NCBI RefSeq assembly: GCF_936981045.1
Contig: NZ_OW441264.1
Coordinates: forward strand, 390,001-422,000
Source: Candidatus Saccharimonadota bacterium
Lineage (GTDB): Bacteria > Bacteroidota > Bacteroidia > Cytophagales > Amoebophilaceae
Reading direction: 5' to 3'
Length of the DNA stretch: 32,000 bases
Below are positions 1 through 32,000 of this stretch, piece after piece. The position numbers were made by a program, and so were the translations under genes. The notes below the pieces were generated by a model. The model did not search any database. It was given only the letters and a program-made list of their open reading frames with translations, and was not told the origin of the DNA. Position 1 is the first letter of the stretch; each line of letters begins with the position of its first letter.

Positions 1-196
1 AAATGCTTCAGTAGCCTTTGATCCATCAAAAATTGTTAGCGTTTATAAAGATGCAATACAGACTCTTAAGCATCAAAATGATGAACTGGCTAAAGCTTCA
101 GGGAAGGCTACCGTTGAGCGAGATTGGGCAGTGAGAAAGCTAAAGAGCTTGGATGTATTAAATAAGAAAAGTCTTGTTAGATCCAAGCTTCCCAAC
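1..196 (+). pseudogene. IS3-family transposase internal fragment, cut off at its 3' side by an IS256-type end
   Basis: nt 1-196 align base-for-base (with scattered substitutions) with 27605-27806 of the longer IS3 copy (..AFDPSK..YK..LKHQND.LAKA.GKATVE.DWAV.KLKSLD.LNK.SLVRSKLPN). Homology stops where GGGTCTTTTGTTTTAAGTGTGTAAAT begins. Confidence 0.8.
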
Positions 197-197
197 C

Positions 198-283
198 GGG
201 TCTTTTGTTTTAAGTGTGTAAATATTTTTTAGGATTTATCTTTACCTAAATCATAACACTTAAAACAATGAAAGGAAAAGAGA
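198..283 (+). mobile_element. IS256-family left-end fragment (IRL, 5' leader and first ~5 codons), truncated by IS6 copy 1
   Basis: Same GGGTCTTTTGTTTTAAGTGTGTAAATATTTTTTAGGATTTATC...AACAATGAAA leader as the element at 24478. Ends abruptly at the GGTTCTGTCGCG repeat of the IS6 copy. Confidence 0.8.
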
Positions 284-1116
284 GGTTCTGTCGCGTCTAT
301 AGTTTTTTTAGTATAGGTTTTTCGTTTAAGTCAAATTTTGGATATTATGCGGCCATTAAGATAGCAAAGTTTTCAAAAGTAGAAAGATGATTTTTAGCTC
401 CTCTTACTTGTCCTTTTTGAATCATACGAATGTTTTCTATCCCTGAAATAGTAATGGAAGCAGAATAAAAATTCTTAAAACCCAGCATAGGTTTTATCCG
501 TTTTTTGATAAACCTATGATCTTGTTCAACTCTATTATTCAAATATTTGTTTTGCAATATTTGAATGGTATGATCTTGATCAAGATCTGTATTGATCGCA
601 TCAAGGGCAGCTTTATTACTACCGCTTTTGTCAATTACTACTTTCTTAGGAATATTATTTTCTGTGATCGCCTTTCGAAAAAAAGAAAGCGTTGAAGACT
701 TGTCTCTATGCTCAGATAGAAAAAAGTCAACTGTATCACCATAACGATCTACTGCTCTATATAAATAGATCCACTTCCCGTTTAGTTTAACATAGGTTTC
801 ATCCATTCTCCAACTACTACCAACTGGTCGTTTTCTTTTTCTTACTGCTTTATCTATCAGAGGAACAAACTTAATAACCCATCTCTGTAGCGTAGAATGA
901 TCAACTCTTGCGCCTCTCATACGCATCATCTCTTCCAAATCTCTATAGCTCAAGGAAAAACGACACTTCATGTATACAAATAACAGGATGACTTCTGATG
1001 AAGAACAATAACCTTTAAAATATGGTAATAACTCGGGAGAAATATTAAACATAATAACTACTTTTTTAAATACCGATACTAAAATAATCATTTTTTAGAA
1101 TAAACGCGACAGAACC
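284..1116 (-). mobile_element. IS6-family (IS26-like) insertion sequence, copy 1, 833 bp
   Basis: Bounded by GGTTCTGTCGCGT (284) and its reverse complement ACGCGACAGAACC (ending 1116). Single transposase ORF. Same length and ends as the copies at 3779, 19024 and 21655. Differs from them by about 5 substitutions. Confidence 0.92.
345..1091 (-). CDS. IS6-family DDE transposase (true start probably the internal MFNISPELL Met at 1052, giving ~235 aa)
   Basis: 248-aa ORF. HTH-like N-terminus (DLEEMMRMRGARVDHSTLQRWV), WRMDETYVK.NGKW.YLYRAVD and a later D/E region typical of IS26-type Tnp. Size matches IS6-family transposases. Confidence 0.9.
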   Translation of the reverse strand: MIILVSVFKKVVIMFNISPELLPYFKGYCSSSEVILLFVYMKCRFSLSYRDLEEMMRMRGARVDHSTLQRWVIKFVPLIDKAVRKRKRPVGSSWRMDETYVKLNGKWIYLYRAVDRYGDTVDFFLSEHRDKSSTLSFFRKAITENNIPKKVVIDKSGSNKAALDAINTDLDQDHTIQILQNKYLNNRVEQDHRFIKKRIKPMLGFKNFYSASITISGIENIRMIQKGQVRGAKNHLSTFENFAILMAA

Positions 1117-1121
1117 CAAAA

Positions 1122-1997
1122 TTATACTATCGACCTATCACAACAGACTCGGTCTATTGATTGCGTATCGTTCACTAGGTTAATTTCTATAGGGGTTTGC
1201 CCAAATAGTTTCTTGCTGGCATTTTTAAAAGATGGGGTTAGTGCAGTTGCCATAAAACGATCAAGTGGTGTTCTTTCTGTGGTGTTTAAGAGATTATGTG
1301 CAGTTAAAAATTTTTTGACTGCTAATGCGGTAAGTTTTGCTACATCTATTATTTCAATTTCTTTTGGATAATGCGCCCTGACAAAACTTTTTAATGCTTT
1401 TTCTAAAAATATATAATGTGTACAAGCTGGGATCAGTGCATCTAAATGCGGGGGAGCGATTTGATTTAAATAATGATCTAATAAAAGGTGATCTATCTTG
1501 CTCCCATTGAAACAAGCTTCTACCATAGGCACCAGTAGGGGAGTGGCTAGAGCAGTAAGTCTAATGCCAGTGGTGCGCAATCGTTCTGCATAGATGCCAT
1601 TTGATACGGTATAGTGGGTACCTATAAGACCGACCTGGTTATAACGGTTGGTTGCATTAATATAGGTTATTACTGGGTCAATGACATTGATGATATCAAT
1701 TTCTGCTCCTATGGCTTTAAGATAAGATGGCAAAAACCGATCTGCAGCAGCAGTGGCAGTGTTACAAGCCATCACCAGCAGCTTATAGTCTTTACTTAAG
1801 CAAAAATTTATTACTTGTGCGATATAGCCACGTAGCGCCATCGATCTCTTTTCACCATAAGGCAAGTTTTTAGTATCTCCGATATAATGAATTGTTTCTT
1901 GTGGTAAAAGTGCTTTGATGACGCTAGCAATGGCCAAACCCCCTATGCCGCTGTCGTAAATGGCAATAGGGGCATGCTTATAGGTATCGGAACACAC
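1122..1997 (-). CDS. murI: glutamate racemase
   Basis: IAIYDSGIGGL, GDT.N.PYGEKS and the VMACNTATAAA motif with the catalytic Cys. 291-aa ORF with a GTG start. Stop lies 5 nt from the IS6 end. Confidence 0.88.
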   Translation of the reverse strand: MCSDTYKHAPIAIYDSGIGGLAIASVIKALLPQETIHYIGDTKNLPYGEKRSMALRGYIAQVINFCLSKDYKLLVMACNTATAAADRFLPSYLKAIGAEIDIINVIDPVITYINATNRYNQVGLIGTHYTVSNGIYAERLRTTGIRLTALATPLLVPMVEACFNGSKIDHLLLDHYLNQIAPPHLDALIPACTHYIFLEKALKSFVRAHYPKEIEIIDVAKLTALAVKKFLTAHNLLNTTERTPLDRFMATALTPSFKNASKKLFGQTPIEINLVNDTQSIDRVCCDRSIV

Positions 1998-2094
1998 AAT
2001 AGAAAAGGTGGCTACTAGGGCTTAATAAATAATACAAAAAAATGACGCAACTGCGGCCCTACAACAGAATATTGTTCCAACCAGGTAAACAACG

Positions 2095-2168
2095 TGGGCC
2101 CACCAGGACTTGAACCTGGGACCTGCTGATTATGAGTCAGATGCTCTAACCAACTGAGCTATGGGCCC
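2095..2168 (-). tRNA. tRNA with CAT anticodon (elongator Met or lysidine-modified Ile2; not the initiator)
   Basis: Reverse complement reads GGGCCCA-TA-GCTC-AGTTGGTTA-GAGC-A-TCTGA-CTCATAA-TCAGC-AGGTC-CCAGG-TTCAAGT-CCTGG-TGGGCCC-A, a full cloverleaf. No GGG/CCC anticodon stem and no 1:72 mismatch, so not fMet. The GGTTCAAGTCC T-arm resembles Ile tRNAs. Confidence 0.9.
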
Positions 2169-2305
2169 CTATAAGCAACCTACTGCTCCAAAGAAACCTC
2201 GGCGATAAAGCGAACAACACTTTACAATACTACGCCTTTTTTTATAAAAAACCAGGGCCTGTGTTGTATCTTTGGATAGATTTTGATCTAGTTACGCTTG
2301 TAATA

Positions 2306-2547
2306 ACGTGAGTTCGGGATTAGATTATTTTTTCATTTGATAATCAATATAAATGAAAATTTATTAAATTTGTTTTATTAGACAGTTAAATAGGTAGTTG
2401 AATAACAAATAATTCTGGTAATCAGTTTATTATATATATTATATTTATAAAATTTAGATATAAAAACTTGTTAAATAGGTGCAAATATTAACTAAATAAT
2501 TGATATTAAATTGTTGTAAATCAGTCAAATAAATCCCGAACTCACGT
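2306..2547 (-). mobile_element. MITE (non-autonomous IS982-type element), copy 1, inverted relative to the other copies
   Basis: ACGTGAGTTCGGGATT ... AATCCCGAACTCACGT terminal inverted repeats, AT-rich non-coding interior, flanked by a 5-bp direct repeat TAATA. Confidence 0.88.
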
Positions 2548-2695
2548 TAATAGCTAAATTTGCCTATGGCATAACCATTTCATCCATCTGTTCGGTAAGG
2601 ATTATTTTTAGTTGTTTTTGTATTTTACTTATTTTTTTTAAACTTTAGGAAATACTTAACTTAGTGCTATATTTTTTACTGCTCTATTTTCAATT

Positions 2696-3373
2696 TTGCC
2701 TATGCGTTATTTTATATACTTGTTATCTTCTTGGAAGAAATCTTTAATAGCTATTGTTCCATTATGTCTATTGTGGGCTTCAACTTGCCCTTCTGAGAAA
2801 AAAGAAAGCGAAACTTTGCATCCCCGTTGGGAGGTGATTAATATTTCAGAGGATAATTTGGATAAAGATAAGTGTACCATTACCAAATGTCGTTTAGGGG
2901 CCTTGCGTTTTCATGTTACGGATCGTCAAAAATGTTTTAATTCAAACGATTCTTGTGCAGAATCTGAAAATAATATTGTAGATACGCAGGATACAGAAGA
3001 AAATAATTGGGTGTTAACGCCTAATTTTTATGGCAGCGTGACAAAGGAAAAATTTCCTAAAACTATGCAAACGGGCATGAAGTATAAGTTTAAGCCTAAC
3101 CTTAGTAAGGAATATGGTATCCCGTTCTCCTTTTTAGAGGAATGGTTGGCGGTAGACCCTATCGATTATAAAGACGTTATATTGATTATTGCTACAGGAA
3201 TAGGAGGTAAGTTAGGTGTCAGTGAACCACTAGAAAAGGCCTTAGAAGATAAAAAAGGAAAGGGTGCAATTCGAGATTATCGAATGCTAACGACTAAGGG
3301 TGCTATAATAAGACATAACCAATATGTTAAAGAAGGGAAAAAGGTCTTTACTTTTATCCATACTGCTGGGTAG
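2696..3373 (+). CDS. hypothetical exported/lipoprotein-like protein; C-terminal ~70 aa resemble the Mth938/DUF498 fold
   Basis: Hydrophobic N-terminal segment ending LLWASTC (Cys after a signal-like helix). C-terminus DVILIIATGIGGKLGVSEPLEKALEDK..YRMLTTKGAIIRHNQYVKEGKKVFTFIHTAG matches the pattern I recall for Mth938-domain proteins. TTG at 2696, ATG at 2702. Confidence 0.6.
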   Translation: MPMRYFIYLLSSWKKSLIAIVPLCLLWASTCPSEKKESETLHPRWEVINISEDNLDKDKCTITKCRLGALRFHVTDRQKCFNSNDSCAESENNIVDTQDTEENNWVLTPNFYGSVTKEKFPKTMQTGMKYKFKPNLSKEYGIPFSFLEEWLAVDPIDYKDVILIIATGIGGKLGVSEPLEKALEDKKGKGAIRDYRMLTTKGAIIRHNQYVKEGKKVFTFIHTAG

Positions 3374-3407
3374 TTGCTTTTTAGCATCTAATAAGTATAT
3401 CAGTATC

Positions 3408-3778
3408 GGGTCTTTTGTTTTAAGTGTGTAAATATATTTCGGATTATATATTTAGATAAACTAAAATACTTAAAACAATGAAAAGAAAAGAGACAGTTAA
3501 AGATGGGATAAGCAAGTCCATAGATGTACTGATAGACTCAGGTGTAGAGCTATCGACCCTATTTGATCAAGGCGGCTTACTCAAACAATTAAGGAAATGT
3601 CTTGTAGAAAAAGCATTAGCATCAGAAATGGATAACCATTTAGATTATAACAAATATGCAGGTAGTGATTCAGATAATGCTCATAATGACTTGTCTAGTA
3701 AGCAAATTATCACTGATAATGGGGTTATATCGGTTGAGGTCCCTAGAGATAGATTATCCACTTTTGAACCTGTTTTAT
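3408..3778 (+). pseudogene. IS256-family 5' fragment (IRL plus first ~100 codons of the transposase), truncated by IS6 copy 2
   Basis: Near-identical to 11475-11845 of the intact copy. The ORF at 3478 reads MKRKETVKDGISK...STFEPVL, then runs into the IS6 repeat at 3779. Confidence 0.9.
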
Positions 3779-4611
3779 GGTTCTGTCGCGTCTATAGTTT
3801 TCTTAGTATAGGTTTTTCGTTTAAGTCAAATTTTGGATATTATGCGGCCATTAAGATAGCAAAGTTCTCAAAAGTAGAAAGATGATTTTTAGCTCCTCTT
3901 ACTTGTCCTTTTTGAATCATACGAATGTTTTCTATCCCTGAAATAGTAATGGAAGCAGAATAAAAATTCTTAAAACCCAGCATAGGTTTTATCCGTTTTT
4001 TGATAAACCTATGATCTTGTTCAACTCTATTATTCAAATATTTGTTTTGCAATATTTGAATGGTATGATCTTGATCAAGATCTGTATTGATCGCGTCAAG
4101 GGCAGCTTTATTACTACCGCTTTTGTCAATTACTACTTTCTTAGGAATATTATTTTCTGTGATCGCCTTTCGAAAAAAAGAAAGCGTTGAAGACTTGTCT
4201 CTATGCTCAGATAGAAAAAAGTCAACTGTATCACCATAACGATCTACTGCTCTATATAAATAGATCCACTTCCCGTTTAGTTTAACATAGGTTTCATCCA
4301 TTCTCCAACTACTACCAATTGGTCGTTTTCTTTTTCTTACTGCTTTATCTATCAGAGGAACAAACTTAATAACCCATCTCTGTAGCGTAGAATGATCAAC
4401 TCTTGCGCCTCTCATACGCATCATCTCTTCCAAATCTCTATAGCTCAAGGAAAAACGACACTTCATGTATACAAATAACAGGATGACTTCTGATGAAGAA
4501 CAATAACCTTTAAAATATGGTAATAACTCGGGAGAAATATTAAACATAATAACTACTTTTGTAAATACCGATACTAAAATAATCATTTTTTAGAATAAAC
4601 GCGACAGAACC
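3779..4611 (-). mobile_element. IS6-family insertion sequence, copy 2, 833 bp
   Basis: Same terminal repeats and offsets as copy 1. Transposase translation identical to copies 3 and 4. Confidence 0.92.
3840..4586 (-). CDS. IS6-family DDE transposase
   Basis: 248-aa ORF identical to those at 19085 and 21680. Confidence 0.9.
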   Translation of the reverse strand: MIILVSVFTKVVIMFNISPELLPYFKGYCSSSEVILLFVYMKCRFSLSYRDLEEMMRMRGARVDHSTLQRWVIKFVPLIDKAVRKRKRPIGSSWRMDETYVKLNGKWIYLYRAVDRYGDTVDFFLSEHRDKSSTLSFFRKAITENNIPKKVVIDKSGSNKAALDAINTDLDQDHTIQILQNKYLNNRVEQDHRFIKKRIKPMLGFKNFYSASITISGIENIRMIQKGQVRGAKNHLSTFENFAILMAA

Positions 4612-4878
4612 GTATTGGATACCTTATAACTCAATATGGCTTTACTGTGCCAATCTATAATAGCTGAGAGGTAGATAAACCCAATACTGGTGCGAATATA
4701 AGTAATATCCTCACTCCAAACTTGATTCGGTTTAGGTACATGCACCTGCTTTGTTGTACCAGCGTTGACCCAATATTTATCCAACAAGTAACTATATACG
4801 AACTATGTTAAAAAACAAATCTGATCGTAGAAATTTTTATAATTATTTGGTTCATTAATCTCAAACAAGAGCGCTTTA
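4612..4878 (-). pseudogene. IS3-family orfB (integrase-core) fragment, truncated by IS6 copy 2 and separated from its upstream part by an IS110 insertion
   Basis: Minus-strand translation ..KRSCLRLMNQ.. then (after a stop) ..PKPNQVWSEDITYIRTSIGFIYLSAIIDWHSKAILSYKVSN. This is the PNQ.W..DITYI...G..YL..IID motif of IS3 OrfB. Confidence 0.75.
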
Positions 4879-5991
4879 AGATGCTCCTAAAAGTCTTCTC
4901 TTAACTGCTAAGAAGTTACTTTCAGCTTAGAAAGGTACCCATCAATATAGCAAGTATAGTCCCTAAGAATAGCAAACACTTTTCTAATCAGTTTATTAGC
5001 GACAGCAATAAGCGCCACTTTCCCAGGTTTTCTTCTGGCTTTTAATCTCTCATAAAATGTTTTACACGCCTTATTAAACCGTATAGCAGACCAAGAAGCC
5101 ATATAGAGCAAAGAACGCAGCTGGGAGTTCCCATGACGGTTGATATGCCCCTTCTTCCTTATGGAAGAGCCTGAATGCTCATAACTAGGAGCTAAGCCAA
5201 TGAACTTAGAGAACTGTTTGGCCCTTTGAAAATGCTGCCCCCCTCCAGTGGAAACAATAAGCTGCAGAGCGGTTCTATCTCCAATGCCCTTAATAGAACT
5301 AATGCGCTTATAGAGCTCATTATAGCTCTCCTGGGTGATAGAAAGCATTTGTTGCTCCAGAAGCTCTATCTGTTCTTCCAGGCAGGCTATAGTTTCCTTG
5401 AGTGTTCTTAAGGCGAAGTCATCTGCTTGAGGCAACACATTAAAAGACTCTAGCAGATTATAGAACATAATAAGTTGTTTTTTTAGCTGAACAAGAAGCT
5501 TTTTTTGTTGATTTAACCCTTGTATATTTTGGGGAAGCATTCTGTAAGGGGCAGGCTGCATCTTTTCTCCATAAAGGGCAATAAGTTAGGCATCTACCTT
5601 ATCGGTTTTGGTTATAACTAGCATCATCCGAGCAAAATGTTTGATTTGCTTGGGATTGACCATCGACACAACTATTTCATGCTCTGTAAGTATCTGCAGT
5701 AATAAAGCGCCATAGTTGTCTGTGACTTCTAAGACACAGTGATGCGTTGTTTTATCAAGTTGAGCTAAAAAGGTTTCAATTCCTTTGGGATCATTCTTAT
5801 AGGTGATAGTAGGTATCCTTTCTCTTGGGGAAAAGCTGCTACAAAGCTGCTTTTTCCTAGGTCAATGCCTATGTATTTCATAACTTATTATATATATACT
5901 ATATCAATTCATCTTTTAAACTAGCGTCGCATATACAGGCTTTAAGGCCTACCGAACTATTCAGTTTTTAAGATGAAAGATCTGAGGGCTC
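4879..5991 (-). mobile_element. IS110-family element (decayed) inserted in an IS3 element; boundaries +/- ~15 bp
   Basis: Contains an IS110-type transposase gene and a ~100-nt non-coding left end homologous to 28013-28108. IS3 sequence resumes on both sides. Confidence 0.75.
4908..5881 (-). pseudogene. IS110-family (DEDD) transposase, inactivated by a 1-nt deletion and an in-frame TAA
   Basis: N-terminus MKYIGIDLGKSSF... is homologous to the ORF at 28109, but GGATACCTACTATCACC lacks one base relative to GGATACCGTACCATCACC. ..KTDKVDA*LIALYGE carries a stop. C-terminal 217-aa ORF has IKGIGDRTALQLI...F.GLAP...SG and the LIAVANKLIR tail typical of IS110 Tnp. Confidence 0.85.
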
Positions 5992-6021
5992 AACGTATTT
6001 AACGGTATCTAATAACCAACC
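5992..6021 (-). pseudogene. short IS3 remnant flanking the IS110 left end
   Basis: Reverse complement AGATACCGTTAAATACGTT matches CGATACCGTTGATTACGTT at 27980-27998. Homology fades within ~30 nt. Confidence 0.45.
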
Positions 6022-6198
6022 TTGTGGCGGCCTTTTTCCAGGTCTTTTTTTATTCTACAAACATACGACCTTATTATCTTTAAGCACGTACTCCCGCATG
6101 GCAACTTTTTACAAGGGGCGTTTTTTTATTTCGTAACATTTCTACACCTCTCAACCAACACTTTTTTATGTGCTTATAAAAAAATAGATGCAAGATAC

Positions 6199-8274
6199 CT
6201 AACAGGTGCCTTCACAGAGCTGTAATGCCTGGTTAGCTGCCTGTACTAATTCTTCTACGATTTTAGCATTCAAATATTTCTTACCAAGTTCAATATCTAT
6301 CGTAAGGGTTTCTTGGGCCATATATTTTACCTCGTCCAGTTGGATATAATCTTTGGCATGACGTAAATCATAAAGTCGTTCAGCAAATTTAATGCAAAGT
6401 ACGTAAAGTTGTTCTCGGTTGATGATTCGTTTGAGACGATTACCCACATAGAGTCCAGATGGCTCCATCTCTTCACGTTTATTGACTGCTACAATACTTT
6501 CTACAAAACGATAGGCTTCCACACTATAATTGGCTTTAATATAAGCAAGTGGTAAACCTGCATAACGTACTAAGCCATACAGCACACTGAAATAAACTAT
6601 CCTTGATTGGTAAGGCACCCATTCTGCTACTAATTGGGCAATACCTAACGCACGTACATAAAGTAATTGTCCTGATGCGTGCCGCCTAAAACCATAACAA
6701 CGCCGTACCAGGAAAAAAAGCTCATCTAATACAATCGTACGCACATCAGCCATCGTGCAAAAACTATTATAGGCTTGCGTTAATGTTACCATAGACGCCT
6801 TAAATTCTCTATAGGAAATAGAAACATCTGAAGGTGGTATTCTGGAAATCATTTCATCCCGTACAGCAGCTGCATTACAAGGCACCACTATAAGCATAGA
6901 TCTTTTAGGAGAAGCCGGAAATTGTAAGTAACCATAGTGGATACGAACGATTCTTTCTATGTTTCGTTTTTCTATATTGGTCCACTCTCCTTCTTCTTGC
7001 ATCACATTGTGCCAATTAAACTCACTACCTACTGTAACATCTTGATAAGCACTTTTAATTGTAGGCAAGGCTTCCTCAGACATAGCAGCATTACTAATGA
7101 CTAGAGCTATAGCAGGAAAGCACACATCTGTAGTATATCTCTCTTCGGAAGGGTCCCTTGGCTCATATTTTAAACAGGTGGTATATAATTGAATGCGTAC
7201 AAACCGATCTTTTGAAGCATCTAGGCTGGCAAGACTTAAAATAACAGGACGCAATAAACAGACCAGCTGGTTTGCATCACATATGATCTTTTGAGGCAGC
7301 TTATCACCTTTGGTCTCTATGACCAACTTTGGCATAGCGCGCGCACTACTTTCAAACTCTAGCGAAACTTCTAACCTTCGGATCAGCTCATCAAGGCTTA
7401 CTTCAATTGGTAGCAAAATGATATGATTGTCAGACTTGGCCCGTTGTTTTAGAAAAATATCCCAAATGACAAAATTCTTGGTAATGATATCTAAATCTTC
7501 TTTATAAAGCGGCCTATCATCTAAATAGGAAATAAAATTTGTGACCTCTTTCATTGTTTGATCTATAGAAGCGTACACTCCCTTTGGATTATTACGAACC
7601 GCCCCTAGGTCCGAGTATAAGCAAGACTCTGTTTGCCTTTGTTCCTGCTCTTCTCTTTGTTGTTCTTCTATTTTATTTTTTAAATAGTAGTCATGATATT
7701 TATAGCCAGCTAGCTTACGCTTATTATAAGCAATAATAAAAAAAATCATTGGGCTTAATCCCAGAAAGGATATTAAGAAACCACTTGATGCCAACAGTTG
7801 CTCCGTGCCCATGTTATAAATGACGTAAAAGAGCACTAATAATGTAAAGAAGACTAGCTTCATGCCTATATACAAGGGCAATACAAATAAGGTTACAGCC
7901 AAATGGGCTATAGATAAGGCTAACGCAAAAGCAGATGGAGGTTGAGTCAGACCTGACCAATTCCAAAGCACATTTATAGGAAGACAAAAAACTACACTCA
8001 TTAACCAACGTCGCCCAATTTTCCAGGATGGAATTTCTTTCTTAGAATCGATTGCATAACCTATAAGCGAAATAGCCGTAATAAATTGAAGTAGGTACCA
8101 GTAGATAAAGCGATCATTTATATAATCTAATACAGTAGTGCATATAACATAACACCCCATACATCCCATTATAGCATCACTTGGCTTAAGCTTAGCCAAC
8201 CTTTCTTTTGTAAAAGAAGATTTCAGCAACAACAAGATTAATATTGTAACAAAAGGTAGAATATTAAATGACAT
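6199..8274 (-). CDS. multi-pass membrane protein, paralog 1 (P1): TM region, coiled-coil linker, degenerate histidine-kinase-like core, degenerate RelA/SpoT-HD-like C-terminus (hypothetical)
   Basis: 691-aa ORF with ATG start. About six hydrophobic helices in residues 1-185. EEQQREEQEQRQ linker. Collinear homology to the 724-aa ORF at 12930 throughout. Domain calls are by-eye motif alignment (see findings). Confidence 0.85.
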   Translation of the reverse strand: MSFNILPFVTILILLLLKSSFTKERLAKLKPSDAIMGCMGCYVICTTVLDYINDRFIYWYLLQFITAISLIGYAIDSKKEIPSWKIGRRWLMSVVFCLPINVLWNWSGLTQPPSAFALALSIAHLAVTLFVLPLYIGMKLVFFTLLVLFYVIYNMGTEQLLASSGFLISFLGLSPMIFFIIAYNKRKLAGYKYHDYYLKNKIEEQQREEQEQRQTESCLYSDLGAVRNNPKGVYASIDQTMKEVTNFISYLDDRPLYKEDLDIITKNFVIWDIFLKQRAKSDNHIILLPIEVSLDELIRRLEVSLEFESSARAMPKLVIETKGDKLPQKIICDANQLVCLLRPVILSLASLDASKDRFVRIQLYTTCLKYEPRDPSEERYTTDVCFPAIALVISNAAMSEEALPTIKSAYQDVTVGSEFNWHNVMQEEGEWTNIEKRNIERIVRIHYGYLQFPASPKRSMLIVVPCNAAAVRDEMISRIPPSDVSISYREFKASMVTLTQAYNSFCTMADVRTIVLDELFFLVRRCYGFRRHASGQLLYVRALGIAQLVAEWVPYQSRIVYFSVLYGLVRYAGLPLAYIKANYSVEAYRFVESIVAVNKREEMEPSGLYVGNRLKRIINREQLYVLCIKFAERLYDLRHAKDYIQLDEVKYMAQETLTIDIELGKKYLNAKIVEELVQAANQALQLCEGTC

Positions 8275-8485
8275 TATGACCTTTTAATAAAATCAAATCA
8301 AAAACCAAAAATTATACTAAATTGTCCCAGAGAACGGGCCAGAGGCTAATTATAAAACCAAGTTTCAAGTATAGAACGTTCTATGATCTTACCCAAGATA
8401 TAAAAAGCCTACGTAGCCCTAATATATGAAATAAAACTTGAGCCATAAAAAGCGGATCATTACTTACTTTTTCCAATTAAATTAA

Positions 8486-8493
8486 TACATTTG
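8486..8493 (+). promoter_or_regulatory. candidate Bacteroidota-type -7 promoter element (TACATTTG = TAnnTTTG) upstream of tRNA-Gln
   Basis: Exact TAnnTTTG match 22 nt upstream of the tRNA 5' end. No clean TTTG -33 partner seen. Confidence 0.3.
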
Positions 8494-8514
8494 TAGTTGT
8501 ATGCAGTCAGTTAC

Positions 8515-8586
8515 TGTCCGGTAGTGTAACGGCAACACGTCTGGTTTTGGTCCAGAAGACTCTAGGTTCGACCCCTAGCCGGACAA
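8515..8586 (+). tRNA. tRNA-Gln (anticodon TTG)
   Basis: TGTCCGG-TA-GTGT-AACGGCA-ACAC-G-TCTGG-TTTTGGT-CCAGA-AGACT-CTAGG-TTCGACC-CCTAG-CCGGACA-A, a complete cloverleaf with a 7-nt anticodon loop around TTG. Confidence 0.92.
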
Positions 8587-8623
8587 CTTCCAGAACAACG
8601 CTCATACTAAATTAATAATTAAG

Positions 8624-9973
8624 ATGTTAGGTTTGAATTATAATCGTGGGTTAATAAGATTGGGGTTGTTTTTTTTCACATTATTAGTCACGCATCATAT
8701 AGGATTCGCAAAAGAGGAAAAAGGTAAGAAGGTGGCTATTGTATCCCCTACAATGCAAAAAAAAGCCTCTGATGTTGATCATTCTAACGCTGCCAGTAAA
8801 GCCAAGCTAAAAAGTGATCTAGAAGCAGAAAACGCGCTTAATCGAGCACGCTTGGAAAAACAGCTTTCAACTATTATTGCTCAAATTGAGCAGCTTCGTC
8901 TTAAAAAAGAACTTCAGCGCTTGAATAAGGAGATAGAGGATGACAACGCGCGAGAAGCGCATGATAAAGCTATGCTTTTGCTAAATATGGAAAGAGAAAA
9001 GGTGACCATCGAACTAGAGCTAGCAAAAGCTAGATTTATGAAGCAAATGGAGCAGTATGATACCCAGTTAATCACATTAGATAAAAAGATACAATTAGAA
9101 AAAGGGCAAACGCAACTGTTGCAAGAGACCAGCCACCGGTTGCAAGCAGAAATGGGGGCCTTGCAAGCTAAAATAGCACGAGATAACTATATCCAAAAAA
9201 AGCCTATTTACCTGAAAGACCCATTGATCAAACGAAGCAATACTTTAGTCCTCTCTGATCGATATATTCAACTAAATGGTTCCATTACACCCTGGAAAGC
9301 AAATTATATTGTAGATCAAATTCACTATTTTAACAACAAAAATAGTCAGTATCCTATATTTCTTATCATTGGTTATTCCCCAGGCGGATGGGTATCCGCA
9401 GGGTGGAATATTCTACAAGCAATAGAGCATAGTAAAGCACCTGTCTATGTGGTCGTAAAAGCATTCGCTGCTTCTATGGCCGCTTTGATTACTACATTGG
9501 CTACTAAATCTTATGCTTATCCAAATGCTGAAATCCTACATCATCACCCCGGAATAAAAAATTTTTTTGGTAGATTAAATCTAAGAGAAACAAAAGAGAT
9601 GTATGAGGACCTTAAGGAAACATGGAACCGTTTAGGGGGTAGAGTAGCCAGAAAAATGGGCATATCACTTGCAGCATTTGAGAAAAAGCTCTATGAGAAG
9701 TCTATGTATGGAGACTGGATGGAGTATGGTGACAATGCTAAAAAGCTTAAATGGGTCGATTATGTGATCAGTGGTATACAACATAGTGCGGTGAGCAGCT
9801 TACCAGATCCAACTGACTATACTTTTGAACAATTTATAAAGCAGTACGGCTTTGGTGAAGCAAAAGGAAAAGAACCATCTGAAGAGTGGTATTGCCATGC
9901 ACTAGCGCCCCACGATTTTGACTATAGCTACAGGCCTACTAATAGAAAATCTCAGATAATGGGTAAGCAATAA
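8624..9973 (+). CDS. signal-anchored ClpP-fold (S14-like) serine protease with a long N-terminal coiled coil
   Basis: Hydrophobic N-terminus (LIRLGLFFFTLLVTHHIGFA). Heptad-rich residues ~60-190. Residues ~210-385 align by eye with ClpP: IQLNGSIT...ANYIVDQI, YSPGGWVSAG (ClpP INSPGGSVTAG), AFAASMAA (GQAASMGA, catalytic Ser284), YPNAEILHHHP (LPNSRIMIHQP, His307), GDW..YGDNAKKLKWVDYVI (Asp364 region). Confidence 0.8.
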   Translation: MLGLNYNRGLIRLGLFFFTLLVTHHIGFAKEEKGKKVAIVSPTMQKKASDVDHSNAASKAKLKSDLEAENALNRARLEKQLSTIIAQIEQLRLKKELQRLNKEIEDDNAREAHDKAMLLLNMEREKVTIELELAKARFMKQMEQYDTQLITLDKKIQLEKGQTQLLQETSHRLQAEMGALQAKIARDNYIQKKPIYLKDPLIKRSNTLVLSDRYIQLNGSITPWKANYIVDQIHYFNNKNSQYPIFLIIGYSPGGWVSAGWNILQAIEHSKAPVYVVVKAFAASMAALITTLATKSYAYPNAEILHHHPGIKNFFGRLNLRETKEMYEDLKETWNRLGGRVARKMGISLAAFEKKLYEKSMYGDWMEYGDNAKKLKWVDYVISGIQHSAVSSLPDPTDYTFEQFIKQYGFGEAKGKEPSEEWYCHALAPHDFDYSYRPTNRKSQIMGKQ

Positions 9974-10186
9974 GTTTGATAGCTATCATCTTGTTGGTGA
10001 TATGGTTATTACTTAGTGTTCCATTTAAATAGCCACCATCTGTAAAGGTGTTTTACCTAGTATAGGTGGTTAACAAAGTTATATACCTACAATAGGCTAA
10101 AAAACGCTTCCCACTTTCTGCTACAGATAGGTGGTCATACCATTTATCAAAAGTGCAACAATTATTCAAACATTCAAATAGTAAAT

Positions 10187-10386
10187 GCGTGAGTTCGGGA
10201 TTTATTTGACTGATTTACAACAATTTAATATCAATTATTTAGTTAATATTTGCACCTATTTAACAAGTTTTTATATCTAATTTTATAAATATAATATATA
10301 TAATAAACTGATTACCAGAATTATTTGTTATTCAACTACCTATTTAACTGTCTATAAAACAAATTTTATAAATTTTCATTGATATT
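10187..10386 (+). mobile_element. MITE copy 2, left part (split by the IS982 insertion)
   Basis: GCGTGAGTTCGGGATTTATTTGACTG... is collinear with 26166-26365. It is interrupted after ..TTCATTGATATT by the IS982 left end. Confidence 0.88.
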
Positions 10387-11388
10387 ACGTGAGTTCGGGA
10401 TTAGCTTGTTAAAAAATAGCTTTAAAAAGCTTCTTTGTGTTTTAAATTTGGAGATAAAAAAATACTAACCAGATTATCCAAAGGAGCCAGTTATGAATGT
10501 AGAAAAGTTAGTTGAAATATATTATGCTGTTAATGAATTTCTCATAAAGTTTATGCCGTATATGGAAAAACAACTGTTAACCAACTCTAAAAGAAAACCC
10601 ACTAGAACTTGTTCATTAACTTTGAGTGAAATAATGACTGTTCTTATTGCCTTTCATGTGATTGGTTTTAGAAATTTTAAGTCTTATTATATTCATTTAC
10701 AGCAATTTCATTCTAGTAAATTTGGAAAGTTAGTGAGCTACAATAGATTTATAGAACTGATCCAAAGAACGTTAGTTCCCTTGTACTGTTTTACACAAAG
10801 TCTTTCTAAAACAAAAACAGGTTGTTATTTTATGGATGCAACAGCCATCAAGGTTTGCCATATCAAAAGAGCCTATACGCACAGGGTTTTTAAATCGATT
10901 GCTACTAAAGGTGAAACCAGCACCGGTTGGTTTTTTGGATTAAAGTTGCACTTGATAGTCAATGGTTTAGGAGAAATTATGAATTTTCAACTGACCACAG
11001 GTAAAACTAATGATAGGCTTCCTGTAGAAAATTTATGTAAACACTTGATGGGTAAAATGTTTGCCGATAAAGGTTACATAAGCAAAGATTTATTTAAAAA
11101 ACTGATCGAGAAAGGCGTGGAACTCATTACCCAGATTAGAAAAAATATGAAAAATGCTTTTATGCCACTCTGGGATAAACTGATGCTTAGAAAACGATCT
11201 ATAATTGAAACTATTATAGATCAGCTCAAAAATATTAGCCAGATAGAACATTCCAGGCATAGAAGCATACCTAATTTTCTAGTCAATTTGATAACTGGAA
11301 TTACAGCTTATGCACTAAAAGAGAAAAAACCTTCTATAACTAATATATATATGACTGGTTCACAATACGTCTAATCCCGAACTGAGGT
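10387..11388 (+). mobile_element. IS982-family insertion sequence, intact, 1002 bp, inserted inside a MITE
   Basis: Ends ACGTGAGTTCGGGATTAG... and ...CTAATCCCGAACTGAGGT (imperfect TIR). Flanked by a duplicated TGATATT of the host MITE. Single 293-aa transposase ORF. Confidence 0.9.
10493..11374 (+). CDS. IS982-family DDE transposase
   Basis: 293 aa. The N-terminal ..EIYYAV.EF......KRKPTRTCSLTLSEIMT..IAFH...FRNFK.YY pattern and C-terminal ADKGY.S..L...L...G..L.T..RKNMK....I.E.....LKN...IEHSRHRS are typical of IS982 Tnp. Confidence 0.9.
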   Translation: MNVEKLVEIYYAVNEFLIKFMPYMEKQLLTNSKRKPTRTCSLTLSEIMTVLIAFHVIGFRNFKSYYIHLQQFHSSKFGKLVSYNRFIELIQRTLVPLYCFTQSLSKTKTGCYFMDATAIKVCHIKRAYTHRVFKSIATKGETSTGWFFGLKLHLIVNGLGEIMNFQLTTGKTNDRLPVENLCKHLMGKMFADKGYISKDLFKKLIEKGVELITQIRKNMKNAFMPLWDKLMLRKRSIIETIIDQLKNISQIEHSRHRSIPNFLVNLITGITAYALKEKKPSITNIYMTGSQYV

Positions 11389-11435
11389 TGATATTGATTA
11401 TCAAATGAAAAAATAATCTAATCCCGAACTCAGGT
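11389..11435 (+). mobile_element. MITE copy 2, right part
   Basis: TGATATTGATTATCAAATGAAAAAATAATCTAATCCCGAACTCAGGT continues the MITE. The whole split MITE is flanked by a 5-bp repeat TAAAT (10182-10186 and 11436-11440). Confidence 0.88.
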
Positions 11436-11474
11436 TAAATGATTAAGCTCAAATAGCAGATTTTTTACAAATTC

Positions 11475-12816
11475 GGGTCTTTTGTTTTAAGTGTGTAAAT
11501 ATATTTCGGGTTATATATTTAGATAAACTAAAATACTTAAAACAATGAAAAGAAAAGAGACAGTTAAAGATGGGATAAGCAAGGCCATAGATGTACTGAT
11601 AGACTCAGGTGTAGAGCTATCGACCCTATTTGATCAAGACGGCTTACTCAAACAATTAAGCAAACGTCTTGTAGAAAAAGCATTAGCATCAGAAATGGAT
11701 AACCATTTAGATTATAACAAGTATGCAGGTAGTGATTCAGATAATGCTCGTAATGACTTGTCTAGTAAGCAAATTATCACTGATAATGGGGTTATATCGG
11801 TTGAGGTCCCTAGAGATAGATCATCCACTTTTGAACCTGTTTTATTACCTAAGCGTCAAACAAGAATACCTGGTTTAGATAATAAGATCTTATCTCTATA
11901 TGCTAAAGGCATGAGCCTATCAGATATTCAGATTCAAATACAAGAGTTATATGGCGCAGAAGTTAGTGAAAGCCTGATAAGTAACATCACAGATGCTGTT
12001 ATCAAAGATGTTAAAATATGGCAAAATCGTCCCTTAGAGTCGGTTTATCCTATCGTTTTTTTTGATTGTTTTGTAGTTAAAGTTAGACAGGATAAGCGCA
12101 TAAGCAATAAATCAGTCTACGTTGCGTTAGGTATAGATAGATTGGGCATGCAAGATGTTTTAGGTCTTTGGATGAGTGAAAATGCAGGAGCTAAATTTTG
12201 GTTGGGGAATTTAACAGAACTCAAAAATCGTGGCATGCACGATATACTCATTGCGTGTACAGATAATTTGCCAGGTATGTCTGAGGCCATTACTGCTGTA
12301 CACCCGAAAACGGAACATCAGCTCTGTATTGTTCATGCCATTAGGAATAGCTTGCAATATGTTTCTTATAAACATAGAAAGGCATTAGTTGCTGATTTAA
12401 AACCAGTTTATACTGCAGTTACTGAAGAAGAAGCATTGATGGCCTTAGAAGCTTTTGCTACCAAGTGGAATCAACAATACCCACAAATAGCCAAATCTTG
12501 GTATGCTAACTGGGATAATTTGATGGTATTTTTACAATACCCTAGTGCCATACGTAGAGTGATTTACACAACAAATGCTGTTGAATCTGTAAATAGTCAA
12601 TTCCGTAGAGTTACCAAAAATAAAAGGGTATTTCCTAACGATCTAGCTGTTTTTAAAACATTGTATCTAACTATTAATTACATGACTAGAAAGTGGACCA
12701 TCCCTATTCATAATTGGAGTGAGGCTATGGCACATTTTTTAATTAAATTAGAAAATAGAATCTAATAAACCAAAAAAATAATTTACACACTTAATTGGAC
12801 AGATCCGGACAGAGCC
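11475..12816 (+). mobile_element. IS256-family insertion sequence, intact copy
   Basis: IRL GGGTCTTTTGTTTTAAGTGTGTAAAT versus the reverse complement of the right end ..ATTTACACACTTAATTGGACAG... Right terminus is tandemly doubled (GGACAGATCC GGACAGAGCC). Flanks ACAAATTC / ACAAATTA look like an 8-bp target duplication. Confidence 0.88.
11545..12765 (+). CDS. IS256-family (Mutator-type) transposase
   Basis: 406 aa. ..LLKQL.K.LVEKAL..EMD.HL.Y.KY...., PKRQTRIPG.D.KILSLYAKGMS..DI, VFFDC..VKVR, LGLW....EGAKFW...L.ELKNRG..DILIAC.D.L.G, YP....Q.CIVH..RNS, TTNA.ES.N...R are canonical IS256 family motifs. Confidence 0.92.
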   Translation: MKRKETVKDGISKAIDVLIDSGVELSTLFDQDGLLKQLSKRLVEKALASEMDNHLDYNKYAGSDSDNARNDLSSKQIITDNGVISVEVPRDRSSTFEPVLLPKRQTRIPGLDNKILSLYAKGMSLSDIQIQIQELYGAEVSESLISNITDAVIKDVKIWQNRPLESVYPIVFFDCFVVKVRQDKRISNKSVYVALGIDRLGMQDVLGLWMSENAGAKFWLGNLTELKNRGMHDILIACTDNLPGMSEAITAVHPKTEHQLCIVHAIRNSLQYVSYKHRKALVADLKPVYTAVTEEEALMALEAFATKWNQQYPQIAKSWYANWDNLMVFLQYPSAIRRVIYTTNAVESVNSQFRRVTKNKRVFPNDLAVFKTLYLTINYMTRKWTIPIHNWSEAMAHFLIKLENRI

Positions 12817-12929
12817 ACAAATTAAAACTAAAATAGTTGAGTTTATTCTTATAATTTTCCTATAATAGGTAGTTTACCTACATAATATTTTGTAATTCTT
12901 TTTTAAGTAATTTAAAAATTTATTATACG

Positions 12930-15104
12930 ATGTCATTCTATACACCTTTCCTCATGGCATTACCCTTTTTGCTATTGGTTCTAGTGGTGATTTTTTACCT
13001 TAAGCAAATCAAAGCTCCATTTGGGGAGCATAGTCTAAATCACAAACAATTTGCCTATGAAATTAGAGCGATTCAACAAGCTATTACACGTATCAAAAGT
13101 CGCATAAAAAAATCGTTACAATCTGTTTTTATAAAAGAAAAACTGGCCAAATTAAAACCAAGCGATGCTACAATGGGATGTACAGGGTGTTACATTATAC
13201 TTACCACCATACTAGATTACATCATTGGAGGACTGACTATTTATTGGTACATAGTTCAATTTTTTATAGGTATTTGGCTTATAGGTAATGGAATTACACG
13301 CAAAAAAACGGTTCCATCATGGAAAATTGGTCGATCTTGGCTAGTATACACCGTTTTTTGCCTTCCTGTAAATGTATTTTGGCATTGGTTTCATGTGCAA
13401 GATGCTCAATTTACACTAACTTTATCTGTTGGACATTTATCTGCAACTTTATTTGTATTGCCCCTGTATATAAGTATAAAACTCGTAGTCCTTACACTTT
13501 TAATGATCTTTTACGCAATCTATAACATAGGTATAGATCAACTGTTGATGTCAGGGGATTCTTTACTATCTCTATTGGGGTTCGGCTTAATGGTCTTTAG
13601 CATTATTATTTATAATAAACGCAAAATAGCTGCCTATACACTATATAACCGCTACTTAAAAAGTCAAATAAAATTAGCAGAAAACAAGGACCATGCGCCT
13701 ATGCAAACCAACTCCAACTTACATCCAGAAAATGCTCGTAAAAACCCAAAAGAGGCTGGACCTTGTGTAGAAAAAACCATTCAGGACGTTACTGAATTTA
13801 TGTCATATTTAGATACTAGGACTCTTTATCAGCAAGATATCCAAAGTATTATCAAAAATTTTTTCACTTTTACTACTTTTTTAAAGCAACAGGCCAGGTC
13901 TATAGACCACATACCGTTAATACCAAATGAAATTACTATAGATGCATTGATCTCTAAACTAGAGGCTACACTGGAAGCTAGGACCTCACCAGTCCCAAAA
14001 CTGGTGGTAGAAATGAAAAATAATGTTATTCCTAAAAAGATCACATGTGATGTCAATCATATGATCCAATCATTAGTCCCTATTGTTTTACGTACCGCTA
14101 ACCCAGGTAGTTCAAAAGGTGAACGTGTAAACATTCAATTACATGCTACGCACTTAAAATATGCGCAAAAAGGCAAATCGGAAATGAACTTCCCAGCTAT
14201 AGCCCTGGTGATCAGCAGCACTACTATCCCTCTAACCATATTGCCCAAAATTAAAAATTATTATGAGGATATTACAGAAGGAAGAGAGCTTAAGTGGCAC
14301 AGTGGTCAAACAAACTTAGAACGTATACAGGTTGAAAAACATGTCATAGAACGAGCAGTTCGTGCCCATTATGGTTACCTACGCTTCCCTTTTTCCCAAA
14401 AAAGGCCTATAGTGATGGTACTGCCTTATAATGTAGTACAGGTTCGAGATGCAATGATCGACAAAATACTCCCTTTAGATGTTCCTATAAACCAAAAAGA
14501 AATCGATCAATCCATGGAAGTATTTATGAGATCTTATAACCATATTTTAGAAATATGCGAGGCTCGTAAAGCTGTATTAGATGAAATACTTCTATTGATC
14601 AGAAGGTGCTATGGTTTTAGACGCCATCTATCCGGACAATTGTTGTACATCCGTGCGATAGGTATTGCACAATTAGTGACAGAATGGATACGCTTTTATC
14701 CGCAACCCATTTATGGTGTATTACTGTATGACTTAGTGCATCATGCGGATTTACCACTTGCGTATATTAAGGCCAACTATGATATGAATATTTACGCCTT
14801 TATAGAAAGTATTTTAGCAGTAAATGATCGCCAAAGCATGGAGCCATGTGGACTTTATATTGGAAATGCTCTTAAGCAAGTAATCAATCGAGAACAACTT
14901 TTTGTGCTTTGCATTAAATTGGCTGAACGACTTTATGACCTAAGGCATGCTAAAAGCTACACCCATCTAGATGCATTAAAATACATGGCTGAAGAAACCC
15001 TTACAATAGATATTGAATTAGCAAAGAAATATTTGAACACTAAAATCGTAGAAGCATTAACCAATGCAGCAGAACAAGCGCTTCAGGTCTGTGAAAAAAA
15101 ATAA
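12930..15104 (+). CDS. multi-pass membrane protein, paralog 2 (P2): same architecture as P1 with an extra N-terminal helix
   Basis: 724-aa ORF with ATG start. Shared blocks with P1 include KLAKLKPSDA.MGC.GCY, PSWKIGR.WL, LFVLPLYI, NFPAIALVIS, HYGYL.FP, RRCYGFRRH.SGQLLY.RA.GIAQLV.EW, LPLAYIKANY, INREQL.VLCIK.AERLYDLRHAK, ETLTIDIEL.KKYLN.KIVE. Confidence 0.87.
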   Translation: MSFYTPFLMALPFLLLVLVVIFYLKQIKAPFGEHSLNHKQFAYEIRAIQQAITRIKSRIKKSLQSVFIKEKLAKLKPSDATMGCTGCYIILTTILDYIIGGLTIYWYIVQFFIGIWLIGNGITRKKTVPSWKIGRSWLVYTVFCLPVNVFWHWFHVQDAQFTLTLSVGHLSATLFVLPLYISIKLVVLTLLMIFYAIYNIGIDQLLMSGDSLLSLLGFGLMVFSIIIYNKRKIAAYTLYNRYLKSQIKLAENKDHAPMQTNSNLHPENARKNPKEAGPCVEKTIQDVTEFMSYLDTRTLYQQDIQSIIKNFFTFTTFLKQQARSIDHIPLIPNEITIDALISKLEATLEARTSPVPKLVVEMKNNVIPKKITCDVNHMIQSLVPIVLRTANPGSSKGERVNIQLHATHLKYAQKGKSEMNFPAIALVISSTTIPLTILPKIKNYYEDITEGRELKWHSGQTNLERIQVEKHVIERAVRAHYGYLRFPFSQKRPIVMVLPYNVVQVRDAMIDKILPLDVPINQKEIDQSMEVFMRSYNHILEICEARKAVLDEILLLIRRCYGFRRHLSGQLLYIRAIGIAQLVTEWIRFYPQPIYGVLLYDLVHHADLPLAYIKANYDMNIYAFIESILAVNDRQSMEPCGLYIGNALKQVINREQLFVLCIKLAERLYDLRHAKSYTHLDALKYMAEETLTIDIELAKKYLNTKIVEALTNAAEQALQVCEKK

Positions 15105-15114
15105 AGGAATATTT

Positions 15115-15210
15115 ATCTTAATTTTTGCTTGATCAAAAAGTATCTACAAATCAAGCCCTGATGGAAAAAAGAAAGCACACCTGGAAAAACAGAAGCCACC
15201 CTGTGGCCTC
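15115..15210. repeat. dispersed intergenic repeat family R, copy A (partial, degenerate)
   Basis: ATCTTAATTTTTGCTTGATCAAAAAGTATCTACAAATCAAGCCC aligns with the cores at 16426-16470 and 23813-23858. Starts 11 nt after the P2 stop. Confidence 0.6.
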
Positions 15211-15301
15211 CATTAAACTGTTGTTCTGCTCAGCCGCAAGCTGCACTTTCCTACCGGAACTTCTCACAAGACGCACTTTTCCTTTTTATGCCCTGCAAAG
15301 A

Positions 15302-16300
15302 TCAATTTTGTTCAATCTGGCGACGTACAAGACGCTGCATACCTTCTTGCAACGTAATAGATGGTACCCATCCTAGTGCTTTTTTAATTTTTGTGCAATC
15401 AAGTGCATAACGTCTATCTTGACCTACTCTTTCAGCAGTGAAACGAATAAAAGAAGTATACGATCTTCCACGCAGTGGTTTCCAACGATCCAGTATTTGA
15501 CAAATCATCCATGCGATTTCAAGATTAGTGCGCTCTTCATTGGCACCAATATTATAAGATTGACCACTTTGGCCTGTATGAAAAACGCAATCAATAGCCC
15601 TACAATGGTCCTCTACATGCAACCAATCTCGAATACTACTTCCATCTCCATGCAAGGTAATAGGCTGCTCTTGTAATGCATTTTCCAACACCATAGGAAT
15701 AAGCTTTTCTGGATATTGATGCCTCCCATAGTTGTTGGTTGAGCGGGTAATAACTGTATGAAGTCCATACGTATGGGCATAAGACTTCACTAAATATTCT
15801 CCTGCAGCCTTGCTGGCGCTATAGGGATTACCTGGCGCAAGAGTAGCAGTTTCTGTAAATGGCCTATTATGACCATTTAATGCACCATAAACCTCATCCG
15901 TACAAACATATAAAAACCGATGCTGAGGATTCCGTGGTTGATTGGGTGCTTTAAACCAATGGCTATAAGCTGCATGCAATAGCACACTAGTGCCCTCTAT
16001 ATTGGTCTTTACAAAAAGAAGAGGATCAACAATGGATCTATCAACATGTGATTCAGCAGCCAAATGAATAACCCCATCAAAGTTAAATTTTTGAAATAAC
16101 TCCGAAACCAATAACAAGTTGGTAATATCTCCTTCTACAAAATAGTAGTTTGGCTTCTTCTGAAGTGCAAAAGATAGACGGGAAGCATAAGTGAGCTTAT
16201 CCAAGTTAACAATGTAATAATCAGGATATTTTTTTAAAAACAATTGAATAAAGTGAGAACCTATAAAACCAGCTCCACCCGTTACTAATAACTTTTGCAT
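15302..16300 (-). CDS. rfbB: dTDP-glucose 4,6-dehydratase
   Basis: LVTGGAGFIGS Rossmann motif, STDEVYG-like CTDEVYG, YSASKAAGE (YxxxK), 332 aa. Typical RmlB length and motif order. Confidence 0.9.
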   Translation of the reverse strand: MQKLLVTGGAGFIGSHFIQLFLKKYPDYYIVNLDKLTYASRLSFALQKKPNYYFVEGDITNLLLVSELFQKFNFDGVIHLAAESHVDRSIVDPLLFVKTNIEGTSVLLHAAYSHWFKAPNQPRNPQHRFLYVCTDEVYGALNGHNRPFTETATLAPGNPYSASKAAGEYLVKSYAHTYGLHTVITRSTNNYGRHQYPEKLIPMVLENALQEQPITLHGDGSSIRDWLHVEDHCRAIDCVFHTGQSGQSYNIGANEERTNLEIAWMICQILDRWKPLRGRSYTSFIRFTAERVGQDRRYALDCTKIKKALGWVPSITLQEGMQRLVRRQIEQN

Positions 16301-16379
16301 AAAAGAAAATTACTGAAAAATGCATAATAAAGAACCAAATCATTACCTGAAGTTTTCTTTAAGTGCACACCAAATGGTG

Positions 16380-16509
16380 TCAACTTAAGGATTTATCACC
16401 CAGTAAATCCAAGCCATAAGGAATTTTATCTTACCTTTTGCTTGATCAAAAGGTAAGCAAAAATCAAGCCTTCATGCAAAAAGTTACTGAAAGGTGTTTT
16501 TTTATAGAG
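16380..16509. repeat. dispersed intergenic repeat family R, copy B (~130 nt)
   Basis: TCAACTTAAG...AAATCCAAGCCATAAGGAATTTTATCTTACCTTTTGCTTGATCAAAAGGTAAGCAAAAATCAAGCC...AAAAAGTTAC...TTTTTTTATAG aligns along its length with 23771-23912. Confidence 0.7.
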
Positions 16510-16711
16510 CTGCCAGACCAGTGAATGGAAAAACATATAATAAACTTTCAATATTCAATAAAATTTAGATAAAATAAATAGTGGATATGATGTGCTTTCC
16601 ATATGCTATGCGCAGCTATTAATACCCCCACCATTGGGCAGGCGTCATTATACAGATAGGTAAATAGTAGGGATATTACTAGCGTAGCAACCAACTATTT
16701 AAATACTTTGG

Positions 16712-17776
16712 CTAAGAACCGTTCAGCTTTTTTAGAAAATTCTGAATCAATATAGGTTTGGGCAAAGTTTCAATCTCTGCATGATTAAATGGTACTAAGG
16801 AAAATTGATTGAATAGATATTTGGCTTCTTGCAAGAAAGCTGGAGTAATTTCTATCTTGTGGAATTTTACAAACAACTTCTGATGGGTTAGCAAATGGCG
16901 CTCCTCTTTTTCAAAAGTAATAATGGATAAATGGTTTTTTTTAACTAAATAAAACAAAGGATCATCCATCTGATCTACCACCAAGCGCTGCTTATTTTCT
17001 AATAAATAGAAATCATACATACCCTTCCAAATATCACTTTTTACACGCTTTTTCATATATATAACATCCTTATATTGCAAAATGAAATAGTCAAAATAAC
17101 GGGCTTTTTTATGTAGTCTATTGGTTTTAACAGGTAGTACTTTTTGTCTATCGGTATAGAAGGCAATGCAATAGTTTTTAAAAACACAAGTGGTACAAAA
17201 AGGAGATACTGGCGTACATTGGAGTGCGCCAAAATCCATAATGGCCTGGCTATATATATCGGGCTGCGTATGATCTACCAGTAGGGTTGCAAATTGATGC
17301 ATTTGTTTTCTCCCTTGCGATGTACCTATATCGTAAGTTAGTCCAAAAATACGTGCCAATACACGATAGACATTTCCATCCACCGCAGCAACTACTTCTT
17401 TAAAAGCAACTGCTGCAATGGCTGCAGCTGTATAAGGCCCAATCCCCTTAAGCATAAGTAATGCTCGGTAATTAGTGGGGAAGATACCATTATATTGCTC
17501 AACAATGGTTTGCGCACAACAGTGTAGGTTACGTGCCCTGCTATAGTAACCCAATCCTTGCCATAAACGCAGGATTTCCTGCTCTGTGGAACTGGCTAAT
17601 GCGATTACAGAAGGATATTGAGCTATAAAACGCTTATAGTAAGGCAACCCCTGTACTACTCTGGTTTGTTGTAGAATAACTTCTGATAACCATATCTTAT
17701 ATGGATCTTTAGTAATGCGCCAAGGCAAACAACGCTGATGTAACTTGTACCAAGAAAGCAACAACCTACGAAACAT
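16712..17776 (-). CDS. mutY: A/G-specific adenine DNA glycosylase
   Basis: LPWR...DPYKIWLSE.ILQQT.V, GLGYYSRARNL, the HhH-GPD segment LKGIGPYTAAAI, and the Cys cluster C..C....C of the 4Fe-4S loop. Start chosen at the internal Met (MFRRLLLSWY). The ORF-track start at 17890 is a TTG adding 38 hydrophobic residues. Confidence 0.88.
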   Translation of the reverse strand: MFRRLLLSWYKLHQRCLPWRITKDPYKIWLSEVILQQTRVVQGLPYYKRFIAQYPSVIALASSTEQEILRLWQGLGYYSRARNLHCCAQTIVEQYNGIFPTNYRALLMLKGIGPYTAAAIAAVAFKEVVAAVDGNVYRVLARIFGLTYDIGTSQGRKQMHQFATLLVDHTQPDIYSQAIMDFGALQCTPVSPFCTTCVFKNYCIAFYTDRQKVLPVKTNRLHKKARYFDYFILQYKDVIYMKKRVKSDIWKGMYDFYLLENKQRLVVDQMDDPLFYLVKKNHLSIITFEKEERHLLTHQKLFVKFHKIEITPAFLQEAKYLFNQFSLVPFNHAEIETLPKPILIQNFLKKLNGS

Positions 17777-18005
17777 AATATGGTTGATCGTACTAGGTAA
17801 CATAGGCAATAAAATAATTGAAAGTGTAATGCAAATTTTATTATATTTAACAAGCAGTATTACTGCATAGTTCATTAGATAGCAGCACAAGTATTTTCCA
17901 TAAATAGCTAAAAATACAAGAATTTAAGTATGACAACCATTTTTTTGCTATAGATAAAAAATAATTTAGTTAAAAAATGCAAACAGCAGCAGCGCAAAAT
18001 ATACC

Positions 18006-18803
18006 ATGAGTTTACAACTAACCAACCCACTTGCTTTTTTAGATTTAGAGACTACAGGTACCAATGTGGTACATGATCGCATCGTAGAAGTTGCAATAAT
18101 TAAGCTTATGCCCAATGGTAACCGCTTAACTTTTTACAAAAAAATTAATCCAGAACAAGCCATTCCCATTGAAGCTAGTTTAATTCATGGTATTTATGCT
18201 GAGGATTTACACGACAAACCAACCTTTAAACAAACCAGTAAAGAATTAATTGCGTTTTTAAAAGGAGCTGACTTAGCTGGTTTTAATCTGCTTCGTTTTG
18301 ATATACCCATATTAACAGAAAGCTTTTTGCGTGCAGAATTAGACTTTAAAATAGAAAATCGCAAAATCATAGATGTGCAAAAGCTTTTTCACCTAATGGA
18401 AAAAAGGACGTTAAAAGCAGCTTATCTATTTTATTGTCAGAAGGAACTAAAAGGTGCCCATAATGCCATGGTAGATATAGAAGCTACTTTAGAAATATTG
18501 ACGGAACAAGTAAAAAGATATGAAAATCAGTCCGTAGTTGATTCTTTAGGGAATACATTGGGTGTCATAAAAAATGATGTAGCTACCCTACATCATTTAA
18601 CCAATACCAACATGATCGATTTTGCAGCTAGAATGGTGTACAACGAACAACATGTACCCATCTTTAACTTTGGCAAACACAAAGGAAAAACCGTCTCAGA
18701 AGTGCTCAAACTAGAACCTTCTTACTATAACTGGATGATGCAAGGAGCTTTCCCTTTGGATACCAAACGTAAACTCACCAAAATTAAAATGGGGATCATG
18801 TAA
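18006..18803 (+). CDS. DEDDh 3'-5' exonuclease (DnaQ/PolIII-epsilon-like domain protein)
   Basis: Exo I FLDLETTG, Exo II GFN..RFDIP.L, Exo III H.A..D with an upstream conserved acidic residue. 265 aa. Confidence 0.82.
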   Translation: MSLQLTNPLAFLDLETTGTNVVHDRIVEVAIIKLMPNGNRLTFYKKINPEQAIPIEASLIHGIYAEDLHDKPTFKQTSKELIAFLKGADLAGFNLLRFDIPILTESFLRAELDFKIENRKIIDVQKLFHLMEKRTLKAAYLFYCQKELKGAHNAMVDIEATLEILTEQVKRYENQSVVDSLGNTLGVIKNDVATLHHLTNTNMIDFAARMVYNEQHVPIFNFGKHKGKTVSEVLKLEPSYYNWMMQGAFPLDTKRKLTKIKMGIM

Positions 18804-18814
18804 TTACATGATCC
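18793..18814 (+). terminator. perfect 22-bp palindrome overlapping the exonuclease stop codon (possible terminator hairpin)
   Basis: GGATCATGTAATTACATGATCC is its own reverse complement. No strong downstream T-run. Confidence 0.35.
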
Positions 18815-18887
18815 TATCGATTTAGGCTATAGGCTGGTGCTATGATGGCATTAGCTAATACTAGTATTATATAAAATGACAAAATAA

Positions 18888-19023
18888 TGGAAGTATAGTG
18901 GCCTGAAAAAATCGGACAAAAATCTTTTAATTTATTTTCCGTATCGTTTAGTTTTAAAGTCATACAATAAATTAATCAGATGGGTAGAAATAAGATTAGG
19001 CATTTTAGTTCGGAAGAAAAAAC
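18888..19023 (+). pseudogene. IS3-family left-end fragment (IRL region plus first codons MGRNKIRHFSSEEK), truncated by IS6 copy 3
   Basis: Aligns with 27363-27495 (TGG.CTGAAAAAATCGGACAAAAAT...CATACAATAAATTAATCA.ATGGGTAGAAA). Start +/- 10 bp. Confidence 0.75.
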
Positions 19024-19856
19024 GGTTCTGTCGCGTCTATAGTTTTCTTAGTATAGGTTTTTCGTTTAAGTCAAATTTTGGATATTATGCGGCCATTAAG
19101 ATAGCAAAGTTCTCAAAAGTAGAAAGATGATTTTTAGCTCCTCTTACTTGTCCTTTTTGAATCATACGAATGTTTTCTATCCCTGAAATAGTAATGGAAG
19201 CAGAATAAAAATTCTTAAAACCCAGCATAGGTTTTATCCGTTTTTTGATAAACCTATGATCTTGTTCAACTCTATTATTCAAATATTTGTTTTGCAATAT
19301 TTGAATGGTATGATCTTGATCAAGATCTGTATTGATCGCGTCAAGGGCAGCTTTATTACTACCGCTTTTGTCAATTACTACTTTCTTAGGAATATTATTT
19401 TCTGTGATCGCCTTTCGAAAAAAAGAAAGCGTTGAAGACTTGTCTCTATGCTCAGATAGAAAAAAGTCAACTGTATCACCATAACGATCTACTGCTCTAT
19501 ATAAATAGATCCACTTCCCGTTTAGTTTAACATAGGTTTCATCCATTCTCCAACTACTACCAATTGGTCGTTTTCTTTTTCTTACTGCTTTATCTATCAG
19601 AGGAACAAACTTAATAACCCATCTCTGTAGCGTAGAATGATCAACTCTTGCGCCTCTCATACGCATCATCTCTTCCAAATCTCTATAGCTCAAGGAAAAA
19701 CGACACTTCATGTATACAAATAACAGGATGACTTCTGATGAAGAACAATAACCTTTAAAATATGGTAATAACTCGGGAGAAATATTAAACATAATAACTA
19801 CTTTTGTAAATACCGATACTAAAATAATCATTTTTTAGAATAAACGCGACAGAACC
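19024..19856 (-). mobile_element. IS6-family insertion sequence, copy 3, 833 bp
   Basis: Same ends and offsets as the other copies. Confidence 0.92.
19085..19831 (-). CDS. IS6-family DDE transposase
   Basis: 248-aa ORF identical to 3840-4586 and 21680-22426. Confidence 0.9.
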   Translation of the reverse strand: MIILVSVFTKVVIMFNISPELLPYFKGYCSSSEVILLFVYMKCRFSLSYRDLEEMMRMRGARVDHSTLQRWVIKFVPLIDKAVRKRKRPIGSSWRMDETYVKLNGKWIYLYRAVDRYGDTVDFFLSEHRDKSSTLSFFRKAITENNIPKKVVIDKSGSNKAALDAINTDLDQDHTIQILQNKYLNNRVEQDHRFIKKRIKPMLGFKNFYSASITISGIENIRMIQKGQVRGAKNHLSTFENFAILMAA

Positions 19857-20016
19857 GCTGTTTTTAAAACATTGTATCTAACTATTAATTACATGACTAG
19901 AAAGTGGACCATCCCTATTCATAATTGGAGTGAGGCTATGGCACATTTTTTAATTAAATTAGAAAATAGAATCTAATAAACCAAAAAATAATTTACACGC
20001 TTAATTGGGCAGAGCC
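19857..20016 (+). pseudogene. IS256-family 3' fragment (last ~35 codons plus IRR)
   Basis: GCTGTTTTTAAAACATTGTATCTAACTATTAATTACATGACTAGAAAGTGG...ATTTACACGCTTAATTGGGCAGAGCC matches 12648-12816 of the intact copy. Confidence 0.88.
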
Positions 20017-20168
20017 TCAGTATCTGTTCAGCTGGTGGCGTCGTATCTATTCAGTGTATCGCAATGCTGCGAAAAAAATAGAAAACCGCTCCTTGTAAAA
20101 AGTTGCTTAACTTTTTGCACAACGCTTAGTTTTTTGCACACTTTATTATTAAGAAAAAAGTAATATAA

Positions 20169-20438
20169 ATGCCTTATTTGCCCATCATGGAACCATTCCG
20201 AAAATGGTTGGCGTTATTTTGCAAGTTTTTTAGATGTTTTTGTTGCTTTTCTATTGGCATCTATCAGAATTGCATGGCACCTTTATGCCCTCCTATGTGC
20301 CGTTTTCAACCCAGTTGTTCTTGTTATGCAAAAGTTGCTTTTGCCAAGTATGGCATTCGAAAGGGTACCCTGCTTACCTTACGCAGACTGCTTCGTTGCC
20401 ATCCCTGGGGAAGTAGTGGATATGATCCATTACTTTGA
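20169..20438 (+). CDS. yidD: membrane protein insertion efficiency factor YidD
   Basis: IGIYQ...P....CRF.PSCS.Y...A....G...G..L...RLLRCHPW...GYDP is the YidD signature. 89 aa. Confidence 0.88.
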
Positions 20439-21341
20439 ATGTTTATTTTTGCGAATGGTTGGATAACCAAATCTTGTTAGTAGTAATCCACTTTTACGCC
20501 AGTTCGGAGTGACTTTGACATGTTGTTCTAGGAAGATTTTCTTCTGAAGAAAGTTTTCTAATGCTTTCCTGGCATTTATCCCTAACTTTTTTAGCGCGTC
20601 CCCTCTTTGGCCGATCATAATCCGCTTTTGTGTTGCTCGTTCTACATGTATAATCGATCTAATTTTAATCAGGGTTTCCATTTCCTTAAAATAGTCTATG
20701 ACTACTTCTACACTGTAAGGTATTTCTTGATGGTATTGGTCTAGTATTTTTTTACGTATGATCTCCTGTACAAAAAAGCGTTCTGGCTTGTCTGTTAGGG
20801 TTTCTGCTGGATAATAAGGAGGGTGGTTGGGTAACCATTGAACAATTTTTTGCATGAGTTGATCGATGTTTTCATTTTGTATGGCTGATATAGGTATGAT
20901 AGTTATGTCTGGGTAATGGTGTTTCCAGTAGGCCATTGCTTTATTGAGCTGGTTAGCTGTGATTAAATCAACCTTATTCAGTACCAATATAATGGGTTTT
21001 TTAGTGCGGTTTTCATAAAGCCATGGAAGCAGTTCTAGCTCTTTTACATCTACTAGCCAGATGATAAGGTCAGCATCTGTACGAGCCGTTTTTACAGTTT
21101 CCATCATAGCTGTTTGTAGGGGATAAGTAGGTGTAATAACGCCTGGTGTATCTATATAAATGATTTGAAAGTTTTTTCTAGAAACCATTCCATAGATTTG
21201 ATGGCGTGTTGTTTGTGCTTTTGCATGGGTAATAGCCAGTTGTTCACCTACCAATAGGTTCATTAAGGTAGATTTGCCAGCATTGGGTTTGCCAATAATA
21301 GCTACAAAACCAGACTTATAGTCACTTTTATCTTCATGCAT
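20430..21341 (-). CDS. era: GTPase Era
   Basis: G1 [10 protein letters not shown]2-region TT, G3 DTPG, G4 NKVD, and a C-terminal KH domain (..[22 protein letters not shown]). Start set at the ATG giving [17 protein letters not shown]. The ORF-track start at 21368 is TTG. Confidence 0.9.
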
Positions 21342-21439
21342 AAACGTAATATATTTGCAATGATACAAAAAAACATATAAATTTGTAATAATTCAAGTAG
21401 CTATATGGATCATTTATCGCTTGGTGGTTAAGGCTTTAC

Positions 21440-21512
<73 letters not shown>

Positions 21513-21654
21513 CTTTCCCTTCTTTACTTTTGCAGTGTATGGTATATCTGTTTGCGTTTTTAACCATTTTTAGATCGCATCAAACAGAAATTATGCTGCT
21601 TTTTGGCCCTATTGGGCAATAGAACGCCCATGATAAATGGTTGTGATTATAACA

Positions 21655-22487
21655 GGTTCTGTCGCGTTTATTCTAAAAAATGATTATTTTAGTATCGGTA
21701 TTTACAAAAGTAGTTATTATGTTTAATATTTCTCCCGAGTTATTACCATATTTTAAAGGTTATTGTTCTTCATCAGAAGTCATCCTGTTATTTGTATACA
21801 TGAAGTGTCGTTTTTCCTTGAGCTATAGAGATTTGGAAGAGATGATGCGTATGAGAGGCGCAAGAGTTGATCATTCTACGCTACAGAGATGGGTTATTAA
21901 GTTTGTTCCTCTGATAGATAAAGCAGTAAGAAAAAGAAAACGACCAATTGGTAGTAGTTGGAGAATGGATGAAACCTATGTTAAACTAAACGGGAAGTGG
22001 ATCTATTTATATAGAGCAGTAGATCGTTATGGTGATACAGTTGACTTTTTTCTATCTGAGCATAGAGACAAGTCTTCAACGCTTTCTTTTTTTCGAAAGG
22101 CGATCACAGAAAATAATATTCCTAAGAAAGTAGTAATTGACAAAAGCGGTAGTAATAAAGCTGCCCTTGACGCGATCAATACAGATCTTGATCAAGATCA
22201 TACCATTCAAATATTGCAAAACAAATATTTGAATAATAGAGTTGAACAAGATCATAGGTTTATCAAAAAACGGATAAAACCTATGCTGGGTTTTAAGAAT
22301 TTTTATTCTGCTTCCATTACTATTTCAGGGATAGAAAACATTCGTATGATTCAAAAAGGACAAGTAAGAGGAGCTAAAAATCATCTTTCTACTTTTGAGA
22401 ACTTTGCTATCTTAATGGCCGCATAATATCCAAAATTTGACTTAAACGAAAAACCTATACTAAGAAAACTATAGACGCGACAGAACC
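21655..22487 (+). mobile_element. IS6-family insertion sequence, copy 4, 833 bp (opposite orientation)
   Basis: GGTTCTGTCGCGTTTATTCT... at 21655 and ...ATAGACGCGACAGAACC ending 22487. Confidence 0.92.
21680..22426 (+). CDS. IS6-family DDE transposase
   Basis: 248-aa ORF identical to copies 2 and 3. Confidence 0.9.
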   Translation: MIILVSVFTKVVIMFNISPELLPYFKGYCSSSEVILLFVYMKCRFSLSYRDLEEMMRMRGARVDHSTLQRWVIKFVPLIDKAVRKRKRPIGSSWRMDETYVKLNGKWIYLYRAVDRYGDTVDFFLSEHRDKSSTLSFFRKAITENNIPKKVVIDKSGSNKAALDAINTDLDQDHTIQILQNKYLNNRVEQDHRFIKKRIKPMLGFKNFYSASITISGIENIRMIQKGQVRGAKNHLSTFENFAILMAA

Positions 22488-22564
22488 TCTTTAACTGTCT
22501 CTTTTCTTTTCATTGTTTTAAGTGTTATGATTTAGGTAAAGATAAATCCTAAAAAATATTTATA
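22488..22564 (-). mobile_element. IS256-family 5' leader fragment (leader variant as at 24478), lacking its terminal ~22 nt
   Basis: Reverse complement reads ..ATAAATATTTTTTAGGATTTATCTTTACCTAAATCATAACACTTAAAACAATGAAAAGAAAAGAGACAGTTAAAGA. Confidence 0.8.
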
Positions 22565-22805
22565 ACGTGAGTTCGGGATTTATTTGACTGATTTACAACA
22601 ATTTAATATCAATTATTTAGTTAATATTTGCACCTATTTAACAAGTTTTTATATCTAATTTTATAAATATAATATATATAATAAACTGATTATAAGAATT
22701 ATTTGTTATTCAACTACCTATTTAACTGTCTAATAAAACAAATTTTATAAATTTTCATTAATATTGATTATCAAATGAAAAAATAATCTAATCCTGAACT
22801 CACGT
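22565..22805 (+). mobile_element. MITE copy 3 (IS982-type TIRs), no target duplication
   Basis: ACGTGAGTTCGGGATTTATTTGACTG...AATAATCTAATCCTGAACTCACGT. Flanks TTATA / TAAAT differ. Confidence 0.88.
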
Positions 22806-22853
22806 TAAATATATAACCCGAAATATATTTACACACTTAAAACAAAAGACCCT
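22806..22853 (-). mobile_element. IS256-family IRL fragment (leader variant as at 11475)
   Basis: Reverse complement GGGTCTTTTGTTTTAAGTGTGTAAATATATTTCGGGTTATATATTTA equals 11475-11521. Confidence 0.85.
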
Positions 22854-23004
22854 TTAAATATAAAATCATTTTTTATAAATTAGGCTTAATGTAAGCCCGG
22901 AATGATGTTATGACTTATAGGGACAAAGCGTTAATGGGTGTACTAATTTTTGTGAATGTATTAATATAGTCTCTGATTGGGTAATTTTATTAAATTTTTT
23001 AGTC

Positions 23005-23727
23005 ATGCATATGGTTTATGCTTATCTTCGAAATCAATTTAAGCAGCCTGGGAATGGGTTTATACAAGTCATTTTGGTTCATATTTTAAGCTTTTTCTTT
23101 CTTTTTTTATTTAATACTGGATGTTATATCTGCGGTTATGAAGATCATAACGCATGGCTCTATAGGCAATTGGCTTTTCCTTCTCTTTATCCATCGTTAT
23201 TAGAGCGGCCGTGGACCATTATTACCTACTCCTTTATACATAAAGGTTTTGTAGATTTGTTCTGGGATATATTCATACTGTATCTTTTTGGTCAAAGAAT
23301 ACCGGCCATTACACGCTCAAAACATATATTACGGCTTTATGGTTTAGGGCAAATAATCGGATCCATTGTTTTTTTTATACTATATCAGTTTTCGCCTCCC
23401 TTTAGGGGGATTGCTGCTGATCTTACGGGGCCTTCAGCAGCCATTTATGCTATAATGATCGCAGTCTGTGTGTTGATGCCTAGTTTAAGGTTATATTGCT
23501 TCTTTTTCTCTCTACCATTAAGGTACGTTGCACTTGCTTTACTGGTAACAGCCCTTATGCATTTGCCCACCCAACATGCGGGTCATTACCTGGCGCAATT
23601 GGGTGGTTCGTTGGTTGGATATGTTTATGCCAGGCTTTGTAAAAATGATATGGACATTAATCGTTCTTTTTTTAATATACATAGTCTAAGTAGAACAAAG
23701 ATGTCGGTTAGTGTTACTAAGAAATAG
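23005..23727 (+). CDS. rhomboid-family intramembrane serine protease
   Basis: Six or more hydrophobic helices. H.GF.DL..D...LY.FG block, GPSAAIYA (GxSxxxxA active-site helix) and a later H in QHAGHYLAQLGGSLVGY. 240 aa. Confidence 0.78.
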   Translation: MHMVYAYLRNQFKQPGNGFIQVILVHILSFFFLFLFNTGCYICGYEDHNAWLYRQLAFPSLYPSLLERPWTIITYSFIHKGFVDLFWDIFILYLFGQRIPAITRSKHILRLYGLGQIIGSIVFFILYQFSPPFRGIAADLTGPSAAIYAIMIAVCVLMPSLRLYCFFFSLPLRYVALALLVTALMHLPTQHAGHYLAQLGGSLVGYVYARLCKNDMDINRSFFNIHSLSRTKMSVSVTKK

Positions 23728-23770
23728 GTTAGATCGTATGGTCTTAGAGGGATCTGTTCAGGTACTGGTA

Positions 23771-23912
23771 TCAACTTAAGCGTGGCAGCAAATCCAGGCC
23801 ATAAGACATTTTTAATCTTACTTTTTGATTGATAAAAAAGTAAGCAGAAAGTCAAGCCCCTTGTAAAAAGTTGCGATTAGAAAGTGCACCTTTCAGCAGC
23901 TTTTTATACGGG
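23771..23912. repeat. dispersed intergenic repeat family R, copy C (~140 nt)
   Basis: TCAACTTAAG...AAATCCAGGCCATAAGACATTTTTAATCTTACTTTTTGATTGATAAAAAAGTAAGCAGAAAGTCAAGCCCCTTGTAAAAAGTTGC...CTTTTTATACGG aligns with copy B. Confidence 0.7.
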
Positions 23913-24010
23913 GAGTTTTTTTCTTGTTTTTTGACAGTATGGTCAGAAGGCTGAGTGGATAATGGCTATAAAGCCAAGTCGACCAAAGTTAATCTTTATT
24001 TTTACTTCAC

Positions 24011-24382
24011 TTGAATAGGATGTTTTTTAGAATTATAAAGATGCTATGTAAACTATTTGGCATAGCTTGTATAGTAGAGATGGTAAGAAAAAGGATGGGT
24101 ATGTTGGTCTGTGCACTGCAGCATAATCTTAAAGCACAAGCCAAGAAAATTGCTCAAATGTTTTTACTGGGTTCCCTAGCTTTTATATTACTTGGTTTAG
24201 GGTTGCAGTTCTTATTATTTGGATTAGCTTGCTGGCTGAATGCAGTACTCTGTAATACTTATCTTGGTTTTTTGCTTGTTGCAATGGGTTGTTTTTTAAT
24301 GGTTATACTTATCGTACTTATGCTGCGCAGGAAAATCAATAACCAAGAAGTGGAACAGGGCCACATTACGGATGGTGAGTAG
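24011..24382 (+). CDS. small membrane protein, hypothetical (two long hydrophobic helices; YqjE/DUF1469-like topology)
   Basis: 123-aa ORF (TTG at 24011; ATGs at 24020 and 24041). FLLGSLAFILLGLGLQFLLFGLACWL and LGFLLVAMGCFLMVILIVLML helices followed by a basic RRK. Confidence 0.5.
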   Translation: MNRMFFRIIKMLCKLFGIACIVEMVRKRMGMLVCALQHNLKAQAKKIAQMFLLGSLAFILLGLGLQFLLFGLACWLNAVLCNTYLGFLLVAMGCFLMVILIVLMLRRKINNQEVEQGHITDGE

Positions 24383-24477
24383 GTGGTTTGATATAGCTCA
24401 TTCCTTGCCCTATATGCTCTTGAGGTCCAGACGTTGGGTGAAAGTAATCAAAAAATAGATTTTCTAGCTCAGCTGTT

Positions 24478-25809
24478 GGGTCTTTTGTTTTAAGTGTGTA
24501 AATATTTTTTAGGATTTATCTTTACCTAAATCATAACACTTAAAACAATGAAAAAAAAAGAGACAGTTAAAGATGGGATAAGCAAGGCCATAGATGTACT
24601 GATAGAATCAGGTGTAGACCTTTCCAGACTTTTTGGTCAAGACGGCTTACTCAAACAATTAAGTAAGCGTCTTGTAGAAAAAGCATTACAGTCAGAAATG
24701 GATGACCATTTAGGTTATAATAAGTATGCACGTAGTGATTCAGAGAATGCACGTAATAGATTATCCAGTAAGCAAGTTATTACTGATAATGGCGTTATAT
24801 CGGTTGAAGTACCCAAAGATAGAGCATCGACTTTTGAACCTATTTTATTGCCTAATCGTCAAACAAGAATTCCTGGTTTGGATGATAAGATCTTATCTTT
24901 ATATGCTAAAGGTATGAGTCTGTCAGATATTCAGATTCAAATACAGGAATTATATGGCGCAGAAGTAAGTGAAAGCCTGATAAGTAACATCACAGACTCT
25001 ATTATTGAAGATGTTAAGATATGGCAAAATCATCCCTTAGAATCAGTCTATTCTATTGTTTTTTTTGATTGCTTTGTAGTTAAAGTTAGACAAGATAAGC
25101 GCATCATCAACAAGGCAGTCTATGTCGCTTTAGGTATAGATAGATCTAGCATAAAGGATGTTTTAGGGCTTTGGATGAGTGAAAATGAAGGGGCTAAATT
25201 TTGGTTAGGCAATTTAACAGAACTCAAAAATCGGGGTATGAACGATGTGCTCATTGCATGTACAGATAATTTGTCAGGCATGTCTGAGGCCATTTCTGCT
25301 GTATACCCAAAAACGGAACATCAGCTCTGTATTGTTCATGCAATTAGGGGTAGTTTGCAGTATGTTTCTTATAAACATAGAAAGGTATTAGTTGCTAATT
25401 TAAAACCAATTTATACAGCAGTTACCGAGCAAGAAGCATTGATGACCTTAGAAGCTTTTGCTACTAAGTGGAATCAACAATACCCACAAATAGCCCAATC
25501 TTGGTATGCTAACTGGGATGATCTGATGGTATTTTTACAGTACCCTAATGCCATACGTAAGGTCATTTACACAACAAATGTTTGGAATCTGTAAATAGCC
25601 AATTTCGTAGAGTTACCAAAAATAAAAGAGTGTTCCCTAACGATCCAGCTATTTTTAAAACATTATATCTAACTATTAACTACATGACTAGAAAATGGAC
25701 CACCTCTATTCATAACTGGAGCGAGGCTATGGCACATTTTTTAATTAAATTTGAAAACAGAATTGAATAAAACCAAAAAAATAATTTACACACTTAAGTG
25801 GACAGAGCC
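24478..25809 (+). mobile_element. IS256-family insertion sequence, second subfamily copy, 1332 bp, transposase frameshifted
   Basis: Same IRL. Right end ATTTACACACTTAAGTGGACAGAGCC. Flanks CAGCTGTT / GATCTGTT (6/8 identical) may be a decayed 8-bp duplication. Confidence 0.88.
24548..25770 (+). pseudogene. IS256-family transposase with a frameshift near codon 345
   Basis: ORFs 24548-25594 and 25582-25770 together are collinear with the intact 406-aa protein. AATGCTGTTGAATCT in the intact copy is AATGTTTGGAATCT here (one base fewer), so TTNAVESVN becomes TTNVWNL*. Confidence 0.88.
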
Positions 25810-26074
25810 GATCTGTTAGGGCCTGATCTACTATATTTTAGTTAAAACCTTTAGTAGACCATCTTCAACAAATAGGATGGATACATCTGCTCCGCCTTCT
25901 CACAATAAATCTATGGTTGAAAAGTATTTTACACAATCTTTTCAAAAGACCCGCCCATGAGCTTATTTATGGAGCGGTAACTTTTAATAGATAATTGAAA
26001 AATAAAAATTAGGACTATAACCTTTGACTATATCGTTCAAGCTTTATTTTTAAGTTAAAAAAGATATACACAAC

Positions 26075-26493
26075 GAGACCGTTGCAATAGAAAATTTTAC
26101 GTGGTTTTAATATAATAATTCGGATATATTTGTAATGTTTCTAGACTAGAAATATTATTGTTTATACGTGAGTTCGGGATTTATTTGACTGATTCACAAC
26201 AATTTAATATCAATTATTTAGTTAATATTTGCACCTATTTAACAAGTTTTTATATCTAATTTTATAAATATAATATATATAATAAACTGATTACCAGAAT
26301 TATTTGTTATTCAACTACCTATTTAACTGTCTAATAAAACAAATTTTATAAATTTTCATTGATATTGATTATCAAATGAAAAAATAATCTAATCCCGAAC
26401 TCACGTTTTATGTATTTTTAATACTTAAAAGTAACTATTAGGCGATAATTACCTCTATCTTATAAAAACTTAGTTTTCTATTGCAATGGCCTC
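26075..26493. mobile_element. IS5-type MITE (178 bp of its own sequence) carrying a nested IS982-type MITE
   Basis: Ends GAGACCGTTGCAATAGAAAA and TTTTCTATTGCAATGGCCTC are inverted repeats of each other. They match the ends of the IS5-family element at 28311/29587. Flanked by a 5-bp repeat ACAAC. Confidence 0.72.
26166..26406 (+). mobile_element. MITE copy 4 (IS982-type TIRs), 241 bp
   Basis: ACGTGAGTTCGGGATT...AATCCCGAACTCACGT, flanked by a 5-bp repeat TTTAT. Confidence 0.9.
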
Positions 26494-26513
26494 ACAACGT
26501 TCTTTCGTTAACC

Positions 26514-26861
26514 CTACAAATCTATTGATAACTTCTTTATATCCTTAATTAATTGAGCAATTTTACCGAATAGGTCCATTCTCTCAGAAGCAACAGCACT
26601 TATTTCTGTTTCAATGATCTTTAAATCATGAATTATTTCAGCTACTCTATGATCACTTTGTATTTTTACCATGATATTTTCTAGAGCAGCTAATAGATTC
26701 CCCATTCTAGAGCCTGGTTGGACTGCCTGTTTAGCTTTCACTAAAGCATCCACCACATTCTGCTTATGTATACTACCTACATCTCCCGTTTGGACTAATG
26801 AGACCATAAGGTCTTTCAACTTGCATAACAATTCAAAAATTACAAGCAATATTGTAAACAT
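26514..26861 (-). CDS. hypothetical small helical protein (orphan)
   Basis: 115-aa ORF with no motif I recognise. Predicted largely helical/heptad-like (..LLAALENIMVKIQSDHRVAEIIHDLKIIETEISAV..). Lies between mobile-element debris. Confidence 0.4.
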   Translation of the reverse strand: MFTILLVIFELLCKLKDLMVSLVQTGDVGSIHKQNVVDALVKAKQAVQPGSRMGNLLAALENIMVKIQSDHRVAEIIHDLKIIETEISAVASERMDLFGKIAQLIKDIKKLSIDL

Positions 26862-27039
26862 ATATTTTATTTAGTTGATTTTTCAGTTGGCCATTACACC
26901 TCTATGATTGACGTTTCGCATGCCCATAACAGATGGGTGCATCTATAGTACAGCTATTTATTGTCCCACTTTGGGAGAAAAACCCCGCACTTGAAGTGCG
27001 TCGTTTCAACATACTTAGACGGTAAAGATGCAGTATTAA

Positions 27040-27327
27040 CCCATCTGTCGCGTAGCTGATTTAAGTAAGGCCCTGCGTTATTTACAAGAAAGTGGATTAA
27101 CCATATTGGCTTGTCATGCACAAGCTAAGCAATTACTGTATAAGATAGATTTCAAACTTCCTGTTGCACTTATTTTAGGTGGAGAAGGGGTTGGTATAGC
27201 TGTAAAACATTTAAGATTAGCGACCCATCATATTTGTATTCCTATGCAAGGCCCTATTGGTTCTTTTAATGTCTCTGTGGCAGCTGGTATCATGCTCTAC
27301 GAAGTATTTCGGAAACGTTTTGCATAA
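27040..27327 (+). pseudogene. SpoU/TrmH-family RNA 2'-O-methyltransferase, C-terminal third only
   Basis: ..DLSKALRYLQESGLTILA......PVALILGGEGVGI......HHICIPMQGPIGSFNVSVAAGIMLYE. These are motifs 2 and 3 of the SPOUT knot (GxEGxG, IPM.G...SLNVSvA.gi.lyE). An in-frame stop lies just upstream and there is no room for the N-terminal ~150 aa. Confidence 0.8.
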
Positions 27328-27362
27328 GGGTGTTGTCTATACCCTTCAGGGAAGGACGTCCA

Positions 27363-28012
27363 TGAAAAAATATACTGGACTGAAAAAATCGGACAAAAAT
27401 ATTTTAATTTATTTTCCATATCGTTTAGGTTTAGAGTCATACAATAAATTAATCAAATGGGTAGAAAGTAAGATTAGGCATTTTAGTTCGGAAGAAAAAA
27501 CTAAGATAGTATTCGCTTTACTAAAAGAAGATTTAACGCTAGTTGAGCTGTCTTCCAAATATGGCGTCACTAGTAAAACCCTTTAAAATTGGAAGCGTCA
27601 ATTTTTAGAGAATGCCTCTATAGCCTTTGATCCATCCAAGGTTGTTAGTGTGTATAAAGAGGAAATTAGCACACTTAAGCATCAAAACGATGCACTTGCG
27701 AAGGCTTTAGGAAAGGCTACCGTTGAGCAAGATTGGGCAGTGGGCAAGCTAAAGAGCTTGGATTTACTAAATAAGCAAAGTCTTGTCAGATCCAAGCTTC
27801 CCAACTTATCCAAGGCAAGACAATGTGCATTATTATCGATACATCGCTCTTTGATATACTACAAAGCTAGGGAATTAAGTGGTTGTAATACATCTGTTTT
27901 AAACAAAATAGATTCAATCTACAGGGAACATCCGGAATATGGTTATCGCTATATATACAATCAGCTACAAGAGGATGGCGATACCGTTGATTACGTTCAG
28001 TCCCCAGGTCTT
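27363..28012 (+). pseudogene. IS3-family element, 5' half (transposase with an early 1-nt insertion and an in-frame TAA), interrupted by IS110
   Basis: ATGGGTAGAAAGTAAGATT versus ATGGGTAGAAATAAGATT in the 18888 copy (one extra G). HTH region ..EEKTKIVFALLKEDLTLVELSSKYGVTSKTL*NWKRQF. Continues through ..YREHPEYGYRYIYNQLQEDGDTV. Confidence 0.8.
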
Positions 28013-28310
28013 TCATCTTAAAAACTGAATAGTTCGATAGGCTTTAAAGCCTATATATGCGACGCTAGTTTAAAAGATGAATTAAATGTAATATATATAT
28101 TTTAAATCATGAAATATATAAGAATTGATCTAGGAAAAAGTAGTTTTGTAGTAGCTTTTCCCCAAGAGAAAGGATACCGTACCATCACCTATAAGAATGA
28201 TACTAAAGGAATCGAAACCTTTTTAGCTCAACTTGATAAAGCATCGTATCACTGTGTCTTAGAAGCTACAGGAAACTATGGCGCTTTATTACTGCAGATG
28301 CTTACAGAAC
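28013..28310 (+). pseudogene. IS110-family element, left end and first ~67 codons only, truncated by the IS5-family element
   Basis: Homologous to 5991-5680 (minus strand). ORF MKYIRIDLGKSSFVVAFPQEKGYRTITYKNDTKGIETFLAQLDKASYHCVLEATGNYGALLLQMLTE, then homology ends at the GAGGCCGTTGTGATAGA inverted repeat. Confidence 0.8.
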
Positions 28311-29587
28311 GAGGCCGTTGTGATAGATTTCTATTATAATATTTTTAGGGTTGTTTAGACTGATTTTTGGTATTAAAGTGGTATTAATTTTATTATTTAT
28401 TGATTTTCATGTACTTTTATTGCATTTTAGACAGACCATTCCCCTAAAGACCTCTTAATATGATATTTGGCGACCTGTATAAGTTATAGGCTATTGCTTC
28501 GATAACGTGTTGCGTATGAGTTTTAGAAAGTCCTATGTAGCGAGCTCCTGAGCTTCGGAACCAACTTTTAATACTTCCAAATACACGTTCTACTTTATAC
28601 CTGGTTTTAGCTACCAATGTATTAAACCGTTTAGCAGTAGGTGATAAAGGATTATTTCTAGTGGCTTTCTTCTGAATAGCTGATTTTAAGGCTTTATTCT
28701 TTAATAAGGTTTCATTAGGTGATCCGCTATAGCCCTTATCTGCATATAGCCTACTACCTACTTTTAGCTCTACTTTATCCAGTAAGACTTGTAAATGAGC
28801 ACTATCATGACTAGATGCTTTTGTGGTACTGACTGCTAGGACTAAGCCTTCTTTACTTTCCACAAGGATGTGACGCTTATACCCATAGTAGAGATTATCT
28901 CCTTTTTTTGTCCAACTCGCTTCTGGATCTACACCTTTTTGATAACTTTCGGCTACAATTATAGTGCCATCTTCATGGAGATCATAGCTTTTTTTACTTT
29001 TAGGGCGCCTAGGGGTAGGCGTAATAGAGGCATCAACAACTGCACCATGTTGAACTAATACACCATGACTAGATAGTTGATCGTTAATTATTTTCAATAA
29101 CCTTTCTAGGGCCTGCTTCTCCGTAAGCGCAGTCCTAAACCTGCTTAATACGCTATGATCTGGAACAGAACTATCCATGGAAATACGACAAAATCTGCTG
29201 AAAGTGATACGATCATTTACTTCTTCTTCTACTTGATAGTCACTCAGAGCATACGATGTTTGAAGCAACAGCATTTTAAATAAAAGAAGCGGGCTATAAG
29301 CTGCCTTTCCTGATAAACACAAACCTTTAGGATAATACAAGAAAAGTTCTTTTTCTATTACTTTCCAAGTAATCAGCTTATTAAGCTGATCGAAAAAAGT
29401 ATGCTTACACTTACGTTGACTGGCTGAAATATCTGCAAAACTTAATTGATTATTTGTTTTGACGGCCATAACAATATTATTAAAAAGCTTAAGTTTAAAC
29501 GATTAAAGAATCAACCTAATTTAACCATTGTATAACACTAAAAGTCACTTTTTATAACAAAGCTTAAAACTCTATTGCAACAACCTC
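28311..29587 (-). mobile_element. IS5-family insertion sequence, apparently intact, 1277 bp
   Basis: Imperfect TIRs GAGGCCGTTGTGATAGATTT (28311) and the reverse complement GAGGTTGTTGCAATAGAGTT (ending 29587). Single 341-aa transposase ORF. Confidence 0.82.
28444..29469 (-). CDS. IS5-family DDE transposase
   Basis: N-terminal DUF772-like region (YSPLLLFKMLLLQ..Y.LSD...E....DR..F.RF), DDE core (VVDASI..., YGYK.H, YADKGY) and the C-terminal YKVERVFGSIK...G.RY.GL.K motif. Confidence 0.9.
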   Translation of the reverse strand: MAVKTNNQLSFADISASQRKCKHTFFDQLNKLITWKVIEKELFLYYPKGLCLSGKAAYSPLLLFKMLLLQTSYALSDYQVEEEVNDRITFSRFCRISMDSSVPDHSVLSRFRTALTEKQALERLLKIINDQLSSHGVLVQHGAVVDASITPTPRRPKSKKSYDLHEDGTIIVAESYQKGVDPEASWTKKGDNLYYGYKRHILVESKEGLVLAVSTTKASSHDSAHLQVLLDKVELKVGSRLYADKGYSGSPNETLLKNKALKSAIQKKATRNNPLSPTAKRFNTLVAKTRYKVERVFGSIKSWFRSSGARYIGLSKTHTQHVIEAIAYNLYRSPNIILRGL

Positions 29588-29617
29588 GTGTTGTGGTTTA
29601 AATAAATATACAACCTG

Positions 29618-29649
29618 AAAAATATTTACACACTTAAAACAAAAGACCC
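29618..29649 (-). mobile_element. solo IS256-family IRL
   Basis: AAAAATATTTACACACTTAAAACAAAAGACCC is the reverse complement of GGGTCTTTTGTTTTAAGTGTGTAAATATTTTT. Confidence 0.8.
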
Positions 29650-29664
29650 GAACATAGCTCTATC

Positions 29665-29725
29665 GAGAACGTGGGTTTGGAAGTATTAAAAGTTGGTTCC
29701 GAAGTTCAGGGGCTCGTTATATAGG
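29665..29725 (+). pseudogene. IS5-family transposase C-terminal fragment (diverged copy)
   Basis: GAGAACGTGGGTTTGGAAGTATTAAAAGTTGGTTCCGAAGTTCAGGGGCTCGTTATATAGG is homologous to the reverse complement of 28530-28590 (ERVFGSIKSWFRSSGARYIG). Confidence 0.75.
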
Positions 29726-29855
29726 TTTCAGAAATTATTATACGTCGTTCATCCTGTTTTCTGTACAGACAGATGAGGTGGCTTACTGAGACCTCATCTA
29801 GGAACCTATCTCCAAGGTCAACTGGCTCTATTTGGGTGCGTAGTGACTAATATTG

Positions 29856-30161
29856 CTATACGTCTTCAGCGGAGATTAGTTTTTCCACATCTCCCGAGAC
29901 AATGAGCGACAGATTCAGGGTAATTTTCTCCAATGGCCATTCCCACTACTCCAGTTCTTCTAGATTTGCCACGGTGTCAGTTGGGAAACGTGACCGAATT
30001 ACTCTGGCAGGATTACCTCCTACGATTGCATAGGCAGGTACGTCAGAAGTTACGACTGAGCGGGATGCAATGATCGCACCATTTCCAACATCAACACCCG
30101 GCATAAGTAACGCTTCATATCCAATCCATACATCATTTCTAATGACAGTATCTCCTTTATA
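29856..30161 (-). pseudogene. xenobiotic (Vat/CatB-type, hexapeptide-repeat) O-acetyltransferase, C-terminal fragment with an internal nonsense codon
   Basis: Minus-strand translation [98 protein letters not shown]. The hexapeptide LbH turns plus the ..W.W..EKI tail are characteristic of Vat/CatB enzymes. The 5' part is removed at the IS982 junction. Confidence 0.78.
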
Positions 30162-31163
30162 ACGTGAGTTCGGGATTAGCTTGTTAAAAAATAGCTTTAA
30201 AAAGCTCCTTTGTGTTTTAAATTTGGAGATAAAAAAATACTAACCAGATTACCCAAAGGAGCTAGTTATGAATGTAGAAAAGTTAGTTGAAATATATTAT
30301 GCTGTTGATGAATTTCTCATAAAGTTTATGCCGTATATGGAAAAACAACTGTTAACCAACTCTAAAAGAAAACCCACTAGAACTTGTTCATTAACTTTGA
30401 GTGAAATAATGACTGTTCTTATTGCCTTTCATGTGATTGGTTTTAGAAATTTTAAGTCTTATTATATTCATTTACAGCAATTTCATTCTAGTAAATTTGG
30501 AAAGTTAGTAAGCTAGAATAGATTTGTAGAACTGATCCAAAGAACGTTAGTTCCCTTGTACTGTTTTACACAAAGTCTTTCTAAAACAAAAACAGGTTGT
30601 TATTTTATGGATGCAACAGCCATCAAGGTTTGCCATATCAAAAGAGCCTATACGCACAGGGTTTTTAAATCGATTGCTACTAAAGGTAAAACCAGCATCG
30701 GTTGGTTTTTTGGATTAAAGTTGCACTTGATAGTCAATGATTTAGGAGAAATTATGAATTTTCAACTGACCACAGGTAAAACTAATGATAGGCTTCCTGT
30801 AGAAAATTTGTGTAAACACTTGATGGGTAAAATGTTTGCCGATAAAGGTTACATAAGCAAAGATTTATTTGAAAAACTGATCGAGAAAGGCGTGGAACTC
30901 ATTACCCAGATCAGAAAAAATATGAAAAATTCTTTTATGCCACTTTGGGATAAACTGATGCTTAGAAAACTATCTATAATTGAAACTATTATAGATCAGC
31001 TCAAAAATATTAGCCAGATAGAACATTCCAGGCATAGAAGCATACCTAATTTTCTAGTCAATTTGATAACTGGAATTACAGCTTATGCACTAAAAGAGAA
31101 AAAACCTTCTATAACTAATATATATATGACTGGTTCACAATACGTCTAATCCCGAACTGAGGT
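30162..31163 (+). mobile_element. IS982-family insertion sequence, copy 2, 1002 bp, transposase inactivated
   Basis: Same ends as 10387-11388. No matching flanking duplication (..CCTTTATA / TACTATT..). Confidence 0.9.
30268..31149 (+). pseudogene. IS982-family transposase with a TAC-to-TAG nonsense codon at 30514-30516
   Basis: GTTAGTAAGCTAGAATAGATTT versus GTTAGTGAGCTACAATAGATTT in the intact copy. ORFs 30268-30516 and 30556-31149 are collinear with the 293-aa protein. Confidence 0.9.
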
Positions 31164-31182
31164 TACTATTAAAAATGGCTGA

Positions 31183-32000
31183 TCAAGAAGTAGTTTATCT
31201 ATGCAAATAGAAACCAATTTGTATCAACGTCAGTCAGGTGCCATCACTAATTTTGATCAACAATTACCTCCCACACACGCCGCCCTAGGCCAGGCTACCC
31301 TAAAAAATCCTTGTTTATTTGACTTTCTAAGTCTTGGGGATGAAGCCCATGAAAGAGAATTAGAAAAAGGACTCGTTGCACACATTGAAAAATTTCTACT
31401 TGAATTAGGTGAAGGATTTGCCTTCTTAGGGCGTCAATATCATCTTCAAGTTGAAGAGCAAGATTTTTGTATAGACCTATTATTTTACCATATTAAGCTT
31501 GGTTCTTTTATAGTTATAACGTGAGTTCGGGATTTATTTTACTGATTTACAACAATTTAATATCAATTATTTAGTTAATATTTGCACCTATTTAAGAAGT
31601 TTTTATATCTAATTTTATAAATATAATATATATAATAAACTGATTATCAGAATTATTTATTATTCAACTACCTATTTAACTGTCTATAAAACAAATTTTA
31701 TAAATTTTTATTAATATTGATTATAAAATGAATAAAATAATCTAATCCCGAACTCACGTTTATAGAGTTGAAATCTGGAAATTTCAAGCCTGAATATGTA
31801 GGAAAAATGAATTTTTATCTTTCTGCTGTGGATGACTTATTACGCCACTCAAACGATCATCCTTCTATTGGGTTAATTCTATGCCGATCTAAGGTAGGCG
31901 TTTTAGCAGAATATACATTACGTGATATAAATAAGCCGATAGGCCTTTCAACATACAGACTTACTAAGAATTTGCCTGAAAAATTACAAAAAGTGCTTCC
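31183..32000 (+). pseudogene. YhcG/DUF1016-type PD-(D/E)xK nuclease, 5'-truncated at the IS982 junction and split by MITE copy 5 (runs off the window)
   Basis: ..LYQRQ....LKNP..FDFL.L....ERELE..L..HIEKFLLELG.GFAF.GRQY.L.V.......IDLLFYH.KL..F[MITE]VIELK.G.FKPEY.GKMNFYLSAVDDLLRH..D.PSIGLILC. Removing 31519-31764 restores GSFIVIELKSG in frame. Confidence 0.8.
31519..31759 (+). mobile_element. MITE copy 5 (IS982-type TIRs), inserted in the nuclease gene
   Basis: ACGTGAGTTCGGGATTTATTTTACTG...CTAATCCCGAACTCACGT, flanked by a 5-bp repeat TTATA (31514-31518 and 31760-31764). Confidence 0.9.

What the first reader, a model, noticed from the sequence alone, without database searches (positions are those of the whole stretch)
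6199..15104. Head-to-head paralogous membrane proteins bracketing a ClpP-fold protease: candidate undescribed membrane signalling/proteolysis module
P1 (6199-8274, minus) and P2 (12930-15104, plus) are collinear paralogs. Each has about six TM helices with conserved blocks (KLAKLKPSDA.MGC.GCY, PSWKIGR.W, LFVLPLYI), then a charged linker, then a ~220-aa kinase-like core, then a ~170-aa RSH-hydrolase-like C-terminus. They are transcribed divergently. The only non-mobile genes between them are tRNA-Gln and a signal-anchored ClpP-fold serine protease. If the MITE/IS982/IS256 insertions at 10187-12816 are removed, the protease lies about 330 bp upstream of P2 on the same strand, compatible with a former operon. 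Nucleotide identity in the 3' coding region is only roughly three quarters by eye, so this is an old, maintained duplication. Both copies kept full-length ORFs in a region where many other genes have decayed. I do not recognise this domain combination or gene trio as a described system.
Basis: partly seen in the sequence, partly recalled or inferred. Interest (0 to 1): 0.8.

Follow-up and report, generated by a model that had tools for sequence, protein, structure and literature searches.

The report
Catalytically dead transporter-kinase-SpoT relics in Cardinium
The two paralogous membrane proteins are real and conserved, but they are shortened, catalytically dead members of a multi-copy "symporter / histidine-kinase-like / SpoT-hydrolase" family already noted in Cardinium and Amoebophilus, and nothing shows that they work with the ClpP-like protease between them.

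Summary
The window comes from the Cardinium endosymbiont of Oedothorax gibbosus. P1 (691 aa) and P2 (724 aa) are collinear paralogs with 53% identity. Each has 7 TM helices, a histidine-kinase-like DHp/CA core and a RelA/SpoT-hydrolase-like C-terminus. They flank tRNA-Gln and a ClpP-fold gene.

The "undescribed signalling/proteolysis module" reading is not supported.
- P1 and P2 belong to an Amoebophilaceae multi-copy family. Its full-length members (about 1150 aa) are Na+/solute symporter (SSF) + 6 TM + degenerate kinase + RelA/SpoT hydrolase.
- The family descends from genuine SSF-fused histidine kinases.
- P1 and P2 have lost the SSF domain. They have no phospho-acceptor His and no N, G1 or G2 ATP-binding boxes.
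- Of the six RelSeq hydrolase catalytic positions, P1 keeps none and P2 keeps only Asp78 (H53→R, H77→Y, E81/D82→H/H or R/Y, D144→E).
- Both genes are still under purifying selection (dN/dS 0.18-0.31 overall, 0.09-0.19 in the hydrolase-like domain).

They are therefore maintained double pseudoenzymes, probably regulatory or nucleotide-binding subunits.

The ClpP-like protein belongs to a much wider family of apparently exported proteins, found in Bacteroidota, Verrucomicrobiota and Elusimicrobiota without any P gene. The trio is conserved only in one Cardinium clade. Old local synteny plus local duplication explains it adequately.

The parts
6199..8274 (-). P1, 691 aa: SSF-less, catalytically degenerate member of the SSF / kinase-like / RSH-hydrolase family
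   Evidence: ORF. 53% identity to P2. Orthologs lie at the same position in Cardinium loci. dN/dS between orthologs is 0.22-0.29.
7726..8274 (-). P1 membrane domain (residues 1-183), 7 TM helices, N-terminus out and C-terminus in
   Evidence: Hydropathy and Lys/Arg counts in the loops. Homologous to the 6-TM block that follows the SSF domain in full-length members.
6841..7548 (-). P1 histidine-kinase-like DHp/CA domain (residues about 243-478), without catalytic motifs
   Evidence: Collinear alignment with genuine SSF-fused kinases P0355-7. The H-box His and the N, G1 and G2 boxes are absent.
6202..6840 (-). P1 RelA/SpoT-hydrolase-like domain (residues 479-691), pseudo-hydrolase
   Evidence: Pfam HD_4 at E 1.2e-3. 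Mapping to RelSeq: H53→R541, H77→Y566, D78→G567, E81→R570, D82→Y571, D144→E632.
8515..8587 (+). tRNA-Gln(ttg)
   Evidence: ARAGORN. The same tRNA lies directly upstream of the ClpP-like gene in Cardinium loci and in the Amoebophilaceae MAG loci L017 and L021.
8624..9973 (+). Apparently exported coiled-coil + ClpP-fold serine protease, 449 aa. Signal-like N-terminus at residues 1-30, long helix at 59-189, ClpP fold at about 196-400.
   Evidence: Pfam CLP_protease E 4.6e-20. AF2 mean pLDDT 79. Foldseek to ClpP 6cfd at E 1e-15, TM-score 0.8 normalised to the target. Ser284 and His307 are invariant in 62 homologs.
10382..11440 (+). IS982-type insertion
   Evidence: Pfam DDE_Tnp_1_3 E 1e-68. Inverted repeats I1.
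11474..12807 (+). IS256-type insertion
   Evidence: Pfam Transposase_mut E 3.5e-112. Inverted repeats I2.
12930..15104 (+). P2, 724 aa: paralog of P1 with the same architecture plus an N-terminal remnant
   Evidence: ORF. 100% identical to P0001 from the Cardinium endosymbiont of Oedothorax gibbosus. dN/dS between orthologs is 0.18-0.31.
12930..13634 (+). P2 membrane domain (residues 1-235): 7 TM helices plus a basic amphipathic helix. It matches the last part of the SSF domain and the 6-TM block.
   Evidence: AF2 helices. P2 orthologs align from profile positions about 434-471 onward.
13785..14465 (+). P2 histidine-kinase-like DHp/CA domain (residues 286-512), pseudokinase
   Evidence: Foldseek hits to RetS, ZraS, HK853, CckA and DivL. 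Motif losses shown.
14466..15101 (+). P2 RelA/SpoT-hydrolase-like domain (residues 513-724), pseudo-hydrolase
   Evidence: Pfam HD_4 at E 1.5e-3. Mapping to RelSeq: H53→R575, H77→Y600, D78 kept as D601, E81→H604, D82→H605, D144→E666. dN/dS 0.09-0.15.

Best explanation
**What is shown.** P1 and P2 are two anciently duplicated members of a multi-copy family centred on the Amoebophilaceae. The family descends from membrane histidine kinases fused to a Na+/solute symporter (SSF/SLC5) domain. Full-length members (about 1110-1250 aa) consist of an SSF transporter, a 6-TM block, a degenerate DHp/CA kinase core and a RelA/SpoT-type (p)ppGpp hydrolase domain.

P1 and P2 have lost the SSF domain. They keep the last SSF helix, the 6-TM block, the kinase-like core and the hydrolase-like domain. 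They have no phospho-acceptor His and no ATP-binding boxes. At the six RelSeq hydrolase catalytic positions P1 keeps none and P2 keeps only Asp78. Purifying selection persists and is strongest on the dead hydrolase domain.

**What is inferred.** They act as membrane-tethered pseudoenzymes. The DHp-like helical hairpin would mediate dimerisation, with each other, with SSF-fused paralogs or with stand-alone SSF transporters. The remodelled nucleotide pocket still has RelSeq R44, S46 and G47, so it may bind a nucleotide such as (p)ppGpp without hydrolysing it. In this way P1 and P2 would regulate or scaffold transporter-coupled alarmone or nutrient signalling.

**The protease.** The ClpP-like gene encodes a separate, apparently exported protease. 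Its adjacency to P1 and P2 reflects an old local gene order (tRNA-Gln followed by the protease gene, with a family member nearby) plus local duplication. It does not indicate a dedicated module.
For: **Family membership and full-length architecture.** An exhaustive profile search found 147 hits. They include proteins of about 1150 aa that carry the whole P architecture at residues about 480-1180. Pfam finds SSF and HD_4 in these proteins. NCBIfam matches their C-termini to TIGR00691 spoT_relA at E 6e-45. The closest solved structure is RelSeq 1vj7 at E 6e-32.

**Canonical versus degenerate hydrolase motifs.** Canonical members keep SGEPFYLHP / LLHDxxEDT / KLADRLHNMRT. P1, P2 and their close paralogs do not. 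The residue mapping holds across 26 sequences.

**Kinase origin.** Foldseek matches of the P2 model are almost all histidine kinases. The family profile hits ThkA at 4e-6. It also aligns collinearly over SSF, the TM block, DHp and the start of CA (profile positions 2-843) with genuine SSF-HisKA-HATPase_c kinases (score 588). The catalytic motifs are present only in the genuine kinases.

**Order of events.** The tree places P1 and P2 as sister clades inside the degenerate clade. SSF-fused degenerate forms branch next, and canonical forms lie outside.

**Selection.** dN/dS values are.

**Protease independence.** The ClpP-like family has more than 529 homologs and occurs in Verrucomicrobiota, Elusimicrobiota and other phyla. 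It is not linked to a P gene in the loci, nor in most loci. The conserved tRNA-Gln next to the protease gene is shown.

**Literature.** PMC6232779, PMC3153485 and PMC12039267 report the spoT/symporter expansion.
Against: - There are no experimental data. The regulatory or nucleotide-binding role is inference only.
- The replacement residues (R575, Y600, E666, Y669, D670 in P2 numbering) are conserved in 25 or 26 of 26 sequences. They could form a different active site rather than a dead one.
- The AF2 model is weak overall (mean pLDDT 63.5, pTM 0.33) and poor over residues 513-590.
- A family member lies within 10 kb of the ClpP-like gene in four different arrangements: the Cardinium trio, L017, L021/L022 and the Roseivirga locus L024. 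This could hint at a functional link that I cannot exclude.
- I could not check whether this genome has a canonical-hydrolase paralog or any (p)ppGpp synthetase.
Confidence: 0.7

Rival explanations
1. One reading: P1, the ClpP-fold protease and P2 form a dedicated membrane signalling/proteolysis module. The protease and P2 would be co-transcribed, and the protease would process or be controlled by the P proteins.
For: - The trio is conserved in every locus of one Cardinium clade that I examined (the window, L001-L005 and L011-L016).
- The protease-to-P2 gap is 259-308 bp on the same strand, with no predicted + strand terminator.
- A family member lies within 10 kb of the protease gene in L017, L021/L022 and the Roseivirga locus L024.
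Against: - The protease family is present without any P gene in Verrucomicrobiota, Elusimicrobiota and other phyla.
- It is unlinked to P genes in A. asiaticus 5a2, in the C. hertigii 1.19-Mb genome (GCA_003176915.1), in the Tipula Cardinium and in several Amoebophilaceae MAGs.
- The single short homolog P0025 is not next to a protease gene.
- The protease carries a signal-peptide-like N-terminus, so it is probably periplasmic. P1 and P2 expose only loops of 3-10 residues on that side.
- The trio sits inside a larger syntenic block (DHFR-dnaN-hydrolase-epimerase).
- The family is multi-copy (18 in Amoebophilus per PMC6232779; at least 13 on the 1.19-Mb C. hertigii chromosome). Chance proximity to any given gene is therefore not rare.
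Confidence: 0.12
2. P1 and P2 are still enzymes. The conserved R/Y/E/Y/D replacements in the hydrolase-like domain would form a new active site acting on a different substrate, so the proteins are neofunctionalised hydrolases rather than pseudoenzymes.
For: - Constraint is strongest on this domain (dN/dS 0.09-0.19).
- The replacement residues are conserved in 25 or 26 of 26 sequences, and RelSeq R44, S46 and G47 are retained.
Against: - Three of the four HD-superfamily metal ligands are replaced in both proteins (H53, H77, D144). The fourth, D78, is also lost in the P1 clade.
- The catalytic E81/D82 pair differs between the P1 type (R/Y) and the P2 type (H/H or H/Y). From established knowledge of RelSeq and Mesh1 structure and function, this argues against metal-dependent phosphohydrolysis.
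Confidence: 0.15
3. P1 and P2 are decaying relics with no function, like the many symporter/HD fragments reported in other Cardinium genomes.
For: - Fragments of this family are abundant in the Cardinium of Tyrophagus putrescentiae (PMC12039267).
- The cBtQ1 ortholog of P1 is split into two ORFs.
- The N-terminus of the P2 ortholog in L001 is split.
Against: - Full-length ORFs are kept in at least 8 strains for each paralog.
- dN/dS is 0.18-0.31 overall and 0.09-0.19 in the C-terminal domain.
- There are 92 invariant columns across the 26 sequences.
Confidence: 0.03

Closest known systems
RelA/SpoT-homolog (RSH) hydrolase domain. The 'rickSpo' small-alarmone-hydrolase group, reported as expanded in Ca. 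Amoebophilus asiaticus (Atkinson et al. 2011, PMC3153485), is probably the same family.
   Same: The C-terminal domain of about 200 aa is homologous to the Rel/SpoT HD_4 domain. Canonical family members match RelSeq 1vj7 at E 6e-32 and TIGR00691 at E 6e-45.
   Different: In P1 and P2 the metal ligands and catalytic residues are replaced (H53→R, H77→Y, D144→E, E81/D82 lost; D78 also lost in P1). The domain is tethered to a membrane and kinase-like module instead of standing alone. I did not verify sequence by sequence that the published rickSpo set is this family.
SLC5/SSF-fused sensor histidine kinases ('transceptors': CbrA, CrbS; PMC7918813, PMC13022988) and the Bacteroidota SSF-6TM-HisKA-HATPase_c kinases found here (P0355-7)
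   Same: The family profile aligns collinearly with P0355-7 over SSF, the 6-TM block, DHp and the start of CA (profile positions 2-843). The logic of coupling a transporter to a cytoplasmic output domain is shared.
   Different: P1 and P2 lack the SSF domain, the H-box His and the N, G1 and G2 boxes. No STAC or PAS domain was detected. The output is an RSH-hydrolase-like domain rather than phosphotransfer.
Pseudo-histidine kinases such as DivL and RetS
   Same: They share a DHp/CA fold that is retained for signalling by conformation or interaction rather than by autophosphorylation. Both appear among the Foldseek hits.
   Different: There is no specific sequence relationship. DivL and RetS retain more of the CA nucleotide pocket. 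No partner is known for P1 or P2.
ClpP (MEROPS S14) and exported ClpP-fold proteases (SppA, NfeD, SDH-type)
   Same: The middle gene has a high-confidence ClpP fold with a conserved Ser-His pair.
   Different: It has a signal-like N-terminus, a helix of about 130 residues and a conserved C-terminal tail. No Clp ATPase context was seen. The family is uncharacterised and is annotated as 'ATP-dependent ClpP'.

Membership tests
RSH (RelA/SpoT) hydrolase, HD_4 | Sequence and fold homology to the Rel/SpoT hydrolase domain | tested here: met
   Pfam HD_4 is sub-threshold (E about 1e-3, 19 bits against a cut-off of 27.2). The domain is nevertheless collinear with canonical family members that hit RelSeq at 6e-32. 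The family profile hits Rel structures at 4e-40.
RSH (RelA/SpoT) hydrolase, HD_4 | Mn2+-binding H...HD...D tetrad (RelSeq H53, H77, D78, D144) | tested here: not met
   R575/R541, Y600/Y566, D601/G567, E666/E632 (P2/P1). Across the alignment: R in 26 of 26, Y in 25 of 26, E in 26 of 26.
RSH (RelA/SpoT) hydrolase, HD_4 | Catalytic ED pair (RelSeq E81, D82) | tested here: not met
   H604/H605 in P2 and R570/Y571 in P1.
RSH (RelA/SpoT) hydrolase, HD_4 | (p)ppGpp hydrolysis activity | not testable with these tools
   Needs an enzyme assay.
Sensor histidine kinase (HisKA + HATPase_c) | DHp/CA fold | tested here: met
   Foldseek gives 49 matches at E<=1e-3, almost all histidine kinases or kinase-related sensor proteins. 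The family profile hits ThkA 3a0r at E 4e-6. The region aligns collinearly with P0355-7.
Sensor histidine kinase (HisKA + HATPase_c) | Conserved phospho-acceptor His in the H-box | tested here: not met
   The column aligned to the ThkA and P0355 H-box His is variable and is not His.
Sensor histidine kinase (HisKA + HATPase_c) | N, G1 (DxGxG) and G2 ATP-binding boxes | tested here: not met
   All three are absent in P1, P2 and the whole family, but present in P0355-7. There is no Pfam HisKA or HATPase_c hit at E<=1.
Sodium:solute symporter (SSF/SLC5) | 13-TM SSF transporter domain | tested here: not met
   There is no SSF hit in P1 or P2. They align to the family profile only from position about 434-490 onward. 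The SSF domain is present in full-length paralogs.
Amoebophilaceae SSF / kinase-like / RSH-hydrolase family ('spoT/sodium-solute symporter' expansion) | Collinear homology across the 6-TM block, the kinase-like core and the hydrolase-like domain | tested here: met
   hmmsearch hits run from E 1e-180 to 1e-10 and cover profile positions 9-683.
ClpP (S14) - the middle gene | ClpP fold with catalytic Ser and His | tested here: met
   Pfam E 4.6e-20. Foldseek TM-score 0.80-0.86 normalised to the target, rmsd about 2.2 Å. S284 and H307 are invariant. The Asp171-equivalent D364 is not invariant.
ClpP (S14) - the middle gene | Cytoplasmic tetradecamer working with a Clp ATPase | not testable with these tools
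   The signal-like N-terminus and long helix argue against this. No localisation or oligomer data are available.

The most novel reading that the evidence does not exclude
The family as a whole could be a transporter-gated alarmone-hydrolase system of intracellular Bacteroidota. The SSF domain would sense a host-derived solute. A fossil histidine-kinase core would transmit the signal. The SpoT-like domain would degrade (p)ppGpp. P1 and P2 would be dedicated pseudoenzyme subunits that heterodimerise with the active paralogs or bind the alarmone. The recurrent proximity to the exported ClpP-like gene might then reflect a real envelope-level link.
Probability: 0.15. Interest if true: 0.7.

Novelty: new variant of a known kind. 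Interest (0 to 1): 0.4.

Why it matters
If the inference is right, obligate intracellular Bacteroidota (Amoebophilus, Cardinium) rewired an SSF-fused histidine kinase into a transporter-coupled (p)ppGpp hydrolase. They then kept catalytically dead copies under selection. That would be a clear case of a double pseudoenzyme in a reduced genome, and a possible route by which symbionts couple host nutrient supply to stringent-response signalling. It also corrects database annotation, where these proteins appear as 'hypothetical', 'HD domain protein' or 'PutP', and the neighbouring gene as 'ATP-dependent ClpP'. As a signalling/proteolysis module, the finding itself is not supported.

Tried and rejected
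- The search for related loci with the mixed family alignment A2 failed because no stretch was conserved enough. I used the single genome scan on the ClpP-like alignment instead and searched its flanks locally.
- hhalign of A1 against the single sequence P0355 was insensitive. A local hmmsearch with the family profile gave the answer.
- My first by-eye alignment placed Tyr293 (the SYLD motif) at the H-box His position. Profile alignment to ThkA and P0355 showed that the SYLD motif lies in the DHp hairpin instead, so I dropped that idea.
- My interim claim that all Cardinium members have a degenerate hydrolase was wrong. Cardinium sp. cBcalN2 and many other Cardinium genomes carry canonical members.
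- The 614-aa protein next to the A. asiaticus ClpP-like gene is not P-like.
- The promoter and terminator scans were uninformative, and Bacteroidota promoters are not covered by that tool.
- The TM block shows weak similarity to the membrane domain of DgcE (NCBIfam PRK09776 at E 0.0018; PDB 8wcn at E 0.9). This is too weak to use.

Full report
**Source and observation.** P2 is 100% identical to a hypothetical protein of the Cardinium endosymbiont of Oedothorax gibbosus (Bacteroidota, Amoebophilaceae). Both ORFs are at the stated coordinates. They align collinearly at 53% identity over 673 aa. Between them lie tRNA-Gln(ttg), a 449-aa ORF that matches Pfam CLP_protease at E 4.6e-20, an IS982-type element and an IS256-type element. 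Homology to IS-free relatives resumes at about 12819. In those relatives the protease gene ends 259-308 bp upstream of the P2 ortholog.

**What P1 and P2 are.** Pfam and NCBIfam give only a sub-threshold HD_4 match at the C-terminus. A word-indexed search found 26 homologs, all named ones from Cardinium, falling into P2-like, P1-like and shorter groups.

An exhaustive profile search of 1.84 billion representatives found only 147 hits. Among them are proteins of about 1110-1250 aa that carry the complete P architecture in their C-terminal 680 residues. Their N-terminal 470 residues are a sodium:solute symporter (SSF) domain. The C-termini of the more distant members are bona fide RelA/SpoT hydrolase domains: TIGR00691 positions 2-162 at E 6e-45, and RelSeq 1vj7 at E 6e-32. 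Named members come from Ca. Amoebophilus sp., Amoebophilaceae MAGs and many Cardinium genomes.

This is the 'spoT / sodium glucose cotransporter' gene family reported as expanded in Amoebophilus (18 copies) and present in Cardinium at 7, 3 and 2 copies in cPpe, cEper1 and cBtQ1 (PMC6232779). It has been seen as symporter/HD fragments in the Cardinium of Tyrophagus putrescentiae (PMC12039267). The 'rickSpo' expansion in A. asiaticus in the RSH classification (PMC3153485) is probably the same family, but I did not check this sequence by sequence. I found no functional study of the family.

**The middle domain.** The AF2 model of P2 (mean pLDDT 63.5; about 80 over residues 330-510) gives 49 Foldseek PDB matches at E<=1e-3. 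The 50 best listed are almost all histidine-kinase DHp/CA regions or kinase-related sensor proteins, including RetS, ZraS, HK853, CckA, CusS and DivL. The family-wide profile hits the ThkA kinase at E 4e-6.

A search seeded with a canonical Cardinium member also recovered genuine SSF-HisKA-HATPase_c kinases of 920-931 aa (P0355-7). The family profile aligns with them in one collinear stretch across SSF, the 6-TM block, DHp and the start of CA (profile positions 2-843, score 588). In that alignment the real kinases show the H-box His, the N-box, G1 (DEGIGIP) and G2 (GGRGIGL). Every member of the P family lacks all four and keeps only the AH(Y/G)G and LP motifs. The domain is a fossil kinase.

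**The C-terminal domain.** Using the P0197-RelSeq alignment for numbering, canonical members keep R44, H53, H77-D78, E81-D82, D144 and N148. The mapping in P2/P1 is:
- H53 → R575/R541
- H77 → Y600/Y566
- D78 → D601/G567
- E81 → H604/R570
- D82 → H605/Y571
- D144 → E666/E632
- N148 → D670/D636

R, E, Y(669) and D(670) occur in 26 of 26 aligned sequences, and Y600 in 25 of 26. RelSeq R44, S46 and G47 are retained. By established knowledge of the HD superfamily, this excludes the normal metal-dependent hydrolysis. A nucleotide-phosphate-binding pocket could still exist; that is inference.

The same replacements occur in a third short paralog type (P0147/P0025) and in SSF-fused degenerate paralogs (P0296, P0154, P0148).

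**History.** A neighbour-joining tree places the P1 and P2 clades as sisters. Next come the short P0147 type, then the SSF-fused degenerate forms, with canonical SSF-fused forms outside. The likely order of events is:
1. An SSF-fused kinase existed.
2. Kinase motifs were lost and an RSH hydrolase domain was gained.
3. The hydrolase motifs were lost.
4. The SSF domain was lost.
5. Duplication produced P1 and P2 before the sampled Cardinium strains diverged.

P2 orthologs still align to the last part of the SSF domain. This fits a topology with the N-terminus outside, 7 TM helices and the C-terminus inside.

**Selection.** Nei-Gojobori dN/dS between orthologs is 0.22-0.29 for P1 and 0.18-0.31 for P2. 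Comparisons among closer strain pairs extend to about 0.39. The value is lowest in the hydrolase-like domain (0.09-0.19) and highest in the charged linker. P1 against P2 gives 0.35, with dS of about 1, which is saturated. These are maintained genes, not pseudogenes. Occasional lineage-specific disruption does occur: the P1 ortholog in cBtQ1 and the N-terminus of the P2 ortholog in the Dermatophagoides strain are split.

**The ClpP-like gene and the module hypothesis.** The 449-aa protein has three parts: a signal-peptide-like N-terminus that is conserved in homologs, many of which have A-x-A sites; one helix of about 130 residues; and a high-confidence ClpP fold. AF2 gives pLDDT 79. Foldseek to ClpP gives E 1e-15, a TM-score of 0.8 normalised to the target, and rmsd 2.2 Å. 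Ser284 and His307 are invariant in 62 homologs.

Its family is large and wide, spanning Bacteroidota, Verrucomicrobiota, Elusimicrobiota, Omnitrophota and others. I searched 80 species-representative loci with flanks of up to 10 kb on each side (several contigs are shorter). The results were:
- The P1/protease/P2 trio occurs in all 6 loci of one Cardinium clade, in addition to the window, L001 and L004.
- A full-length canonical member lies one gene (lpxD) upstream in an Amoebophilaceae MAG.
- A full-length member lies 4.6 kb downstream on the opposite strand in two related MAGs.
- A true SSF-fused kinase lies 6 kb upstream in a Roseivirga MAG.
- No family member is nearby in A. asiaticus 5a2, in the C. 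hertigii 1.19-Mb genome (GCA_003176915.1), in the Tipula Cardinium, in several other Amoebophilaceae MAGs, or in any of the non-Bacteroidota loci (about 59).

The single short homolog P0025 is not next to a protease gene.

tRNA-Gln lies directly upstream of the protease gene across the Amoebophilaceae, which shows that this is an old syntenic spot. In Cardinium sp. cBcalN2 a canonical SSF-fused member sits convergent on P1, consistent with local duplication at an ancestral locus. The trio is also part of a longer conserved block. The family has many copies per genome: at least 13 on the 1.19-Mb C. hertigii chromosome and 18 in Amoebophilus. Chance proximity is therefore not rare.

Finally, the protease is probably periplasmic, whereas P1 and P2 expose only loops of 3-10 residues on that side. 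I rate a dedicated P/protease module at about 0.12.

**Mechanism (inferred).** Full-length canonical members most plausibly couple the transport state of the SSF domain, through the 6-TM block and the DHp-like helices, to a cytoplasmic alarmone hydrolase. This is analogous in logic to the CbrA/CrbS transceptors (PMC7918813, PMC13022988) but has a different output. P1 and P2 retain the membrane block, the dimerisation-type helices and a remodelled nucleotide pocket under strong constraint. I therefore propose that they act as non-catalytic regulatory or nucleotide-binding subunits. They could pair with each other, with SSF-fused paralogs or with stand-alone SSF proteins; a stand-alone SSF gene directly follows the short paralog in L009. 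Only the domain identities, the motif losses, the phylogeny and the selective constraint are shown. The rest is inference.

**Verdict.** The proteins are a new, catalytically dead, truncated variant of a known but uncharacterised family. The proteolysis-module idea is not supported. Interest is moderate (0.4). It lies mainly in the family architecture, a transporter / fossil kinase / SpoT hydrolase, and in the conserved double pseudoenzymes.

Noticed in passing
window 8624-9973; loci L011-L090: The ClpP-like protein belongs to a large uncharacterised family with a signal-like N-terminus, a helix of about 130 residues, a ClpP fold and a conserved tail. It occurs in Bacteroidota, Verrucomicrobiota, Elusimicrobiota and Omnitrophota. 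It is annotated everywhere as 'ATP-dependent Clp protease proteolytic subunit'. The NCBI model for this genome (406 aa) starts after the signal-like segment.
   Followed up: partly
window 8515-8587; L011 9888-9960; L017 9843-9915; L021 9816-9889: tRNA-Gln(ttg) lies directly upstream of the ClpP-like gene in Cardinium and in distant Amoebophilaceae MAGs. This is an old conserved gene pair.
   Followed up: partly
P0355-P0357 (metagenomic); L024 1261-4044: Genuine SSF-6TM-HisKA-HATPase_c kinases of 920-931 aa align collinearly with the P family and look like its evolutionary precursor. They have a 6-TM block instead of the STAC/PAS linker of CbrA/CrbS. The Roseivirga protein of this architecture, which shows only a weak HATPase_c match, lies 6 kb from its ClpP-like gene.
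   Followed up: partly
L016 2-2743 (+): Cardinium sp. cBcalN2 has a canonical-hydrolase SSF-fused paralog (RKSGAPYYTHP / LLHDVVEDT / KLADRLHNLRT) convergent on its P1 ortholog. No remnant of it is detectable left of P1 in the window.
   Followed up: yes
L009 9887-11956 and 12126-13601: In a divergent Cardinium the single short P homolog (P0025) is followed directly by a stand-alone SSF gene. That gene is 42% identical to the SSF domain of the fused paralog P0296, so this is a split or permuted arrangement.
   Followed up: no
L012 7445-9566; L001 5633-7803: Lineage-specific damage: the cBtQ1 ortholog of P1 is split into two ORFs, and the N-terminus of the P2 ortholog in the Dermatophagoides/NMK33 strain is split off as a 50-aa ORF.
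   Followed up: no
window 345-1091, 3840-4586, 19085-19831, 21680-22426: There are four near-identical (247-249 of 249 residues) IS6/IS240-type transposase ORFs in the window. There are also an IS110-type ORF at 4908-5561 and an IS256 fragment at 3478-3885. IS density is very high.
   Followed up: partly
P0343-P0347 (Cardinium of Nabis limbatus and others): Family members of about 960 aa have the SSF domain and cover about 78% of the canonical query, with no Pfam HD domain on record. This looks like another truncation variant of the family.
   Followed up: no
P1 residues 36-233 (window about 7576-8169): The TM block shows weak similarity to the membrane domain of the diguanylate cyclase DgcE (NCBIfam PRK09776 at E 0.0018; PDB 8wcn at E 0.9). 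It may be a distant MASE1-like relationship.
   Followed up: no

What the first reader, a model, noticed from the sequence alone, without database searches (positions are those of the whole stretch)
14592..15104. C-terminal domain of both paralogs resembles a RelA/SpoT HD hydrolase with all catalytic residues replaced
From memory of RSH N-terminal hydrolase domains (H.GQ.R.SGEPY..HP..VA.IL, AALLHDV.EDT, VKLADRLHNMRTL, ETL.IYAPLA), the paralog C-termini align block for block. The blocks are YGFRRH.SGQLLY(V/I)RA.GIAQLV.EW, then (V/L)LY(G/D)LV(R/H)(Y/H)A.LPLAYIKANY, then VLCIK(F/L)AERLYDLRHAK, then ETLTIDIEL.KKYL. The metal-binding His-Pro is V/I-Arg. The HD dyad is YG in P1 and YD in P2. The ED pair is RY or HH. 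The ADRLHN Asp is Glu. That would make this a pseudo-hydrolase fold fused to a membrane sensor, which I have not seen described. The P1 equivalent is 6199-6717.
Basis: inference. Interest (0 to 1): 0.72.

Follow-up and report, generated by a model that had tools for sequence, protein, structure and literature searches.

The report
Remodelled alarmone-hydrolase domain on membrane sensors
Two paralogous membrane proteins of the insect and spider symbiont Cardinium end in a domain descended from the enzyme that degrades the bacterial alarm nucleotide (p)ppGpp, but its metal-binding and catalytic residues have been swapped for a new, strictly conserved set, so it probably no longer works by the usual mechanism and does some other job.

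Summary
The window comes from Cardinium endosymbiont of Oedothorax gibbosus. The C-termini of P2 (12930-15104, +) and P1 (6199-8274, -) are homologous to the RelA/SpoT (RSH, Pfam HD_4) hydrolase domain. Evidence: profile against PDB gives B. subtilis Rel at E 3.6e-6, hhalign against canonical Rel HD gives 94.6% probability at E 7e-8, and 22 of 26 orthologues hit HD_4.

The canonical site is replaced: H53->R, H77->Y, D78->D/G, E81/D82->HH/RY, D144->E, H147->Y, N148->D.

- A histidine-kinase-like but motif-less DHp/CA module lies between the membrane block and the HD-like domain (predicted fold only).
- P1 and P2 are truncated members of an Amoebophilaceae family: sodium:solute-symporter domain, TM block, HK-like module, HD_4. 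Other members, some in Cardinium, keep an intact active site.
- The substitutions are identical in 102 unique domains. The domain is the most constrained part of the protein (dN/dS about 0.08).

So this is a remodelled, selected site, not decay. The most likely role is a ligand-binding or regulatory pseudo-hydrolase. A neo-enzyme is not excluded.

Databases already label some orthologues "HD domain-containing", and earlier surveys counted the relatives as SpoT/rickSpo. I judge it a new variant of a known kind.

The parts
12930..15104 (+). P2: 724-aa membrane protein (TM block, HK-like module, remodelled RSH HD-like domain)
   Evidence: ORF and translation. 100% identical to a hypothetical protein of Cardinium endosymbiont of Oedothorax gibbosus.
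12939..13634 (+). P2 membrane region (residues ~4-235): N-terminal TM helix plus a block of about 6 TM helices
   Evidence: AF2 helices 4-27, 79-100, 104-122, 130-155, 159-176, 179-200 and 210-255. Hydropathy peaks. Homologous to the post-SSF TM block of the long family members.
13635..14465 (+). P2 histidine-kinase-like module (residues ~236-512): DHp-like helices plus a CA-like alpha/beta domain. No H-box His and no N/G1/G2 ATP motifs.
   Evidence: Foldseek against PDB: RetS 6dk7 E 6e-7, then ZraS, HK853, CckA. pLDDT is about 80-93 in model 2. No Pfam HisKA or HATPase_c hit at E<=1. No HK found by sequence in PDB.
14493..15101 (+). P2 remodelled RSH (HD_4) hydrolase-like domain, residues ~522-724. 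This contains the reported feature at 14592-15104.
   Evidence: for homology. for the residue table. All-helical with pLDDT 83-95. dN/dS 0.075.
6199..8274 (-). P1: 691-aa paralogue with the same architecture
   Evidence: 53% identity to P2. Orthologues P0015-P0024.
6202..6813 (-). P1 remodelled RSH hydrolase-like domain (residues ~488-691)
   Evidence: Pfam HD_4 at residues 523-659, E 1.2e-3. Signature H..SGQ..Y.R / YG..RY / KFAERLYDLRH. dN/dS 0.087.
8624..9973 (+). Secreted ClpP-fold protein (signal peptide, coiled coil, CLP_protease domain), conserved between the two paralogues. Possible partner; function not tested.
   Evidence: Pfam CLP_protease E 4.6e-20. Sequence. Same P1 / ClpP-like / P2 / epimerase arrangement in Cardinium CP101107 and VMBH01.
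10493..12765 (+). Two IS transposase genes (DDE_Tnp_1_3 and Mutator family) inserted between the ClpP-like gene and P2. Not part of the system.
   Evidence: Absent from the syntenic locus L002.

Best explanation
P1 and P2 are short, symporter-less members of a family confined to the Amoebophilaceae.

The full-length family architecture is:
- a sodium:solute-symporter (SSF/SLC5) domain,
- a second block of about 6 TM helices,
- a dimerisation/CA module with a histidine-kinase fold but no phospho-acceptor His and no ATP-binding motifs,
- a C-terminal RelA/SpoT-type (HD_4) alarmone hydrolase domain.

Some members, including some in Cardinium, keep a canonical hydrolase site. They are most simply read as membrane-anchored, solute-controlled (p)ppGpp hydrolases.

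P1 and P2 belong to a Cardinium-expanded clade in which the Mn2+ ligands (H53, H77, D144), the ED catalytic pair and the substrate contacts R44 and N148 were replaced together. The new residues were then frozen.

Shown: the homology, the substitutions, the architecture, the family context and the strong purifying selection.

Inferred: the domain no longer hydrolyses (p)ppGpp by the canonical mechanism. It serves as a ligand-binding or regulatory pseudo-enzyme module of a dimeric membrane signalling protein. It may bind an alarmone or another nucleotide, or modulate the intact paralogues through the shared HK-like dimer interface.
For: Homology to the RSH hydrolase domain.

Residue replacements.

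Frozen substitutions in 102 unique remodelled domains:
- H53->R 102/102
- H77->Y 102/102
- D144->E 102/102
- N148->D 102/102
- R44->H 101/102
- H147->Y 100/102
- The D78, E81 and D82 equivalents vary.
- 13 of the 23 positions that are >=97% conserved are active-site equivalents.

Constraint: the HD-like domain is the best conserved part of the protein, with column identity 0.81 and 33% invariant columns, against 11-12% in the TM and HK-like parts. Its dN/dS is 0.075 (P2) and 0.087 (P1), against 0.17-0.56 for the other regions.

Family context:
- The representative search gave 147 hits. Many are proteins of 1110-1250 aa that align from the TM block to the C-terminus.
- Pfam shows SSF plus HD_4 in these long forms.
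- Intact-site members come from Amoebophilaceae, Amoebophilus and Cardinium.
- 61 genomic loci carry the remodelled motif. All are in Cardinium except one Amoebophilaceae MAG. Most encode ORFs of about 1180-1200 aa.

HK-like fold.

Alarmone metabolism is plausible in the genus: a RelA_SpoT synthetase-domain ORF end lies in Cardinium hertigii cEhis1 (Pfam E 1.7e-12).

Precedent for a retained dead RSH HD acting as a regulator: the RelA pseudo-hydrolase domain (PMC8012599; title and abstract only were read).
Against: - No biochemical data exist.
- The frozen set H566, E666, D670, H673 plus two Tyr and one Arg could equally build a new metal or catalytic centre.
- D78 is retained in P2, and E is a possible metal ligand.
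- The HK-like assignment rests on a predicted structure only (TM-score normalised by target length 0.4-0.5). There is no sequence signal.
- I could not check whether this particular genome encodes an alarmone synthetase or an intact paralogue.
Confidence: 0.6

Rival explanations
1. Neo-enzyme. The remodelled pocket is a new active site. It could be a relocated metal centre using H566, E666, D670 and H673, or a metal-independent phosphohydrolase or transferase using Arg and Tyr. It would act on a different substrate, so the domain is not 'pseudo' at all.
For: The replacement residues are invariant across 102 domains. They make up most of the best conserved positions. dN/dS is about 0.08. E666, D670 and H673 are spaced i, i+4, i+7 on the helix that carries D144 in Rel (read from the alignments). 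K141, R145 and R150 are retained.
Against: The positions equivalent to D78, E81 and D82, which activate water in Rel according to established RelSeq structural work, vary freely as D/E/G, R/H/V and Y/H/R. That is unexpected for an enzyme using the same pocket. I know of no precedent for such a site in HD-superfamily enzymes.
Confidence: 0.25
2. Regulatory subunit. P1 and P2 heterodimerise through the DHp-like helices with intact, SSF-bearing paralogues and tune their hydrolase activity. The remodelled HD domain acts as the allosteric partner.
For: Intact and remodelled paralogues coexist in Cardinium and can be adjacent (L037; P0070 and P0107). All share the same TM block and HK-like module. 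HK DHp domains are obligate dimer interfaces (established knowledge).
Against: No intact paralogue has been shown in this genome. Remodelled copies far outnumber intact ones (115 against 62 domains in my sample, and the intact ones are mostly not from Cardinium). No interaction data exist.
Confidence: 0.15
3. Decaying relic. The hydrolase domain lost its function after genome reduction and is drifting, retained only as a structural appendage.
For: Cardinium genomes are reduced and full of IS elements. Some family copies are frameshifted or truncated.
Against: The domain is the most constrained part of both proteins. The same substitutions are fixed in 102 domains that are down to about 35% identical overall.
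Confidence: 0.03
4. Chance resemblance. The region is an unrelated helical domain that happens to share short motifs with RSH hydrolases.
For: P1 and P2 alone fall below Pfam's gathering score (19 bits against 27.2).
Against: Profile E-values of 3.6e-6 (PDB) and 7e-8 (hhalign). An unbroken series of full-length homologues leads to members that hit HD_4 at E 1e-28.
Confidence: 0.02

Closest known systems
Small alarmone hydrolases of the RSH superfamily (Pfam HD_4; Mesh1, PbcSpo, and 'rickSpo' as assigned to Amoebophilus by Atkinson et al. 2011, PMC3153485)
   Same: Homologous domain, aligned motif for motif over about 150 residues. The intact paralogues of the same family carry the full R-SGE-H / HD-ED / DRxHN-RT signature.
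   Different: In P1 and P2 the Mn2+ ligands and the ED pair are replaced. The domain is not free-standing: it sits at the C-terminus of a multi-pass membrane protein, after an HK-like module.
Pseudo-hydrolase domain of E. coli-type RelA
   Same: An RSH HD domain that has lost the HD/ED catalytic residues but is retained, and is described as a switch for the neighbouring activity (PMC8012599; PMC3153485 writes it as RelA[hS]).
   Different: Independent origin. RelA's domain is coupled to a synthetase domain on the ribosome. Here there is no synthetase domain, the context is membrane/HK-like, and the substitution set differs and is strictly conserved.
SLC5/STAC sensor histidine kinases (CbrA, CrbS; PMC9100948, PMC5715377)
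   Same: The long paralogues join an SSF/SLC5 symporter-like domain to a histidine-kinase-type cytoplasmic module, which suggests transport-coupled sensing.
   Different: No STAC, HisKA or HATPase_c signature. There is an extra block of about 6 TM helices. The output is an HD_4 domain rather than phosphotransfer. P1 and P2 lack the SSF domain altogether.
Pseudo-histidine kinases RetS and DivL
   Same: They are among the best structural matches of the middle module: RetS 6dk7/6dk8 at E 6e-7, and DivL 4q20 is also listed. These are HK folds that signal without canonical autophosphorylation (established knowledge).
   Different: There is no detectable sequence similarity. RetS and DivL retain more of the ATP-binding motifs. 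They are not fused to an HD domain.

Membership tests
RSH superfamily hydrolase domain (Pfam HD_4, PF13328) | Significant profile match across the domain | tested here: met
   P1 and P2 alone are sub-threshold (19 bits against 27.2). At family level the match is clear: 22 of 26 members hit, best E 3.5e-7. Paralogue P0186 from the same genome scores 27.5 bits. Profile against PDB Rel gives E 3.6e-6. hhalign gives 94.6% probability at E 7e-8.
RSH superfamily hydrolase domain (active (p)ppGpp hydrolase) | Mn2+ ligands H53, H77, D78, D144 (RelSeq numbering) | tested here: not met
   R575, Y600, D601 (G in P1), E666. The same set is found in 102 of 102 remodelled domains for H53, H77 and D144.
RSH superfamily hydrolase domain (active (p)ppGpp hydrolase) | Catalytic E81-D82 pair and substrate contacts R44, N148, T151 | tested here: not met
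   E81-D82 is HH in P2 and RY in P1. R44->H566, N148->D670, T151->H673.
RSH superfamily hydrolase domain | All-helical HD fold superposable on Rel or Mesh1 | tested here: inconclusive
Sensor histidine kinase (HisKA + HATPase_c) | DHp plus CA fold | tested here: met
   Foldseek: RetS E 6e-7, then ZraS, HK853, CckA and CusS. About 230 aligned columns. TM-score normalised by target length 0.40-0.49. This rests on a predicted structure only.
Sensor histidine kinase (HisKA + HATPase_c) | Phospho-acceptor His (H-box) and N/G1/G2 ATP-binding motifs, detectable by sequence profile | tested here: not met
   No HisKA or HATPase_c hit at E<=1 for P1 or P2, nor at E<=0.01 for 8 long members. No HK found by phmmer in PDB. 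By eye, 'ISYLDxRPL' sits where the H-box would be, and the N-box Asn is Pro. The only invariant residues in this module are AHYG and the P of VLP.
SLC5/STAC-type transporter-sensor fusions | N-terminal SSF (PF00474) domain | tested here: not met
   No SSF hit in P1 or P2. SSF is present in long paralogues P0028, P0029, P0034, P0042, P0073, P0086 and P0089 and in Cardinium ORFs of about 1180-1200 aa.
Alarmone signalling pathway in the host genome | A (p)ppGpp synthetase (RelA_SpoT domain) encoded in the same organism | not testable with these tools
   Only 32 kb of this genome was available. A synthetase-domain ORF end was seen in another strain, cEhis1 (L018). Amoebophilus has a Rel (PMC3153485, supplement).

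The most novel reading that the evidence does not exclude
The frozen H/R/Y/E/Y/D/H pocket is a new functional site built inside an alarmone-hydrolase fold. It is either a receptor that turns the enzyme into a membrane-bound alarmone or nucleotide sensor, or a new catalytic centre. Its expansion to more than ten copies in genomes of about 1.1 Mb would make it a central way for Cardinium to couple host-derived solute supply to its own growth control. That would also bear on the old puzzle of why obligate intracellular bacteria (Rickettsia, Orientia, Amoebophilus, Cardinium) hoard SpoT-like paralogues.
Probability: 0.3. Interest if true: 0.75.

Novelty: new variant of a known kind. Interest (0 to 1): 0.6.

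Why it matters
RSH enzymes are the universal controllers of the bacterial stringent response. The only well-studied dead hydrolase domain in this superfamily is that of RelA.

Here a second, independent lineage has rewritten the same active site in a coordinated way. It then kept that site under stronger selection than the rest of the protein and multiplied it in a reduced symbiont genome. It sits in a membrane architecture (transporter-like domain, pseudo-kinase, hydrolase) that the RSH surveys I could read do not describe.

If the intact members are solute-gated (p)ppGpp hydrolases, and the remodelled ones are sensors or regulators, this would be a direct link between nutrient import and alarmone signalling in intracellular bacteria. 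It is also a natural experiment in how an enzyme becomes a pseudo-enzyme, or a new enzyme.

Tried and rejected
1. Full-length AF2 model from the 26-sequence alignment. The HD-like region was unreliable (pLDDT below 50 over residues 513-590). It was replaced by a model of residues 280-724 built on an alignment that includes intact relatives (pLDDT 78.6).

3. I suspected that P0198 and P0199, the best-scoring long RSHs, were Cardinium's own Rel. The neighbourhood and the nearest relatives (Izemoplasmatales) show they are not.

4. NCBIfam gave nothing useful, only a weak PRK09776/DgcE match to the TM block at E 1.8e-3. This is a possible MASE1-like lead that I did not pursue.

5. Literature searches for SSF-hydrolase fusions, for Cardinium with ppGpp, and for Cardinium with stringent response found no description of this architecture or of the catalytic loss.

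6. IS-mediated truncation as the origin of the short forms was rejected. Orthologues in at least ten Cardinium strains have the same N-termini and the same synteny. The two IS elements upstream of P2 are a later insertion.

7. Sequence search of the middle module against PDB found no kinase.
Full report
**What is there.** The window has about 35% G+C. It comes from Cardinium endosymbiont of Oedothorax gibbosus: P2 is 100% identical to a hypothetical protein of that genome. P2 (12930-15104, +, 724 aa) and P1 (6199-8274, -, 691 aa) are intact ORFs, 53% identical over 672 residues. The quoted sequence blocks are all present.

**Is the resemblance real?** Yes.
- Pfam HD_4, the RSH hydrolase model, matches both proteins end to end, but below the gathering score (E about 1e-3, 19 bits against 27.2).
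- 22 of 26 orthologues and paralogues match HD_4, best E 3.5e-7.
- A third paralogue from the same genome, P0186, just passes the cut-off.
- phmmer of the P2 C-terminus against PDB finds B. subtilis Rel at E 6e-4.
- A profile of 13 Cardinium C-termini finds B. subtilis Rel at E 3.6e-6 and RelSeq 1vj7 at E 2.6e-4.
- hhalign of the Cardinium-only profile against an alignment of canonical Rel HD domains gives 94.6% probability, E 7e-8, 132 columns.
- A profile search of 1.8 billion representatives links P1 and P2, through an unbroken series of full-length relatives, to proteins that hit HD_4 at E 1e-19 to 1e-28.

**The substitutions.** In RelSeq / B. subtilis Rel numbering, read from the alignments and tabulated:
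- R44->H566
- E48->Q570
- H53->R575
- P54->A576
- H77->Y600
- D78->D in P2, G in P1
- E81/D82->HH in P2, RY in P1
- D144->E666
- H147->Y669
- N148->D670
- T151->H673
- K141, R145 and R150 are kept.

By established structural work on RelSeq, H53, H77, D78 and D144 bind Mn2+, and E81/D82 are required for hydrolysis. The canonical mechanism is therefore not available. His-Pro aligns to Arg-Ala. 'All residues replaced' overlooks D78 in P2 and the conservative D->E change.

- An AF2 model of residues 280-724, built on an alignment that mixes remodelled and intact relatives, reaches pLDDT 78.6 and pTM 0.71.
- Its first half matches histidine-kinase DHp+CA structures in Foldseek: RetS E 6e-7, then ZraS, HK853, CckA and CusS.
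- No sequence method sees a kinase.
- In the family alignment there is no conserved His at the H-box position ('ISYLDxRPL' in the Cardinium clade) and no N/G1/G2 motifs. Only an AHYG motif and the terminal VLP strand are conserved.
- I therefore read the middle part as a kinase-like dimerisation/regulatory module, on predicted-structure evidence only.
- The first ~235 residues are multi-pass membrane helices.

**Family context.**
- The representative search returned 147 relatives. Many are 1110-1250 aa and align with P2 from the TM block to the C-terminus.
- These long forms carry an N-terminal sodium:solute symporter domain (Pfam SSF).
- Named members come from Cardinium hertigii ('PutP' / 'sodium:solute symporter family transporter' / 'HD domain-containing protein'), Amoebophilaceae MAGs and Amoebophilus sp..
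- The family splits cleanly in two. 62 domains carry the intact R-SGE-H / HD-ED / DRxHN-RT signature. 115 domains (102 unique) carry the remodelled one.
- Intact members also exist in Cardinium: P0070, P0107, and an ORF in Cardinium sp. TP that lies tail to tail with a remodelled 1204-aa member.
- A scan of one genome per species found 61 loci with the remodelled motif. All are in Cardinium except one Amoebophilaceae MAG. The 1.16-Mb genome from Nabis limbatus has 14 of them.
- Most of these loci are intact ORFs of about 1180-1200 aa. The short forms come in three orthologous types (P1, P2, P3).
- The short forms are not recent IS truncations. Their N-termini and their synteny (P1 divergent from a secreted ClpP-fold gene, followed by P2 and an epimerase gene) are conserved in other strains. 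The two IS elements at 10493-12765 are a later insertion.

**Dead or remodelled?**
- Within the 26 close homologues, the HD-like domain is the best conserved region. Column identity is 0.81 and 33% of columns are invariant, against 11-12% in the TM and HK-like parts.
- Against the orthologues in Cardinium CP101107, dN/dS is 0.075 (P2) and 0.087 (P1) for this domain. It is 0.17-0.56 elsewhere.
- Across 102 unique remodelled domains, which share as little as about 35% overall identity with P2, the new residues at the H53, H77, D144 and N148 positions are 100% fixed. Those at R44 and H147 are at least 98% fixed. The D78, E81 and D82 equivalents vary.
- 13 of the 23 positions that are >=97% conserved are active-site equivalents.
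- This is the pattern of a site that was rebuilt once and has been used ever since, not of decay.

**How it most likely works.**
- Shown: the homology, the loss of the canonical ligands, the architecture, the family context and the selection.
- Inferred: the ancestral long, intact proteins are membrane-anchored alarmone hydrolases. Their activity would be gated by the transporter-like domain through the kinase-like dimer.
- Inferred: in the remodelled clade, which includes P1 and P2, the domain acts as a ligand-binding or regulatory pseudo-enzyme. This is comparable in principle to the RelA pseudo-hydrolase switch (PMC8012599). It may sense an alarmone or nucleotide, or modulate intact paralogues.
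- Alarmone metabolism in the genus is plausible. The end of a RelA_SpoT synthetase-domain ORF lies upstream of a family member in strain cEhis1. Amoebophilus has a Rel (PMC3153485, supplement).
- The main rival is a neo-enzyme with a relocated centre. E666, D670 and H673 are spaced i, i+4, i+7 on one helix, with H566 as a possible fourth ligand. I cannot separate the two readings in silico.

**Comparison with what is known.**
- The domain is a member of the RSH HD_4 family by descent, but it fails the tests for an active hydrolase.
- The middle module has a histidine-kinase fold but fails the kinase motif tests.
- P1 and P2 lack the SSF domain that their long paralogues share with SLC5/STAC kinases such as CbrA and CrbS (PMC9100948).
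- Databases already call several orthologues 'HD domain-containing protein'.
- Atkinson et al. 2011 counted 14 'rickSpo[H]' in Amoebophilus (PMC3153485). Brown et al. 2018 list a 'spoT / sodium glucose cotransporter' orthogroup with 18 copies in Amoebophilus and 2-7 in Cardinium (PMC6232779).
- None of the papers I could search mentions the catalytic loss, the frozen replacement set, the kinase-like module or the short forms.

**Verdict.** It is a new variant of a known kind, of moderate to high interest (0.6).

**Limits.**
- There is no structural superposition of the HD part.
- No whole-genome check was possible for this strain.
- No biochemistry exists.

Noticed in passing
window 8624-9973 (+): A 449-aa protein with a signal peptide, a long coiled coil and a ClpP-fold domain. 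The AASM Ser and the HHHP His appear to be present. It sits between the two paralogues here and in other Cardinium genomes (L002, L003), so it may be a functional partner.
   Followed up: partly
window 345-1091(-), 3840-4586(-), 19085-19831(-), 21680-22426(+); 11545-12765(+), 24548-25594(+), 3478-3885(+); 10493-11374(+), 28444-29469(-), 30556-31149(+); 4908-5561(-): The window is saturated with IS elements. There are four 248-aa ORFs; the two I scanned are IS240/IS6-type transposases with identical Pfam scores. There are also Mutator/IS256-type copies and a fragment, DDE_Tnp_1 types and an IS110-family fragment. Two of these split the ClpP-like gene from P2, relative to the arrangement in Cardinium CP101107.
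   Followed up: partly
L018:2-136 (Cardinium hertigii cEhis1, NZ_JBOZWY010000002.1): C-terminal end of an ORF with a RelA_SpoT synthetase domain (Pfam PF04607, E 1.7e-12). It stops right after the domain, so it looks like a small alarmone synthetase. It lies 1.4 kb upstream of a 1178-aa remodelled family member. The rest of the gene is outside the fetched locus.
   Followed up: partly
L037:5465-8062 (-) (Candidatus Cardinium sp. TP): A family member with a fully intact hydrolase signature (RESGDPYYTHP / LLHDTVEDT / KLADRLHNLRT; HD_4 E 9e-21). It lies tail to tail with a 1204-aa remodelled paralogue (1549-5163, +). Intact and remodelled copies therefore coexist in one Cardinium genome.
   Followed up: yes
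L004-L064 (genome scan): The remodelled family is strongly expanded. There are 61 loci across about 8 Cardinium genomes plus one Amoebophilaceae MAG, with 14 in the 1.16-Mb Cardinium of Nabis limbatus. Several copies are frameshifted or truncated (L024, L039, L046, L050, L058).
   Followed up: partly
window 31201-31524 (+) and 24011-24382 (+): A 107-aa ORF with a YhcG_C PD-(D/E)XK nuclease domain (the DUF1016 type, noted on Rickettsia mobile elements in PMC4316617), and a 123-aa holin-like ORF (Phage_holin_3_6). Both look like remnants of mobile elements.
   Followed up: no
window 12930-13120 (+), P2 residues 1-63: P2-type proteins carry an extra N-terminal TM helix and an amphipathic helix that P1-type proteins lack. 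In long paralogues this stretch aligns with the segment just after the SSF domain, so it may be a remnant of the lost transporter domain.
   Followed up: no
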